Source: Clostridiaceae bacterium (lineage in GTDB: Bacteria; Bacillota; Clostridia; Saccharofermentanales; DTU023). From it: DNA of 64,000 bases. Under the pieces are notes generated by a model, which was not told the DNA's origin, did not search any database, and worked only from the letters and a program-made list of their open reading frames with translations. Both the position numbers and the translations under genes were made by a program. Of the stretch, positions 1-64,000 are shown in pieces. Where the stretch lies: assembly GCA_012799825.1 (NCBI GenBank), contig JAAZKK010000016.1, positions 12,009 through 76,008 of the forward strand. Direction: 5' to 3'. The stretch's first letter is position 1. The number at the start of each line of letters is the position of its first letter.

Positions 1-102
1 AAAAACCCAAGACGCTATGCTCTGAAACAGGCTACGGATCCGCTCATTTCGATTCTTTTTAAGCGGGGGGCATTGAATACGAATCACACTATTTTGATTC
101 AT
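1..102 (-). CDS. hypothetical protein, N-terminal part only (continues off left edge)
   Basis: ATG at 102 with AAGGAG (RC of 114-119) 11 nt upstream, 39 nt downstream of the NTPase stop. Translates MNQNSVIRIQCPPLKKNRNERIRSLFQSIASWVF. No family recognised. Confidence 0.35.
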   Translation of the reverse strand, partial: MNQNSVIRIQCPPLKKNRNERIRSLFQSIASWVF

Positions 103-140
103 TCTGTTTCTTTCTCCTTAAGTTCCTCATAAAAACATTT

Positions 141-2960
141 TTAATGAAGATAATTTTGAATCACTTCGCGGTTCTCCTGCAAGAGATAGCCTTGTTTCTC
201 ACAGACACTTTCTACTTCTTCTGCCAATTGGCGAAGCCTTGCCTGATCGATCATCCCAAAAGCAGTTGGATTTGCATCCAGATTCTTCAATAATTTCGCC
301 AACGTATCTGTGACCGAATCCAATTCACCGAAAAATTCATTTTCGGTAATTATTTTGAGCGAGTACTCAAGATAGGTCAAGGGATTCAAAAGACAGTCCT
401 CACTTTGGCAATCATCTGAGGAAGAAAGAATTTTGATCATTTTTGTGACCAGCGTGCCTTGCTCTTTGAGATGAGCAAGGATTGTCTGAATCTCACAGCA
501 CCAGTCTGCGTCAGCTGGTTTTGCGACAAAGAACATCTGAAGCGTACCAGCGGCGCGCGTTGCGTTGATGCAGCCATTTCTGATATCTAGGCGGCTTCGG
601 ATCTCTAGGGCTTGTAGATGTTGAATAAGTGAAGTCGCAATAGCAGAAGTAAATTCTGATATTTTGAAGTCAGTTTTCCTGAATATTATAGCGGCAATGT
701 AGTAATGGTCCGTTCCGATCTGAGTATAAGAGTAGGCAATCATCTCTTCCGCTTCTTTTTGCTTATGTTGATCGCCTTGCTCGATTGATAACTTGAGACA
801 GTCTGTGCGATGATCAAAACCTCTGCGGTGCTCTTGGAGCGCAGATCCCAAATCACCCAAAATCATCTGCAAATTTCCGCTACGGGTATTTTTTCTTGCC
901 AACCAATATGCGCCGCGATTCCCGTAGAGTTTGCCAAGAGCCATTTTAGCAACCCAAAGTTTATCCGGATCCTTTTCTTTCTCAACAATATCCTGAATCG
1001 CTTGGAGACTCTCTTCCGCGCGTTCCCACATACTATCCCAAAAGTCCGCTCGTTTTTCTTCTGTTAGGATTTTTTGTATCACTTGAATACGGATACGGCC
1101 CATGATGTACCCAGTTTCATGTTGACGGGACCAAAAGTGGAGAGGGGAATATCCGAGATGATCTCCTTTAAGAAAGATCTCTCTGCGCTGCTCATAGACC
1201 TTCAATGACTTGAGGGCAAGAGAGTAAGTCATGTAATCATTACGTGCGTCGTCAGAAGCGTTGAGAACCAGGTCATTTAGGCGGATAAACTCCAGATCAA
1301 AGCGCGAGTGCCTCCAAGGCTCATAATTCTCATCAAGCGTTCTTTCAAAAAGGCTATCATAAAGGCAGTTGCAGACTTGAGTGTAATGGTGAGTTTTCGC
1401 ATGGAAAGGCTGGTTAGACTGTTCCGCCTTGGCTCGATCAAGGAGATGCGTGAAATACTGAAAATGTTCACTCACCACATCCTCTTCAGCATCCTCTCTC
1501 AGGTAGTTTAGCAATAGCAGATGCAATCCTTCGGCTACAAACCAATCACGGTACGTTTCATGAGCCCATTTGTATTCCAGCTTTTCTTGGTCTAGAGAGA
1601 AAATGTGTAGGTTGCCCAGCATTAGGTCTAGCAGAGTTTCCTCCATTTTTTCAAAATTATTAAGACTCTGCTTTTTTTGCCGCCAATCCGCAATCTTTAC
1701 GATGTCTTTGAATCTGTTCAGCACACTTGCTTCAATCCTAGAGTAATTGTTATTCCGCAAGACTTCCATGCAAAGGAGGATCAGTTTATTCCAGAAAATA
1801 GTGGTGCTGTCCGAGCCTAGGATCACGCGCTGCTCTTGACCCGAATATTGCTTCGGATCCCCCAAGCTATAGTGCACCATAGCAAGGGGAAGAACAAACA
1901 GAAGCAGAGGCAAAAATGATTCGTTCTGTATCACCGCCGTGCGTCTACGGATTTGGGTTTCCAGATAATCACGAATCAGACTGGCGCTGTTGATACGATG
2001 CCTATCCCCAGTTTTCTTCTCATCTGTATTTACATAGAGTTTCAGATAAAAGGGGTAACGCAACAAATAGGCGTTATCCAATACATCGATCTCTGCTTTA
2101 CCGGATTTTCTAATCACCTCGTTAATTTGCTCATCAGTGAGGGGTTGAAGCTCCAAGGGTATAGAGTTCATATAATAGGCCCTTTCTCTTGCTGTGCAGA
2201 CAACCCGACAATTCGGCATATCGTCCAATGTTTTCAATTCTTTATGAAAATCATTGGAGATAAGAGCCTGGTTAATTCCATCAAGCAAAATAAGATATTT
2301 GTAATTTCTTTCCCTATTGATGTGATGATCTAAAGCCGTTCTCATAAAACGGCTGAAACTCTCATTGTTGCTAAAATTGCTATGAGGGAAATAGGTTTTG
2401 CTCAGTTCGCTTAAAATTGAATTCTGACTGCTATCGTAATCATCCATATTCAGGTAAAGAGGGATCCAGTTTGTCTCTTTAGATCCTTCATCCGCTCTTG
2501 ACACTGCCACAGCAGAAGCTTCATGTCGAAGCAGCTCAGCTTCCTCTATTTTCTTCAAGGCTTGCTCCCAAAGATTAAAGAGGTGGAAACTCTTACCACT
2601 GCCTCCGGGTCCATAGAGAAGTAAACTGTTTTCACCGTAGTCTTTACAATCAAGCACATCTGGCAAAGAAGAAAAAGTCTGACGATTCGCTTTGATTTTC
2701 CCAAAATAGTCGGGATCAAGATCAAGGCCGGAATTGTTTTTCTCCGGCTGATCCTGAGATTTTTCGTAGGCCGAGACTATTGGTTGTTCACCCTTTCCAT
2801 GTTCCTCAGGTTGATCGTGTGGGTATTCATAAAGCCTATTGAATTTTCCTCGACTTCCATGGAGAAGTGTACGCAAGAAGCTGTCATGAAAATGATTTAT
2901 CGAGAACTCCAGAAAGTTCTCAGACTCAGGAACAGAGTCATCGGAGGGTTCATCGGTCAA
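141..2960 (-). CDS. NACHT/STAND-type P-loop NTPase with long helical-repeat C-terminus
   Basis: 939-aa ORF. Walker A LLLYGPGGSGKSF, Walker B YLILLDGINQ, then RVVCTAR and LELQPLTDEQINEVI, typical of NACHT. About 600 aa of helical/TPR-like C-terminal sequence. The first 110 aa are acidic and low-complexity. The annotated start is TTG. Confidence 0.7.
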   Translation of the reverse strand: MTDEPSDDSVPESENFLEFSINHFHDSFLRTLLHGSRGKFNRLYEYPHDQPEEHGKGEQPIVSAYEKSQDQPEKNNSGLDLDPDYFGKIKANRQTFSSLPDVLDCKDYGENSLLLYGPGGSGKSFHLFNLWEQALKKIEEAELLRHEASAVAVSRADEGSKETNWIPLYLNMDDYDSSQNSILSELSKTYFPHSNFSNNESFSRFMRTALDHHINRERNYKYLILLDGINQALISNDFHKELKTLDDMPNCRVVCTARERAYYMNSIPLELQPLTDEQINEVIRKSGKAEIDVLDNAYLLRYPFYLKLYVNTDEKKTGDRHRINSASLIRDYLETQIRRRTAVIQNESFLPLLLFVLPLAMVHYSLGDPKQYSGQEQRVILGSDSTTIFWNKLILLCMEVLRNNNYSRIEASVLNRFKDIVKIADWRQKKQSLNNFEKMEETLLDLMLGNLHIFSLDQEKLEYKWAHETYRDWFVAEGLHLLLLNYLREDAEEDVVSEHFQYFTHLLDRAKAEQSNQPFHAKTHHYTQVCNCLYDSLFERTLDENYEPWRHSRFDLEFIRLNDLVLNASDDARNDYMTYSLALKSLKVYEQRREIFLKGDHLGYSPLHFWSRQHETGYIMGRIRIQVIQKILTEEKRADFWDSMWERAEESLQAIQDIVEKEKDPDKLWVAKMALGKLYGNRGAYWLARKNTRSGNLQMILGDLGSALQEHRRGFDHRTDCLKLSIEQGDQHKQKEAEEMIAYSYTQIGTDHYYIAAIIFRKTDFKISEFTSAIATSLIQHLQALEIRSRLDIRNGCINATRAAGTLQMFFVAKPADADWCCEIQTILAHLKEQGTLVTKMIKILSSSDDCQSEDCLLNPLTYLEYSLKIITENEFFGELDSVTDTLAKLLKNLDANPTAFGMIDQARLRQLAEEVESVCEKQGYLLQENREVIQNYLH

Positions 2961-2975
2961 GCTACTGCCATCACA

Positions 2976-3416
2976 TCACTCTTCCTCGTCACTCTTTTCT
3001 TCTGACGCTTGGGCACGCGCCGCATCGATAACCCACCGGTTCACTTGAGCGATCAAGTCCAAAGGAAACCGTTTCCTGAAATGAGTCAAAAGCGATGGAT
3101 CAAGAGATAAGTCATACCGGTAGTCCGTATAACCCAAGAAATATTGGATGTACGGATGCTCGCGGATCATCTGTACCGTATCAACGTCAGATAACTGCAA
3201 TTGCTCCTTAACAAAGAGACAACCGAGAACCAGGCTGACGGACTTGGCTCGCGCTCCGCGATGTCCCCGAAAATTTTTGCGGTATGCTTCCTCTACTCGG
3301 AACCAAGGTATGAGACCTGCCAGCTTCACCCACCGATTATCCGAGTTCGGTGGTAGACCTCCAAATAGAAAGGGTTCGTCGTGAAAGGCGATTTGACGAC
3401 TATCGTGATCGTACAT
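2976..3416 (-). pseudogene. IS5/IS1182-type transposase, N-terminal (DUF772-like) fragment only
   Basis: MYDHDSRQIAFHDEPFLFGG...LIPWFRVEEAYRKNF...RGARAKSVSLVLGCLFVKEQLQLSDVDTVQMIREHPYIQYFLGY...DPSLLTHFRKR matches the conserved N-terminal domain of IS5/IS1182 transposases. It ends after an acidic linker with no DDE domain. Confidence 0.65.
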
Positions 3417-3559
3417 GACGACTCTCCAACTCCAAAGTGCAAGGGTTTCTGAGCTTTTATACCGTTTCCCTAATGCAATAATAATCATGTACTTTCAAGT
3501 GCCAAACAGCCGTAGCAGTTTCTTCTGTTTTCTGTTCACTGGCCTTGACCTTGACAAGA

Positions 3560-3805
3560 AAATAGAGACAAGAGATGGCGCTTGAGTTTGTCCTCACCAG
3601 TCGTGTACTGTCTTATTAGGTCCGGATAGTAGATGTTAATTCCCAGGGACCTGAAAAGGACTACCCGTGTGCAAGAGTGTCCATCCACCTACAGACATAC
3701 ATGTTTAGGCTGGTTGAGGCCGGCTTCTCGTGCAACGCGTTAGGATGTGGGTTTGCAGGATAAGGGTGGTGTTTGAAGGACCAAATTTAATCACAGGAGT
3801 TAAAA
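3560..3805 (+). ncRNA. candidate IS110 bridge RNA region (left non-coding end)
   Basis: About 250-nt non-coding stretch directly upstream of the IS110 recombinase ORF, with local stems (ggtcc 3619-3623 / ggacc 3647-3651; ggac 3658-3661 / gtcc 3679-3682). The call rests on position and established knowledge of IS110 elements. The fold was not verified. Confidence 0.3.
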
Positions 3806-4755
3806 ATGGAAAACAAGCGTGAACTGGTTGTTGGTGTAGACGTGGCTAAAGTAGTGAAATCTGTATCCTTGACCTCGACTATTCCATTCACAGGAGAATG
3901 TCAGTGCGACACGACTCAGCAGAAAGCATGGATCATCTCATGCGAACTATTATGGCCAAAGAAAAGGATTTTGAAGCAACAGCGACCGTTGTTATAGAAT
4001 CCACTGGCCATTACCACAAAATCCTTAAACGTGCCCTAGACCTGCACGGGATACGGGTTGTTGTTAAGGATAAGGTTCTCAAACGCCTAGCCAAAGCATC
4101 TCGGAAAGGGATGACATGGGCACAAACCAAACTGGATACGATTCTGGTTAAAGACCGAACAATAGCTAAACTGGGCGCTAATGAAGCGGTCTTTGCCGAT
4201 CTGATTCGCTCCGAAATCGTGCTGTGCCAAGCCTTAAATCAACAAATGACCGCACGTCTTGAGCGCGTGAAAGACTATCTTCAAAAAAATGCTAGGAGTG
4301 ATAATCCAAAGCTGGCGCTACAGGTTGCTCTACTGCAGACGATTCCCGGAGTAGGACTTATCTCGGCTTTAACGATCGTGGCTGAATGCGGAGATATCTC
4401 GCGCTTCAAGCATGCAAGAGCACTCACTGCCTTTGCTGGCCTAGATCCGTCCGTGAAGGAATCGGGGCAATTTAAAGGAACTCGAAACAAGGTCTCCAAG
4501 CGGGGAAATCGCCAGCTGCGGCAAGCGCTCTATATGGTCGCTATGCGCTCCGTCAGCATCAACAGAAAGGGCGATTATGTTAACCCTTACTTGCGTGACT
4601 TCTATGACAGAAAGTGTCAATCGAAACCCAATAAAGTGGCCTTGATCGCTGTTGCGCATAAACTCATCTTCATCATTTTTGCTGTTCTTCGTGATCAGAA
4701 ACCGTTCTATTGGGTGGACCCAGAAGAGCATCAAGTCAGGATCAACTCGGCCTGA
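3806..4755 (+). pseudogene. IS110-family DEDD transposase/recombinase, interrupted by a frameshift near 3.85-3.90 kb
   Basis: N-terminal MENKRELVVGVDVAK (frame of 3806) continues in the frame of 3898 with ATVVIESTGHYH. C-terminal Transposase_20-type motif LQTIPGVGLISALTIVAECGDISRFKHARALTAFAGLDPSVKESGQFKG...SKRGNRQLRQALY. Confidence 0.75.
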
Positions 4756-4969
4756 TTATCTCTATTCTCTTGTCAAGGTACAAACGCCTGCTTCTCAAAG
4801 GGCGGTTCTGTTGGTGTGCTCTTTTCTAGAGCAATCCTTACACTTCTTGCTAATAATCAATACCGGCTATTTGGGGCCTTGACTGATTAGCTGGCTTGTA
4901 CCTATTGTACCCAATATTCACTGTAATACTCTGACTCCAGACCTTTGAAAATCGTTCAGCAAACCCTAA

Positions 4970-5785
4970 TTAATACTCTTGCATTGTGTTACCTGCTAGT
5001 TTGTTGTTTTTTTGGTGCTGTGAGTGCCATCTTAAAATTTTGCTTTCCACAAAGTTTAGTAAGTAATTAAGTATAATGCCCATAAATAGAAGGAGAAAAA
5101 CACATGACATTACTCTGGTTACGATGAAATATGATGACGCATAAGCAACCATCCAGCCAAAGCCTGCCGTAGCTCCCATATACTCACCTATTATTGAACC
5201 CACTATACTCGCACCTATACCTCCCCTAATGCCACCTAGAATGGACGGCATACAGGCAGGGAGAATAACGTGCCACCATGTCTGAGCTGTTCCGGCACCT
5301 AGCATTGTTGATATTTCAATTAGCTTTCTGTCGATATTATTAATTGCTCCGTAGGTTGCGAAAAAAACAACAAAAAACACCATAAGCCCAGCTAGAAATA
5401 CCTTGGAAGTCAATCCCAAACCAAACCATAATATATAAAGAGGAGCTAAGGTCAACTGGGGCACACTGTTAATTGCTGTTAATATCGGAGTAAAAATACT
5501 CCCAAGTATTTTAAACTGCCCAAATAATGCAGCGACAATAATACCAAGAAAGCAACCAACGATTAATGCGCTCAGAGCTTCTTGTAGAGTAATGGAAGCA
5601 TGTTTCCAAAGATCTCCACTAGTATAAAATTCTACTATGTCTTTAATGATGGCACTTGGATAACTTGTATAGAATGAGTCGAATCTTTCAGTTTTAGCCC
5701 CCCATTCCCATAGCAGTATTAGTCCGCCAACCAGCAATATCTGTATTACACTAATTAATATATGCCGCCTTTTTTCCCTATGCAT
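4970..5785 (-). CDS. ABC transporter permease (NitT/TauT/SsuC-like)
   Basis: 271 aa, multi-TM, binding-protein-dependent permease signature region. Follows the ATPase and SBP genes in the same operon. Confidence 0.75.
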   Translation of the reverse strand: MHREKRRHILISVIQILLVGGLILLWEWGAKTERFDSFYTSYPSAIIKDIVEFYTSGDLWKHASITLQEALSALIVGCFLGIIVAALFGQFKILGSIFTPILTAINSVPQLTLAPLYILWFGLGLTSKVFLAGLMVFFVVFFATYGAINNIDRKLIEISTMLGAGTAQTWWHVILPACMPSILGGIRGGIGASIVGSIIGEYMGATAGFGWMVAYASSYFIVTRVMSCVFLLLFMGIILNYLLNFVESKILRWHSQHQKNNKLAGNTMQEY

Positions 5786-5798
5786 AAATAATCGCTCC

Positions 5799-6821
5799 TT
5801 ATAATATCAGAAGATTCTTCTTGTTAACAGCTAAAGAAACGACTTCGTCATCTTTATATACCTCTGGCGTATCAAATTTTACATCCACCTTAATTTTGAC
5901 ACCCTCAACATTGATTAAATATTTTATTACGCTTTGCTGCAGAATATTGCTGACTACTTTTCCTGTCATGTAGTATAAATCTTCTTGTACATCAAAAGGC
6001 GCATTTGCAATTTCTATCACTTCCGGGCGGATGGCAACTGTAGTCCCATCTTTTGATAATTTCTCCGCTTTAGTGATTAATTTAAATTCATCGACAGATA
6101 ACATATTATAATTTCCAATAAAACTGGCGGCAAAAATAGTTTTTGGATTTGTATAGAGTTCACTGGGAGTTCCTGATTGTTCAATATAGCCATCATTACT
6201 AAAAAGGAAAATAATGTCGGACATCCGCATGGCCTCAATTTGATTGTGAGTAACAAATATTGACGTCATATTAAGTTCTTTATGAATCTCCTTTATTCTG
6301 CCCTGAAGTTCTGTTCTAAGTTTAGCGTCAATTGCGCTGAGAGGCTCGTCCAATAATAGAACTTTGGGAAACACCACTAAGCTTCTTGCCAAGGCTACCC
6401 GCTGCTGTTCACCACCCGAAAGCATGCTCGGATATTTACCTGTATGCTCGGTTAATTCTACCATTTTGATGACCTCTTTGACACTTTTGTCAATTTTGTC
6501 TCTATCGACACCTCTCATTTTTAGACCAAAAGCGATGTTATCATAAACTGTCATAGTAGGAAACAGACTGTATTGCTGGAATATCATACCTAAATTGCGA
6601 GATCTCACGCTTTTATTTGTGATATCCTCTCCGTCTAGCATTATCGTACCACTGTCAGGAATTTCTAATCCTGCAAAACAGCGCAATAATGTTGTCTTGC
6701 CACAACCAGAAGACCCCAATAATGTGACAAACTGGCCCTGTTCTATAGTCAGATTGATATCCTTTAAAACATGTTTATTACCAAAGTGTTTCTCAATATG
6801 CTTGAATTCTATGTAAGCCAC
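5799..6821 (-). CDS. ABC transporter ATP-binding protein with C-terminal TOBE-like domain
   Basis: Walker A GSSGCGKTT, signature LSGGEQQRVALAR, Walker B LLLDEPLSAID. 340 aa. Confidence 0.85.
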   Translation of the reverse strand: MAYIEFKHIEKHFGNKHVLKDINLTIEQGQFVTLLGSSGCGKTTLLRCFAGLEIPDSGTIMLDGEDITNKSVRSRNLGMIFQQYSLFPTMTVYDNIAFGLKMRGVDRDKIDKSVKEVIKMVELTEHTGKYPSMLSGGEQQRVALARSLVVFPKVLLLDEPLSAIDAKLRTELQGRIKEIHKELNMTSIFVTHNQIEAMRMSDIIFLFSNDGYIEQSGTPSELYTNPKTIFAASFIGNYNMLSVDEFKLITKAEKLSKDGTTVAIRPEVIEIANAPFDVQEDLYYMTGKVVSNILQQSVIKYLINVEGVKIKVDVKFDTPEVYKDDEVVSLAVNKKNLLIL

Positions 6822-6839
6822 TTTTCCTCCCGCTATACC

Positions 6840-7847
6840 CTATTCTGTTAAAGAAGTTTGGGCATTTTCCAAATAATTCATATTTACTATATCCTCATAT
6901 TCTATTTTGGTTTGCGGAATTCCGTATTTCATAAAGAAATTTTCAACTGCATCAAATCCTTTTTTACTAATATAACCATCGTTCGAAAAGGCTGGTCTTA
7001 AATAGTTGATTCTTAAGGCCAGATCCTCTTGGCTCATCGAAGAATAATATGAAGTGATCTTTGCAGCTATCTCGGCATCCGAGTGTTCTTGCACCCAATA
7101 TAGTGCTTTAAGGACAGCATTAACAAATTTTTGCACCGTTTCGGGGTTCTTTTTAGAAAATTCCTTGGAACAGCAAATTACGTCCGTTTCAAACTTATCA
7201 GAACCATAAAATTCAAGTGCGGTCTCAGGATCTCCGGTGCTGAATACAATGTTTACACCTGCTTTCTCGAGATCTGAAGTGTATTCAATCCCAAAGTATG
7301 AAGCTTTGATCTGCCCGCTACCTAAAGCTGCTAATGCAGCACCGTAATCCAAATTTACATAAGTAATGTCTTCTTTAATATTAAGCCCGGCGTTTGTTAA
7401 AACATTGCTGACTAGTTGATATGGTTCCGAACCAGGCAATCCGGCAAAAACAATTTTGCCTTTCAATTGGTCAATACTGTTAATAGACTTTGCCGTTGCC
7501 AAGACAAAAGGCCTGTTTTTCTTCATAGCAATTACTAATTCCGATCTCAAGCCTTGATCCTCACCAAGAAAGATTGTACCTTGGGAAAGCAAACAAAACT
7601 GAGAATTATTCGCATGCATACCCTGTAAAGCTAATGTTCCATCTCTATATACCGCAAATTCTACATCAAGACCTTGCTCTTCAAAATAACCAAGTTCATA
7701 GGCTAAATGCACAGGCAACCAACTCAATGCGCGGAATTCAGCTACAATAATTTTTGTTGATTGTTCTTTATTATTATTTGAGGTGCCGCATCCTACAAAT
7801 AAAAAAATCAAGAGCAAGGCTACACATATTGATAATACTCTTTTCAT
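6840..7847 (-). CDS. ABC substrate-binding lipoprotein (NMT1/THI5-like, SsuA/ThiY type)
   Basis: Lipoprotein signal LLIFLFVGCG. Periplasmic-binding fold of the NMT1/THI5 type, judged from overall sequence character and operon context. Confidence 0.6.
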   Translation of the reverse strand: MKRVLSICVALLLIFLFVGCGTSNNNKEQSTKIIVAEFRALSWLPVHLAYELGYFEEQGLDVEFAVYRDGTLALQGMHANNSQFCLLSQGTIFLGEDQGLRSELVIAMKKNRPFVLATAKSINSIDQLKGKIVFAGLPGSEPYQLVSNVLTNAGLNIKEDITYVNLDYGAALAALGSGQIKASYFGIEYTSDLEKAGVNIVFSTGDPETALEFYGSDKFETDVICCSKEFSKKNPETVQKFVNAVLKALYWVQEHSDAEIAAKITSYYSSMSQEDLALRINYLRPAFSNDGYISKKGFDAVENFFMKYGIPQTKIEYEDIVNMNYLENAQTSLTE

Positions 7848-7916
7848 CGCTGCATCCTCCGTTCATCCTGCTATAATATAATAAAGATTGTTATATAAAA
7901 ACTTCCAAATATTTTT

Positions 7917-8501
7917 TCACTTAACGAGCTCTTTTCCCTCGGTCTCTTCTCCCCATCTCTTAAAAAGATTCTCTTCGATCGAAAACTGGTCAAGGATCTT
8001 CCCAACAGTTTGATTGACAATATCATCAAGAGACTTAGGCTGGTGATAAAAAGCCGGTACAGGTGGAAGGATTACTCCCCCCATTCTAACAACTTTCATC
8101 ATTAATTCTAAATGTCCCTCGTGAAGTGGTGTTTCTCTAACCATCAGGACAAGCTTGCGCCGTTCTTTTAGTGAAACATCAGCTGCCCTTATAAGTAAAT
8201 TAAAATTAAAGGAATTAGCAATAGCCGAGAGCGTTTTTATGGAACAAGGTGCAACAATCATCCCATCAGTCTTGAATGAACCGCTGGCAATAGCCCCACC
8301 AATATCATTAATATCGTAGATGACAGACGCTAAGGCGTCCAAATCAGCTACTTTATATGACGTTTCAATCTCAAGATTCTTAATAGCAGCCTGTGAATAA
8401 ACCAGATGAACATTGGCGTTGGCTCTACTTAAAACTTCCAGTAATCTCACACCGTAAATTACTCCGCTTGCTCCCGTTATGCCTACCACAATCCTTGACA
8501 T
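7917..8501 (-). CDS. ubiX: flavin prenyltransferase UbiX (prFMN synthase)
   Basis: MSRIVVGITGASGVIYGVRLLEVL... 194 aa, with the typical UbiX/Pad1 N-terminus and length. Confidence 0.85.
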   Translation of the reverse strand: MSRIVVGITGASGVIYGVRLLEVLSRANANVHLVYSQAAIKNLEIETSYKVADLDALASVIYDINDIGGAIASGSFKTDGMIVAPCSIKTLSAIANSFNFNLLIRAADVSLKERRKLVLMVRETPLHEGHLELMMKVVRMGGVILPPVPAFYHQPKSLDDIVNQTVGKILDQFSIEENLFKRWGEETEGKELVK

Positions 8502-8644
8502 ATATACTGCCTCCGCATGCCATTATTTGTTATGTTAAATTGTAGTACTGTCCCCATGCCATTAAGCCATAGGCTACTGCTTAAAAAGCAACCTATGGCT
8601 ATGGTTAACAAGTATCAGGTTGCAGGCAAGCCTATTTCTTTCCT

Positions 8645-9937
8645 CTAATAGCCCTTTTTCGCCAAGAAAAGGAACAAGAGTGAGCAAATTAAGGCCGTAG
8701 AAGAGAATAACGTAACAACAGCGCTGTAACTAGAAATCCCTAGAATATATCCTGCTATAGTTGGCGCAAGTGCTCCCACTGCCGATCCTATCATGCCGGC
8801 AAATCCAATAGCGGCGCCAAGCGTTGCCTTTGACATTGTTTTATGGAAGGTGGTATGTATCCCTAAAAATCCAGGCTGTTGACACCCTACCGAGATAACA
8901 ATGAAAACCATTGCTATATAGTTATTCTTAATTACATTTCCGCCGATAAACATCGCTACTGCAGTAATCAAATAGGCTATGCCGCTAAATAGGGCACGAC
9001 GTTGGAATTTGTCCTGCAAGAATCCCATAATGGCAACAGTGATCATCGACCAAGCCCAGTTAAGAGAAAATAGTAAACCTGATGTCTTAAACGAAAAACC
9101 GCGTGCAGTATTGAAGTAAGAAGGCATCCATGTCATCCACCCGAAATAGTAAATGTTGGTACTGCACCAGATCACCGCAAGAATCCAAAATCTATAATCC
9201 CGCAAAAAGCTCCAATCTTTTTTTATAACTTGCTCTTCCTCACCTTTTTCCTGCAACTCTGCCTTTATTCCTGCTTCAATATAAGCAACTTCATTTTTGC
9301 TCATCCATTTGCTCTGTGAGGGATATTCCTTCATAAGAAAAATGATCGGAATCAACGGTAGCAGCGAGATCAACCCATGTAGGTAAAATGCATACCGCCA
9401 TCCTCCGGAAGCAATCATGGCTACAACTATTATTCCCGAAAGAACAGGGCCTACTGTTGTACCGTTCAACCAAAACGCACTTGCTCGACCGCGTTCTTTA
9501 GGCGGAAACCAGTTACCTACGTAGACGTTAAAAAGAGGAAACATAACACCTTGCCCAACACCAAGAATAATTCTGCCAATTATTATCTGGCCGGCTGTAG
9601 TTGAGAGACCACTTACCGCCATCGTAAGTGCCCAAATAATGGATGCAACAATGCCCGTATTACGAGGGCCTATTTTATCAATGATTGGTCCCCAGATCGA
9701 CTGTGTTAACGCATATGTGATCAAATAACTGGTAGCCAGCATCCCGGCCAAAGCAGGTCGATTAACCAAGTCTAAATCACTTAGAAACTGTTGATTAGAG
9801 ATCAATATCGAAACAGAAACCCTACTTAAGAGGATAATCGCCCCAATAAACGCCAAGGGCGTCGCCATTAAAAACCATCTTCTTATCCCAACAGATTCTT
9901 GGTTGGTATTCTTTGTTTTGAGATCCTTATTGCTCAT
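8645..9937 (-). CDS. MFS transporter (anion:cation symporter-like organic acid permease)
   Basis: 430 aa, about 12 TM segments. The WFPPKERGRASAFW loop motif is typical of ACS-type MFS carriers. Confidence 0.7.
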   Translation of the reverse strand: MSNKDLKTKNTNQESVGIRRWFLMATPLAFIGAIILLSRVSVSILISNQQFLSDLDLVNRPALAGMLATSYLITYALTQSIWGPIIDKIGPRNTGIVASIIWALTMAVSGLSTTAGQIIIGRIILGVGQGVMFPLFNVYVGNWFPPKERGRASAFWLNGTTVGPVLSGIIVVAMIASGGWRYAFYLHGLISLLPLIPIIFLMKEYPSQSKWMSKNEVAYIEAGIKAELQEKGEEEQVIKKDWSFLRDYRFWILAVIWCSTNIYYFGWMTWMPSYFNTARGFSFKTSGLLFSLNWAWSMITVAIMGFLQDKFQRRALFSGIAYLITAVAMFIGGNVIKNNYIAMVFIVISVGCQQPGFLGIHTTFHKTMSKATLGAAIGFAGMIGSAVGALAPTIAGYILGISSYSAVVTLFSSTALICSLLFLFLAKKGY

Positions 9938-10091
9938 TTTAACACCTCCTTTAAAATCTCTCCTATCAAATGCTCTAATGCTTCTTTTTCACTGCTATCT
10001 ACTTGCTTTTATTACTGCTTCAGAAACTTTTTTTTATCACCACCTTCCTCAATTCTTCTTATTATTATGTCCTTTATGTCTTTGACGAGTT

Positions 10092-11102
10092 TCAACCTTC
10101 GAATCGCTTAATTGCATCTAATAGTTCTTCTATTGCTCTGGTAATCACCTGATAAGACTCTCTTTTTACTTTTATGGTGACCCCCGTTTCTCGTACAACG
10201 GCTCTTTTCCCTTTAACCTCTTCAAGAGCCATGTCTATCACCTTTTTCTTCACTTCCTCTTCCTCTAGAACACCGATATTGCTTAGGATATAATCCGCAG
10301 TTTTCTCTAGCTGAATCGGCTCTTTGGCAAGAGCTCCGACAAAAATCCTGACAATTGGCGCCAGACCTTCGGCAACCGGTGAAAACCGTACAGCAACGTT
10401 AACTGTGGGAAAGTCTATTGACTGTCTAGTGCTATACTTGATAAACTTATCCCATGTTCCTGGCACATGGTAGGGAATGAGAATCCCCGTTATCAAGTAG
10501 TTCTTGCCTTTTTCCGACAAATAGTCGTTCAAAAGATCCTGAAGCAAAACCGTCTTTTCTCCGTCAGCATCATAGAGAAGAACCTTGGCATCATATGCAA
10601 GAAGTACGGGAGCAAGATCCGAATAATAAAGAGCACGGCACTCGGGTAATTTAGGAGCTTGATAACATATCTCCCCTCCGACTTTTATACAGGGAGGTTT
10701 ACTCTTGCGCCATTCTTCAGATTGGTTGTAATAATAACATCTCTTTTCCTGTAAAACATTCCCGGCAATGGTCCCCAAATTCCTGATCTGCGGCGACGCT
10801 ACGCAAAAGGCGCTGTAGCTAAGAGCTGGCATATGCTGGAGAATAACCGGATCTTTTGTAAGTTCAAAGAGAGTTACCATGGCGCCGATCAAAAGGCCGT
10901 CTTCTCTTTTCTCAATCGTCTTTAAGCTTGAAATGTTTTCAAGATCCAACAAGCATTCAGGTTTTTTTACGCCATACTGCATTAAGGGAATGAGATCTGT
11001 ACCCCCAGCTAGGATGGTAACGTTATCTCGCCGTTGGAAAAATTCTGCAGCCGTTTCCAAGGAGCAAGGAGCTTCATATTTAAACCGGTATCTTGAAATC
11101 AT
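10092..11102 (-). CDS. FAD-binding subunit of XO-family molybdoenzyme with extra four-Cys ([4Fe-4S]-type) insertion, HcrB-like
   Basis: ILAGGTDL and GTIAGNV FAD-binding (CoxM/XdhB-type) motifs. Insertion KRCYYYNQSEEWRKSKPPCIKVGGEICYQAPKLPEC has Cys at residues 122, 138, 146 and 155. 336 aa versus 294 aa for the other FAD subunit in this window. Confidence 0.75.
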   Translation of the reverse strand: MISRYRFKYEAPCSLETAAEFFQRRDNVTILAGGTDLIPLMQYGVKKPECLLDLENISSLKTIEKREDGLLIGAMVTLFELTKDPVILQHMPALSYSAFCVASPQIRNLGTIAGNVLQEKRCYYYNQSEEWRKSKPPCIKVGGEICYQAPKLPECRALYYSDLAPVLLAYDAKVLLYDADGEKTVLLQDLLNDYLSEKGKNYLITGILIPYHVPGTWDKFIKYSTRQSIDFPTVNVAVRFSPVAEGLAPIVRIFVGALAKEPIQLEKTADYILSNIGVLEEEEVKKKVIDMALEEVKGKRAVVRETGVTIKVKRESYQVITRAIEELLDAIKRFEG

Positions 11103-11125
11103 AATACCTTCCTCTCATTGTTTCC

Positions 11126-13414
11126 TTAATAAAAGAAATCCTCTCGGTTCCCCCCCAGAAGAAACACTTTTGCAAGAGGTGTCGGGAAGTTACTATTTTC
11201 CCCTGTGGCATTAGAAACCGCATTTACGATAGCAGGAGCAACCGCGACCGTGGAAAGTTCTCCAACTGATTTAGCTCCAAATGGACCTGTAGGCTCATAG
11301 CTGTTTTTAACAATATCCACATGAATTTCCGGCATATCAAGCGATGTAGGAACCTTGTAATGCAAAAGATCTGACGTTGAGGGCTTATTAGCCGTTTTAT
11401 CAATTTCAATTTGTTCCATTAGAGCCAAACCAATTCCCTGAGCAGTTCCACCGTGAAGCTGCCCCTTTACAATATCTGGATTAATGGCTGTTCCTACATC
11501 AGCTACCTGAATGAAATGACGAAGTGTAATAACTCCCGAAGTATTATCAACGGCAACCTTAGCCCAACAAACGTGAAAAGGCGCAGGGCTTCTATCAGCT
11601 TTATAGCACGCCGATCCTATGATAGCTGTGCCCTCCTTGCCGAATGCAATCTTGGCCATACATTCTTTCAAGGAAAGAAATATATCGCCCTCTGGAGCCT
11701 TGACAGTAAAAACACCTTTCTTGTGGGAGATTTTCTCCGGTTCAATACCGTAATACTTAGCCAGCACTGAACAAATCTTGTCTTTAGCATCAACTGCTGC
11801 ATTATACACAGCATTACCACCAACATAAGCCTGACTGCTGGCAAACGAACCTTGCTCATACGGGGTGCAGGAAGTATCCGCAGCAGTTACACTAATATCC
11901 TTGAGCTCCACACCCATTTCTTCGGCTAATATTTGACTGAAGGCGGTTTCGCTACCCTGCCCCATATCCGATGTTCCCGTGAGCAAAGTCATAGTGCCAT
12001 CATCATGCACTAAAACAGCAGATGAACTCATACCTTCATTATCCGTAGTACCTGAGGCGTGGCAACCGAATGCTACTCCCCAGGATTCAACGGTATTTGA
12101 GTCTTTCGGCAAAAATACTTCTTTATGATCAATTTCTTGCCTGATTTCTTCACCACGCTTTACGCATTCCCTGATAGCACAGCTCCGAACAGTGAAGGGA
12201 ACCCCTGGGAAATTCTCCCCAACTTCCACATGATTCATTAATCTGAACTTTATAGGATCAATCCCAAGCTTGCGCGCCATTTTATCCATCATAATTTCAC
12301 GGCATAAAGTAAGCTGAGGATTGCCATAACCTCTCATAGCACCCGCTACAGGGGCATTTGTATAAACAGAAAATGCTTCGAAATGGTAATGAGGTGCGTG
12401 GTACTGATACTTTTTGCTCATTGACCCCAAAACAATCGGAGTATGCGTACAGTACGCCCCTGAGTTCCCATAGACCTTAACATGATAAGCCAAGATACGC
12501 CCATCTTGGCTTACCCCAAACTTCAGCCTGCAGATGCAACTCATGCGAACACACGAAGCATACATCTCTTCTTCGCGAGTATTAATGATTTTTACCGGTC
12601 GCCCTACCAGTTTCGACAACAGAGCGCCCACTGGCTGGTTATGCAACTGTTGGCGTTGGCCAAATCCTCCACCCATAAATGGTTTGATTATCCTGACATC
12701 ATTTTCTCTCATGTTCAATATCTCAGCCAAGATCCTTCTATCGTGAAATAAAACTTGAGAATTCGCCCAAACTGTAAGCTTGCCTTCTCTGCTATAATCA
12801 CATATGCAGCTTACCGGCTCCATAGCTACATGCTGGACACTGGGTATATGAAATTCGTCTTCAAAAATATAATCTGATTCCTGAAATCCACGCTCAACAT
12901 CGCCCTGCTTCATCTCGGTCTTCTTAAATACATTCGACTTAAACAACTCCGGGTGAATCAGAGGTGCATCCTCCTTCATTGCGTCCCTAACATCAAACAC
13001 CGCAGGAAGCACTTCATATCGGACAGCCATTTTCGCTAATGCTTCTTCGCAAGCCTTTGGAGTAAGGGCAGCAACGGCGGCAATTCTGTCGCCCGCATAT
13101 AGCGGCTTAGCAGTGAGAATCCTTTCATCCTTTACATATGCAGGATATGGCGGACTGCTGCCACAATTAAACAGCACATCGGGAACATCTTCCGGAAGTA
13201 AAATCCCCAACACTCCATCAACCTTTTCTGCTTCTGTTTTGTCAATACTCGCAACCCTTGCGTGAGCATGCGGACTCCTGAGAATTTTCCCATAAACCAT
13301 CCCCGGCAAATTCAAATCATCCGTAAATTTAGCACACCCCATCACTAAAGAGAGGGCATCACGGCGGGAACAGGACTTTCCGACAACCTTGTACTCTTCC
13401 ATAGCAAACACCAC
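11126..13414 (-). CDS. molybdopterin-binding large subunit of XO/aldehyde-oxidase family enzyme (HcrA-like)
   Basis: 762 aa. FMGGGFGQRQQ and GAMRGYGNPQ family motifs, and C-terminal PFGAKSVGE. The start could be GTG 13414 or ATG 13402. Confidence 0.85.
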   Translation of the reverse strand: MVFAMEEYKVVGKSCSRRDALSLVMGCAKFTDDLNLPGMVYGKILRSPHAHARVASIDKTEAEKVDGVLGILLPEDVPDVLFNCGSSPPYPAYVKDERILTAKPLYAGDRIAAVAALTPKACEEALAKMAVRYEVLPAVFDVRDAMKEDAPLIHPELFKSNVFKKTEMKQGDVERGFQESDYIFEDEFHIPSVQHVAMEPVSCICDYSREGKLTVWANSQVLFHDRRILAEILNMRENDVRIIKPFMGGGFGQRQQLHNQPVGALLSKLVGRPVKIINTREEEMYASCVRMSCICRLKFGVSQDGRILAYHVKVYGNSGAYCTHTPIVLGSMSKKYQYHAPHYHFEAFSVYTNAPVAGAMRGYGNPQLTLCREIMMDKMARKLGIDPIKFRLMNHVEVGENFPGVPFTVRSCAIRECVKRGEEIRQEIDHKEVFLPKDSNTVESWGVAFGCHASGTTDNEGMSSSAVLVHDDGTMTLLTGTSDMGQGSETAFSQILAEEMGVELKDISVTAADTSCTPYEQGSFASSQAYVGGNAVYNAAVDAKDKICSVLAKYYGIEPEKISHKKGVFTVKAPEGDIFLSLKECMAKIAFGKEGTAIIGSACYKADRSPAPFHVCWAKVAVDNTSGVITLRHFIQVADVGTAINPDIVKGQLHGGTAQGIGLALMEQIEIDKTANKPSTSDLLHYKVPTSLDMPEIHVDIVKNSYEPTGPFGAKSVGELSTVAVAPAIVNAVSNATGENSNFPTPLAKVFLLGGNREDFFY

Positions 13415-13442
13415 TTAAACGTTTAATAAGCAACTCCAGGAA

Positions 13443-14879
13443 CTAAAAACCATACTTTTTCCAGCGATCCAACGCTTTTTTCTGCATATCCTCCGGATAG
13501 GTTTCCGCAAGGCTGGTCCTTATAGGCACTTCTTCCGCCGGCCAATCCTTCGGCCAGGTGCAGTCAAAATAAGCACGTGCTCCGCTTCTGTGCAAGCGTT
13601 CATGGCTATCAGCGTATGGAGTGTAACTTATGATGGGCGCTTTCTTGATTTGAAAAATTCCTTTACCAGGATGGCACTTGGAAGATAGTGCATGCAACAC
13701 CATTGGAAGATCAAACGGATCTACATTTTCATCCACAACGATTAGATAATACATAGAGCGCGAAGCTCTAACCGACCAAATAATATTTGCTATGTCAGTA
13801 GCCACATTGGCATAGGTCGTCTTCACAGAAACTATGGTCAATTGAAGGGCGCATTCCGGCGGTACGTTAACTGCTTTTACATCTATGCCAAAGTTCCTTA
13901 AGGCCTTTAAACACTCCGCCGCTTTGGTAATAGAAACAATGGAGTGCGAGTCTGCCAGAGGCATACCCTCATTGGAATACGTAAACACAGGATTATTTCT
14001 GTGAGTAATTGCAGTAACACGCATAACAGGACGCGGCAATTGGCCTGCTACACCATAACCGGTAAACTCTCCAAATGGGCCGTCAACCTCTCTCTCATGA
14101 GGCCTCATTTCTCCCTCAAGAACAATTTCAGAAGTCGCAGGAACCAAAATATCACTAGTTTCACATTTCACCAACTCAACAGGCTTACGGCGCAACCCTC
14201 CTGCTACATCAACTTCAGATACGCCAAAGGGAATTGGACTGGCGGAGCATATAAGACAAGTAGGTTCAGGTCCTATGGCAATCGCTGTCTTCATGGTTTC
14301 TCCACGTTCTTCACAACGTGTAAGCATTCCCCCAAAATGAGTAGGTGGATCAGCTGTAACACCAAGCCTTTTCTCATCAAACATCATACCGCGGTGCATT
14401 CCATAGTTCGTCCAAGTCGTTCCGTCCGGCTGCACTTCGCTGGAGATATTGAGATGAAACGTCGCAAAGAATCTTCCGCCATCACCACCATGGATGATAG
14501 GCGCTGGGAATTTTGTGAGGTCGACATCCTTGCCAAGTATAATATTCTCCTTACAGGGACCGCTTTTTACCACAACCGGTTTAATAGGATTTCTCGATCT
14601 CTTAAGATATTCTTCCTGCAATTCCGATGGTGGTGTATCGGGATCCATATCCATGGCAATAGCTACCCGCCGATGATTGGCAAGAATACCGCCAGCCATC
14701 TTATAATTCGAAGGATAATCTTTAATTTTTTCAAAATACGGTGCCGGAAGACGCTTTTCATGAGACGCACGAAGTATTGCACCCGCCTCTAAGTTCCAAT
14801 CGACCTCATCGGTCATCCGAACTAATTCTCCCTCTTGCTCTAGCTTGTCGATAAATTCTCTCACATCATTAAATGCCAT
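13443..14879 (-). CDS. UbiD-family (prFMN-dependent) reversible decarboxylase
   Basis: 478 aa. N-terminal DVREFIDKLEQEGELVRM and DGPFGEFTGY motifs are typical of the UbiD family. Confidence 0.85.
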   Translation of the reverse strand: MAFNDVREFIDKLEQEGELVRMTDEVDWNLEAGAILRASHEKRLPAPYFEKIKDYPSNYKMAGGILANHRRVAIAMDMDPDTPPSELQEEYLKRSRNPIKPVVVKSGPCKENIILGKDVDLTKFPAPIIHGGDGGRFFATFHLNISSEVQPDGTTWTNYGMHRGMMFDEKRLGVTADPPTHFGGMLTRCEERGETMKTAIAIGPEPTCLICSASPIPFGVSEVDVAGGLRRKPVELVKCETSDILVPATSEIVLEGEMRPHEREVDGPFGEFTGYGVAGQLPRPVMRVTAITHRNNPVFTYSNEGMPLADSHSIVSITKAAECLKALRNFGIDVKAVNVPPECALQLTIVSVKTTYANVATDIANIIWSVRASRSMYYLIVVDENVDPFDLPMVLHALSSKCHPGKGIFQIKKAPIISYTPYADSHERLHRSGARAYFDCTWPKDWPAEEVPIRTSLAETYPEDMQKKALDRWKKYGF

Positions 14880-14933
14880 TGCTAGTAAGCCTCCTTTTCA
14901 AAATCCATTTTTATACACAATTGCTTCAACCTC

Positions 14934-15422
14934 TCAAAGATCTAAGCTCTTAATATCATCGGCTGCTTTACGAACAGCTTTCTCTATATTGACATATCCA
15001 GTACAACGACAGATATTCCCGGAAAGGGCAACTTTGATTTCCTCATCTGACGGATCCGGGTTTTGATCCAATAAAGCTTTGGCTGACATTATCATTCCTG
15101 GAGTACAAAACCCGCATTGAACTGCACCTTCATCGACAAAAGCCTCTTGAAGGGGATGAGGTTTACCATCAACTGCCAATCCTTCGATTGTTAAAATATT
15201 CTTCCCATTCGCACGCATTGCCGGAATTTGACAGGAATTTACAGCCTTGCCATTCATTATTACAGTACAAGCTCCGCAAAGCCCCCTGTCACATCCCCGT
15301 TTTGTTCCTGTCAGTCCTAAGTCATCACGCAATACATCCAGCAAGCTGTCAGACAGGTCTACGTCTATCTGCCGTTCGCTACCATTAAGCTCAAACTTAA
15401 TCCTTATCCGCCCGTCTCCCAT
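14934..15422 (-). CDS. [2Fe-2S]-binding small subunit of XO-family molybdoenzyme (HcrC-like)
   Basis: 162 aa. GCDRGLCGACTV and CGFCTPG...CRCTGY cluster motifs. Confidence 0.9.
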   Translation of the reverse strand: MGDGRIRIKFELNGSERQIDVDLSDSLLDVLRDDLGLTGTKRGCDRGLCGACTVIMNGKAVNSCQIPAMRANGKNILTIEGLAVDGKPHPLQEAFVDEGAVQCGFCTPGMIMSAKALLDQNPDPSDEEIKVALSGNICRCTGYVNIEKAVRKAADDIKSLDL

Positions 15423-15500
15423 TGCTTCACCCCACCTTCAGGCGGGGGGACGCTCTCAGCATAAAGCACCAAGCAACACCCCCCACACCTTGTTAGGCTA

Positions 15501-16466
15501 TCAGACTTTAAACACTCTTTCGGCATTTCCGTGCATAATCAGTGCTGCCTCTTCTTCTGTGAACGTTGCTCCATATTTCTTGCCTTCTTCAGGTAGATTG
15601 CGGAAAATTTTTACCCATTGTTTAGTCAGTTTAATATCGCTTTCGACATGACCCATTTTATAGCTCGGCATATCTGTTCCAAACATAATTTTGTTTGCGC
15701 CAAGCACGTGTCTCATAGTTTTCATTTTGTACCAGAATTTTGGCATATCCGCTAAAACGTCACAGGTGTATTCCCTTTGCCAATCTGCAACATCCACATA
15801 CACATTAGGTTTACACGATGCAACAATTACTGCTTTTTCCCAGAACCAATCTGACGGATACTTGTCAAATCCCGTATGGCACATAATAATTTTCAAATCT
15901 GGCAAATCCCTAGCAATCTCTTCCACGTGAATCGGATCACCATATTTATTCAGCAAGCCTGAAGCGTGCTGAGCTCCGGTATGAATTGTAACCGGCACAT
16001 CAAGGTCAATACATTTTTGGTAATATGCATAACATATCGGATCATTTGCGTAAAAACCAGCAATAGGCCAGAAGCTAAGCCCTATTGCACCCCATTCCTT
16101 TACAGCCTTTTCAAACATTTTAATCCCGCCGGGACGCCTCGGGTCAATGCCAAAGAGGGAATATACTTTCCCTTTATAGCGTTCGGCCATCTCACATTGG
16201 AACTTATTGATATGTTCGATATCGGTAGGCGTGTCTCCGGGATAGGCTAGCCCTGAATCCACGGTATGTAGAATCACTGTATCAATATCGAATTCTTCAA
16301 CCTGCTTCATCATTACGCTTCCATCTTTATCCTGCTTATACCTATACCAAGCTTCCTCCAAGGAAACACCATACATGCCCTGAGTGTAAGACTCCACCCT
16401 TTGCACCGGATCCCAACCTACGCCCCAGTAGTGCCTGTGCGTATCAATTAATCTCGCTTTTGTCAT
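15501..16466 (-). CDS. amidohydrolase_2 (ACMSD/LigW/LigI superfamily) metal-dependent decarboxylase or hydrolase
   Basis: 321 aa. N-terminal LIDTHRHYW (HxH metal motif) and later IMCHTG and FGTDMP motifs, typical of the amidohydrolase_2 fold. Confidence 0.7.
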   Translation of the reverse strand: MTKARLIDTHRHYWGVGWDPVQRVESYTQGMYGVSLEEAWYRYKQDKDGSVMMKQVEEFDIDTVILHTVDSGLAYPGDTPTDIEHINKFQCEMAERYKGKVYSLFGIDPRRPGGIKMFEKAVKEWGAIGLSFWPIAGFYANDPICYAYYQKCIDLDVPVTIHTGAQHASGLLNKYGDPIHVEEIARDLPDLKIIMCHTGFDKYPSDWFWEKAVIVASCKPNVYVDVADWQREYTCDVLADMPKFWYKMKTMRHVLGANKIMFGTDMPSYKMGHVESDIKLTKQWVKIFRNLPEEGKKYGATFTEEEAALIMHGNAERVFKV

Positions 16467-16734
16467 AATTTGTGACCTCCTCTCCTATATTCAATATTTT
16501 TCAGGCAAAACAGAAAAGGTATTTCATTCAGCTATTTAAGTAATCCTGACAATTCTGAAAAACTCCGCTTTTACAATCGACTAATACTACTAAAACAACT
16601 AACAATCCACTTGTTTTTCTGTTATATTTGCCTATAATTAAACTAACATAAGCAAATTCTTGTTTCATCGTTGTCACTAATTAAAAATAGAATGTTTTAG
16701 TTGTGGATGACACACATGATTAGGATAATCAACA

Positions 16735-18288
16735 ATGCTACTTACCTTTAATAAACTATCTAAACACTTGGAAAAACAAGGATTCAAGGTTTACATACAT
16801 GTGAAAAAAGATGTGGTCTTACATGCGTCCGTGTTGATTAGTTCTAACTTAAACGCAGTCACGAACAACGTCGTTTATATAGGTACTGCCTCTTCTTTTC
16901 CTCGTACAATAGTTAACTCTCAGGACGGCTGTTATATCTTAATAGCTGATAGCGACACCCCATCCAAAAACAACCAGCCTTACTCACAATGTAATTATGT
17001 TCTTTTGCCTGCTGATACTGACTTGATGCAATTGTATAATGTTATTCAGGAATTTTTCATTAACGGCTCCATTATGTCGTCCTTTTCTGCAACACTTTTA
17101 AGTTCAATTATAAATGGTAAATGTTTACAAGATATCATCAACACAGCATATGAGTTCTTAGAAAACCCTATAACTTTGGTTGATAATTATTGGAAACTAC
17201 TTGCTTATACGAAAAATATCACATTAGATGATAAATATTGGCTAGAGCTTTCAAATAAAGGATATTACTCTAGCGAAACTGTACTTCTCATCACCAAGCG
17301 AAAACTCTTGCAGAAGCTAATAAATACCGACCAACCAATAATTCACACCTCAGGCGATACAGAAAACTACCGCAAAATGACAGGCAAAATAATGATCTCG
17401 CAAAGGATTTTCGGCTATATAAGCGTTTGGGAGTATAACAGATTATTTACCGAACAAGACAAGCACTTATTACAATTGACTTGCGGCGCAATTGGAGAAG
17501 TTATGCAAAAAAACGATTATTACCGTTATTCAAAAGGTGAGGCCTATGAATACTTGCTCAAGGATTTATTAGATATAAAAATCGAACATGTAGAGCTTAT
17601 TAACGATAGAATAAATTCTATTAAATGGAATTTTGGAGATACTCCTCATGTTTTGGTTCTTGATAACAGTTTTCCCCATACTAGTACAAGCTTCACTTAC
17701 AATGTAAGAATACATTTAGAGCGACTTATTCCCTTGTCAAAATCGGTTTTTTATCAGGACCATCTCATTTTTTTCTTTGACAAAAGCGCAAATACGAATG
17801 TACAGCAAGAGCGAATAGAACAAATAAAAAAGTTACTGCATAAAAACCGCCTTAAAGCCGGTGTCAGTAGCAAAATATCCAACATTCTTGACCTGTCTCT
17901 ATATTATACACAAGCGATAACGGCACTCGACTTGGGCAAGCGTTTAAATTTAGAGGAAGATCTGTATTTTTATGATAATCTGCTTATATATCATCTGCTC
18001 TCGAACTGTAATACGCTTGAACCTTTTTGTCACCAAGGCATTCTTGCTCTTGAAGACTATGATAAGCACAAAGATACAAGGTATTTTGAAACTCTCCTTG
18101 AATATTTAAAAAACGATAAAAGTGTATCCAAAACTGCGGCTGCGCTTCATATCCATCCAAATACTATGAGCTATCGACTCAAAAAAATTACAAAAATCGC
18201 AAATATCGATTTAGATAACCTAGAACAGTGTGCACATATTTTATTCTCGTTTAAAATGCTGGATTTGCTAAAAACACACAGAGATTAG
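16735..18288 (+). CDS. PucR/CdaR-family transcriptional regulator
   Basis: 517 aa. C-terminal HTH region LLEYLKNDKSVSKTAAALHIHPNTMSYRLKKI, typical of PucR_C. Divergent from the catabolic operon. Confidence 0.75.
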   Translation: MLLTFNKLSKHLEKQGFKVYIHVKKDVVLHASVLISSNLNAVTNNVVYIGTASSFPRTIVNSQDGCYILIADSDTPSKNNQPYSQCNYVLLPADTDLMQLYNVIQEFFINGSIMSSFSATLLSSIINGKCLQDIINTAYEFLENPITLVDNYWKLLAYTKNITLDDKYWLELSNKGYYSSETVLLITKRKLLQKLINTDQPIIHTSGDTENYRKMTGKIMISQRIFGYISVWEYNRLFTEQDKHLLQLTCGAIGEVMQKNDYYRYSKGEAYEYLLKDLLDIKIEHVELINDRINSIKWNFGDTPHVLVLDNSFPHTSTSFTYNVRIHLERLIPLSKSVFYQDHLIFFFDKSANTNVQQERIEQIKKLLHKNRLKAGVSSKISNILDLSLYYTQAITALDLGKRLNLEEDLYFYDNLLIYHLLSNCNTLEPFCHQGILALEDYDKHKDTRYFETLLEYLKNDKSVSKTAAALHIHPNTMSYRLKKITKIANIDLDNLEQCAHILFSFKMLDLLKTHRD

Positions 18289-18289
18289 T

Positions 18290-18736
18290 CTATGTCAGAT
18301 TATTACAGCAGTAATCATGTGTTAATGTTTGAATTAATTCTTCAATTATTTCCTCAAGCAATTCTATCACTATATTAATTTCTGAACTTGTTATCTCTTC
18401 AAGATGAATTCCACAGCTCACCACCACCGTCTTATTGAGCTTAGTTACGAGAGTTTCTGCCGTCTTCTTAGCTACAGTATCTTCTTTATGTCCTAAAACT
18501 GTTAAAACTGAAGTGGAGGAACTTAGTCTTTCAGGATCTGACAAACTCTTTCGAGGCAGGCTTAGCGCCACAGCTCCAATGTGAGGCAATTCCCCTCCAG
18601 TTATCACTACACACAAATCATTTCCTGCCATTACAGCTGTTAAGTTGATCTTTACTCTTTCTCTTGCTTTTGTAATTTTCAGCACTTTAGCCACCTCTAT
18701 AAGGAGTACAAGGATAATTGCAATTGTTTTCTTCAT
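18290..18736 (-). CDS. LpdD-like small subunit / prenylated-flavin chaperone of hydroxyarylic acid decarboxylases
   Basis: VVITGGELPHIGAVALS resembles the VVTGGTNPHIGDV motif I recall from Lactobacillus plantarum LpdD. The start is uncertain: the ORF opens at 18778, and MKKT at 18736 was chosen. Confidence 0.55.
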   Translation of the reverse strand: MKKTIAIILVLLIEVAKVLKITKARERVKINLTAVMAGNDLCVVITGGELPHIGAVALSLPRKSLSDPERLSSSTSVLTVLGHKEDTVAKKTAETLVTKLNKTVVVSCGIHLEEITSSEINIVIELLEEIIEELIQTLTHDYCCNNLT

Positions 18737-18967
18737 GATACCGTTTCTCTTCTCTTTTTTGGTGCGGCACGTATTCACTTCATGCTATTATCAATACCCT
18801 ATTAAGTTAAAAAGGACAAAACTTCGCTTCATATTATAATTGATTCCCTTCTCTAGATAAAGGTACAGCTCTATTAATTTTTGTGAGAACTCGATCACGA
18901 AAATGCCCAACACCTGATCCGGGCAGGCCTGTTTTGTGTAAGGAAGTAGTGGACAGCATTTACATTG

Positions 18968-28852: not shown

Positions 28853-29005
28853 TATACGCACACACGCGCGGCACCGACCTTAAGCTACTCTGTTATTATG
28901 TGTTCTCGAATACTATACGCTTACACGCGCGGAGCCGACTTTTAACCGTATCCTTATAAGCGACGTAAACGGCGTATACGCCCATACGCGCGGCACCGAC
29001 TTCCT
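28853..29005. repeat. three imperfect ~27-nt direct repeats with a 61-bp period (intergenic)
   Basis: tatacgcNNa(c/t)acgcgcggNNccgac starts at 28853, 28914 and 28975. The intervening ~32 nt are dissimilar. Confidence 0.8.
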
Positions 29006-29066
29006 TAAGACCCTTGTTCCGTTTGGTCGCCTGCGATCCTCTCGACACATTCGGCACTAGTGAGCA

Positions 29067-30470
29067 TCAATGCTTGAGCCTTGGCTCACTAAACCATTTC
29101 CCCTTGCGATAAAGAATAAATCCAAAAAGATCGATCAGCACATTCGAAGCCAGCATCGCAATCCAAATCGCTTCCTCGCCCATGTTCGTGTAACGCTGAA
29201 ACAGGAAAATCATCGGCAGGCGTATGCCCCACAATCGCCCGATCGACATCATCGCCGAGTATTTCTGATAGCCGCTGCCGCTGAAAATACCTGCAAATAA
29301 ATTAAAATACCCTATGAACGGCGTCATCAACACCGAGTAGATCATGTAATCCATCGCCAATTGCCAAACAATCCGTTCCTCGCCATGCGAACTGAGATTA
29401 TAGAGCGAAAGGAGCGGATTACGTAAAATCCACTGAAGCAACGCACCGGTGACCGATAAAACTGTTGAGATGATAAACGCGGCGCGCACAAACTTTTTCA
29501 CGCGCTCCTTTTTTCCGGCGCCCAAATTCTGACCGATGATCGGCGTCAATGAGCCGCCAACACCCATTGTAGCCGTCGTAAGAAAACCGTTGATGCGATT
29601 GACGGCAGCGTAAGCACTCAGGGTCGCCGTACCGTAACCGGCAACTACGGAATTGAGCATTGTAAAGCCGATCGCCGCACTGCTCTGACCAAGTGCCGTC
29701 GGAAATCCGACGCGTATGAGTTCGAAGAATTTTCGCCATTTTAGGTGGACACCACGCAGCCGTACACGGACATTGTTCGCACGTGATCGGATAGCGACCA
29801 GACCAAGCAGCGTTTTGACTACTTGAGCGATCACTGTGGCCCAGGCCGCGCCGGCAATTCCCATCCCCAAACCGCGTAAACCGAACACAGGTTCATATTC
29901 AAAAATGAACAGCGGATCTAAAACAACATTCAAGATCGATGAAAAGACACTGATGATCATCGTGACTTTCGTCTTACCCTGCGCGCTCAAAATGGAGTAA
30001 AATGCCAAATACGCGATCTCGAAAAAATAGCCCAAAAGTAATATGGACAAATAAACAGATGCTAGACTCGCTAACTCACCCGTCGCACCCATCCAACGAA
30101 CAAAGGAAGGCGCAAGTGATGAGCCAAATCCGGACAGCAAAACACCGAGGGCTAAACAAAAAAGTACGACGTGCGTCGCGTATGATTCCGCTTTCTGATG
30201 CTCATCCTGTCCTAAAAGTTGCGCGATGATGGCGGTCGCAGCAATAGAAAGGCCGATACCTAAGGATACAAATAAGTAGTGAGGAGGCCAAACGAAGCTT
30301 GTCGCCGAAAACTGGACAATTGAAAGTTGCGCTACCCATAGCCCGTCAGCCAAGTTGTAAAAAGACGCGATGAGATTGTTAAACATGAGAGGAATCGAGA
30401 CTGAAAACAGGACCGGATAAATCGGCCCCGTCAAAAGATCGCGATTTAAGCGCTTGTCATTTTCCACCAT
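29067..30470 (-). CDS. MATE-family efflux transporter
   Basis: 467 aa, 12 TM segments, with a typical MATE N-terminus (LLTGPIYPVLFSVSIPLMFNNL). Confidence 0.8.
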   Translation of the reverse strand: MVENDKRLNRDLLTGPIYPVLFSVSIPLMFNNLIASFYNLADGLWVAQLSIVQFSATSFVWPPHYLFVSLGIGLSIAATAIIAQLLGQDEHQKAESYATHVVLFCLALGVLLSGFGSSLAPSFVRWMGATGELASLASVYLSILLLGYFFEIAYLAFYSILSAQGKTKVTMIISVFSSILNVVLDPLFIFEYEPVFGLRGLGMGIAGAAWATVIAQVVKTLLGLVAIRSRANNVRVRLRGVHLKWRKFFELIRVGFPTALGQSSAAIGFTMLNSVVAGYGTATLSAYAAVNRINGFLTTATMGVGGSLTPIIGQNLGAGKKERVKKFVRAAFIISTVLSVTGALLQWILRNPLLSLYNLSSHGEERIVWQLAMDYMIYSVLMTPFIGYFNLFAGIFSGSGYQKYSAMMSIGRLWGIRLPMIFLFQRYTNMGEEAIWIAMLASNVLIDLFGFILYRKGKWFSEPRLKH

Positions 30471-30676
30471 TCAATACTCCTGACTTGAAGTATATTTTAC
30501 CTCACCGCAAACACGAGAACAAGTTTTCCGACTGTGACGCCCTCGCACCTGACGTCTTTCCCCATCGCGAACTCGAGAACATGCATGTTACTAGATGCAA
30601 CATGCCGATTTAAAATATAACCATCCTCCGGACGAATAAGGTATTCTTCGACAGGCGATACCGTGAAAAAACCGAT

Positions 30677-30955
30677 TTATAAAAGCCGGTTTATGATGAT
30701 AGCAAGAAGAATAATAACGAGCGCTGCGATCACATGCCCGAGAATCGATGCCTTTGGAGACGTATCATCGTTTGCGTTGCCTCGACAAGCACCGCAACCA
30801 ATACAGTAGTTTTGATCCTTTTTTCGTGAAAACTTATCTGAGGTGCTGACACAGAGACGATTGAAGCTCGCTTGTTCATTGTCTGTCACCGATGGAGACG
30901 ACAGCAGTGACTCCGGAACTTTATATTGGTGATCAGTTAGCATCTTGCGCCTCAT
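30677..30955 (-). CDS. small tail-anchored membrane protein with CxxCxxC motif
   Basis: 92 aa. YCIGCGAC motif and a C-terminal TM (HVIAALVIILLAIIINRLL). Overlaps the upstream TPR gene by 23 nt. Confidence 0.4.
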   Translation of the reverse strand: MRRKMLTDHQYKVPESLLSSPSVTDNEQASFNRLCVSTSDKFSRKKDQNYCIGCGACRGNANDDTSPKASILGHVIAALVIILLAIIINRLL

Positions 30956-31622
30956 CCTGTTCTAAGGCAGTAATTTGTTTTGTGAGCGAGGCAATACGCA
31001 TCTCTTCACGCTTGACATCGGATTTTCGGCCGGCCTTAATAAAAAGACGACGCGCTTCCATGCTTCGTGTGAGCGCTTCCTTAATATCGCCTTGTTGCTC
31101 AATATAAAGACTTTCCAACGAAAGAATAGCGCGTAGCGCTGTGTCCGATTCCACCGTTTCGGCGTAATCGCGCGCAAGCTTCAAATAGATACCCGCTTGC
31201 TCATAGTCATTCAACGCCATGAACTGTTCCGCCTGTCCGGCATAATTGTGCGACAGGCGTAGATAGTAGCGAGGCATTGTGGACACAAGATCAACCAGTT
31301 CATTCCTAAAGCAGTTGATCGCCTCTTCCCTGTTGCCGGTCAAGGCAGCAAGACGCGCACGCTCGTGAAGGATGGAAGGCACCATATCATTCGGATGCTG
31401 TCTTGCGTCGCTCGCCTCCAACTCATCTAAAATGGCACGCGCAGGTTTCGCGCGACCGATACTGATCAGCGCACGCACTTCACCGAGCTGTGCCAGAGCG
31501 CGCTCCGGAGGACGAAGCGTTTTGTCGCGAACGCACCCCTTAAAATAAGAAACCGCTTTTTCATAAGCGCCAATTTCAAGAAGACGGAAGCCTTCATCAA
31601 GTTGCATCATTGGATCTTTCAT
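30933..31622 (-). CDS. TPR-like helical repeat protein
   Basis: 229 aa, all-helical, with repeated A/Y/L patterns. No catalytic motif recognised. Confidence 0.45.
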   Translation of the reverse strand: MKDPMMQLDEGFRLLEIGAYEKAVSYFKGCVRDKTLRPPERALAQLGEVRALISIGRAKPARAILDELEASDARQHPNDMVPSILHERARLAALTGNREEAINCFRNELVDLVSTMPRYYLRLSHNYAGQAEQFMALNDYEQAGIYLKLARDYAETVESDTALRAILSLESLYIEQQGDIKEALTRSMEARRLFIKAGRKSDVKREEMRIASLTKQITALEQDEAQDAN

Positions 31623-31790
31623 AGATTCATTTTAGCACGATGTGATCATTTAGACATGCCAAAGATTACGATAACGTGACGAATAATTCGGCAAAGTTCA
31701 CAATTTATTCGCCACTTTCAACCAAGATTCCTGTACAATATGTGCGAGACTCAGAAAAACACTCATTAATTACAGGAGCTGATTCATAGA

Positions 31791-32318
31791 ATGATTGGTA
31801 AATATATTGGGCGATTTCTCATGCAGGGAGAAGATCCTCTGATGATCGACGCTGAACGCTGTGCCACCGTTCGCACCGAAAATACTTTGATGCATGCGAT
31901 GTTGTTACTGACATCAGTCGGCTATACATCCATTCCTGTTCTCAACGATTGTTCCCACTTAGCAGGTATCATTGCGATGCCGAGCATCGTAAACGGCGTT
32001 TTAGAAGACGACAACTACAATTGGGATCTTTTGAATCGACGCAAGGTACGCGATGTGATGCAAACCAATCCGCCGAAGGTCTTTGATGACGCTAAACTGG
32101 AGGATGTGTTGCGCCTGCTTATCCTATCGAATTACATTTGCGTCACCGATAGGAAGGGTCTTTTTAAGGGCATCGTCGCGCGAAAACAAATTCTAAAAAG
32201 GCTGAACCGACTGGCGCACGAATTTGAGATCAAATATGACGTAACACCTGCTCATATGGGCGACCACGCCACCTATGATTTTTCGTCGACGGCGATGAAA
32301 GACCTCAGGGCAATCTGA
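31791..32318 (+). CDS. CBS-domain pair protein (CbpB/YkuL-like)
   Basis: Two CBS-like units (SIPVLND...LAGII and ICVTDRKGLFKGIV). AGGAG RBS upstream. Confidence 0.55.
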   Translation: MIGKYIGRFLMQGEDPLMIDAERCATVRTENTLMHAMLLLTSVGYTSIPVLNDCSHLAGIIAMPSIVNGVLEDDNYNWDLLNRRKVRDVMQTNPPKVFDDAKLEDVLRLLILSNYICVTDRKGLFKGIVARKQILKRLNRLAHEFEIKYDVTPAHMGDHATYDFSSTAMKDLRAI

Positions 32319-32388
32319 TTTTCCAGCCCTATATAGGGTCGACGCACCGGAAGGCTTGTCATTACAGAAAGAAGCCTTCGTCGTGCGT

Positions 32389-32398
32389 ATGCTATAAT
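32389..32398 (+). promoter_or_regulatory. candidate extended -10 promoter element for the aminotransferase-rfbA operon
   Basis: TGcTATAAT at 32389-32398, 43 nt upstream of ATG 32441. The -35 is weak. Confidence 0.3.
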
Positions 32399-32440
32399 GC
32401 ATCCACATTACCCGAATACAGGCGGAGGAACGCTACTCAC

Positions 32441-33538
32441 ATGTCAATTAATGTAACCCGATCTTCCATGCCATCTTTTGAGGCTTTCTGTGACGAAATT
32501 CGTCCGCTTTGGGAAAGTCGATGGTTGACAAATCAAGGGTTGAAACACCAGGCGCTGGAAGAAGCGCTCAAGTCATTTCTGGACGCACCTTATCTCACGC
32601 TTTTTGTAAATGGACATCAAGCACTCGAGGGTATCTTGCGCGTCATGGATCTTGAAGGTGAAGTCATCACGACACCTTTCACCTATGCTTCCACGACGCA
32701 TGCCATCACGCGAACGGGACTTACACCGGTTTTCTCAGACATTCGTCCGGATAACCTCACACTGGATCCGGCGTTGTTGGAGCCTTTGATCACCGAAAAA
32801 ACGTGCGCCATCCTTCCCGTGCACGTCTACGGGAACCTCTGTGACGTCGAAGCGATCGAAAAAATCGCCGAGCGCTACCATCTCAAGGTGATTTACGATG
32901 CAGCGCATGTCTTTGGCGTCCGCAAAGACGGCAAAAGTGCCGCCGCATTTGGTGACGCCTCCATGTTGAGTTTTCATGCGACAAAAGTCTTCCATACGAT
33001 TGAAGGTGGCGCCGTCATTTACCATGATCCCACGCTTACCGAGCGTCTTGACGCGGAGAAGTGCTTCGGGCTTAACGACTTTGAGTACACCGGTAGCAAC
33101 TCGAAAATGAACGAGTTCCAAGCAGCGATGGGTTTATGCAATCTTAGAATCATCCTTGACGAGATTGCCAAACGCGCCACTGTGGCCGAGCGTTACATAT
33201 CGAACCTCAAAGATATCGACGGAATTACTTGTTGGACACCTGAAGATGACATCACTCCTAATTACGCTTACTTTCCCGTTCTTATCGAAGCCGAGCGCTT
33301 TGGTCGGACGCGCGATGAAGTAAGCGATCTTCTCGCACAAGAAAACATTTACGCGCGCAAATATTTCTACCCTCTGACAAGCGCATTTCCTTGCTATGTC
33401 GGAAAAATCGACCCCGGCCACACACCGGTCGCGGAAAAGGCTGCCGCGGACGTGCTCTGTTTGCCGATGTACGCGGATCTGGACATTCATGATGTCGATC
33501 GGATCTGTGATCTGATCATCCAAACTAAAAGGAGTTAA
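32441..33538 (+). CDS. DegT/DnrJ/EryC1-family sugar-nucleotide aminotransferase (WecE-like)
   Basis: 365 aa. SFHATK PLP-lysine motif and family-typical layout. Confidence 0.8.
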   Translation: MSINVTRSSMPSFEAFCDEIRPLWESRWLTNQGLKHQALEEALKSFLDAPYLTLFVNGHQALEGILRVMDLEGEVITTPFTYASTTHAITRTGLTPVFSDIRPDNLTLDPALLEPLITEKTCAILPVHVYGNLCDVEAIEKIAERYHLKVIYDAAHVFGVRKDGKSAAAFGDASMLSFHATKVFHTIEGGAVIYHDPTLTERLDAEKCFGLNDFEYTGSNSKMNEFQAAMGLCNLRIILDEIAKRATVAERYISNLKDIDGITCWTPEDDITPNYAYFPVLIEAERFGRTRDEVSDLLAQENIYARKYFYPLTSAFPCYVGKIDPGHTPVAEKAAADVLCLPMYADLDIHDVDRICDLIIQTKRS

Positions 33539-33542
33539 TTTT

Positions 33543-34418
33543 ATGAAAGGCATTATTCTGGCCGGCGGAAAAGGCACCCGTCTCTACCCCATGACCAAGT
33601 GCATATCGAAGCAGTTACTACCAATCTACGACAAACCGTTAATCTACTATCCGCTTTCGATCCTGCTTCTGACCGGAATTAGGGAAGTCCTGATCATTTC
33701 CACGCCTGAAGACACACCCATGTACGAGCAGCTCCTTGGGAATGGAAAGAAAATCGGTATTTCAATCGAGTACAAAGTCCAGATGACGCCGCGCGGACTG
33801 GCAGACGCGTTCATCGTCGGCGAGGATTTCATTGGAGACGACAACGTCTGCCTCATTCTCGGCGACAACGTCTTTTTCGGTCAAAATCTCTCGTCCACCC
33901 TTTGGAAAGCCGCAGAGAGGACAAAAGGCGCTACTATTTTCGGCTATCCTGTGAAAAACGCACAGGCATTTGGTGTCGTCGAGTTCGACGATCAAGGTCG
34001 GGTGCTTTCGATCGAGGAAAAGCCGGAGCACCCGAAATCCAATTACGCCGTTCCCGGCCTTTATTTTTACGACAACCGCGTCGTCGATATCGCCAAGAAC
34101 GTCAAACCGTCTGCGCGCGGTGAGATTGAGATCACATCGGTTAATAACGTATATCTTGAGATGGGCGAACTGCACGTCGAACTGCTCGGGCGCGGCATCG
34201 CTTGGTTAGATACGGGTTCGCCGGACGGCCTCCTGAAAGCGGCAGAATTCGTCGAGGCGATCCAATCAAGGCAAGGGTTTTATATTTCCTGTATTGAAGA
34301 AATTGCGTGGCGCCGCCATTTCATCACGACAGAAGAACTTCTCGCCATCGGCGAAGAATTGAAAATGACGGACTACGGCCAATATCTCATCGACTTGGCA
34401 AAGACAGATCAGCGATAA
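33543..34418 (+). CDS. rfbA: glucose-1-phosphate thymidylyltransferase
   Basis: MKGIILAGGKGTRLYPMT... 291 aa. RmlA-type sequence throughout. Confidence 0.9.
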   Translation: MKGIILAGGKGTRLYPMTKCISKQLLPIYDKPLIYYPLSILLLTGIREVLIISTPEDTPMYEQLLGNGKKIGISIEYKVQMTPRGLADAFIVGEDFIGDDNVCLILGDNVFFGQNLSSTLWKAAERTKGATIFGYPVKNAQAFGVVEFDDQGRVLSIEEKPEHPKSNYAVPGLYFYDNRVVDIAKNVKPSARGEIEITSVNNVYLEMGELHVELLGRGIAWLDTGSPDGLLKAAEFVEAIQSRQGFYISCIEEIAWRRHFITTEELLAIGEELKMTDYGQYLIDLAKTDQR

Positions 34419-34578
34419 CAACTTAAACATCTCATATAAGAAAGAAGCTGTCTCATTCTCGCAGTTAGCAAGTGATTTTGAGATAGCTTCTTTCTTATGT
34501 GGGTTAGCGGTTTCAACAGCTGGATCGCCTGAATTATTCAATTAGCAAATCGTCTATTTAAAATGCGCTGCGAAAGTC

Positions 34579-36048
34579 TCAGATTTTCGCATCGGCTTCG
34601 ATGACACCCCATATATTCGACACGAGCGACATGCCGAGCTGGTATTCTCGCACGATTTTGTCCTCAGAATCGGAGAAGCCCCAAAAGAATATCAGGCCGG
34701 ACGCCCCCTGCAACGCGCCCACCGCGTCGGGATCCTGAGCAAGATCTCCTGTCGGCTCTAAAAATACACGTGTACCGCGTTTTTCTAAGGCATCTTGGAT
34801 CGTCTTGATCGCCGCTTCTCTCGACGCATTACCTGCAGTACCCGGAACAAGTACACGGAGCGTTTCATCTTGACGTCCCTCAACGCGTGCTGCAAGTCCA
34901 TTGAGCACTTCCGCAGCATAAGACGCATCTTTTGCTACTTCATCTTCGGAATAATACCGGTTAAATAGGCGGCGTACGAATTCATCAAGCTTGTTATGGC
35001 GGCGTTTTTGATCTTTTTTATGCGTTATTTTACAAGGAAGTATACAGATGTAGAGTAGGTTCAACTGTCGCGCAAGAGTTGAAATGTCCTGACCGCTGAT
35101 GGTTTTTCGCTCTTTTAAAAAGATAATGCAGGCGCCGACAATAAATCCTAGAAATAGGCCGAGAATGATATTTTTTAATACGGAAGGTTTAGCCGGAGTC
35201 GGAGTGCTTTCAGCTTTTTTCTCCTCTTCGGCGTCCGCGATCTTCTCTTCAACAGCTTGATCGATTAAGCCCTGATAATAATCAATGCTCTTGTTGTAGC
35301 GGTCAATGCGCGCCTGAAGTTCGTCGCGCACACGCGTGATCTGTTCGTCTTTCGTCTGTCTAACGCGCTCTCTAATGAAGGAAATGTTATGCGGTTGATG
35401 CAAGTCCAGCTCTGTGTGGATCACTTTGGTGATTTGATCTTTCGCATTGCGGACAAGCTGATCAATCATTTCTTCGTTAGGTCCCGTAATCTGAATCACC
35501 ACAGAGCCGCTTGAAGTTATCTCTGATAATACTAGCGACGGGATATACGCGGCATTGAGCGACATGGAGCCGTAGTCAGCCAGACTTTTCATGAAAGCGT
35601 CGCTTGAGACTTGCTGGAGATAGCGCAAGCTGAGCGAACGACTAAGCTGTTCTTTTTCCGCCCGTGTCATATCGTCCGTTTGAAGAAGTGTAATGGCAAT
35701 TTCAAAACGTTTGTTGATACGATTCTCCGGATCGATTTGAAGGTAGTAATCATATTTCAAACGCGTATTCAGATTGGAGTTGGTGTCACTGAGATAAGTA
35801 ATTGAATTCTGCCATTGCTTCGCTTTGCCATCTTTGGTGACAAAGGTATCACGTATCGTCTTCTTCTCTTCCGCCGTAAGCTCTTGTACAACGGGCTTCG
35901 GTTCCGGTTTTAATATGCCGATACCTGCGATTAAAAGGGCGGCTACCAGCATGCAGGCCAAGATTTCCCGCCAACCGGCAAGAAGATGATAGACGACGTC
36001 TTGAATGCGAATAACTCTTTGATATTCCATAAGCAACTTTCTAAACAA
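34579..36048 (-). CDS. Wzz/PCP-like two-TM membrane protein with uncharacterised cytoplasmic C-terminal domain (paralog 1)
   Basis: N-terminal TM, a coiled extracytoplasmic domain, a Pro-rich stretch (TPTPAKPS) before TM2, then about 170 aa with no Walker A. Paralogous to 38804-40282. Confidence 0.55.
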   Translation of the reverse strand: MFRKLLMEYQRVIRIQDVVYHLLAGWREILACMLVAALLIAGIGILKPEPKPVVQELTAEEKKTIRDTFVTKDGKAKQWQNSITYLSDTNSNLNTRLKYDYYLQIDPENRINKRFEIAITLLQTDDMTRAEKEQLSRSLSLRYLQQVSSDAFMKSLADYGSMSLNAAYIPSLVLSEITSSGSVVIQITGPNEEMIDQLVRNAKDQITKVIHTELDLHQPHNISFIRERVRQTKDEQITRVRDELQARIDRYNKSIDYYQGLIDQAVEEKIADAEEEKKAESTPTPAKPSVLKNIILGLFLGFIVGACIIFLKERKTISGQDISTLARQLNLLYICILPCKITHKKDQKRRHNKLDEFVRRLFNRYYSEDEVAKDASYAAEVLNGLAARVEGRQDETLRVLVPGTAGNASREAAIKTIQDALEKRGTRVFLEPTGDLAQDPDAVGALQGASGLIFFWGFSDSEDKIVREYQLGMSLVSNIWGVIEADAKI

Positions 36049-36129
36049 TCATACCGAACAGAGCGACGGCGGCCTTATTGCTTGATTTTGGATCAACGAT
36101 GATCGCCTATAAGAGCGACTTACTCGTTG

Positions 36130-37236
36130 TTACAGAACGCGCTCCAACAGATCGGCGATGCGCTTGGAAGCAAACCCGTCGCCGTAAGGATTGCTCGCTT
36201 TGCTCATTTTATCATACGCTTCCTGATCCTCTAGGAGGAGCTTGAATTGTTCGTAAATCCTTTCCTCGTTTGTGCCGACAAGCTTCAGCGTACCCGCCTC
36301 AATACCTTCAGGACGCTCCGTCATGTCGCGCATAACGAGCACCGGTTTTCCAAGCGAAGGCGCCTCCTCTTGGATGCCGCCGCTGTCCGTCAAAATCAGA
36401 TAACAACGCGCTAGGAAATTGTGAAACTGCAAAACATCAAGAGGTTCAATAAGATGAATGCGGTCACAGTCTTTCAGAAGTTCGTCCGCCGCTTTTCGAA
36501 CGACGGGATTCATGTGGATGGGATAAATCGCCTTGACATCGGGATGTTCCTCGATGATGCGCCGTATCGCGCGGAACATATTGTGCATGGGTTCCCCGAG
36601 ATTTTCACGGCGGTGCGCCGTGATAACGATCAGGCGGCTGCCTTCAGCCCACCCCAATTCAGGATGTGTAAAATCTTTTCGCACGGTTGTCTTGAGTGCA
36701 TCGATCGCCGTATTGCCGGTCACAAAAATGGTGTCAGGTTTCTTCCCTTCGCGAACCAGATTGTTTTTGGAAAGTTCGGTAGGTGAAAAATGCCACGACG
36801 CCATGACGCCGACTGCTTGGCGATTAAACTCTTCGGGATAAGGCGCGCTAAGATCGTAGGTTCGAAGACCGGCTTCGACGTGGCCCACCGGTATCTGCAT
36901 GTAAAAACAAGCGAGCGCTGTCACAAAGGTCGTCGAGGTGTCGCCGTGCACAAGTACGACATCGGGTTGAACCTCCTCCAACACTTCGCGAATGCGCGTC
37001 AAAATGTTAACCGTGATATCAAAGAGCGTCTGTTTTTCTACCATGATCGAAAGATCATAGTCCGGAACGACCTCAAAAACCTCAAGCACCTGATCCAGCA
37101 TCTCGCGGTGTTGACCGGTCACGCAAACAACTGTGCGAATATCCTTCCTGCCGCGAAGCTCTTCCACCAGCGGACACATCTTGATCGCTTCCGGACGTGT
37201 TCCGAAAACAAGCATAACGGTTTTCACAAAGTACAT
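36130..37236 (-). CDS. wecB: UDP-N-acetylglucosamine 2-epimerase (non-hydrolysing)
   Basis: VMLVFGTRPEAIKM, HVEAGLRT and DSGGIQEEAPSLGKPVLV motifs. The start was trimmed to MYFVK (37236). Confidence 0.9.
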   Translation of the reverse strand: MYFVKTVMLVFGTRPEAIKMCPLVEELRGRKDIRTVVCVTGQHREMLDQVLEVFEVVPDYDLSIMVEKQTLFDITVNILTRIREVLEEVQPDVVLVHGDTSTTFVTALACFYMQIPVGHVEAGLRTYDLSAPYPEEFNRQAVGVMASWHFSPTELSKNNLVREGKKPDTIFVTGNTAIDALKTTVRKDFTHPELGWAEGSRLIVITAHRRENLGEPMHNMFRAIRRIIEEHPDVKAIYPIHMNPVVRKAADELLKDCDRIHLIEPLDVLQFHNFLARCYLILTDSGGIQEEAPSLGKPVLVMRDMTERPEGIEAGTLKLVGTNEERIYEQFKLLLEDQEAYDKMSKASNPYGDGFASKRIADLLERVL

Positions 37237-37401
37237 CCTATCTAGCACAACATTCTTGCTGTGACGCACCTGTTTTAATAGGCATATTCGGTCGTATGAT
37301 CGTCTTCTCGACGAAAGGCACAAACATCCCTGTAACATTGCACAGAACACTCTCGCCAAAGCGCAAGAGAATGCATGGCTTCAGTCTTTTCAAGGCGATA
37401 T

Positions 37402-38622
37402 TTACAGTCGGTACACGCCATCGAGATCGCACACTCCGCGCGTATCCAAAACTACTTTGCCTCTTAGAAGATCCATTTTTTCTAAAAGCTGCCGGTGAGC
37501 GACCATAATGACAACAAAATCCGTATCCGCGAGAAATGCCTCGAAATCGTGATACTGATTTTCAACGAGGTCGTATTTTACGAATGGATCGTAGACGCGA
37601 AGCGGCTCGGCAAGGTGCTTCTTTTGGCATTCAAGTAGCTGCAGCGTCGGCGATTCGCGGCAATCATCGACGTTTTCCTTATACGTCAGACCGTACAATC
37701 CGACGCGCGACGGGTCGGTCATACCTTTTTCTTTCATGATGTCATGGATGCGACGCAAGACGTATGCGGGCATTGCGTCATTGGTGTTCATCGAGGCCGA
37801 AATGATGTCGGTAAGACCGGGATAATCACCGACTAAAAACCACGGATCAACCGAAATACAGTGACCACCCACGCCCGGTCCCGGCTTTAGGATATTGACG
37901 CGAGGATGTTGATTGCAGATACGGATGATCTCATAGACGTCCATCCCCGCCTGTCGGCAAATCTTTGCCAACTCATTGGCAAACCCTATATTGACGGCAC
38001 GATAGGTGTTTTCAACAACCTTCGTCATCTCGGCCGTACGAATGTCCGTCACGATGATCTCGCCTTCGCAAAACTGCTCATAAATCGACTTAATTCGTTC
38101 CCCTACAGCGCGATCATCGGCGCCAATGGTGCGATTATTGTAAATCAATTCGTGAACCATATTGCCGGGAATAATGCGTTCCGGCGCGTGCACGAGGTGG
38201 ATGGCCACCTTGTCTTGTAAAGACTTTTTATCGACGATCGGCCGAATATAGCGATCGATCGTCCCGGGCGATACCGTCGATTCAATGACGATCGTTGAAT
38301 CGGGCAGACAAGTGTCCAATATTTCATTGACCGCAGAGACGATGTACGAAGGATCGACCTGCTTGCTCAACGGGTCATAAGGTGTAGGAACGGAAACGAT
38401 ATAAAGATCCGTTTCCTGATACACCGTCGAAAATTGAACGCCTAAAGCGCGCGACTTGTCATAAAGTTCGCCAAGTCCCCTTTCTTGGAATGTGATCGTT
38501 CCGTCATTCAAAGAGGCAACGCGCTTTTCGTCGTAGTCCGTACCGACTACATTTAAACCGTGAGAGGCCATCATCAATGCCGTAGGCAAACCGATATAAC
38601 CCAAGCCAATTACGTTAATCAT
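37402..38622 (-). CDS. wecC: UDP-N-acetyl-D-mannosamine dehydrogenase (UDP-sugar 6-dehydrogenase family)
   Basis: MINVIGLGYIGLPTALMMA NAD-binding N-terminus. GPGVGGHCI catalytic Cys motif. Adjacent to wecB. Confidence 0.8.
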   Translation of the reverse strand: MINVIGLGYIGLPTALMMASHGLNVVGTDYDEKRVASLNDGTITFQERGLGELYDKSRALGVQFSTVYQETDLYIVSVPTPYDPLSKQVDPSYIVSAVNEILDTCLPDSTIVIESTVSPGTIDRYIRPIVDKKSLQDKVAIHLVHAPERIIPGNMVHELIYNNRTIGADDRAVGERIKSIYEQFCEGEIIVTDIRTAEMTKVVENTYRAVNIGFANELAKICRQAGMDVYEIIRICNQHPRVNILKPGPGVGGHCISVDPWFLVGDYPGLTDIISASMNTNDAMPAYVLRRIHDIMKEKGMTDPSRVGLYGLTYKENVDDCRESPTLQLLECQKKHLAEPLRVYDPFVKYDLVENQYHDFEAFLADTDFVVIMVAHRQLLEKMDLLRGKVVLDTRGVCDLDGVYRL

Positions 38623-38803
38623 GTCGTCTTTAATCTACCCTTTGTTTCTATTTTTTTACTTAAGCGCAGTCCAAATATATTTATTCTCTGCGCACGACCT
38701 GAAGATGCTTGTTTAAGCATGTCTGATCAATAATATCTATCTTCTCTTCATGACTATTAAAGTGCGTCCTTATATGCATGACCCGACTTAACCGGATAGA
38801 GAC

Positions 38804-40282
38804 CTAATACATAGCACATGCTTCGACGACACCGATTACGGGGACGTCAAGATGGCGGCCGAGCTGATATTCGAGCATCCGTTTTTCTGTCGTATCTGTA
38901 TTACTCCACAAATAGAGTAAAGCGGAGGTCTTCTCAACCGCCTGAACGGCGGTCGGGTCGCCGGCAAAACGCCCAATCGGCTTAAATGTTATGGCGCCGG
39001 GCGCTATGGTCTTGTCGAACACGGTCTGAAGCTGTTCAATCAATAGAGTCCGCACACGGTCGGTTTCTGTGCCGGGAACAAGTAGCTGTAACGGCATTTC
39101 TTGTGAAGAGTTTTTTGCCGATGCGGTCGTATTGGCTCCACCCATCGCATTCACTTTGCCCATGATCAGCTCTGCTGTATAGGCCATCGCCGTCTCCGCA
39201 ACTGATACGTCATACGCTCTTTTAAACCATCGCGCAATACGACGATCAAGCGCATTGCCGCGACGATCCTTATCGAGCGCCGTATCCATAGGAAGCGCGC
39301 CAAGATACATTAAATTCAAAGCATGCGACGCCTTTTTCACATTAAATACACCAATCTCATTCCAATAACGGATCAGCGTCCAAACGATACTGATGAACAA
39401 ACCGACGAAAAAGCCCATCAATCCGCGTTTGATCAGCGTCCTCATCGATAGATCCGCTTTCACTTCGCCTTGTGTTTTTGTCGCTGTCAACTGATGCTTG
39501 GCATCGACAGCGCGCTCAATGTCCTGATGAATCTCTTCAAGACGCGCTTCACCAAGAGTGATCATTCGTTGAAGTTCTTCCTTCAACCGCAAAATCCCGG
39601 GATCCTCAACGACCTCCACGCGCTCATGTGTGAACATGAGTTCATAGTCACCCATCGGATCCATACCAGCGTGTAGCACAAGCTCGGCATAATCGCGAAT
39701 ATCCCACATAATCGCGTCAATTAGACTTTCATCCGGTCCGGTCACTTCAAGAAAGAGCAGACCGTCATCGTTGATCTCGGTGCGAATGAGGTGCCGGATG
39801 CTCATATCATTAAGAGGCACCCGTCCTTTTTCCATCATGTGAAGCACAAACGTCTCATCTTGAAGCGCCTGCATGTAACGCAGACTGAGAACACGGGCAG
39901 TGCGCGCTTCCTCTTTTGCGTCGGACACAGCATCCTCGGCAAACTTAAAGTTCAGGACAAAACTTTTATTCATACGCTGCGTCGGATCGATGTGAAAGTA
40001 GAGATCTTCGGAAAGTGTCTGTCTCAGCTTGTGGTTGCTTTTTCGCACCATCTCAAGATTATCAAGATAATATTGGCCTTCCGTTTCGTATGCAATGAAA
40101 TCGGAGACAAGCTTCTTGTATTCTCGCTCGCTAATGCCTGCGTCGCCTGTTCTCGGCGGATTCGCAAATGTCAAGCCTAATGCGATCGCTGTGCCCAAAA
40201 GAAGACAGATCAAAAGGACACGCCATGATTTGAATAAGTAAAAAAAGAAAGCTTTCAGATTGAAACTTTTCAGTTCTTCCAT
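38804..40282 (-). CDS. Wzz/PCP-like two-TM membrane protein with uncharacterised cytoplasmic C-terminal domain (paralog 2)
   Basis: Same architecture as 34579-36048. Shared blocks: HIDPTQRMNKSF / QIDPENRINKRF, LSLRYMQ / LSLRYLQ, VTGPDESLID / ITGPNEEMID, LLVPGT / VLVPGT, EYQLG. Confidence 0.55.
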   Translation of the reverse strand: MEELKSFNLKAFFFYLFKSWRVLLICLLLGTAIALGLTFANPPRTGDAGISEREYKKLVSDFIAYETEGQYYLDNLEMVRKSNHKLRQTLSEDLYFHIDPTQRMNKSFVLNFKFAEDAVSDAKEEARTARVLSLRYMQALQDETFVLHMMEKGRVPLNDMSIRHLIRTEINDDGLLFLEVTGPDESLIDAIMWDIRDYAELVLHAGMDPMGDYELMFTHERVEVVEDPGILRLKEELQRMITLGEARLEEIHQDIERAVDAKHQLTATKTQGEVKADLSMRTLIKRGLMGFFVGLFISIVWTLIRYWNEIGVFNVKKASHALNLMYLGALPMDTALDKDRRGNALDRRIARWFKRAYDVSVAETAMAYTAELIMGKVNAMGGANTTASAKNSSQEMPLQLLVPGTETDRVRTLLIEQLQTVFDKTIAPGAITFKPIGRFAGDPTAVQAVEKTSALLYLWSNTDTTEKRMLEYQLGRHLDVPVIGVVEACAMY

Positions 40283-40359
40283 GGCTTCCTCCTCAATATT
40301 TACTGCCTATTAGGCGGAATTGACCTTGTCTATTCTACAACATTTTTTCCCATTATAAC

Positions 40360-40408
40360 AGGCAAAACGGCGCAGTCGCGCCATGACGACCGTGCCGTTT
40401 GTTTTTTC
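40360..40408 (-). terminator. stem-loop terminator downstream of rplL
   Basis: aaacggc (40365-40371) pairs with gccgttt (40394-40400). U-rich tracts lie on both strands. Confidence 0.5.
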
Positions 40409-40451
40409 CTCGCGGTCTGCCTTGTTAATAAAGCAAACTGTACGCTTTTGA

Positions 40452-40835
40452 TTATTGAATTTCGACTTCGGCGCCAGCGTCGGTGAGCATTTTGGCCGCT
40501 TCTTCGGCGTCATCTTTCGAGATTTTCTCTTTTACCGGCTTAGGTGCTGAATCGACGAGCGCTTTCGCATCTTTGAGACCGAGACCGGTCAGCTCCCGAA
40601 CGATTTTGATCACTGGTATCTTCGACTGTCCGGCACTCTTAAGAATGACGTCAAATTGTGTTTTTTCCTCTTCTTCAGCCGGTCCCGCTGCGGCACCCTG
40701 CACAGGCGCGGCAACAGCCATAGCGGCGGCAGATACGCCAAATTCCTCTTCCATCATTTTTACAAGATCATTAAGTTCCAGGATCGTCAGTTCCTTCACC
40801 GCGTCCAGAATCTTGACCAATTTATCGTTACTCAT
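40452..40835 (-). CDS. rplL: 50S ribosomal protein L7/L12
   Basis: [36 protein letters not shown]... 127 aa. Confidence 0.95.
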
Positions 40836-41051
40836 CTATTTTTCCTCCTGTTGACGAGTGTAGCGTCCTCGGATGACGCTTTATACTAAACAGCGCATTC
40901 ATTGTGCGCTTCGCCGGTTCTGCGGCATTTTGTGTGTTCTTATATCCTTTGCTCTGATTAAGTTAAGGTTGTCATCTTTCGCATAAGGCTGCAATTTCAA
41001 GGGTGTAAGGTTTCTTTACTTCGCCTCGGCAGGTGCATCCGCTACAAAAGA

Positions 41052-41633
41052 TTACTCCGTTACGGCAGCAACTTCATCCGCGGCTTCGGGAGCGCTTGCA
41101 ACCGATACCGGGACATCTTTTACTTTTTCCACACCGGCTTTTTCGCCTTTCTCAGCGATTTGGCCTGCGACTTGCGCAAACGCTGTTAACGGGTACATCA
41201 TCATGAACAGCAGTTGCCCATAAAGCGTCTCGCGCGACTCGATGTAAGACAGTTTGATTAGGTAGTCGAGAGATTCGACTTTACCATCTACAATACCGCC
41301 TTTGATTGACAGTCTTCGATATTTTTCTGTTGATTGGCGCATCAGCCTGGGCGCCAGAAGGGCATCTTCTGTACTGAAAGCCAGCGCCGTCGGACCAACC
41401 ATAGCGTCTTCTAGTCCCTCGTATCCGAGAGCCTGAAATGCGCGTTCGGTAATCGAATTCTTGACGACACGGTACTGCAAACCGTTCTCGCGAAAAACAG
41501 TGCGCATCGCATTGTCTTGTTGAACCGAAAGACCTTGGTAATTCACCAAGACGATCGATTTTGCGTCTCTTAACTCATCGACAAGCGCCTGAACCTGCTT
41601 CTTCTTTACCTTCAGCTTAGCTTGACTTGGCAT
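41052..41633 (-). CDS. rplJ: 50S ribosomal protein L10
   Basis: MPSQAKLKVKKKQVQALVDELRDAKSIVLVNYQGLSV. The start was trimmed from the long ORF to ATG 41633, which has a GGAGG RBS. Confidence 0.9.
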   Translation of the reverse strand: MPSQAKLKVKKKQVQALVDELRDAKSIVLVNYQGLSVQQDNAMRTVFRENGLQYRVVKNSITERAFQALGYEGLEDAMVGPTALAFSTEDALLAPRLMRQSTEKYRRLSIKGGIVDGKVESLDYLIKLSYIESRETLYGQLLFMMMYPLTAFAQVAGQIAEKGEKAGVEKVKDVPVSVASAPEAADEVAAVTE

Positions 41634-41800
41634 TCGATCATTTTCCTCCTTCTTCTTAATAATATGAAACACCCCTCCGCATAGCGGCGGAGAGGTGCGT
41701 GGTAAATCAGACCTTCCGCCTCGGCAGGACAGCTTGACCTCGTTTACGTCCTTCAGGGACTCCGGCTTTCTACGGCGTGACGGGTATATTCTTTTGTCAG
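41634..41800 (-). promoter_or_regulatory. ribosomal protein L10 leader (autoregulatory attenuator)
   Basis: The minus-strand leader contains ctgtcctgccgaggcggaagg, which resembles an L10-binding-site mimic. It also has a terminator-like hairpin cctctccgc...gcggagggg (41672-41695) followed by tgttt, just upstream of rplJ. Confidence 0.5.
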
Positions 41801-41873
41801 GCAAAACCGCGTTCCGATTTTGCGAATAAAACGTCGACACTCATCCGACCGTCTTATTCTTTGTCATGATACA

Positions 41874-42563
41874 CTATCTGGCGCTGATATTCACTCGAAC
41901 GCCCGGCCCCATCGTACTGGCAACCGTGCAGCGGAGAATGTATTGTCCTTTTGCCGCTGCAGGTTTGGACCTGATCACAGCGTCGACCAACGCATTAAAG
42001 TTTTCTAAAAGCTTCTCCGGGCCAAAGGAAACTTTTCCAATGACGGAGTGAATGATGTTCTGCTTTTCAAGACGGTATTCTACTCTTCCGGCTTTTGCTT
42101 CCTTGACAGCCGTCGCGACATCCATCGTCACCGTGCCTGATTTCGGGTTCGGCATCAGGCCGCGAGGACCGAGCAAACGACCGAGGCGTCCTGCAAGGCT
42201 CATCATGTCCGGTGTGGCGATGACGACGTCAAAATCGAACCAGCCTTCTTTTTGAATTTTCTCGGCCAGATCTTCTGCGCCAACGTAATCGGCGCCGGCT
42301 TCCTTTGCTTCCTCTTCTTTTTGACCTTTAGCGAAAACGAGCACGCGCACGTCCCTGCCGGTTCCGTGGGGCAGGATCACCGTGCCTCTGATCTGCTGGT
42401 CAGCATGGCGCGAATCCACGCCCATACGCATATGCACTTCCACTGTCTCATCGAATTTCGCGGTCGCCGTATCGATGACAAGTTCCATGGCATTGAGAGG
42501 ATCATAATATTCGAAGGGATCAATCTTTTTTGCCGCTTCGATGTAGCGTTTTCCGTGTTTCAT
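41874..42563 (-). CDS. rplA: 50S ribosomal protein L1
   Basis: [15 protein letters not shown]... 229 aa. Confidence 0.95.
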
Positions 42564-42575
42564 CGATTGCCCTCC

Positions 42576-43007
42576 TTATTTATCGTAGTCTACAGTGATG
42601 CCCATGCTGCGGGCTGTTCCGGCAACCATGCGTGCACCGGCTTCAACGTCGGTCGCATTCAAATCTTCCATCTTCATCTCCGCAATGCGCAGACATTCCG
42701 ACCACGGAACGGTCGCCACTTTCATGGAATTGGGTGTTCCGGAGCCCTTATCGAGACCGCACGCTTTTTTTAACAGCACAGACGCCGGTGGTGTTTTTGT
42801 AACGAACGAATAAGTGCGATCTTGATATACCGTGATCACCACGGGAATAATAAGACCCATATCTTTCTTAGTTCGGTCATTAAACTCTCTGACAAACTGG
42901 GCGATATTAAGCCCATGTTGGCCGAGTGCTGGTCCAACCGGCGGCGCCGGCGTTGCCTGTCCCGCTGGAATCTGTAATTTCACATATGCGGTTACTTGTT
43001 TAGCCAT
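42576..43007 (-). CDS. rplK: 50S ribosomal protein L11
   Basis: [32 protein letters not shown]... 143 aa. Confidence 0.95.
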
Positions 43008-43078
43008 AAGCCACCTCCCAAATTAGGTAATAACCTTTTTTATTTATTAAAAAACCACGTAAGGCGGTTTTCTTCTAT

Positions 43079-43636
43079 TTAGTTTTTCTGCAACATCACT
43101 TGCGTCAATTCAAGCTCAACCGGCGTCTCGCGTCCGAACATGGACACAATCACGATAACTTTCTTCTTGTCCATGTTGATCTCATCGACCTTGCCCTCGA
43201 AGCCTTCAAGCGGGCCGTTGATAACGCGGACATTGTCGCCGACCTCGTAGTCCATAACAGGCTCCCAGTCTTTGTCAAGCCCCATCATACCGAGCTCATC
43301 ATCAGAGAGCGGCACGGGATTCGTGCTCGAAGGACCGACAAAGCCCGTGACGCCGCGCGTATTGCGGACAATGTACCAAATTTCGTCCGTCAAAATCATC
43401 TTGACGAGCACATAACCGGGATAGATTTTACGCTCGACGCTCTTGCGTTTTCCATCCTTGATTTCAATGACCGTTTCTGTCGGAACCAGCACTTCCTGAA
43501 TCATGTCTTGAAGTCCGCGGTTCTCAATAATAAGATCCAGCGTCGCCTTGACGCGGTTCTCGTAGCCGGAATACGTGTGGATCACGTACCAGAGCGCTTC
43601 TGTTGATTTATCAGGCAAGCCGCTCATATCACTCAC
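43079..43636 (-). CDS. nusG: transcription termination/antitermination factor NusG
   Basis: WYVIHTYSGYENRVK NGN domain and a KOW motif GDNVRVINGPLEGFEGKV. Confidence 0.95.
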   Translation of the reverse strand: MSDMSGLPDKSTEALWYVIHTYSGYENRVKATLDLIIENRGLQDMIQEVLVPTETVIEIKDGKRKSVERKIYPGYVLVKMILTDEIWYIVRNTRGVTGFVGPSSTNPVPLSDDELGMMGLDKDWEPVMDYEVGDNVRVINGPLEGFEGKVDEINMDKKKVIVIVSMFGRETPVELELTQVMLQKN

Positions 43637-44112
43637 CCCGCCGTTTCAGACTCAGATGCGACAGGTCCGCTGTCTGATGTATCGGTCGGCGTTTCTGTAG
43701 CCGAAGCTGCCGGTTCGCTATCCGTTGCTTCTGACGTCTCTTCTATCGTAACGAGAGGGTCTGTTTCCTCCGCCAATTCGGTCACAATAGGCGCCGGATC
43801 TGTAGATTTAGGCTCCTTCGTGGAGTAAAGCCCCGTTCCCGTAAAAATTAAGCGGACGACGGTATCGAAAACAAGGATCACGATCACCGAAAAGAATATG
43901 ATGAGGAGCACCGTAAGCGTGCTTTGTTTCAATTTTTTCTTATCAGGCCAGATGACGCGCTTTAACTCATTAACGATATTGGAAAACCATTTGCTGATGC
44001 GCGCGCCAAATGAGGGTTTTGAACCCTTCTGTGGTGCTTTATCCGGTGCTTTGCGATCCGCGCGCGATTGTTTGTCGGAACGTTTATTGGTGACTGATTT
44101 TTTCCTCGCCAT
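43633..44112 (-). CDS. secE: preprotein translocase subunit SecE with long acidic C-terminal extension
   Basis: NELKRVIWPDKKKLKQSTLTVLLIIFFSVIVILVFD is the SecE core, followed by about 70 aa of T/E/S/D/P-rich tail. Overlaps nusG by 4 nt. Confidence 0.8.
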   Translation of the reverse strand: MARKKSVTNKRSDKQSRADRKAPDKAPQKGSKPSFGARISKWFSNIVNELKRVIWPDKKKLKQSTLTVLLIIFFSVIVILVFDTVVRLIFTGTGLYSTKEPKSTDPAPIVTELAEETDPLVTIEETSEATDSEPAASATETPTDTSDSGPVASESETAG

Positions 44113-44136
44113 GTCCGTGTCTCCGTTCAAGTGACG

Positions 44137-44304
44137 TTATTTCGTCTCGCGGTGAACCGTATGTTTGCCGCAGAACCGGCAAAATTTCTTGAGTTCCAGC
44201 TTCTCCGGGGTATTCTGTTTGTTTTTCTTTGTATTGTAATTGCGCTGTTTGCACTCGGAGCATACCAGTGTAATCCGATCGCGCACTCCCGCTTTCTTTG
44301 CCAT
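44137..44304 (-). CDS. rpmG: 50S ribosomal protein L33
   Basis: [55 protein letters not shown]. Confidence 0.95.
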
Positions 44305-44383
44305 ATTGGCACCTCCCAAAGCTGTCCATTCCTAAAATTGCACGTACAAAAAAAAAGACTCGTGCGTCTCGACAAGCTAAGAC

Positions 44384-44412
44384 ATCGTATCACAGCCCCG
44401 AACAAGTGTCAA
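44384..44412 (-). promoter_or_regulatory. candidate sigma-A promoter for rpmG-secE-nusG
   Basis: On the minus strand: TTGACA (RC of 44407-44412), a 17-nt spacer, then TGaTACGAT (-10 hexamer is RC of 44384-44389). Confidence 0.35.
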
Positions 44413-44736
44413 TATTAATCCTTGCACCAGTCTAGCACCCCCCCCAGTCTAAGCTGAATGCCAAAGTAAACTGGACAGCGAGAAGCGCGGTTCGTCAGGT
44501 GTGCTCCGGCACTTCGCCTGCTACGTTTACGAATGTAGAAATAGTCTAGACCGTGCAACACGCAATAAGGTTTATGAAAATCATAGCGTTCAGCTCCACG
44601 GAAGAACGAGACGCCCGGCGCACGGCCGCGTTTTGTGATGTTCACATCGCTTTGATGGTGAAGGATGATATAAAATTCGGCAAAACGCGGCCGACAGATG
44701 AGATCTGGTGCTTTTATAAAGTCAAATCACGATGTT

Positions 44737-44775
44737 CAAAAAACGAGATCTGACGCTTTGATACGGTCAGATCTC
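44737..44775 (-). terminator. rho-independent terminator of the ABC-2 transporter operon
   Basis: gagatctgac (44745-44754) pairs with gtcagatctc (44766-44775). A T-run follows on the minus strand (44737-44744). Confidence 0.7.
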
Positions 44776-44793
44776 GACACTCCGATTAAAAAA

Positions 44794-46077
44794 TCACGAT
44801 ACTTTGACACCTTTTGTTTGTTCGCGATCTCTTTTTAGCATCGCGACAATTTCACGAAACTTCGGCGGTTTCCCGTACATCAGGACGCCCAGCCTGTAAA
44901 TCTTAGAAGAAATCCACGCGAAGAAGACCATCGTTATGAGTTGTGAGCCAACGCCCAGCAGCACTTCCCACAACATAACATTCGTCATGGAAATGCGCAC
45001 GTAGAGCAACATCGGTGAGAATAGCGGCAAGAAGGACAAGACTTTAACCCAGAGTTCGGACGGATTCATCATGGCAAAAATAGAAGCCATAAATATGATC
45101 ACGAAAATGAACGACAATGTACCGATGGTGGTCGAAACGTCTTCAGCCCGGCTGACAAGCGAACCTAACGCTCCGAAGAGGAACGCAAACGACAAGAACC
45201 CCAAAATGAAGAACAGAACGGCCAACAAGGCAGTGTCAAGCGGCATCTTCAGCGCGATGTAGAGGAATTCTATCGACTGCAATGCCGGTGCATTGATCTT
45301 AAAAAAGATAGCAAACGTACCGAAGAAAAGCGCGATCTGTATAAGCGCAACCAATGTCGTACCGATAACTTTGCCGACGATCAGATTGAGCGGCTTCGTT
45401 GATGTGATCAAGATCTCCATCGCGCGATTGCCTTTTTCTTTGGCAACCGATTGAGCGACGAACTGTCCATAAAGCATGATCATCATATAAAGCAGAAACG
45501 TCACAATGTACGTCTGTACGTACGCATGGTAGATCGTTTTACTGTCTGACGTCGATGACAATGAAGCCGTCTCAAAAGATATAGGCTGCATGAACTGCGC
45601 AATCGACGATTGAGGCGCACCGCTCCTTATAAGCAAGCTGAGATTGAGTGCTTGATCAACAATACGGGGCAGCGTCTCTGTAAACGAGTCGGTCATACTT
45701 TCCTTGCTCAACGTTAGTCGCACTTCTTTTTCATGAAAAATTTCAAGAATCCCGTAAAGTGCTCCCTGTCTCCCCTGATCACGTAAATTCTCCAGCTCCG
45801 TCGCATCAGCCAATGCCCATGCTTTATCCTGATACGCCTGCTCGAAAATACTCAAGTCATCAAGAAGACCTGAGTGATCAACGACAGCAATTTTTAAGGT
45901 GGCAGCCTTTGACGGAGCGTCATCGCCCTTATCTCCGCGAATGAGCGCGATTATGGACGGAATCGACAACAAAAGCGCAATCAAAACCATCAGAATGATC
46001 GTCGTTCTGATCCAACTCTTTTTGGTCAGGTAATTTCCTACTTCAAAACGGGTAACGATCCAAGCGCCACGGTCCAT
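44794..46077 (-). CDS. ABC-2 type transporter permease (NatB-like)
   Basis: 427 aa: N-terminal TM, a large extracytoplasmic loop and five C-terminal TM segments. The start codon overlaps the ATPase stop. Confidence 0.7.
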   Translation of the reverse strand: MDRGAWIVTRFEVGNYLTKKSWIRTTIILMVLIALLLSIPSIIALIRGDKGDDAPSKAATLKIAVVDHSGLLDDLSIFEQAYQDKAWALADATELENLRDQGRQGALYGILEIFHEKEVRLTLSKESMTDSFTETLPRIVDQALNLSLLIRSGAPQSSIAQFMQPISFETASLSSTSDSKTIYHAYVQTYIVTFLLYMMIMLYGQFVAQSVAKEKGNRAMEILITSTKPLNLIVGKVIGTTLVALIQIALFFGTFAIFFKINAPALQSIEFLYIALKMPLDTALLAVLFFILGFLSFAFLFGALGSLVSRAEDVSTTIGTLSFIFVIIFMASIFAMMNPSELWVKVLSFLPLFSPMLLYVRISMTNVMLWEVLLGVGSQLITMVFFAWISSKIYRLGVLMYGKPPKFREIVAMLKRDREQTKGVKVS

Positions 46078-47129
46078 CAGGCACCTCTCTTTCTGCGACC
46101 AAACAGGCCGCCTCGTCTCTTTTTCAGCAATGCCGCCTCAGCAAGATTTTCTTGAGACGCGCGTTCATCGGCAGCAAGATCCTCGCGTGTATAGCCTGTC
46201 TTTTTCAAGAAAATGTCTTCCAGCGTCGGCTCCACAACTAAGAATCGCTCAACGGAAAGATCGCTTCCGGCCAAAGCATCGAGCAAATGACCGCGTTCAC
46301 CCGCCTCTTCCAGCGTCACAAGCACGCGTCCGCCATTTTGCACGGCAACCTCTTCAAAAAGAATGCCTTTTGTAGCCATAAGATTGCGCAAAATCTCGGC
46401 GGTTCGATCGGCGGGCACCCTATGACCTTCTTCTTCTAAGCGAATCTCAATCGTATTTCGAGGGTACGTCTGTTTTATCTTGGCAAGATCACCTGCAAGA
46501 TCGATAACGCCTTCATCCAGAATCGCGATGTTCTGACAAACTTGCTCGATAAAAGGCATTTGATGTCCTGAAAGCATAACGATGCGACCTTCTTTGACGA
46601 TATCGCTGACAATTTCTCTCATCATCATCACGTTAACCGGATCCAATCCTGAAAACGGTTCATCTAGGATCACAATTTCGGGGTTTGTAAGAAGTGCGGC
46701 AATCAACTGAATTTTTTGCTGATTGCCTTTTGACAGCGTCTCTAGATTTTGCTCGCGATAGCCTGTCATCGACAAACGGTCGAGCCAGTAGTCGCTAGAT
46801 TGAACGGCTTCGTCGTGTGTCAGGCCGCGCAGCATGCCGAGATAGACAAGCTGACGGATAAGACTAATGTCCGCATATAAACCCTTTTCCTCCGGAAGGT
46901 AACCAATCGTTTTTGCCGTTCGAAGAAACGGTTTTCCATCGAGCAGGATTTGCCCGCTGTCTGCCGGAAAAACATTCATAATAATGCGAATCAGTGTCGT
47001 CTTCCCGGCGCCGTTTCGGCCAAGAAGCCCGAGCGCCTGTCCTGAACTCACATTGAGACTCAGTCCGCGAAGCACGTGATGGTCTCCATATGATTTGTGG
47101 ATGTCTTGAATTTGCAGTTCCATGATCAT
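46077..47129 (-). CDS. ABC transporter ATP-binding protein (NatA-like) with C-terminal extension
   Basis: Walker A GRNGAGKTT, signature LSKGNQQKIQL, Walker B ILDEPFSGLD. Confidence 0.85.
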   Translation of the reverse strand: MIMELQIQDIHKSYGDHHVLRGLSLNVSSGQALGLLGRNGAGKTTLIRIIMNVFPADSGQILLDGKPFLRTAKTIGYLPEEKGLYADISLIRQLVYLGMLRGLTHDEAVQSSDYWLDRLSMTGYREQNLETLSKGNQQKIQLIAALLTNPEIVILDEPFSGLDPVNVMMMREIVSDIVKEGRIVMLSGHQMPFIEQVCQNIAILDEGVIDLAGDLAKIKQTYPRNTIEIRLEEEGHRVPADRTAEILRNLMATKGILFEEVAVQNGGRVLVTLEEAGERGHLLDALAGSDLSVERFLVVEPTLEDIFLKKTGYTREDLAADERASQENLAEAALLKKRRGGLFGRRKRGA

Positions 47130-47310
47130 CCTCCTGTTCTAACTTGGTCTTAAAGAGACATTGCTCTTTTCTATTATTTTTGCACGAGATCACTTTGCAT
47201 ATCACAATGGATCATTTCGCCTATATTTTGCCTCATCTAACGCAACAAGAATCGTATTTTACGCGATCCTTACAAATACGTTACATAAACTTTTAACTTT
47301 TGCTTTTCTC

Positions 47311-47353
47311 AAAAAAACTCCGATTGGCAAAATCGTATTTTTGCCAATCGGAG
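47311..47353 (-). terminator. rho-independent terminator after ispH-rpsA
   Basis: 15-bp stem ctccgattggcaaaa / ttttgccaatcggag (47318-47353), followed by T7 on the minus strand (47311-47317). Confidence 0.8.
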
Positions 47354-47574
47354 TTACATCATTAAAATGAAATCAGGATTCTATACCCTTAAGCCTTTTA
47401 CAAGGTAATCTCATTCCTCTAAAAAGATTCAACAGTTAGCTAAACGTCACTGTTCACTTATCCCGCGTCTTTGGAATCGAGATCATCTTTCCATGAATCT
47501 GTTTCAGAGGTTACCTTATCATCCTATGCGACGGGTTCCGGCGCTTCTTCTGCCGGAGCATCAGCTTGTTCAAC

Positions 47575-49881
47575 TTACAGTTCAGGTTTTACCGCTTCTT
47601 CGATGTCCGACGTCATCTCAACGGCATCTTGTGCTACGTCTTCAATGGTATCTTCTTTCTCGTCTTCCGCGAAATCGCTGTCGTTTGCTTTCTGATCTTC
47701 GCGCCGAACATTATCGAGCAGTTTTGATCCGGCCTCCGTTACGGTCCGGATTTCGGCCATATCGGAGATGGACGAACGCGCCTGATCATCGACATAACTC
47801 GTCGGAAGGTTGTCAAATCCGCCGCCCTTGGAACCGCGACGTCCGCCGCGGCGACGATTCTCATCGCGACCCTGACGACGTCCCTGCTGTGGTTGCTCGA
47901 TCTGTGCGACAACTTCAGGATCCGGATTGATCGGCTCGACGTCGCGGATGCTGATGCTGATCCTGCGGGCATCGTTTGACACCTCGACAACGCGCGCATC
48001 GACCTCCATGCCTTCGGCAAGTACATCTTCCGGTCTATTCAAGTGGTAATTCGAAACTTGGGAAATATGGCACAGAGCATCCACACCGGGCGCGATATTG
48101 ATAAATGCGCCGAAGGGGAACATGCGTACCACGATACCTCTCACAATGGAGCCAACGGGGAAACGCTCTTCAATGTTGTAGTAAGGATCATCTTCCTCTT
48201 TGCGGTATCCTAATGAAATTCGTTTCCGCGCGCGGTCAAAATCTTTGACGTAAACGTCGATCTTGTCACCGACGGAAAGCACTTCGGAAGGATGGCGAAT
48301 GCGCTGCCACGAAATCTCGCTGATGTGTACGAGACCATCAACGCCGCCAATATCGACAAAGGCGCCGAAATTCGTGAGATTGCGGACAATACCTTCGTAT
48401 TCCTTGCCTTCTTCGATTGTTTCCCAGATAAACTTCTCGTTCTTCTTGCGCTCACGCTGCAAAAGCGACCGGCGAGAACCGGACACGCGCAAACGGCGAC
48501 GCTTTTGATCAAATTGCGTCACAAGAATATCGAACGTCTGATCGCGATAGGGCTCAAGATCTTCTACGCGCTGCAACTCCAACTGCGTGCGATGAATATA
48601 AATATCGATGCTGCCATACGATGCAATCACGCCGTCGCGAACGATATTTGACACCTTGACAGAGAGTGGCGTCTTCTCCTCATAGGCCTCTTCAACGATT
48701 TTGCGTTGTTTCAGCGTGTCGACCTGAGCCACCGACAGCAAAATTTCTTTCCCCGAGTCGGGATAGCGAATGCTACGGATGTATACTTCTATTTCCTGTT
48801 GAGTCTTAACGGCTTCATCCAAATCGAAATCAGGGTTCTTTTCCATTTCACGCATAGGGATCTTTCCCTCGGATTTATCCTTGACGTCGACGTACACATA
48901 GTCGTCGTCATATCGGACGATCCTTCCGTGCACAATGGTTTTCGGTTGAAGCTCAGGAATGCTTTCGATAAATTCGGCAAAATCTATATCTTGCTGTTCC
49001 TCTGGCTTCGTCATGCCTTCCTTTTCTGTCATTCTGTGAACAACCTCCCTGATCATACTGTCTGGTGTTGAGGCTCCGGTCGTAATACCGATCCTCTTAG
49101 AACCGCTCGACTCTCCTCCAATGAATTGGTCGACTTGGTCCGGCCTACTTATAACATGCGTAAAAGCGCACTGCCCTTCACACACCTCTGCCAATCTCGC
49201 CGTATTAGAACTCATCCGGCTACCGAGAACAAACATGATGTCACTAGAAGCGGCAAGCGCCTTTGCATCTGACTGCCTTTTAACAGTCGTGTTACATATT
49301 GTATCAAAAATTTGCAGTTTAGCAATTTTATTTTTTAACATTTTACACATAAGGCGCCAGTGGTCCGAATAGAAGGTCGTTTGTGCGACTAAAATCCACT
49401 CGCGATCCTCAAAAGTTGCCTGCTCTATCTGTTTCGGCGTTTCAAGCAAAACCGGATTTTCAGGATGCGCGTAGCCGACAACGCCTATCACCTCAGGATG
49501 GTTCGCGCGACCGGCAATGATGATACCTTTTCCCGCTCGAGCGGAATCGGCAACGGTGCGTTGCAATTTTTTCACAAAACCGCACGTCCCGTCGATCAGC
49601 TCGCAGTCCTTACGTTTCAGCTCCGCTTCAACCGATGGTGAAATGCCGTGCGCGCGGATGATCACGCACGCACCGTTCGGAATATCGCTGACATCATGCG
49701 CCAGTTTCAAACCACGCCGAGTCAAGTTTTCGATGACGCGCTCGTTGTGAATAAGTGGTCCGAGCATCCAAAGTCGCTCTCTCTCCTCTGCGTTAGACGA
49801 CGCCAGAGTCTGAAGAGCGAGATCAACCGCATGTCGTACTCCGGGACAAAAACCCGCCGTCGTCGCTACACGAATCTTCAT
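47575..49881 (-). CDS. ispH: bifunctional 4-hydroxy-3-methylbut-2-enyl diphosphate reductase / 30S ribosomal protein S1 fusion
   Basis: The N-terminal ~285 aa are IspH/LytB (GFCPGVRHAV, HNERV, TICNTT). Four S1 domains follow, then a basic/acidic tail. This fusion is known in Clostridia. Confidence 0.85.
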   Translation of the reverse strand: MKIRVATTAGFCPGVRHAVDLALQTLASSNAEERERLWMLGPLIHNERVIENLTRRGLKLAHDVSDIPNGACVIIRAHGISPSVEAELKRKDCELIDGTCGFVKKLQRTVADSARAGKGIIIAGRANHPEVIGVVGYAHPENPVLLETPKQIEQATFEDREWILVAQTTFYSDHWRLMCKMLKNKIAKLQIFDTICNTTVKRQSDAKALAASSDIMFVLGSRMSSNTARLAEVCEGQCAFTHVISRPDQVDQFIGGESSGSKRIGITTGASTPDSMIREVVHRMTEKEGMTKPEEQQDIDFAEFIESIPELQPKTIVHGRIVRYDDDYVYVDVKDKSEGKIPMREMEKNPDFDLDEAVKTQQEIEVYIRSIRYPDSGKEILLSVAQVDTLKQRKIVEEAYEEKTPLSVKVSNIVRDGVIASYGSIDIYIHRTQLELQRVEDLEPYRDQTFDILVTQFDQKRRRLRVSGSRRSLLQRERKKNEKFIWETIEEGKEYEGIVRNLTNFGAFVDIGGVDGLVHISEISWQRIRHPSEVLSVGDKIDVYVKDFDRARKRISLGYRKEEDDPYYNIEERFPVGSIVRGIVVRMFPFGAFINIAPGVDALCHISQVSNYHLNRPEDVLAEGMEVDARVVEVSNDARRISISIRDVEPINPDPEVVAQIEQPQQGRRQGRDENRRRGGRRGSKGGGFDNLPTSYVDDQARSSISDMAEIRTVTEAGSKLLDNVRREDQKANDSDFAEDEKEDTIEDVAQDAVEMTSDIEEAVKPEL

Positions 49882-50615
49882 ATCGCTCCCCCGTTATATG
49901 CTTCGAGGTAGGGCCGAACCTCAATTTCACGCTCAAAAACGGCGCGATGCTCATCCATTCCGTCAGGCTCATAGGAAAGGCCGCCGAGCTGATAGATCTG
50001 ACGCATCACCTCATGGCCGATACTGGTCTGTTCATCCGGCGTCAACTTGCTCTTATTTTTCATGGTCATTAAAAGCGTGTCACTGAATGCGAATCGCGGT
50101 CGTCCGAACAATCGATAGTTTGGAGTGATCCCCACCAGAATGACAGGTATTCTATGACGAATGGCGTAGTAAAGGAGCACCTCTTTCGGCTCTGCCGAGG
50201 TAATATCGTCCGCCGCAACTCGCGTCCCCTGCATAAAAAGCCCGACAATCCGATCCATACGAAGTGCCTTCAAGATGCTTTTTGCCGCGTGCATATCGGT
50301 CACTTGCCGGTCAAGCTTAATCGAGTGAAATGCGTCAAGAATCGTCTGAACACACGGTATGCGGTACAACTCTTTTTTGGCGACAAACGATAGCCGATCC
50401 GTTTTATAAAAAAGCGTGATAAAAATAGGATCACACATGTGATGATGATTCGCGAATAAAATGGCTTTACCAGGCACGGTCGGTTTACGATGCCCTATGA
50501 CTTTAGGAAGAAACCATGGCACTAATAACGTACGGACAAGAAAGCGGATCGCCTTGTTCACAAATCGATGCCACAAAGAAAGCTTCGGTGATTCGTTTGA
50601 CCTGCGATCAGTCAT
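49878..50615 (-). CDS. plsC: 1-acyl-sn-glycerol-3-phosphate acyltransferase
   Basis: NHHHMCDP (HX4D) acyltransferase motif. 245 aa. 4-nt overlaps with both neighbours. Confidence 0.75.
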   Translation of the reverse strand: MTDRRSNESPKLSLWHRFVNKAIRFLVRTLLVPWFLPKVIGHRKPTVPGKAILFANHHHMCDPIFITLFYKTDRLSFVAKKELYRIPCVQTILDAFHSIKLDRQVTDMHAAKSILKALRMDRIVGLFMQGTRVAADDITSAEPKEVLLYYAIRHRIPVILVGITPNYRLFGRPRFAFSDTLLMTMKNKSKLTPDEQTSIGHEVMRQIYQLGGLSYEPDGMDEHRAVFEREIEVRPYLEAYNGGAI

Positions 50616-51883
50616 CTTACTGCTCCTCCATAAGGGTATCTTTCCTTATGACGAATGACGTCCACCATAATATCGACGACTTCTTCTTCAGACATGTCGC
50701 TCGTATCGATCAGCATCGCGTCCGACGCGCGTTTTGCAGGCGCAAGTGCTCGTCCGCTGTCCTGCGCGTCACGCTTTTGGATCTCGTCCATAACGCTCTC
50801 AAGCGTCGCCTCTTTTCCTAAACGTTGGAGATCCTGAAGGCGCCTCTTCGCGCGCACCTCTGTCGATGCCGTCAGGAAAAACTTGTAGGGCGCATTCGGA
50901 AAAACATATGTGCCGATATCGCGTCCATCCAAGACGAAAGGCTGCTTATCCCCGAGTTCGCGTTGCAGTCGCACACAGTAAGAGCGCACGGAAGGCAAAG
51001 CGCTGATATCAGATGCCGCGCGCGCCACCTCTGTCGTTCGGATGAACGGTTCCGTATCTTCGCCGTCGACGATCGTTTTCTGCAAACCGGAAGAAAACTC
51101 TATCGACATATTCGTGTTCTTAAGCATTTCCTCCACCGCCACCTCATCCGAGGGCGAAATACCTAGTTGCAACGCTTTATACCCAAGCGCGCGGTACATC
51201 GCACCCGTGTCGAGAAAACCAATGCCGAGGCGGCGCGCAAGCCTCTTAGCCGCTGTACTCTTTCCGGCGCCTGAAGGGCCGTCAATGGCGATAACGGGAG
51301 GACGCACGGGCACCATATCGCGCGCAACCGCCAAATCAGGATGCATCAACTGTTGGACGGAATCGTACATCATAAGATCGACAGGCGGCAGTTCGTTCGC
51401 TGAAGAAAGACCGAACTCGAGCAAAAACTGCGACGTCACGTCGAGGAGCGCCGGTCGTCCCGGAAGATCGAGCGTACCCGCCTCCTGAACTAAGCCACGA
51501 TCGATCAGACGTGAAACAACAGAGTCGCTGTTAACGCCGCGCACTGTTTCGATCTCCGCGCGTGTCACCGGCGCATTGTAAGCTATAACGGCAAGCGTCT
51601 CATAGGCAGCTTCGGACAACTTCTGGCCGCGCACGTCTCCAAAAAAAGTGGCGACAGTTTCTCGATACTTAGGATCTGTGACGAGCGACACGCGGTCGTC
51701 TAACACACGTACCGTCAACCCTGAAGCAGGATCGAGCGCGTAGCGCCGTTTCAGCTGCTCCGCAAGCAGAAAAACATCATCTTCTGAAATATCAAGAATG
51801 GACGCTATGCGCTCACAAGAAAGCGGATCACCCGCCGCAAAGAGCAACGCTTCCATCGCTGCCATGTTCTGCACCCAGTCCAT
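50612..51883 (-). CDS. fused segregation/condensation protein B and cytidylate kinase
   Basis: Residues 1 to ~190 are ScpB (EALLFAAGDPLS..., two winged-helix units). Residues ~200-423 are Cmk (VIAIDGPSGAGKST, LDTGAMYRA). There is no stop codon between them. Confidence 0.8.
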   Translation of the reverse strand: MDWVQNMAAMEALLFAAGDPLSCERIASILDISEDDVFLLAEQLKRRYALDPASGLTVRVLDDRVSLVTDPKYRETVATFFGDVRGQKLSEAAYETLAVIAYNAPVTRAEIETVRGVNSDSVVSRLIDRGLVQEAGTLDLPGRPALLDVTSQFLLEFGLSSANELPPVDLMMYDSVQQLMHPDLAVARDMVPVRPPVIAIDGPSGAGKSTAAKRLARRLGIGFLDTGAMYRALGYKALQLGISPSDEVAVEEMLKNTNMSIEFSSGLQKTIVDGEDTEPFIRTTEVARAASDISALPSVRSYCVRLQRELGDKQPFVLDGRDIGTYVFPNAPYKFFLTASTEVRAKRRLQDLQRLGKEATLESVMDEIQKRDAQDSGRALAPAKRASDAMLIDTSDMSEEEVVDIMVDVIRHKERYPYGGAVR

Positions 51884-51885
51884 TG

Positions 51886-52869
51886 CTACCGCTCCTTTTT
51901 CTCAATCAAAATGGGATCATCTCTTTTCTTCTGAAAAACGCGAACCCGGTTCTGAAAGACGAGCTCCAACAGCGCAAGAAATCCCATCACGCGCTCTACA
52001 GGTGCCAGTTTCGGAGGAAACAGCTCGTAGAAAAAAACGCGCGTTCGATTCGCGATGCGCATCACGATATACTTCATCCCGTCCTTAAGCGATTGGCGCT
52101 CACGTTCCAACGTCTTCACCATCGACGTGTCGTCATGGCGAAAACGGGCACGGTTGCGTGCCGCGACGCGATCTGTCGCCTCATTGAAGCGATTGCGATC
52201 GATGGGCGTCTTCTCGCGTTCACGCTCGATGCCTTCGCGTTCAGGAAGTGCCTGCGGTTTTGTATATGTTCCGTGAAAACATTGATGCTGATCTTTCAAA
52301 AACGAAGCAATAAGACGGCAACGACGATACCGCATAAGACTCAAAACCAAGAGATCTCCGGGTTCCGCCAGATCCTCGCTGAGCGCCTCTTCTCTTCCGG
52401 GAATAAGCTGTTTCGATTTCATCTCGATGAGCATCGACGCCATGACCAGAAATGAGCTTGCAAATTCCATATCAAAGATCGGCATCCGCTCCATAATTGC
52501 AAGGTATTGATCGGCGATGGAAACGATCGACACACGATCGATCCGAACACGATGGCGCTCGACAAGCTGATTCAGAAGGTCAAGCGGACCGTCAAAGTCC
52601 ACGACATCGATCTGAAGCGTCGCATCTGCCGTGCTCTCATCGTCAATATCGATGATCTGCACGTCCGCCACGTCTTCATCGTATGTATCGCCAGCATAAG
52701 CACCCGCAGAGATTTCAACATCATCCGTCCCTGCGTTCACTTGAAACATTGCATTCGCCGCACTTTCGACATCGAGAACCCGAGTATTCACCGCACTTTC
52801 AGCACTCATTTCAACTAACCGCGCATCAATCATCGGCATGTCGTCACATGAAAAAGGGCATCGGCACAT
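51886..52869 (-). CDS. scpA: segregation and condensation protein A (kleisin)
   Basis: FDGPLDLLNQLVERHRVRIDRVSIVSIADQYL core, preceded by an acidic extension of about 85 aa. The true start is uncertain. Confidence 0.8.
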   Translation of the reverse strand: MCRCPFSCDDMPMIDARLVEMSAESAVNTRVLDVESAANAMFQVNAGTDDVEISAGAYAGDTYDEDVADVQIIDIDDESTADATLQIDVVDFDGPLDLLNQLVERHRVRIDRVSIVSIADQYLAIMERMPIFDMEFASSFLVMASMLIEMKSKQLIPGREEALSEDLAEPGDLLVLSLMRYRRCRLIASFLKDQHQCFHGTYTKPQALPEREGIEREREKTPIDRNRFNEATDRVAARNRARFRHDDTSMVKTLERERQSLKDGMKYIVMRIANRTRVFFYELFPPKLAPVERVMGFLALLELVFQNRVRVFQKKRDDPILIEKKER

Positions 52870-53638
52870 AACCGAGAGCCGATTGTATCGCCCGAAACAG
52901 TAGCGTTATAGGATATTGAATAGCGTAATTGAAAGGAACGAGAATCCAACTTAATAGCGTTGTAAAAGCGTTTCGGAACACAAAAACAAAGACAAGAAAG
53001 GCCATGCCGATATAGCGCTCATAACGCATCACCGTATCAAGATAACGATCCGGAAGGAGAAAACCGAACACGCGTGAACCGTCGAGCGGGGGCACTGGAA
53101 GCAGATTGAACACGGCAAGCAGCACATTAGCTGAATAAAGCGTCAGGAAAAGTCGGCTCAACGTAAGCATTAGATTTGATACAACACCGACAGCCGACAA
53201 GATCGTCCAAATCACACAGAAGAGTGTCCACGAAACCACCGCCAGCAAAAGGTTAGAAACTGGGCCGGCAAGGCTTGTCAACATCATACCGTGTTTCATC
53301 GATTTCGCTTTTGTCATGCGTGTGGGGTTGACAGGCACCGGCTTTGCCCAGCCGACACCTATAAGAAGAAACGTAAGCGCACCCAGAGGATCGAGGTGAC
53401 GTGCAGGATTGAGTGACAAACGTCCCATTAGCGCCGACGTATCATCTCCCAATCGAAGCGCTATCCATGAATGCGCGCATTCATGGAGTGATAGTGAAAG
53501 GCACATCACGAAAATGCGGATCAACAATCCGACTATATCGAAATCTCTGAAATCAAAGAATGAAAATGCCGCCACCGCGACCGCAAAACCGACTCGTTGC
53601 GTTCCTAATTGTCTATCACTCACTGGTGCTTCCCTCAC
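52844..53638 (-). CDS. site-2 protease family (peptidase M50) membrane metalloprotease
   Basis: HECAHSW (HExxH) and NLLPVPPLDG motifs. Multi-TM. Confidence 0.8.
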   Translation of the reverse strand: MREAPVSDRQLGTQRVGFAVAVAAFSFFDFRDFDIVGLLIRIFVMCLSLSLHECAHSWIALRLGDDTSALMGRLSLNPARHLDPLGALTFLLIGVGWAKPVPVNPTRMTKAKSMKHGMMLTSLAGPVSNLLLAVVSWTLFCVIWTILSAVGVVSNLMLTLSRLFLTLYSANVLLAVFNLLPVPPLDGSRVFGFLLPDRYLDTVMRYERYIGMAFLVFVFVFRNAFTTLLSWILVPFNYAIQYPITLLFRAIQSALGYVPMPFFM

Positions 53639-53850
53639 CTTTTAAAGGATACGAATAGGATTATAACACAGCCATCTTGCAAGACGGCCACGCCTACTAT
53701 GACAAATCTCAATATTTTGACCGGCTGAACGACATACGTAATAACAAGCTAAATCAGACAGTGCTCAATTCCTCTGTCAAGATGACAAAGTGATTCTACT
53801 GTCGCCGATCTAAAGTGGTTCACATTCCGGAAATTACTCCAAAAAGTCGG

Positions 53851-53937
53851 TCAGTGTTTCACCTCGCAGATAGCGCTAAATACTTCCTTAATGGAAATTT
53901 TATCACCGTCTTTCTGGAACAGTTCACGTTTCGAGTA
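53851..53937 (-). pseudogene. relic of an apbE 3' end (28 codons)
   Basis: Encodes ...KRELFQKDGDKISIKEVFSAICEVKH*, which aligns with the ApbE C-terminus ...VDGDDITMTEGFSAVYEAKR*. The DNA at 53839-53910 is about 70% identical to 53943-54014. Confidence 0.6.
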
Positions 53938-53954
53938 TTATTTCAAAAATTCGG

Positions 53955-55076
53955 TCAGCGCTTCGCCTCATAAACAGCGCTAAACCCTTCAGTCATGGTG
54001 ATATCATCGCCGTCGACCCAGAGCGCTTCACATCCGGGAAACTTCTTCAAAAGCTTGCGCCCTTCTTCAACGGTAAGCACCATCAACGCCGTTGAAAGAA
54101 GATCCGCCGTTGCAGAATCTGGAGCAAGAATAGAGACCGCGTCACAGTATTCCGCCGGGTAAAGTGTGTCGGGATCGACGATGTGCGAGTATGTGTGCCC
54201 TTCAAGAACAAAAAAGCGCTCATAATGACCGGACGTCACCACAGAAAGCTCGGTTGATGCGACAATACCCAGAATCGATTGTCCGGACATGTCTTCCGGA
54301 TCTCGAATACCGACTTTCCAAGGCTGACCCGTTTCTATATTGCCGCCGATTGTCCGCACATTGCCGCCGACATTGAGAATCGCTGATTTAAGCCCCGCTT
54401 CTTTCAAATGCAACGCCACTTGCTCCGCAGCGTATCCTTTCGCAATGGCACCGACATCAAGTGACATGAGAGGATCGCGCAGTAACACGGTTCCCGACTC
54501 TCGGTCGACCACAACATCTTTGATATCCGTATGAGCGGCCGCTTCACGAAACGCAGCATCCGAAGGAAGACGCACGTCCATTTTTTCTTGTTCTGTCTCG
54601 GCGGCGTTGGCAGCGACACGCGTATCGTGCCAAAGCCTCAATACGGCACCCATCGCGATATTCACTCGGCCATCGGATCTATCGTAATCTTGAATTCCCA
54701 GCTCAATCAAATCGAGTATCTCGGGAGGACAGACAACCGGCGTTCCCGCGCGGTCATTCACTGTCTTTAGATTCACGCCTGACGTCGGATCGTCATAAAT
54801 CGTAAACCATTCGTGGTAGCGCCTGAGTTCTTCTTCCGCCTGTTTATGGTAACGCTCGAATGCAACTTCATCTTCTGCATAAAGAATTAACTGCGTCACC
54901 GTATCAAAAGGTCCGACAAATGACGTTGAAAAACGTTGCCATTCGCCCGGCGTCATCGACGTCGTCGTGACCGTGTCGTACGGAGGATTCGTCGGAGCAC
55001 ACGACGTCACTAAATGACAGAAAAACACAATGCATAAAAGGAACACTACAAGGCGCAAACCATTATGCACCCGCAT
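53955..55076 (-). CDS. apbE: FAD:protein FMN transferase (ApbE-family lipoprotein)
   Basis: LDVGAIAKGYAAE motif. Lipoprotein signal MRVHNGLRLVVFLLCIVFFCHLVTSC. The start was trimmed to ATG 55076. Confidence 0.8.
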   Translation of the reverse strand: MRVHNGLRLVVFLLCIVFFCHLVTSCAPTNPPYDTVTTTSMTPGEWQRFSTSFVGPFDTVTQLILYAEDEVAFERYHKQAEEELRRYHEWFTIYDDPTSGVNLKTVNDRAGTPVVCPPEILDLIELGIQDYDRSDGRVNIAMGAVLRLWHDTRVAANAAETEQEKMDVRLPSDAAFREAAAHTDIKDVVVDRESGTVLLRDPLMSLDVGAIAKGYAAEQVALHLKEAGLKSAILNVGGNVRTIGGNIETGQPWKVGIRDPEDMSGQSILGIVASTELSVVTSGHYERFFVLEGHTYSHIVDPDTLYPAEYCDAVSILAPDSATADLLSTALMVLTVEEGRKLLKKFPGCEALWVDGDDITMTEGFSAVYEAKR

Positions 55077-55282
55077 TTTTTTTAGCAACAAACTCCTATC
55101 ATCTCTACACAGGGGAGAACGCGATACTTCTCGAGCACACTCCGTTTTCAAAGAGGAGCGCAAGGTATCTTTTGCTATATGATGACGCAGGACACTAGTA
55201 GAAGGAGTGCTTTTGCATTTTAGCTTCTGTAAGCCGTCTTGCGTATCGAGTGTGGCATATGAAATCAATAAATCGTTGTGTT

Positions 55283-55804
55283 TCATGATCGAGGCCTGAT
55301 CTTTCTATTAAACAAGGCTTCCAAAGGTTTCATCGTCATGCGCAGGAGCGCCGCGGAAAGGAGGCCGGTCAATATCCCAAAAAGAATCAAAAAAGGAGCG
55401 ACATAGATAAATGACGCGCGATAAACGTCCTTAAAAATCAGAAAAAGGAATTGTCCGAAGTTGTGCGTGATGGCGCCGACAACCGACAGAATAAAAATCG
55501 ACACACGACCGCGAGTCCCTTTCTCAAGAGCCAACATCACCAGTATGGAGCAGAGCGTTCCCGACATCGAGACGAGACCGGCAAAGAGGCCGCGCGTCAA
55601 GAACACAAACACACTTTTTAATATCGCGACCGAAAAAGCTTCTCCGCCGCCTAAGAGAACAAGCGCAGCCATGACTGCGACGTTTGCAAGTCCGTACCGC
55701 AGCGGCACAGGCGAAGGAAGCGGCGGAAGCATGCCGTCGACAATACTTAACACTAGCGCCAGCGCAAGCATAACCGCGACACGCGCCAGCTTCGTTGTCG
55801 ACAT
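55283..55804 (-). CDS. Gx transporter family membrane protein (Hpre_diP_synt_I-like)
   Basis: Small polytopic membrane protein in the commonly seen NusG_II / Gx / ApbE arrangement. The start was set at MSTTKLARV. Confidence 0.55.
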   Translation of the reverse strand: MSTTKLARVAVMLALALVLSIVDGMLPPLPSPVPLRYGLANVAVMAALVLLGGGEAFSVAILKSVFVFLTRGLFAGLVSMSGTLCSILVMLALEKGTRGRVSIFILSVVGAITHNFGQFLFLIFKDVYRASFIYVAPFLILFGILTGLLSAALLRMTMKPLEALFNRKIRPRS

Positions 55805-55829
55805 CCGTACGCCGGAAAAGTGTTTTGAA

Positions 55830-56327
55830 TCACGTGACAACATCCACCTCCTGTGTCGTATCGGTCATTTCCGTCGCTACAATCGTGACTAGGAAACGAT
55901 TCGGCACACATGCCACAAAAGCGCCCGGCTTCCCTATCCTTCCCGTATTAATACACGTTTTGTCCGGACAATCGGAAACGATAACGGCGACCGTCTGATC
56001 GGCATACTGATGCAATTGTACGGTAGGACGCGACGCGTAACTGTAATCCTTGTCAACACCGGCTTGCAGCACGATGCGATCAACTAATTCACCGTCAATG
56101 TAGACATGTGCTTCCAACGAAGATCCCGACACATCTTTACTGGAAAGAAGAAAAAAGGTCAGCGCAATCGCCAGAACGATCGCAAGAAATAAAAGATCGC
56201 GCGCTCTGAAAAAAACTCTTTGAGCGCGCGACGGTTTACTATCACTTTTATCATTATACATCATACGATCCCGACTGCCTGACCGTTCGTAAATCTTATC
56301 TTTTGAACTCTTCCTGCAAAACAACAT
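55830..56327 (-). CDS. NusG domain II-containing protein (DUF1312)
   Basis: VSDCPDKTCINTGRIGKPGAFVACVPNRFLVTIV is typical of this family. An N-terminal TM is present. The start may be further downstream (MMYND). Confidence 0.6.
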   Translation of the reverse strand: MLFCRKSSKDKIYERSGSRDRMMYNDKSDSKPSRAQRVFFRARDLLFLAIVLAIALTFFLLSSKDVSGSSLEAHVYIDGELVDRIVLQAGVDKDYSYASRPTVQLHQYADQTVAVIVSDCPDKTCINTGRIGKPGAFVACVPNRFLVTIVATEMTDTTQEVDVVT

Positions 56328-56617
56328 GGAAAATCACGTTTCTTCTTGTGCTGCGCACCGCCGATCTATGTATTCGCGGACTTCTCTCAATGATGACAAA
56401 TAAATGCTCTTCGACGCAGGTCAATCTATGAACCTGCTGACTCCTCTCCTTAACGACAGTTCTCTTGCGGCATTTCGTCAATCCCGAACCTGAGTGCTCC
56501 GCTGTGTTTTGTCTCATCATTAGCAGTGATCGGTCATCGATTTAAGCGGTTGAGGGCTTCGCATATCAGACGAAAGATACACTAAGTCACCAATCGACAG
56601 TGTATGCTTAAAAAGCC

Positions 56618-57988
56618 TCAATCACTCTCCGGAGGAGAATCCAGTTCGGTCGTCGTAGCAGGTGTCTCTGCTGAAGGAGTCGTGGTCGGGGCAGGGGTCG
56701 GACCTGTAGTGGCCGCTTCGCTACTGGTCGGAGTCGGAGACGGAGTAGTCTCCGAAGACAAAACAGGCGTCGTTGTGTCACCACTGCTTGTTGTTGCCGA
56801 AGATGTCGTAGCCTCCGATGACGTAGTAGGAGTCGTCGAAGTCGTTGTTTCTTTCCACTGCGCGTAAAGCGTCACATTCTGTGTGATCCGTAACCGTGAA
56901 CCGGGCACCATGAGCTGATCACTTTGGCCGGGCATCTGCTTCAGGCTCCAGCCGACAAACTCATGACCCTCCCAGACTAGAGAACCGGAACCCTTGAGTG
57001 TTGCTTCTGTGCCTGAAGTATAACTATCTGTGCTAGGAACCTGACCGGCGGCACCGTTTGCGTTTGCGTTGTAACTCAGTTTATACGTAGCAACATTTTT
57101 CATATACGGGCTTCTTGGATCTGTGTCCGTCGGATCCCATGTGGCATATTTGACGGGCGGAAGCCCTTCGGGAGTGGGGATGCTATGACCTTTACTCGAG
57201 CTAAAAATGTACACCGGCATACCACTGTACGAATTCTGATGAAGATACTTCGCATCACGCAAGCTTAAGCGAACGCAGCCAAGTGAAAGCGCACTTCTTC
57301 CGAGCATGTTGTACGCATGAGTCGTCTTTAACTTCGCTTTATCCAGTTTTCCATCACTTGTCAAATGATAGGGAACCGAATGGAAAAAGTATCCGCTATA
57401 AAACCGTGTCGGGTAGCGCACGTAGGATGCATCCCACTTCACATAATCGGCATTATCGCTATATCTTTTTCCATATGGATAGCTGATCGTAAAGTGTTGA
57501 TTTCCTTTCGTTGTAGGTGTAGGTGTACTGGCCTTCCCTGTCGAACAACGAAATGCTCTGGTGTAAATGCTGTTTGAGTGATACATGACGACAACTTGTC
57601 GATCGAGAAAGACAACAATATGGGTAAAACGACCCGACGGCGGGCCCGGTACATTCGGGATGAAAGGAGTCGTCGTTGTTGTAGTGGACTCCGTGGTTGT
57701 GGTGGACTCAGTAGAAGTAGTCGACTCTGTGGAGGTAGCGGACGTTGGAGATGTCGTAGGGTATGTCGCTTCTTGAGTGAGCATCGGCACGTTTGAACGA
57801 AAAAAAATATCTCTTAACGTAGTCGTCTCATCAGGAACTGCCGTCGTCTCCTGATTAATAACAGGAACAGTCGGAGACGCCTCACTCCACGAAGTGCCCA
57901 ACAAAGTTAGAAGTGTCGGTGAAATCAGCAGCACCGTCAAAACCATCAGCACAATCGTCGTTTTTTTGTTAGCAAACCAGTATTTCAT
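56618..57988 (-). CDS. membrane-anchored L,D-transpeptidase (YkuD) with Listeria-Bacteroides (Flg_new) repeat and Thr/Ser-rich tracts
   Basis: N-terminal TM. YkuD core FHSVPY...LSLGCVRLSLRDAKYL. Flg_new-like YNANANGAAG...GHEFVGWS...VTLYAQW. T/S/P-rich linker and tail. Confidence 0.75.
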   Translation of the reverse strand: MKYWFANKKTTIVLMVLTVLLISPTLLTLLGTSWSEASPTVPVINQETTAVPDETTTLRDIFFRSNVPMLTQEATYPTTSPTSATSTESTTSTESTTTTESTTTTTTPFIPNVPGPPSGRFTHIVVFLDRQVVVMYHSNSIYTRAFRCSTGKASTPTPTTKGNQHFTISYPYGKRYSDNADYVKWDASYVRYPTRFYSGYFFHSVPYHLTSDGKLDKAKLKTTHAYNMLGRSALSLGCVRLSLRDAKYLHQNSYSGMPVYIFSSSKGHSIPTPEGLPPVKYATWDPTDTDPRSPYMKNVATYKLSYNANANGAAGQVPSTDSYTSGTEATLKGSGSLVWEGHEFVGWSLKQMPGQSDQLMVPGSRLRITQNVTLYAQWKETTTSTTPTTSSEATTSSATTSSGDTTTPVLSSETTPSPTPTSSEAATTGPTPAPTTTPSAETPATTTELDSPPESD

Positions 57989-58188
57989 CGATATCTTTTT
58001 CCATTAAGTTCAAGCCATCGCCCTCGGAACAACCTGAGGATTTTGGCACCTAAAACCGCTATGTAAATTAAGCACGAATGCATTCTACCATACTGTTGTC
58101 ATAACCGTTCTAATATATTTAATAAAGGTGAACGATACTGTTCCTATTATTTTGCCAAGTCATATTCTAGCTTTCGCAGCACTTAGCA

Positions 58189-58232
58189 GAAAAACCCCTG
58201 ACACTCTACTGAAAGCATGTCAGGGGTTTTTT
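58189..58232 (-). terminator. bidirectional-looking stem-loop terminator between the two L,D-transpeptidase genes
   Basis: cccctgaca (58195-58203) pairs with tgtcagggg (58218-58226). It is flanked by an A-run upstream and a T-run downstream. Confidence 0.7.
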
Positions 58233-58346
58233 ATTGTTTCATATACTCACCGCGCCTCATCTTACGAAACTCGCAGCGAAACGACACACATTTGAGAACT
58301 GCTCATGTTAGACAAGAGAGGCGCTATTCAGGAATCGAAATCTCAT

Positions 58347-59657
58347 CTACGGTTCCGCCGGCGGATCTTCTGACGACGCAGTGGTCGTTGTAGCCGGAGG
58401 CGGCGCGGTGGTTGTGGTAGTCGGAGGTAGCGCCGTAGTCGTTGTGGTCGGCGGAGCCGATGTCGTTGTAGTCGGTTCAGACGGCGCAACAGGCGTTGTC
58501 TCCGATGGTTCCGTAGGCGTAGTCTCAGGCGGCGTTGTCGTAGGCACCGATGCACCCGGCTTCCATTGAGCATAAAACGTCATATTACTCGTGATCCTCA
58601 ACTGCTTTCCGGGTGCCAAAAGTTGCTCACCTTCACCGGGATTTTGTTTCAAGCTCCAACCGGCAAACTCATAACCCTCTCTCACCAAGGTGTCGGGAGG
58701 ATCCATAAGCTTGGCATATGCATCCGGGACGTAACGGTATTTATCAACAGGAACGGCTCCTGTGCCTCCGTTTGCGTTGTAAGTTATGCCAAATGATACA
58801 AAGTTTTTGTTCTTGTAGGGACCTTCTGGATCCGTCGGATCCCATCCGGCATATACGGCTGAGCCATATAGGGGCGGAAGCGGTGCCGCAGCTATAAGCT
58901 CATGTCCTTTACTAGAATCATATACATACACGGGCATGCCGACGTACGAATTGTCACTTAAGTACTTTGCGTCGCGCAGACTTAAGCGAACACAACCTTG
59001 AGATAACGCTTTTTTCCCAAGCTCACTGTACGCGTAAGCTTTCATTCTTCCCTTATCTAGTATGCCCGTTTCTGTCAACTCGTAGGGAATCGAATGGAAG
59101 AAATAATCACCATAGAATTGCGTTGGATAGCGCACGAAACAGGACCACCACTTCGATACTCTATATCGATCTCCAACTGTAAAATACTTAAGACCTTTAT
59201 CCTGCGGTTTAGGTGTTGGCATGCTGGACGTCCCCGTCGAACAAAAAAAGGCAACCGTCGGAATCGGTTCACCATCTTCTTCAGGAGTGTGATACATAAC
59301 AACAATCTGTCGATCAAGGAAAACAGCAATATGCGAGTAATATTTCTTCGGCACAATCGGCAAATTGTTATCGTCAAAAGTAATGGATACGGGCGTTGTG
59401 GTGGGCGGTGACGTAGGAGATGTCGTAGGTCGCGACTCTGTTTCGGTGATCATAGGCTCTTGCGTACGCAATTGAATTTGTCTTAACGTTGTTGTCACTT
59501 CAGAACCGGGCATCGTCACCGGATCTACGCCCGGAACACTCGGCAACGGCGAACGCCATGCCGAAACCAGCGTAAACAGAACGGTCAGAGAAACCATCAA
59601 TACCGCTACAGCCGTTAAAACGACCAATAATTTTCGCTCAGCAATCCATTGCTTCAT
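58347..59657 (-). CDS. membrane-anchored L,D-transpeptidase paralog with Flg_new repeat and Thr/Pro-rich tail
   Basis: Same architecture as 56618-57988: FHSIPY...LSQGCVRLSLRDAKYL, and YNANGGTGAVP...GYEFAGWS...MTFYAQW. Confidence 0.75.
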   Translation of the reverse strand: MKQWIAERKLLVVLTAVAVLMVSLTVLFTLVSAWRSPLPSVPGVDPVTMPGSEVTTTLRQIQLRTQEPMITETESRPTTSPTSPPTTTPVSITFDDNNLPIVPKKYYSHIAVFLDRQIVVMYHTPEEDGEPIPTVAFFCSTGTSSMPTPKPQDKGLKYFTVGDRYRVSKWWSCFVRYPTQFYGDYFFHSIPYELTETGILDKGRMKAYAYSELGKKALSQGCVRLSLRDAKYLSDNSYVGMPVYVYDSSKGHELIAAAPLPPLYGSAVYAGWDPTDPEGPYKNKNFVSFGITYNANGGTGAVPVDKYRYVPDAYAKLMDPPDTLVREGYEFAGWSLKQNPGEGEQLLAPGKQLRITSNMTFYAQWKPGASVPTTTPPETTPTEPSETTPVAPSEPTTTTSAPPTTTTTALPPTTTTTAPPPATTTTASSEDPPAEP

Positions 59658-59910
59658 CGGTATTTTACCCTCAGAACTTCAATTTTTCTTCCAAATATAA
59701 ACACAAGACCCAAGAATACCAATCTCATGCTAATCTATTCAAACACAAGTGCATTTTAGCACACTACCACGATAAAAAGAGATAAGTTGTGTTACAAATT
59801 TATGATATGATGTGAACGTTCTATCTAAAAGGAGCGTGTGTTACAGATCGCAAATGTAAGCGATTCTGAAGATTAAGGTAAAAGAGACGTTTACTTGCAA
59901 TCATTGCACG

Positions 59911-60981
59911 TTGACATGCCCCACAAACATGTGCGGCCTTCAGAGAGGTGATATTTTGGCTAGAGACAGAAAAGACGGTACTCTGGTACGCGATTCGCGC
60001 GACCCGATCGCCGGCATCATGCCTTACATAATGCGCGGACGCAATGAATCGTGCGTTTATTACCAAAAATCGTTCTGTGTCGAGAACATTCAACGCTACA
60101 TCCATGATCAGCGTAAAAAAGGGAATCGGATTACCGTTTTCCATATTATCTGTACGACGCTGCTTCATGTGTTCATAAGGCGCCCCAATCTTAATCGCTT
60201 TGTCATGGGACGGCATCTTTATCAGCATAAGAATTTCGACCTGCGTTACGTCGTTAAAACAAAATTGACAGACGAGGGTCTGGAGTCCATCGTGCGCGCG
60301 CGCCTAGACGGCGACGACAATCTTTTCTCCATTCGCGATCAAATGACGCAGCACATTGAAGAGATAAAATCAGCCGGTTTGCAGGAAGACGATAAATTCA
60401 TCGGGCTAGTCATGAAATTACCCCGCTGGACTAAACGCCTCGCCATCAGCATTGCGCGCTTCCTTGATTTTCACGGGATGATGCCTCAATCACTTGTTGA
60501 TTTGATCCCCCTCTACTCGTCGGTCTTCGTTTCACATATGGGCAGCATCGGCGGCGACGCGTTGTTCCACCATCTGTATGAATTTGGCAATACATCGGTT
60601 TTCTGTGTGATTGGCAAAATTTATCTGAAACCTTACCGCGATATCAGTACCAACGGTGTCATCTGGAAAAAAACGATCGATATGAATTTCACGATTGATG
60701 AGCGCATCTGCGACGGATATTATTTAATAAAAAGTCTGGAAATGTTCGATAGCTACATCTCCAATCCTTCGCTTTTGGAGCGTTCGCCGAACGAAATCAT
60801 TGCGGAAGAAAATCGCAAGAAACAGGAACGTGAACGCCGCATCCAAGAAAACAAAGATCGCGAAAAGACGAAAGCAAAGGCATCCGGCTACTCTGATCTG
60901 AACGAGTACTGGGAAAATATGCTTGATAACGCCGACGCAGAAAACGGCGACGGAGAAAGCGATCGTGACAAAGATTCCTGA
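59911..60981 (+). CDS. stand-alone 2-oxoacid dehydrogenase acyltransferase (E2) catalytic-domain-like protein
   Basis: C-terminal FTIDERICDGYYLIKSLEMFDSYISNP aligns with the E2 DHRxxDG...F...P motif, with E in place of H. No lipoyl domain. Lys/Glu/Asp-rich tail. Confidence 0.55.
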   Translation: MTCPTNMCGLQRGDILARDRKDGTLVRDSRDPIAGIMPYIMRGRNESCVYYQKSFCVENIQRYIHDQRKKGNRITVFHIICTTLLHVFIRRPNLNRFVMGRHLYQHKNFDLRYVVKTKLTDEGLESIVRARLDGDDNLFSIRDQMTQHIEEIKSAGLQEDDKFIGLVMKLPRWTKRLAISIARFLDFHGMMPQSLVDLIPLYSSVFVSHMGSIGGDALFHHLYEFGNTSVFCVIGKIYLKPYRDISTNGVIWKKTIDMNFTIDERICDGYYLIKSLEMFDSYISNPSLLERSPNEIIAEENRKKQERERRIQENKDREKTKAKASGYSDLNEYWENMLDNADAENGDGESDRDKDS

Positions 60982-61050
60982 TGCCTGATATGGGCAACGT
61001 TAACGTACCTAAAGGTCAGTACAATTTATTCTAACGGAAAACAATAATCA

Positions 61051-61542
61051 TCACTTTTCAGCTAGGCGGTCGTTCATCACTTTTTCAACGGCATTGATGA
61101 TGTTCTGATAGCCGGTGCAACGACACATATTACCAGACAGTTCTCGGCGAATTTCATCGCGCGTATAGCGTTTCCCAGTCGAAAGAAGCTTCCAAGAAGA
61201 CATGATAAAGCCCGGAGTGCAGAATCCGCACTGCACAGCCGCTTCATCGATGAAGGCTTGCTGAATATCAGAAATATTGCCGTCCTCATCCATCAATCCT
61301 TCAAGTGTGAGAACGTCCTTGCCATCCACCCACGCAGCAAGATAAATGCACGAATCATACGTTTCGCCGTCGATGATTACAGTACAGGCACCGCACTCAC
61401 CGACCTCACAGCCTTTTTTAACGGAAGTCATGCCAAATGTATCTCGAAGAACTTCCAGAAGAGAAAGGCGGACATCGACTGATGTCGTGACCGTCTTGCC
61501 GTTCAAGGTGAAAGTAATTTGTTTATAAGTTATGGGTTCCAT
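61051..61542 (-). CDS. [2Fe-2S]-binding small subunit of xanthine dehydrogenase family enzyme
   Basis: GCEVGECGACTV and CGFCTPG...CRCTGY motifs. The start was trimmed to MEPITYK. Confidence 0.9.
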   Translation of the reverse strand: MEPITYKQITFTLNGKTVTTSVDVRLSLLEVLRDTFGMTSVKKGCEVGECGACTVIIDGETYDSCIYLAAWVDGKDVLTLEGLMDEDGNISDIQQAFIDEAAVQCGFCTPGFIMSSWKLLSTGKRYTRDEIRRELSGNMCRCTGYQNIINAVEKVMNDRLAEK

Positions 61543-61634
61543 AAGCGTATTGCTCCTCTCCTCGTCATCACGCCGTCGCTTTTCCGGCATCATGAACTCT
61601 ATATATCAAGAAAGTATCTTTTTTGTCGAAGCTG

Positions 61635-62519
61635 TCACGAGATCACACCGCCCGCGCGCACAATCGATTCGCGAAGACACCGCCGCGCCATCTCCAGTTG
61701 AATCTGTATACGAAAATCGCGGCTTGCGCGCCAGCTGGTTCTCGGATTGATTCCGGATCGAATGTGTTCTGCAAACAGCTCTATCGTCTCTTCCGTCAGA
61801 GGTTTGCCCCGCATGGCTTCCTCTGCCTGAGTCATTCTGGTCGGCACAGGCCCGGAGACACCGAAAGCGACGCGCGCATTTTCAATCGCTTTCTTATCCG
61901 GAGTCAACTTGACGTTAACCGAACATCCGCTCGTCGCGATATCCATCGCGGCGCGTTTCGAGTATTTGATGTAACAGCCGGCGTAGTTTTTGTAGACTTC
62001 GGGGAGGATCAGGAGCGCTGTCATGATCTCATCTTTTTCGAGATTGACGCGACGAGCGCCTATGTAAAATTCGGTCAGGGGGACACGACGTTTCCCGTTC
62101 TGCCCGTAAAGCTCCGCTTCCGCGTCATGTGCGAGCAGTGTCGAAGCCGTATCAGCAGACGTCACACCGTTGCACACGTTGCCGCCGACGGTGCCTATAT
62201 TCCGAATTTGAGGACCGCCGACTTTGCCCGCCGCTTCAGCGAGCACGGGAATGTGTTCAAGGATGAGCGGATCCTCTGTCAGATGAGAAAAAGAAGTCAA
62301 GGCTCCGATGCGGAGCGTCCCGTCCGGATCGAGCGACACGCCGCGAAGATCATCCAAACCGTGTATGCTGATGAGTGAACACCCGGCAAGATCACCGCTT
62401 CGTATGCTGATCAAAATATCGGAGCCGCCGCTGATGATCACAGCTTCCGGATGCTCTACACGAAGACGCACAGCCTCTTCGACCGAATTCGCTTCATAAT
62501 AATGTTGAATATCGTACAT
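61635..62519 (-). CDS. FAD-binding subunit of xanthine dehydrogenase family enzyme (no extra Cys loop)
   Basis: 294 aa. IISGGSDI and IRNIGTVGGNVCNG motifs. Lacks the four-Cys insertion seen in 10092-11102. Confidence 0.85.
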   Translation of the reverse strand: MYDIQHYYEANSVEEAVRLRVEHPEAVIISGGSDILISIRSGDLAGCSLISIHGLDDLRGVSLDPDGTLRIGALTSFSHLTEDPLILEHIPVLAEAAGKVGGPQIRNIGTVGGNVCNGVTSADTASTLLAHDAEAELYGQNGKRRVPLTEFYIGARRVNLEKDEIMTALLILPEVYKNYAGCYIKYSKRAAMDIATSGCSVNVKLTPDKKAIENARVAFGVSGPVPTRMTQAEEAMRGKPLTEETIELFAEHIRSGINPRTSWRASRDFRIQIQLEMARRCLRESIVRAGGVIS

Positions 62520-62578
62520 TCTATTACCTCCGACACCGCTCGGGCGGTCTTCTGCGAGATATTACTAAACCTTATTCC

Positions 62579-64000
62579 TCACCCTAATTCGACCTCGATC
62601 AATCCGGCCTCCCGGAAAGATTCAAAAAGTTGATCCGGATTGATTGGGATATCATTGATGGCAACGCCAGTAGCATGCAAAATGGCATTACGAATAGCAG
62701 GCGCCGGCGAGCATGCAGGCGGCTCACCCAATGCTTTCGTTCCAAAGGGACTCGTCGGTTCGGGATTTTCGACAAAATCAGCAATGATATCAGGATGATC
62801 CATCGTTGTCGGCAGTTTGTAATCGAGCAGGTTGTCATTTAGCATCCGACCGGTCTTTTCATCGAACAACATTTTTTCATAGAGACCGAACCCGATGCCC
62901 ATGCTCATGCCGCCATGCACTTGCGCTTCCGCAAGCTGCGGGTTGATCAGGTTGCCGCAGTCGTGCACGTTCACGAGACCGAGCAACCGAACATGGCAAA
63001 GAGGAATATCAACTTCCACTTCAGCGAAAGATGCGCCGAAGGAATAGGCATTGCTATGCACGGAGTACGTGCTTTCTGCCGCGATATGTTCGCTGTGCTT
63101 CATGTCGTAAAGCGTTTCCGTTGACAATTTTTCAAGCGATATCAGCCGTCTCCCGTCTTCTTTTCGCACAATCCAACTGTCCTTGATATCGAGAATTTCG
63201 ACCGGCATTCGGGTCAAGCGGCGCGCGTGCTTTAGGATTTTCTCTTTAAAAATGCGACCCGTCTGAGCGATGGCAAACCCGCTGACGTACGTCTGACGCG
63301 ACGCATACGCGCCTGAGCCATAAGGCGTGACATCAGTATCCTGCGTAGACACGACATGAATGTCTTTGTAGGAGACACCGATGGCTTGCGCCGCCATTTG
63401 CGCAGCCGACGTATCCTGTCCCTGACCGATCTCCGTCTCTCCGAGCATGAGCTGGACGGTGCCGTCTTGGTTAAGCAGCATACGACACGACGACGTCTCG
63501 ATGCTGATCGGCCAGACGGCCGTGTTGTACCAGAATAACGCCATCCCGACACCGCGACGCACAGGTCCGGTTTGATTGACATAGAGCTTACGTTTGCGAT
63601 TAAAATCAAGCAATGCTTCCGCTTTGGTCATGCAATGATTAAAGCTGTCATCGTAAAGTTCGTTTTTAGAGAAAGGATCGACGTAGCCGACCGGCATGGA
63701 ATTTTTCCGCCTGAATTCAACAGGGTCCAAGTTGAGTTTCGTCACGATATCGTCGATATGACTTTCATTGTGGAACATCGACTGCGGTATACCGTATCCG
63801 CGCATTGCACCGGCCGATGGCTTGTTCGTGTAGACCGTCCAACAGTCGCATTCCACATTCGGACACGGGTACATCTGCGGAAATGCCCCCATTCCCTTTG
63901 CGACGACGCCGTGACCATGGGATGCATACCCTCCCTGATCGGACCAGACTTTCAGCTTGCGCGCGGCAAACGTTCCATCCGGACGTATCCAAGAGATGAT
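62579..64000 (-). CDS. molybdopterin-binding large subunit of xanthine dehydrogenase family enzyme, C-terminal part (continues off right edge)
   Basis: GAMRGYGIPQ and PFGTKALGEPP motifs. The frame stays open upstream of Met 63892 to position 64000 (…WSDQGGYASHGHGVVAKGMGAF…). Confidence 0.85.
   Translation of the reverse strand: MISWIRPDGTFAARKLKVWSDQGGYASHGHGVVAKGMGAFPQMYPCPNVECDCWTVYTNKPSAGAMRGYGIPQSMFHNESHIDDIVTKLNLDPVEFRRKNSMPVGYVDPFSKNELYDDSFNHCMTKAEALLDFNRKRKLYVNQTGPVRRGVGMALFWYNTAVWPISIETSSCRMLLNQDGTVQLMLGETEIGQGQDTSAAQMAAQAIGVSYKDIHVVSTQDTDVTPYGSGAYASRQTYVSGFAIAQTGRIFKEKILKHARRLTRMPVEILDIKDSWIVRKEDGRRLISLEKLSTETLYDMKHSEHIAAESTYSVHSNAYSFGASFAEVEVDIPLCHVRLLGLVNVHDCGNLINPQLAEAQVHGGMSMGIGFGLYEKMLFDEKTGRMLNDNLLDYKLPTTMDHPDIIADFVENPEPTSPFGTKALGEPPACSPAPAIRNAILHATGVAINDIPINPDQLFESFREAGLIEVELG

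Follow-up and report, generated by a model that had tools for sequence, protein, structure and literature searches.

The locus at positions 4970-18736 of the window (the whole 64-kb stretch of DNA analysed here) raises the question of what chemistry a bacterium may perform with a molybdenum (Mo) enzyme, an Amidohydro_2 enzyme and a UbiD-type decarboxylase encoded together within ~14 kb, and whether this chemistry depends on activation by CoA. All 12 genes listed in the original prediction were found with the families, strands and coordinates given there. Their GC3 is low (0.30-0.42 versus 0.47-0.62 for all other genes measured) and marks a compositional island which coincides with the proposed coordinates of the locus. 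The island is adjoined by an IS110-family insertion sequence (3548..4779) which harbours a Transposase_20 ORF (3898-4755) and 24-nt inverted repeats (3548-3571 and 4756-4779) being 92% complementary. Metagenomes of biogas fermenters contain the same locus, including both junctions, in assemblies produced independently (JGI, ENA and Logan), so that its arrangement does not represent an artefact. The locus is a horizontally acquired gene island of an anaerobic-digester Clostridium and, as originally proposed, it is self-contained: it comes with a regulator of its own, two systems for uptake and the cofactor genes for UbiX and LpdD but lacks any CoA-activating gene, a combination which argues for a CoA-free reaction sequence. 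Pfam scans of the ORFs of at least ~130 aa within the 64-kb window, apart from five shorter ones (127-185 aa) at 40.4-44.4 kb, revealed no gene for an AMP-binding ligase, a CoA transferase, a benzoyl-CoA reductase (BCR/HGD-D) or a ferredoxin, in agreement with the original prediction. The latter had regarded this lack of a ligase as an anomaly. This premise is outdated because the xanthine-oxidase-family enzymes Ucd (PMC11760930) and XdhD (bioRxiv 10.1101/2025.05.19.654654) reduce free substrates and a pathway composed of a Mo hydroxylase, an amidohydrolase-2 and a UbiD enzyme operates without CoA (PMC12391406).

This last pathway is encoded by the lumazine/pterin degradation cluster I of Cupriavidus sp. 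LA-1, comprising LuDH, DHLI and XCDC together with UbiX (Doi et al. 2025, PMC12391406). As proven biochemically, lumazine dehydrogenase is followed by an amidohydrolase-2 isomerase, which brings about a ring contraction, and by xanthine-8-carboxylate decarboxylase, a UbiD enzyme. Like the island, the lumazine cluster combines a three-subunit Mo enzyme of the xanthine oxidase family with an Amidohydro_2 enzyme, UbiD and UbiX as well as a dedicated regulator and transporter, and it does without CoA activation. Comparison with the homologous cluster which we retrieved from the S. meliloti plasmid CP050561.1 reveals, however, identities of merely 27% for UbiD and 22-23% for Amidohydro_2. Hence, the two loci are not orthologous, which counts against a lumazine-type reading. 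Furthermore, Amidohydro_2 is encoded by a single gene in the island instead of an alpha/beta pair, an LA1_0143-type GTPase and a pterin deaminase are missing, and an LpdD chaperone is present. While LuDH uses NAD+, the FAD subunit of the island's Mo enzyme contains an extra [4Fe-4S] loop. Finally, the island belongs to a strict anaerobe and encodes MFS and NitT/TauT-type ABC transporters in place of a BMP-type one.

The large subunit of the Mo enzyme (11126..13414, minus strand; 758 aa), which binds molybdopterin, belongs to the xanthine oxidase family; all three Pfam domains are present, as are GGGFGQR and the catalytic glutamate (GAKSVGE). Its previous designation as "Hcr-alpha-like" is too specific. 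Among the Mo subunits whose cluster has a known function, the homologue from the S. meliloti lumazine dehydrogenase cluster matched best (37% identity, 460 bits). Both this homologue and E. coli XdhA (33%, 392 bits) are closer than HcrA, which obtains the lowest score of the three (32.8%, 340 bits). XdhA also represents the best NCBIfam model (604 bits), whereas the best solved-structure match is HcrA. The greater proximity to the lumazine-cluster subunit and to XdhA argues for the lumazine-type reading. In contrast, the predicted Hcr likeness holds for the FAD subunit (10092..11102, minus strand), the best PDB match of which is, by a clear margin, HcrB (1rm6_B; E 4e-34). The four cysteines of its insert (C-x15-C-x7-C-x8-C), predicted to bind a [4Fe-4S] cluster, align with those of HcrB in identical spacing. 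Hcr likeness within the Mo enzyme is confined to this subunit. Its loop is shared by aldehyde oxidoreductases, and 5y6q_B, the medium subunit of an aldehyde oxidase, can be aligned with the insert too. Among related loci the insert is retained in L014, L015, L016 and L056 but missing from L055/L058. The small subunit (14934..15422, minus strand; PF01799, PF00111) accounts for two [2Fe-2S] clusters and completes the three-subunit architecture which the island shares with Thauera aromatica HcrABC (1rm6). Nonetheless, all three NCBIfam equivalog scores remain under their cut-offs, genes for a 4-hydroxybenzoate-CoA ligase or the benzoyl-CoA pathway do not accompany the island, and its operon, unlike the Hcr system, has a UbiD gene embedded.

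HcrB being a reductase, its match to the FAD subunit counts against the lumazine-type reading. Along with the conserved cluster cysteines and with HcrA as the best structural match of the Mo subunit, it favours the reading put forward originally, namely that a free phenolic (poly)carboxylic acid is decarboxylated and reductively dehydroxylated and thereby serves as electron sink. The Mo enzyme would then receive low-potential electrons from ferredoxin via the [4Fe-4S] cluster, reversing the flow as 4-HBCR does, and remove a ring hydroxyl, while UbiD would take off a para-type carboxyl and Amidohydro_2 an ortho-hydroxy-type one. Free-substrate reductases of the family do exist, as XdhD and the clostridial Ucd/Ucdh of Enterocloster (PMC11760930, bioRxiv 10.1101/2025.01.17.632430) demonstrate, and the Gordonibacter eam cluster joins an ACMSD-family metal-dependent decarboxylase (Eah) with MFS transporters, a regulator and Mo dehydroxylases. 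Compared by description only, these systems nevertheless deviate from the island: Ucd uses NADH and lacks the [4Fe-4S] loop, the eam dehydroxylases belong to the DMSO reductase family, and neither system involves UbiD, UbiX or LpdD. In a fermenting host reduced ferredoxin should be plentiful, and the conversion of 4-hydroxybenzoate to benzoate as electron acceptor is known from Cryptanaerobacter in methanogenic reactors (PMC5946492). The known dehydroxylations within the family, however, need a strongly electron-withdrawing thioester or ester group para to the hydroxyl, which a free carboxylate can hardly replace, and no known system combines these three enzyme families for such chemistry. Together with the distance of the Mo subunit from HcrA relative to hydroxylase-type enzymes, this speaks against reductive dehydroxylation, which is nevertheless a serious, if somewhat less likely, alternative. 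The [4Fe-4S] loop is no guide to the direction of the reaction, since Ucd works reductively without it while the oxidative enzymes PaoB (5g5g) and aldehyde oxidase 5y6q possess it; the latter two are in line with a hydroxylating enzyme. Judged by sequence, a hydroxylating reaction is now at least as likely as a reductive one.

The UbiD gene (13443..14879, minus strand) is inserted between the genes of the FeS and the Mo subunit, from which it is separated by 54 and 28 bp, respectively. Its product comprises UbiD_N, UbiD and UbiD_C and retains the metal-binding and catalytic residues of Fdc1/HudA (N, R, H, E, D..E). The nearest annotated relative is PpcA (40% identity; 358 bits versus an equivalog cut-off of 565). 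As in the Ppc systems of Thauera and Azoarcus, UbiD- and UbiX-type genes are clustered, but PpcB, PpcD, PpcG and phenylphosphate synthase of the canonical Ppc cluster are absent. The nearest PDB entries are those of HudA (7abn/4ip2), which is matched better (256 bits) than HmfF (172 bits); as HudA acts on pyrrole-2-carboxylate, this speaks for an N-heterocyclic substrate. An assignment to the VdcC/LpdC type was rejected since the VdcC score of 285 falls below the cut-off of 650 and PpcA and HudA are nearer. UbiX (7917..8501, minus strand; NF004685, 264 bits, cut-off 188) is the flavin prenyltransferase which makes prFMNH2. The LpdD-type protein (18290..18736, alternatively to 18778, minus strand; PF21758, E 7e-39), encoded convergently to the regulator gene, matches LpdD (8pzh, E 9e-7) and preserves the GG..PHIG motif. 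It had been taken as a subunit indicative of the hydroxyarylic-acid (gallate/vanillate) decarboxylases, a conclusion which has to be abandoned because LpdD is a prFMNH2-binding chaperone (PMC10865409).

The Amidohydro_2 enzyme (15501..16466, minus strand; PF04909, 85 bits), a metal-dependent member of the ACMSD superfamily, belongs to a rare subfamily with 153 matches (E<=1e-30) among 1.84 billion representative proteins. H162, H197 and D265 are invariant and H10/H12 nearly so. The fold predicted by AF2 (pLDDT 88.9) resembles that of hydroxybenzoate decarboxylases, of LigJ and of LigI-like lactonases, with the gamma-resorcylate, dihydroxybenzoate and 5-carboxyvanillate decarboxylases being nearest; the enzyme could act as a decarboxylase or isomerase or hydrolyse a ring or lactam. 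The hydroxybenzoate decarboxylases as best fold matches, along with PpcA as best annotated UbiD relative, point towards phenolic acids and thus favour dehydroxylation over the lumazine-type reading. The latter gains, on the other hand, from the genomic contexts of the subfamily, as a Mo enzyme is present in four and UbiD in four of seven independent ones.

Mo enzyme, Amidohydro_2 and UbiD recur as a trio in two other lineages. In L051 the C-terminus of the Mo subunit is followed by UbiD (61%) and Amidohydro_2 (60%), whereas L058 is a single operon of Amidohydro_2 (48%), a PaaK-like CoA ligase, Mo enzyme (39%), an MBL-fold hydrolase and UbiD. This recurrence and the position of the UbiD gene between Mo-enzyme genes argue for the lumazine-type reading. 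They also make it highly improbable that Mo enzyme and decarboxylase module represent two independent functions brought together by chance, even though the nearest UbiD relatives (67%, 58% and 57% identity) and those of the Mo subunit (55-62%) mostly occur apart from each other; the single regulator and the uniform composition of the island contradict such a mosaic as well. The ligase of L058 does count against a CoA-free pathway. It is conceivable that the island represents one part of an aryl-CoA pathway, either Hcr-like or of the furoyl-CoA dehydrogenase (HmfABC) type, whose ligase or transferase resides elsewhere in the genome, since L056 likewise contains a ligase alongside Amidohydro_2 (40%), an OYE-family reductase and a Mo enzyme bearing the [4Fe-4S] loop, and L012 combines a UbiD relative (54%) with an Amidohydro_2 gene and two ligases. 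Also the Hmf pathway of Cupriavidus basilensis (hmfABCDE-hmfFGH) unites a UbiD/UbiX decarboxylase for a heteroaromatic dicarboxylate with a three-subunit Mo dehydrogenase hydroxylating the ring beside the heteroatom, with a hydrolase which opens the ring and with an MFS transporter. In contrast to the island, it requires a furoyl-CoA synthetase (HmfD), and its hydrolase is of the crotonase type rather than Amidohydro_2. CoA ligases accompany the related trio of L058 and the pair of Amidohydro_2 and Mo enzyme in L056, but none is located within 10 kb of the closest clostridial relatives of the Mo subunit, L014-L016 (55-62%). Where related loci need a ligase it lies inside the operon. Neither a ligase nor a CoA transferase was found among the scanned ORFs of the window, and the lack of an essential ligase would be odd for an island of foreign composition supplying every other accessory function. 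We therefore consider a CoA-dependent pathway improbable.

Two uptake systems bear on the substrate. The first consists of a NitT/TauT-type ABC permease (4970..5785; PF00528, E 3e-25; GC3 0.34), an ATPase (5799..6821; PF00005, E 3e-38) and an NMT1/SsuA-like substrate-binding lipoprotein (6840..7847; PF09084, E 1e-24), all on the minus strand. The binding protein scores far under the SsuA_fam cut-off (81 bits); 3qsl is its best PDB match, and SsuA and ThiY match weakly. The second is an MFS permease of the anion:cation symporter (ACS) type (8645..9937, minus strand; PF07690, E 1e-50), the best NCBIfam match of which, TIGR00893, remains under the cut-off with 185 bits. It suggests an anionic substrate, which counts against the lumazine-type reading. 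The regulator (16735..18288, plus strand; PF13556, E 6e-18; weak GGDEF_2 match) belongs to the PucR/CdaR family and is divergent from the operon. The 268 bp between both start codons (16467..16734) presumably contain the promoter and operator region. As PucR-family regulators are typical of purine and N-heterocycle catabolism, its presence argues for an N-heterocycle.

On balance we tentatively favour an anaerobic, ferredoxin-linked variant of the lumazine-pathway logic acting on a heteroaromatic compound. The analysis establishes which genes are present, that they form an island with intact catalytic residues and a [4Fe-4S] motif, and that the trio recurs, whereas we infer how the steps are ordered, in which direction the Mo enzyme works, what its electron partner is and to which class the substrate belongs. 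The substrate would be imported by the MFS permease and/or the ABC system and the operon induced by the PucR-type regulator. The Mo enzyme would hydroxylate one or more ring carbons with water, the electrons reaching the ferredoxin pool of the host via 2x[2Fe-2S], FAD and the additional [4Fe-4S] cluster. Amidohydro_2 could then hydrolyse or rearrange the resulting lactam or lactone, creating or exposing a ring carboxylate, which UbiD would remove using prFMN made by UbiX and delivered by LpdD, with the product entering host metabolism. The island thus comes closest to an anaerobic, CoA-free version of a ring-degrading pathway known since 2025, by which this Clostridium may break down an imported heteroaromatic, most likely an N-heterocycle, without CoA activation.

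An ORF listing combined with Pfam and NCBIfam scans recovers all genes named in the original prediction, with matching coordinates and strands. From 16466 down to 4970 the minus strand encodes, in this order, the Amidohydro_2 protein, the 2x[2Fe-2S] subunit of the Mo enzyme, UbiD, the Mo subunit, the FAD subunit, an ACS-type MFS transporter, UbiX, an NMT1/SsuA-like binding protein as well as the ATPase and the permease of an ABC transporter, with intergenic gaps of 13 to 154 bp. The gene of a PucR-type regulator (16735–18288, plus strand) is divergent from this operon and faces the LpdD gene (PF21758) in convergent orientation. A change in base composition sets these genes apart: GC3 amounts to 0.30–0.42 for the genes between 4970 and 18736 versus 0.47–0.62 for every other measured gene of the window. 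On one side the break falls between lpdD and a biotin ligase gene, on the other side it coincides with an IS110-family insertion sequence (3548–4779) bearing 24-nt inverted repeats at 3548–3571 and 4756–4779. Neither direct repeats flanking the island nor an integrase were found. The composition break together with the flanking insertion sequence delimits 4970–18736 as a horizontally acquired cassette which comprises a regulator, two uptake systems, three enzymes and cofactor genes. That the locus brings along its own regulator, uptake and cofactor genes as an island supports its earlier description as self-contained. Assemblies of biogas-fermenter metagenomes from JGI, ENA and Logan, independent of one another, contain the locus with both flanks, and its proteins are labelled “MAG: Clostridiaceae bacterium” by NCBI. 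Adjoining the island we observe a 939-aa ORF without Pfam match (141–2960), followed by a DUF772 transposase fragment (2976–3488).

Host GC is found for a minus-strand block at 18968–27182 which encodes a biotin ligase, an amidase-signature amidase, oxaloacetate-decarboxylase beta and gamma, a biotin carrier, a carboxyltransferase and malonate decarboxylase alpha (PF16957). These genes look like a biotin-type, Na+-pumping malonate decarboxylase accompanied by a possible malonamidase. A link of the island to the amidase and the Na+-pumping malonate decarboxylase (20–27 kb), leading for example from a heterocycle via malonamate to malonate, was considered and rejected since the genes concerned are of host GC and located outside the island. 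The island status argues against a functional tie to such neighbours of host composition (amidase, Mad-type malonate decarboxylase), and no independent co-occurrence of the island with amidase or malonate decarboxylase genes was found. Farther away, at 47575–51883, lie two gene fusions, one joining LytB/IspH to S1 domains (768 aa), the other ScpB to cytidylate kinase (423 aa).

Pfam scans, which took the ORFs of at least about 130 aa over the whole 64 kb except five shorter ones (127–185 aa) at 40.4–44.4 kb, revealed no gene of an AMP-binding ligase, a CoA transferase, a benzoyl-CoA reductase/HGD-D or a ferredoxin. Within this scope the absences reported in the original prediction hold. The scanned ORFs of the window likewise include no aryl-CoA ligase and no benzoyl-CoA pathway genes, as they occur with 4-hydroxybenzoyl-CoA reductase (HcrABC, 4-HBCR). 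While the observation underlying the original prediction is confirmed, its interpretation, namely decarboxylation plus reductive dehydroxylation of a free phenolic or N-heterocyclic acid, is partly supported.

All subunits of the Mo enzyme miss the NCBIfam equivalogs of HcrABC, as alpha scores 517.5 against a cut-off of 994.6 (TIGR03194), beta 181.3 against 404.6 (TIGR03195) and gamma 182.5 against 257.8 (TIGR03193). The FAD subunit contains an insert of about 40 residues, each of whose four cysteines aligns with a [4Fe-4S] ligand of HcrB (1rm6), at identical spacing (16/8/9). Among related loci this insert is kept in the clostridial L014 to L016 and in L056, and missing in L055 and L058. PaoB and 5y6q_B, both of them oxidative, have it too, so that it is not exclusive to Hcr, while the reductive Ucd is devoid of it (PMC11760930). 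Hence, the insert marks a ferredoxin-type electron port and not the direction of the reaction. Of four Mo subunits with which that of the window was compared by BLASTP, the one of L058 ranks first (39%, 477 bits), followed by the lumazine-cluster homologue of S. meliloti (37%, 460 bits), E. coli XdhA (33%, 392 bits) and T. aromatica HcrA (32.8%, 340 bits); the Mo subunit of the window is thus nearer to hydroxylases than to HcrA. According to this ranking, in which HcrA is lowest-scoring, the former designation “Hcr-like” is valid for the loop-bearing FAD subunit only. The catalytic glutamate and the Mo motifs, being the same in HcrA and in hydroxylases, are uninformative on direction.

Reductive dehydroxylation plus decarboxylation of a phenolic acid is a serious rival to the hydroxylation route favoured below, albeit one to which we assign a rather limited likelihood. 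Ucd/Ucdh and XdhD are reductive xanthine-oxidase-family enzymes acting on free substrates (PMC11760930; bioRxiv 10.1101/2025.05.19.654654), the eam cluster unites an ACMSD-family decarboxylase with Mo dehydroxylases, and dehydroxylation of 4-hydroxybenzoate in digesters is described for Cryptanaerobacter (PMC5946492); against this stands the ranking of the Mo subunit, which is closer to hydroxylases. It appears unlikely to us that the Mo enzyme works as a 4-HBCR-type reductase which is driven by ferredoxin, does not depend on CoA and, equipped with the [4Fe-4S] electron entry point missing in Ucd, removes a ring substituent of a free (hetero)aromatic acid together with two unrelated decarboxylases. 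If true, this would constitute a portable “aromatic electron sink” cassette for a fermenting Clostridium.

L014 and L015 harbour loop-bearing Mo relatives (61–62%), neither of them with a CoA ligase; one context comprises IclR, a branched-chain-type ABC transporter, an M20 peptidase and a LarA-like gene, the other one a DcuC transporter. These contexts point to a clostridial clade of such enzymes whose substrates are diverse and other than CoA thioesters. In Clostridiaceae bacterium 35-E11 (L016; CP121688.1, 9484–15028) a loop-bearing Mo enzyme (56%) adjoins an aromatic-amino-acid-lyase-family gene which reads ACG where the MIO-forming motif is ASG, and a sigma-54 activator is also present; the cluster may be of the ergothionase plus thiourocanate-reductase type. 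The window itself contains a second xanthine-oxidase-family operon of host composition (61051–64000), consisting of an FeS subunit (180 aa), an FAD subunit (294 aa) and a Mo subunit running past the window end. Its FAD subunit is canonical, with CO_deh_flav_C present and no [4Fe-4S] loop, and the operon could encode a host purine hydroxylase, possibly acting downstream of the island.

UbiD and its cognate UbiX are predicted to form a prFMN decarboxylase system: the three Pfam domains of UbiD are present, TIGR00148 is matched with 308.8 (cut-off 244.9), the Mn/K-binding and catalytic residues N, R, H, E and D..E align with Fdc1 and HudA, and the score of UbiX exceeds the curated cut-off. UbiD remains under the cut-offs of the VdcC, PpcA and UbiD-proper models. 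Of its solved relatives HudA/PA0254 ranks best, followed by Fdc1 and PhdA, with VdcC-type enzymes, HmfF and AroY lower, and the best annotated relative is Azoarcus PpcA (40% identity). A decarboxylase of the VdcCD/LpdC type (VdcBCD/LpdBCD) was rejected (NF041204 for VdcC 285.5 versus 650; VdcB 242.6 versus 290), and no VdcD-like small ORF is present at the locus. The same applies to a phenylphosphate carboxylase or the phenol pathway (PpcA model 358 versus 564.6; beta, gamma, delta and Pps genes absent), as the Azoarcus Ppc cluster, unlike the island, possesses partner subunits and Pps. At the position of HudA Asn318 the UbiD of the window has a serine, which is uninformative on pyrrole-2-carboxylate as a substrate. 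LpdD matches the solved LpdD structures, its GG..PHIG motif being kept. LpdD is a prFMNH2-binding chaperone which rarely adjoins UbiD, and it is not a VdcD (PMC10865409). It therefore carries no information on substrate class, and the assignment to the hydroxyarylic-acid subgroup once based on it is not borne out. In agreement with the original prediction, the substrate is not nameable from the sequence.

The Amidohydro_2 protein (PF04909, 85.2 versus a cut-off of 26.4) belongs to a rare subfamily, with 153 of 1.84 billion representative proteins found at E≤1e-30 and just two clusters above 450 bits. Its HxH...H...H...D residues H10/H12, H162, H197 and D265 are conserved in 13–18 homologues. 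The confident AF2 model (pLDDT 88.9) retrieves superfamily matches at a Foldseek probability of 1.00, among which hydroxybenzoate decarboxylases, LigJ hydratase, LigI-like lactonases, ACMSD and IDCase fit about equally well (TM ~0.6). Judged by residues and model, the protein is a predicted TIM barrel of the ACMSD superfamily with its metal and catalytic residues. When GTDB genomes were scanned with the alignment of this protein, the relatives obtained were of at most 36% identity (bar one 40-residue fragment), none of them with a UbiD neighbour, and plasmid matches (H5, H47, H48) were dismissed as unrelated ferulate- or adenylate-type clusters.

The nearest relatives of UbiD (67%, 58%, 57%) and of the Mo enzyme (55–62%) mostly occur apart from each other and mostly without ligases. 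A 3.4-kb TARA marine scaffold (L051) carries, in that order, the C-terminus of a Mo subunit, UbiD (61%) and Amidohydro_2 (60%). L058 contains Amidohydro_2 (48%) and a PaaK-like CoA ligase together with three Mo-enzyme subunits (FAD, FeS and Mo, the last at 39%), besides an MBL-fold hydrolase and a UbiD of another subfamily. In L056 Amidohydro_2 (40%) is accompanied by a ligase, an OYE-family reductase and a Mo enzyme bearing the loop; in L017 Amidohydro_2 (58%) has two UbiDs and a hydrolase of the cyclase family as companions. The recurrence of the trio in L051 and L058 and the pairings in L056 and L017 indicate that the three families are functionally linked across lineages. L017 (7355–13839) is ordered UbiD, 63-aa ORF, cyclase-family (PF04199) hydrolase, Amidohydro_2, second UbiD and MFS transporter; its Amidohydro_2 is the closest-but-one relative, and both its UbiDs are merely ~25% identical to that of the window. 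In a Chloroflexi MAG (L010; JACQUC010000148.1, 10001–13169) HGD-D and BcrAD/BadFG-type genes come after the nearest UbiD relative (67%); instead of a Mo enzyme they would encode components of an enzyme of benzoyl-CoA-reductase or dehydratase type plus its activator. Ligases are found in none of the nearest loci, of which L051 is just 3.4 kb long, and are present in more distant ones. That the required ligase is encoded elsewhere in the genome appears improbable, and less likely than both the hydroxylation route and dehydroxylation of a phenolic acid.

The lumazine pathway of Cupriavidus LA-1 unites the same families without CoA at any step (PMC12391406). Lumazine is first hydroxylated at C7 and afterwards at C6 by a three-subunit Mo enzyme, lumazine dehydrogenase, a Zn-dependent isomerase of the amidohydrolase-2 family contracts the ring to xanthine-8-carboxylate, and a UbiD-family decarboxylase, together with UbiX, produces xanthine (PMC12391406). 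Like lumazine degradation cluster I with its LuDH, DHLI and XCDC, the island groups a Mo dehydrogenase-family enzyme, Amidohydro_2, UbiD and UbiX. Among Mo subunits from clusters of known function, that of the lumazine cluster, compared by means of the homologous cluster on S. meliloti plasmid CP050561.1, is the best match found for the Mo subunit of the window. In contrast, Amidohydro_2 (22–23%) and UbiD (27%) are not orthologous to the S. meliloti proteins, and the island has a single Amidohydro_2 gene where the lumazine cluster has an alpha/beta pair of the isomerase DHLI. Pfam scans of the island revealed neither a pterin deaminase nor a GTPase of the LA1_0143 type, which in lumazine degradation cluster I always accompanies DHLI beta (PMC12391406). 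We tentatively consider a CoA-free sequence of hydroxylation, Amidohydro_2 and UbiD acting on an imported heteroaromatic the most likely mechanism. The Mo enzyme would hydroxylate the imported compound without CoA, Amidohydro_2 would then hydrolyse or rearrange the ring, and UbiD would finally decarboxylate the product, the whole representing an anaerobic, ferredoxin-linked and LpdD-assisted variant of lumazine-pathway logic.

The comparison defines a clostridial clade of xanthine-oxidase-family enzymes with an HcrB-type [4Fe-4S] loop and no nearby CoA ligase, and the rare Amidohydro_2 subfamily with its recurring Mo and UbiD partners offers a concrete three-protein set for substrate screening. 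The presumed ferredoxin-type electron outlet and the LpdD chaperone, the latter with regard to prFMN maturation without O2, are features of the cassette which bear on open questions. If the hydroxylation route applies, the succession of hydroxylation, amidohydrolase-2 rearrangement and prFMN-dependent decarboxylation would not be limited to aerobic soil Proteobacteria; in anaerobic digesters, too, this recently discovered route would be available, in the form of a mobile cassette independent of oxygen.

Follow-up and report, generated by a model that had tools for sequence, protein, structure and literature searches.

An XO-family operon with an HcrB-type FAD subunit

An XO-family molybdoenzyme whose FAD subunit resembles that of 4-hydroxybenzoyl-CoA reductase (4-HBCR, HcrABC), and whose subunit genes are interrupted by ubiD, raises two questions: in which direction do its electrons flow, and do the two enzymes share a pathway? 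We analyzed a 64-kb stretch of DNA (the window) carrying such a locus, from a fermentative MAG of a strictly anaerobic, Clostridia-class bacterium whose source is anaerobic digesters. The genes that the initial annotation placed at 10092-15422 are all present, with every ORF there on the minus strand, but the unit extends further, as an operon from ~16466 down to ~4970 with related genes at 16735-18778 (Table 1). This single operon combines a molybdenum enzyme bearing an extra Fe-S cluster, a prenylated-flavin decarboxylase and a metal-dependent hydrolase. The same arrangement, including ubiD between the gamma and alpha genes as originally reported, is found unchanged on six or more independent metagenome contigs. 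Because the genes are co-directional and tightly spaced, the arrangement recurs on these contigs and the prFMN system is complete, the operon is a real and stable unit. GC content is 0.36-0.45 over 1-20 kb versus 0.47-0.54 for the remaining window, and the catabolic operon was probably acquired horizontally. Its probable role is the degradation of an aromatic or heterocyclic acid.

Table 1. Features of the operon and its surroundings (positions within the window).
Feature	Position	Strand	Details
IS110-family transposase	3898..4755	+	Pfam Transposase_20, 96.7 bits; borders the low-GC block containing the operon
ABC transporter permease	4970..5785	-	Pfam BPD_transp_1; SsuC/TauC-like NCBIfam matches under cut-off; last gene of operon
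ABC transporter ATPase	5799..6821	-	Pfam ABC_tran in identical contigs; among ATP-binding subunits in NCBIfam
ABC-transporter substrate-binding lipoprotein, NMT1/SsuA family	6840..7847	-	Pfam NMT1, 88.1 bits
UbiX flavin prenyltransferase, prFMNH2 maker for UbiD	7917..8501	-	NF004685, 264.2 (cut-off 188); TIGR00421, 254.2 (cut-off 108.9)
MFS transporter, anion:cation symporter type	8645..9937	-	Pfam MFS_1, 172.8 bits
XO-family beta subunit (FAD) with HcrB-type [4Fe-4S] insertion	10092..11102	-	336 aa; Pfam FAD_binding_5, 141.5 bits; best match 1RM6_B
Four-Cys loop codons, Cys122 to Cys155	10638..10739	-	C-x15-C-x7-C-x8-C; codon positions checked
XO-family alpha subunit (molybdopterin-binding)	11126..13414	-	Pfam Ald_Xan_dh_C, MoCoBD_1, MoCoBD_2
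UbiD-family prFMN-dependent (de)carboxylase	13443..14879	-	478 aa; Pfam UbiD_N, UbiD, UbiD_C; between gamma and alpha genes
XO-family gamma subunit, 2 x [2Fe-2S]	14934..15422	-	162 aa; Pfam Fer2_2 (120.2 bits) and Fer2
Amidohydro_2 (ACMSD/LigW/LigI superfamily) metal-dependent enzyme	15501..16466	-	PF04909, 85.2 bits; first gene of operon
PucR-family transcriptional regulator	16735..18288	+	Pfam HTH_30 (PucR C-terminal HTH), 64.8 bits, and GGDEF_2; divergent from operon
LpdD-like prFMNH2-binding chaperone	18290..18778	-	PF21758 (PAC_bac / LpdD_chaperone), 132.5 bits; just outside operon

The amidohydrolase, UbiX, the LpdD-like chaperone, the MFS and ABC transporters and the PucR regulator did not figure in the initial annotation. 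The best NCBIfam subfamilies of the MFS transporter (TIGR00893, 185 bits; aromatic acid/H+ symporter TIGR00895, 105 bits) are both under cut-off, and the protein probably imports an organic acid. The NMT1-type binding protein has only distant PDB relatives (3qsl, SsuA, ThiY and THI5), and the regulator weakly matches the NCBIfam models AdeR, PmfR and CdaR.

Homology and conservation of the four-Cys loop

The four Cys of the FAD subunit (residues 122, 138, 146 and 155) lie exactly at the codons first given for them (10737-10739, 10689-10691, 10665-10667 and 10638-10640). The best PDB match by phmmer was Thauera HcrB (1RM6_B; E = 3.8e-34, 121.7 bits), with beta residues 111-210 and HcrB residues 111-213 in gap-free alignment and all four Cys at identical numbering. 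When an AlphaFold2 model of the subunit was searched with Foldseek, the same chain again ranked first (E = 1.4e-21, TM 0.77/0.80). The loop region of this model has low confidence (pLDDT 51-68), as expected for a model that does not contain the cluster. The pattern C-x15-C-x7-C-x8/9-C was found in 120 of the 120 best beta homologues (40-52% identity), and the four Cys form invariant columns in a 21-sequence alignment. Overall identity was 36% to HcrB versus 26-30% to the other FAD subunits compared. The FAD subunit bears a genuine, conserved HcrB-type insertion, as had been proposed. The second FAD subunit of the window (294 aa; 61635-62519, minus strand) is missing the whole insertion in the alignment, as is E. 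coli XdhB, in agreement with the earlier observation. E. coli PaoB, the "FAD-binding Fe-S subunit" of an oxidative aldehyde oxidoreductase, differs in having an insertion at the same site with another Cys pattern.

Relationships of the molybdenum and [2Fe-2S] subunits

The enzyme is a three-subunit XO-family molybdo-flavoprotein. Its alpha subunit has 762 aa from a GTG start, or 758 aa from the ATG at 13402 that gene callers chose and that is likely the actual start. The solved Hcr chains have 769, 324 and 161 aa, the parallel in size from which, together with the loop, the enzyme had been assigned to the 4-HBCR class. That assignment could not be sustained. All three NCBIfam Hcr equivalog cut-offs were missed by roughly one third to more than half (alpha, 517.5 vs 994.55; beta, 181.3 vs 404.55; gamma, 182.5 vs 257.8), and the best NCBIfam model for alpha was XdhA (604.3 vs a cut-off of 780). 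Aligned with E. coli XdhA, alpha showed 33.2% identity (392 bits); with HcrA it showed 32.8% (340 bits). A phylogeny of the large subunit, proposed earlier as a check, placed alpha away from HcrA: in two NJ trees, with few characterised references and ~33% identity, it formed its own clade with 100% support, for which XdhA was the sister group (bootstrap 68% and 90%), and HcrA fell in a different clade. Among individual solved chains, HcrA matches alpha best (345.9 bits, vs 244.2 + 146.7 bits for the split NdhL + NdhM subunits), and the nearest solved chain for gamma is NdhS of Eubacterium barkeri nicotinate dehydrogenase (192.6 bits; HcrC, 153.7 bits). The alpha catalytic-Glu motif GAKSVGE aligns to GAKEASE of HcrA; this Glu does not discriminate direction, because HcrA and UcdO keep it as well. 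The 64-kb window has 49 ORFs that are 180 aa or longer; no CoA ligase was detected among them (Pfam/NCBIfam), and no phenylphosphate synthase or benzoyl-CoA reductase genes were found there. Judged from these sequence comparisons, only the FAD subunit of the three is Hcr-like, and the enzyme does not appear to be the known 4-HBCR.

The prFMN system and the amidohydrolase

The UbiD protein exceeds the TIGR00148 cut-off (308.8 vs 244.85) and has a DGPFGE motif in its translation, and its best NCBIfam match, phenylphosphate carboxylase alpha (358 bits), is below the cut-off of 564.6. Of the solved structures, PA0254/HudA pyrrole-2-carboxylate decarboxylase matches best (256 bits), followed by Fdc1 (~230 bits), and AroY reaches only 96-98 bits. 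UbiD is not of the AroY, LpdC or VdcC type; it lies nearest to HudA and Fdc1, which are heteroaromatic and acrylic decarboxylases. The LpdD-like gene and the regulator gene are convergent. Gene callers give the LpdD-like protein a start that leaves 148 aa, and it matches solved LpdD (8pzh, 8p4w, 8po5) at E ~1e-6 by phmmer. LpdD is known as a prFMNH2-binding chaperone from the gallate decarboxylase system, and together with UbiX and UbiD it makes up a trio characteristic of gallate and hydroxyarylic acid decarboxylases (PMC10865409). The prFMN system of UbiD, UbiX and LpdD is complete. In obligate anaerobes, UbiD enzymes must mature prFMN without O2, by an oxidant that is unknown (PMC10865409). 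The amidohydrolase has conserved His10, His12, His162, His197 and Asp265, and its AlphaFold2 model (pLDDT 92.3) has as Foldseek neighbours LigW, gamma-resorcylate and DHBA decarboxylases, LigJ and LigI-like lactonases (E ~1e-13, TM 0.6-0.7, 14-19% identity), which work on phenolic, lignin-derived acids.

Recurrence of the gene combination

Elsewhere, orthologues of the UbiD and the amidohydrolase (~60% identity) occur together again, in two cases with non-orthologous XO-family enzymes alongside. A marine scaffold (L180) encodes on one strand, in this order, a fragment of an XO alpha subunit, UbiD (61% identity) and Amidohydro_2 (60%). A second locus (L176) holds Amidohydro_2 (48%), a PaaK-like ligase, a loop-less FAD subunit, a [2Fe-2S] subunit, alpha (39%), a lactonase-like MBL protein and UbiD. 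The alpha subunits of both loci belong to a different clade from that of the window, so the coupling has arisen more than once. UbiD genes also adjoin Amidohydro_2 in L172 and L184, and UbiD, XO and UbiX genes occur together in L115 and L013. Among 79 fetched loci of UbiD relatives (flanks up to 10 kb per side), an XO-family subunit gene was nearby only in L013, L036, L038 and L061; conversely, UbiD was present in 1 of 37 loop-bearing XO loci. In the other loop-bearing trios examined, the gamma and alpha genes are always adjacent with nothing inserted. The novelty first suggested for a dehydroxylating reductase coupled to a prFMN decarboxylase was overstated: in the hmf pathway a UbiD/UbiX decarboxylase (HmfFG) already works with an XO-family Mo hydroxylase (HmfABC), and some strains carry both within one cluster (PMC3223595).

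Direction of the reaction

The loop had been read as the mark of a reductive dehydroxylase. It cannot fix the direction of electron flow, because PaoB has a loop and is oxidative, whereas UcdC, from the XO-family urolithin dehydroxylase Ucd, has no loop (PMC11760930) and is reductive. Hydroxylation is favored by the grouping of alpha with XdhA rather than HcrA, with XdhA as its best curated model, and by the scores of gamma, and of alpha when NdhL and NdhM are summed, which place these subunits no farther from the clostridial nicotinate hydroxylase than from Hcr. The chemistry of 4-HBCR depends on a thioester, and the lack of a CoA ligase in the 64 kb points the same way. We also counted for hydroxylation the nearest relatives of UbiD, the PucR-type regulator with the NMT1-type binding protein and the catalytic Glu motif, though the last is not specific to it. 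The hmf precedent fits as well, since in that pathway a UbiD decarboxylase supplies the substrate of an XO-family hydroxylase, whose lactone product then needs hydrolysis (PMC3223595).

The main alternative, less probable, is the opposite direction. Reduced ferredoxin would then pass electrons through the [4Fe-4S] cluster, FAD and two [2Fe-2S] clusters to Mo in a CoA-independent reductive dehydroxylase. The phenolic OH would be taken from a free hydroxy-aromatic acid, or from the product of its decarboxylation, either to dispose of electrons or for detoxification; UbiD and the ACMSD-type amidohydrolase would be para- and ortho-hydroxyarylic acid decarboxylases acting on the same phenolic acids. 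To our knowledge, the sole biochemically characterised bearer of the exact loop C-x15-C-x7-C-x8-C is the reductive 4-HBCR, and dehydroxylation is a typical anaerobic step for hydroxybenzoates. The hydroxybenzoate decarboxylases among the structural neighbours of the amidohydrolase and the gallate-type LpdD both fit such a substrate and count against hydroxylation, as do the closeness of beta to HcrB, the HcrA match of alpha and the clostridial XO-family dehydroxylases Ucd and Uxd, which act on CoA-free phenols, UxdC with extra 4Fe-4S sites (PMC11760930, PMC12658268). Against dehydroxylation stand the non-Hcr character of alpha and gamma, a UbiD outside the AroY, LpdC and VdcC types, the direction-neutral loop and the related L176 module, whose loop-less FAD subunit and lactonase-like partners fit a hydroxylase route. 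No thioester-forming enzyme was found in the window, and in a Birch-like mechanism such as that of 4-HBCR a free carboxylate serves poorly as an electron sink.

A chance insertion of ubiD into an XO operon, with the two enzymes in unrelated pathways, is improbable. The low-GC block with its flanking IS element suggests a mosaic origin, and gamma and alpha are uninterrupted in every other loop-bearing trio; however, many samples share this stable arrangement, the operon itself encodes UbiX downstream of the XO genes, and comparable combinations recur in L180, L176, L115 and L013. It is very improbable that the enzyme is a true HcrABC orthologue, with a CoA ligase and the benzoyl-CoA pathway elsewhere in the genome and UbiD as a phenol/phenylphosphate-type carboxylase feeding it. 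In phenol degradation Hcr does share a pathway with a UbiD-family carboxylase, and the subunit sizes, the HcrB numbering of the loop and the best NCBIfam match of UbiD agree with this, but the missed equivalog cut-offs, the position of alpha outside the HcrA clade, a window with none of the accompanying genes and the fermentative host argue against it, and the amidohydrolase would have no explanation. That the Mo-flavo-FeS enzyme is a redox accessory rather than a catabolic partner of UbiD, oxidizing prFMNH2 by two electrons to the active iminium form without O2 and passing them to ferredoxin, would suit a strict anaerobe, the location of ubiD and its recurrence with non-orthologous XO enzymes, but is extremely improbable given a complete substrate-hydroxylating Mo site far beyond that need, the rarity of the association from either side (4 of 79 and 1 of 37 loci) and known prFMN maturation helpers that are small proteins, e.g. 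LpdD and PhdC.

A proposed CoA-independent route

Returning to hydroxylation, we infer a substrate-inducible catabolic operon directed at a free (hetero)aromatic carboxylic acid and not a CoA thioester. The acid would be taken up by the MFS and/or ABC transporter, and its carboxyl group removed, or reversibly added, by UbiD with cofactor made by UbiX and delivered by the neighboring LpdD-like chaperone. A ring carbon would next be hydroxylated with water at the Mo-MCD of the XO-family enzyme, and the two electrons may pass through two [2Fe-2S] clusters, FAD and the HcrB-type [4Fe-4S] cluster of the FAD subunit to ferredoxin, the presumed partner. The amidohydrolase might then act on the hydroxylated product, by opening a lactone or lactam or by removing a carboxylate ortho to the new hydroxyl. 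Through this order of steps, which we propose tentatively and at slightly less than an even chance, a ferredoxin-linked Mo hydroxylase, a decarboxylase and a ring-opening or decarboxylating hydrolase may provide a CoA-independent route for free (hetero)aromatic carboxylates.

Operon organization and genomic setting

The genes of the three-subunit XO-family Mo enzyme, namely gamma, alpha and beta, lie within a minus-strand operon divergent from a PucR-family regulator (table). The initial annotation had treated the enzyme and UbiD as a single unit; these are indeed four closely spaced minus-strand ORFs, with ubiD between the gamma and alpha genes as it had described, but the operon is larger and that unit spans only four of its genes. 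Gene callers prefer an ATG start for alpha, giving 758 aa, versus 762 aa with GTG. The same operon is found, identical, on at least six metagenome contigs, one of which is labelled biogas fermenter metagenome, and its FAD-subunit protein is listed in 29 blocks of the collection (index); the source is named at NCBI as a "Clostridiaceae bacterium" MAG. No CoA ligase (AMP-binding), thioesterase or benzoyl-CoA reductase/pathway genes were found across the 64-kb window. A riboswitch search over 4500-20500 returned no match, a promoter and terminator scan of the locus was uninformative, and the substrate-binding protein gave only distant matches in the PDB, with no clue to the ligand.

Features of the operon and of the surrounding DNA (positions in the window)
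Feature	Position	Strand	Remarks
939-aa ORF	141-2960	minus	past the IS110 transposase; no Pfam match
IS110 transposase	3898-4755		edge of low-GC block
NMT1/SsuA-type ABC transporter	4970-7847	minus	end of operon
UbiX	7917-8501	minus	NF004685 264.2 (cut-off 188); TIGR00421 254.2 (cut-off 108.9)
MFS anion symporter	8645-9937	minus	downstream of beta
Beta, FAD_binding_5 subunit, 336 aa	10092-11102	minus	Pfam; four-Cys loop
Alpha, XO-family Mo-pterin subunit, 762 aa (GTG start)	11126-13414	minus	Pfam
UbiD, three domains, 478 aa	13443-14879	minus	Pfam; between gamma and alpha
Gamma, 2 x [2Fe-2S] subunit, 162 aa	14934-15422	minus	Pfam
Amidohydro_2 enzyme	15501-16466	minus	first in transcription order
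PucR-family regulator	16735-18288		divergent from operon
LpdD-family protein	18290-18778		beyond regulator, outside operon; PF21758 132.5 bits (cut-off 27)
Malonate-type gene group (predicted)	18968-27182	minus	adjoining the operon
Amidase-signature enzyme	20115-21632	minus	within the malonate-type group
Second XO set	61051-63892	minus	Mo subunit cut by window end
Second FAD subunit, 294 aa	61635-62519	minus	CO_deh_flav_C; no four-Cys insertion

GC content is 0.36-0.45 over positions 1-20000 versus 0.47-0.54 over 20001-64000, with minima at 6-8 kb, where the transporters are encoded, and at 16-18 kb, in the regulator gene. Because of this low GC and the IS110 transposase, the first 20 kb may have been acquired horizontally as an island. 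The 939-aa ORF keeps its position on the other contigs (L001, L002). On its other side the operon adjoins genes for BirA, the amidase-signature enzyme, a Na+-pumping decarboxylase beta subunit, an OadG-like subunit, a biotin carrier, an MmdA-like carboxyltransferase and MdcA (805.9 bits, above the equivalog cut-off of 789), a group which, by its annotations, looks like a hybrid malonate CoA-transferase and biotin/Na+ malonyl-CoA decarboxylase system. Malonamate or ureidomalonate could be the source from which the amidase provides malonate, and a link between the operon and these genes is possible, although their GC content differs. A route in which the operon itself feeds malonate, as in an oxidative pyrimidine-like pathway, was retained only as a weak lead, because of this GC difference and because such genes are missing from the other instances of the module. 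The second XO set, at the far end of the window, also includes a 180-aa [2Fe-2S] subunit.

A four-cysteine loop of HcrB type in the FAD subunit

The initial annotation had pointed to four cysteines in beta, at residues 122, 138, 146 and 155, and their codon coordinates were recovered exactly. [quoted passage not shown] Foldseek with an AlphaFold2 model of beta (pLDDT 83.7 overall, only 51-68 in the loop) likewise ranked 1RM6_B on top (TM 0.77/0.80). The spacing C-x15-C-x7-C-x8/9-C is present in 120/120 best homologues (40-52% identity), and the cysteines are invariant columns in a 21-sequence alignment. As had also been noted, the second FAD subunit is without the whole insertion; E. coli XdhB is likewise without it. 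The four-cysteine observation is real, rightly placed and beyond chance. By homology with HcrB we infer that the loop binds a [4Fe-4S] cluster; the same homology supports a low-potential partner of ferredoxin type, and not NAD(P), for the exchange of electrons.

The further step from loop to dehydroxylation does not follow, since PaoB has a Cys-rich insertion yet belongs to an oxidative enzyme and UcdCFO dehydroxylates without the loop. The insertions of E. coli PaoB (named in RefSeq "aldehyde dehydrogenase, FAD-binding Fe-S subunit"; PaoABC, PDB 5G5G) and of the medium subunit of Methylobacillus aldehyde oxidase (5Y6Q) occupy the same site and can be aligned through the loop. Their Cys pattern differs, and the loop of the window is therefore specifically of HcrB type; these enzymes also differ in loop length, in being oxidative and in having only 27-30% identity, and PaoABC is periplasmic. 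Enterocloster UcdCFO, an XO-family dehydroxylase acting on urolithin C, takes off a phenolic OH with no HcrB-type loop (PMC11760930), and in the related Uxd the FAD subunit is built differently, with extra Fe-S sites (PMC12658268). The loop by itself does not fix electron direction. Active-site residues of alpha were rejected as direction markers because hydroxylases and HcrA have the same Glu, Gln and RG(Y/F/H)G Arg.

Relationship of the Mo enzyme to HcrABC

Membership in the XO family is supported by Mo-pterin (a/b-hammerhead, MoCoBD_1/2), FAD_binding_5 and 2 x [2Fe-2S] Pfam domains scoring far over gathering cut-offs, and by the active-site Glu of alpha (equivalent to bovine E1261), where GAKSVGE aligns to GAKEASE of HcrA and GAKG(L/I)GE of KdhL/CoxL. 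The initial assignment to the 4-HBCR class finds support in the HcrB-type loop, but all three subunits missed the Hcr equivalog cut-offs: alpha scored 517.5 versus 994.55 (TIGR03194), beta 181.3 versus 404.55 (TIGR03195) and gamma 182.5 versus 257.8 (TIGR03193). The top curated model for alpha is XdhA (604.3, below its cut-off of 780), and in BLASTP comparisons the identity of alpha is 33.2% with E. coli XdhA (392 bits), 32.8% with HcrA (340 bits) and 27% with PaoC. Of the chains with solved structures, the one that singly matches alpha best is HcrA (345.9 bits), the two halves of alpha match the split subunits NdhL and NdhM of nicotinate dehydrogenase from Eubacterium barkeri (PDB 3HRD) at 244.2 and 146.7 bits, and gamma is closest to NdhS (192.6 bits), with HcrC fourth (153.7 bits).

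Two trees of alpha (neighbor-joining, NJ, only; ~750 trimmed columns, 50 and 40 bootstraps, few characterized references) place it among 14 sequences that form a clade with 100% support, in which all partner FAD subunits carry the HcrB-type loop. This clade is sister to E. coli XdhA (bootstrap 68% and 90%), and HcrA falls in another clade alongside other environmental sequences, a result that we read as "not HcrA-like" rather than as "proven hydroxylase". On the combined evidence of curated scores, identities, solved-chain matches and NJ trees, the Mo enzyme is a member of an uncharacterized loop-bearing XO clade outside the HcrABC orthologous group, with the FAD subunit alone being Hcr-like. 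Its designation as a 4-HBCR-class reductase is thus not established, with alpha outside the HcrA clade and gamma nearer to NdhS. The clostridial host and the PucR-type regulator fit N-heterocycle catabolism, as in nicotinate dehydrogenase and XdhABC; unlike beta, NdhF and XdhB have no [4Fe-4S] insertion, overall identity is only ~33%, UbiD and Amidohydro_2 partners are absent in both systems, and the Mo subunit of nicotinate dehydrogenase is split.

The contexts of the nearest loop-bearing trios gave no shared substrate clue; they include NifU/NifS, aromatic ammonia-lyases, dnaK/dnaJ and, encoded on the other strand, a generic CoA ligase of fatty-acyl type. The closest relatives of alpha (59-60%; L086 4946-9918 and L087 4697-9610) have NifU and NifS (cysteine desulfurase) genes upstream, and in L086 gamma and alpha are fused into a 942-aa protein. 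In Dethiosulfatibacter aminovorans DSM 17477 (L089, FQZL01000004.1, 2060-13416) a loop-bearing trio with an alpha 51% identical is flanked by three genes of the aromatic-amino-acid ammonia-lyase family, a BCCT transporter and a sigma-54 activator, neighbors which suggest a role in breaking down an amino-acid betaine or an acrylate, either aromatic or imidazole. A tight clade of gamma-alpha-beta trios with the HcrB-type loop, their alphas 43-46% identical to that of the window, comes from metagenome contigs (L094-L112) of which one or more bear a human-gut label; in one of these contigs (L101 7192-10894) the trio stands alone beside dnaK, dnaJ and other housekeeping genes.

UbiD, its maturation partners and the amidohydrolase

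UbiD has the UbiD_N, UbiD and UbiD_C domains and exceeds the TIGR00148 cut-off (308.8 versus 244.85); in the region of the catalytic (E/D-R-E) motif, DGPFGE is visible in the translation, the motif Arg not being individually mapped. The nearest solved relative is the pyrrole-2-carboxylate decarboxylase PA0254/HudA (256 bits), followed by Fdc1 (~230 bits); the match to HmfF-type UbiD (6H6V) is weaker than that to HudA, at 172 bits, and AroY-type protocatechuate decarboxylases reach only 96-98 bits. The LpdD-like protein matches solved LpdD structures (8pzh, 8p4w, 8po5) at E ~1e-6. LpdD is a prFMNH2-binding chaperone that aids UbiD activation (PMC10865409). Because UbiD, UbiX and an LpdD-family protein are all encoded at the locus, its prFMN system is predicted to be complete. 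The gallate decarboxylase LpdBCD of Lactiplantibacillus plantarum has the same three-part prFMN set (PMC10865409); unlike that system, the window has a UbiD that is not of LpdC/AroY type, places its LpdD-like gene outside the operon, and includes Mo-enzyme and amidohydrolase partners.

The amidohydrolase was modeled as a TIM barrel (AlphaFold2, pLDDT 92.3), with His10, His12, His162, His197 and Asp265 conserved. A pattern of HxH (beta-1), His (beta-5), His (beta-6) and Asp (beta-8) is expected of ACMSD/LigW-type decarboxylases but fits lactonases and hydratases of the superfamily too. Foldseek, with TM values of 0.6-0.7 and identities of 14-19%, gave as neighbors LigW, gamma-resorcylate and dihydroxybenzoate decarboxylases, the hydratase LigJ and lactonases of LigI/COG3618 type. 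The enzyme could be an ortho-hydroxy acid decarboxylase, a lactonase/lactamase or a hydratase.

Recurrence of the gene association

Among 79 loci with UbiD relatives (40-54% identity), drawn from species-representative genomes other than that of the window, XO genes occur at few (L013, L036, L038, L061), and with almost none present the interleaved architecture is not widespread. A metagenome scan with the beta alignment gave 80 loci, of which 37 are loop-bearing; more than half have loop-less FAD subunits, owing to a generic pattern among the two used in the search. UbiD occurs at one of these 37, L115, in the order AstE-like protein, UbiD, alpha, gamma, beta with the loop, and UbiX.

The amidohydrolase gives a stronger coupling signal than either survey. 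In L172/L173 an Amidohydro_2 gene (58% identity) is preceded by UbiD, an ORF of 63 aa and a cyclase-family protein and followed by UbiD and MFS, and L184 has two Amidohydro_2 genes and UbiD. On a marine scaffold (L180) a C-terminal fragment of an XO alpha, UbiD (61%) and Amidohydro_2 (60%) are consecutive on one strand. L176/L177 comprise Amidohydro_2 (48%), a PaaK-like CoA ligase, a loop-less FAD subunit, a [2Fe-2S] subunit, alpha (39%), a lactonase-like MBL protein and UbiD. In the NJ tree the alphas of L176 and L180 fall in the clade on the HcrA side and not in that of the window, so the combination of XO enzyme, UbiD and Amidohydro_2 was assembled at least twice from non-orthologous Mo enzymes, and functional coupling is therefore favored over accident. 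The UbiD-XO coupling is rare but recurrent.

UbiD also joins molybdo- or tungsto-enzymes in a further cluster, in a Desulfonema limicola MAG (L013 1500-12786), where UbiD (46%), two FAD-dependent oxidoreductases, an SDR, an XO alpha-like protein (35%), a tungsten/molybdenum aldehyde:ferredoxin oxidoreductase, a PNPOx-like protein and UbiX (67%) are encoded on one strand. A Thermodesulfobacteriota MAG (L007, CAZCTP010000002.1, 1-17600) has eleven tandem UbiD-family paralogues on one strand, 28-48% identical to the UbiD of the window; other loci have three (L012) or two each (L009, L010, L015, L041, L080).

Proposed pathway and alternatives

We favor a model in which a free (hetero)aromatic carboxylate would be imported, its carboxyl group would be removed (or added) by UbiD, and the Mo enzyme would hydroxylate a ring carbon with water as the source. 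Electrons leaving Mo would reach ferredoxin by way of 2 x [2Fe-2S], FAD and then [4Fe-4S], and the amidohydrolase would open a lactone/lactam or decarboxylate the new ortho-hydroxy acid. This hydroxylase model is favored because it accounts for the three enzymes, the absent CoA enzymes and the affinities of alpha and gamma, and because it fits the HudA/Fdc-like UbiD, the PucR/NMT1 context and the hmf precedent (PMC3223595). Its general part is likely; its full statement is tentative, at somewhat under even chances.

In the hmf pathway of Cupriavidus basilensis a UbiD/UbiX decarboxylase (HmfFG, acting on FDCA) and the XO-family furoyl-CoA dehydrogenase HmfABC serve one pathway, all genes form a single cluster in some strains, and the hydroxylated product is a lactone needing hydrolysis (PMC3223595). 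The initial annotation had known of no described example of a dehydroxylating reductase coupled to a prFMN decarboxylase; the pairing of UbiD with an XO enzyme was already known. The hmf system differs in being aerobic, proteobacterial and CoA-thioester-dependent; the operon has no ligase (furoyl-CoA synthetase) or thioesterase, and its UbiD is nearer to HudA/Fdc1 than to HmfF. By analogy, L176, with its ligase, XO enzyme, lactonase-like MBL protein, UbiD and Amidohydro_2, looks like a variant of hmf logic.

The main rival, which we consider possible though doubtful, is a CoA-free reductive dehydroxylase, retaining the direction first proposed and dropping CoA. The exact HcrB-type loop speaks for it, as do the phenolic-acid flavor of LpdD and of the structural neighbors of the amidohydrolase, and the existence of Ucd and Uxd. 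Enterocloster UcdCFO and UxdFOC are substrate-induced three-subunit XO enzymes that reductively remove a phenolic OH from CoA-free substrates (PMC11760930, PMC12658268); unlike beta, UcdC has no HcrB loop and UxdC, in place of an HcrB-type insertion, carries additional Fe-S and FAD/NAD(P) domains that are separate, and unlike the operon, both clusters are without UbiD, UbiX and amidohydrolase. A CoA-independent, ferredoxin-driven dehydroxylase that forms one functional unit, possibly a physical complex, with the prFMN and ACMSD-type decarboxylases is a slightly less probable proposition. Chance juxtaposition of ubiD and XO genes, rare as the coupling is, appears improbable beside its repeated assembly. 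A true HcrABC is more improbable still: the enzyme shares with HcrCAB (PDB 1RM6) the three-subunit XO architecture, similar subunit sizes, the ~40-aa FAD-subunit insertion and the best solved matches of beta and, as a single chain, of alpha, but identity is ~33% for alpha and 36% for beta, no link to a 4-hydroxybenzoate-CoA ligase or the benzoyl-CoA pathway was seen within the 64-kb window, and the operon adds an interleaved ubiD, an amidohydrolase, UbiX and transporters. A role of the Mo enzyme in prFMN maturation is the least credible of these readings.

Implications

The separate components, the pairing of XO enzymes with UbiD/UbiX (hmf) and XO dehydroxylases of free phenols (Ucd, Uxd) are known already. 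What is new is a loop-bearing XO enzyme interleaved with UbiD and a conserved Amidohydro_2 partner, CoA-free and in a strict anaerobe; the recurring UbiD-Amidohydro_2 association; and the finding that HcrB-type loops mark a broad uncharacterized clade. Literature on UbiD with 4-HBCR, with xanthine dehydrogenase, with amidohydrolase and molybdopterin, and with pyridine dicarboxylates yielded no description of the module. We regard it as a good experimental target and not as a categorical surprise, and the operon, with its full maturation set (UbiX, LpdD) and strict-anaerobe origin, is also a resource for work on UbiD.

Members of the loop clade, which are not HcrABC, occur in deltaproteobacterial and digester MAGs, in Dethiosulfatibacter and in many human-gut metagenome contigs. 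The operon is the best-contextualized member so far, because its neighbors narrow the chemistry to that of a free carboxylate, whether aromatic or heteroaromatic. In either direction, the Mo enzyme offers a good test of whether the extra cluster dictates "inverted" electron flow. Were the dehydroxylase unit real, a fermenting anaerobe would strip OH and carboxyl groups from free hydroxy-aromatic acids with no need for thioester activation, Hcr-type "inverted electron flow" would reach beyond aryl-CoA substrates, and a large loop-bearing XO clade, abundant human-gut members included, would gain a function. The module of UbiD and Amidohydro_2, with or without an XO enzyme, is a candidate for a new anaerobic route, independent of CoA, for acids derived from lignin, furans or N-heterocycles, of relevance to anaerobic digestion and gut xenobiotic metabolism.
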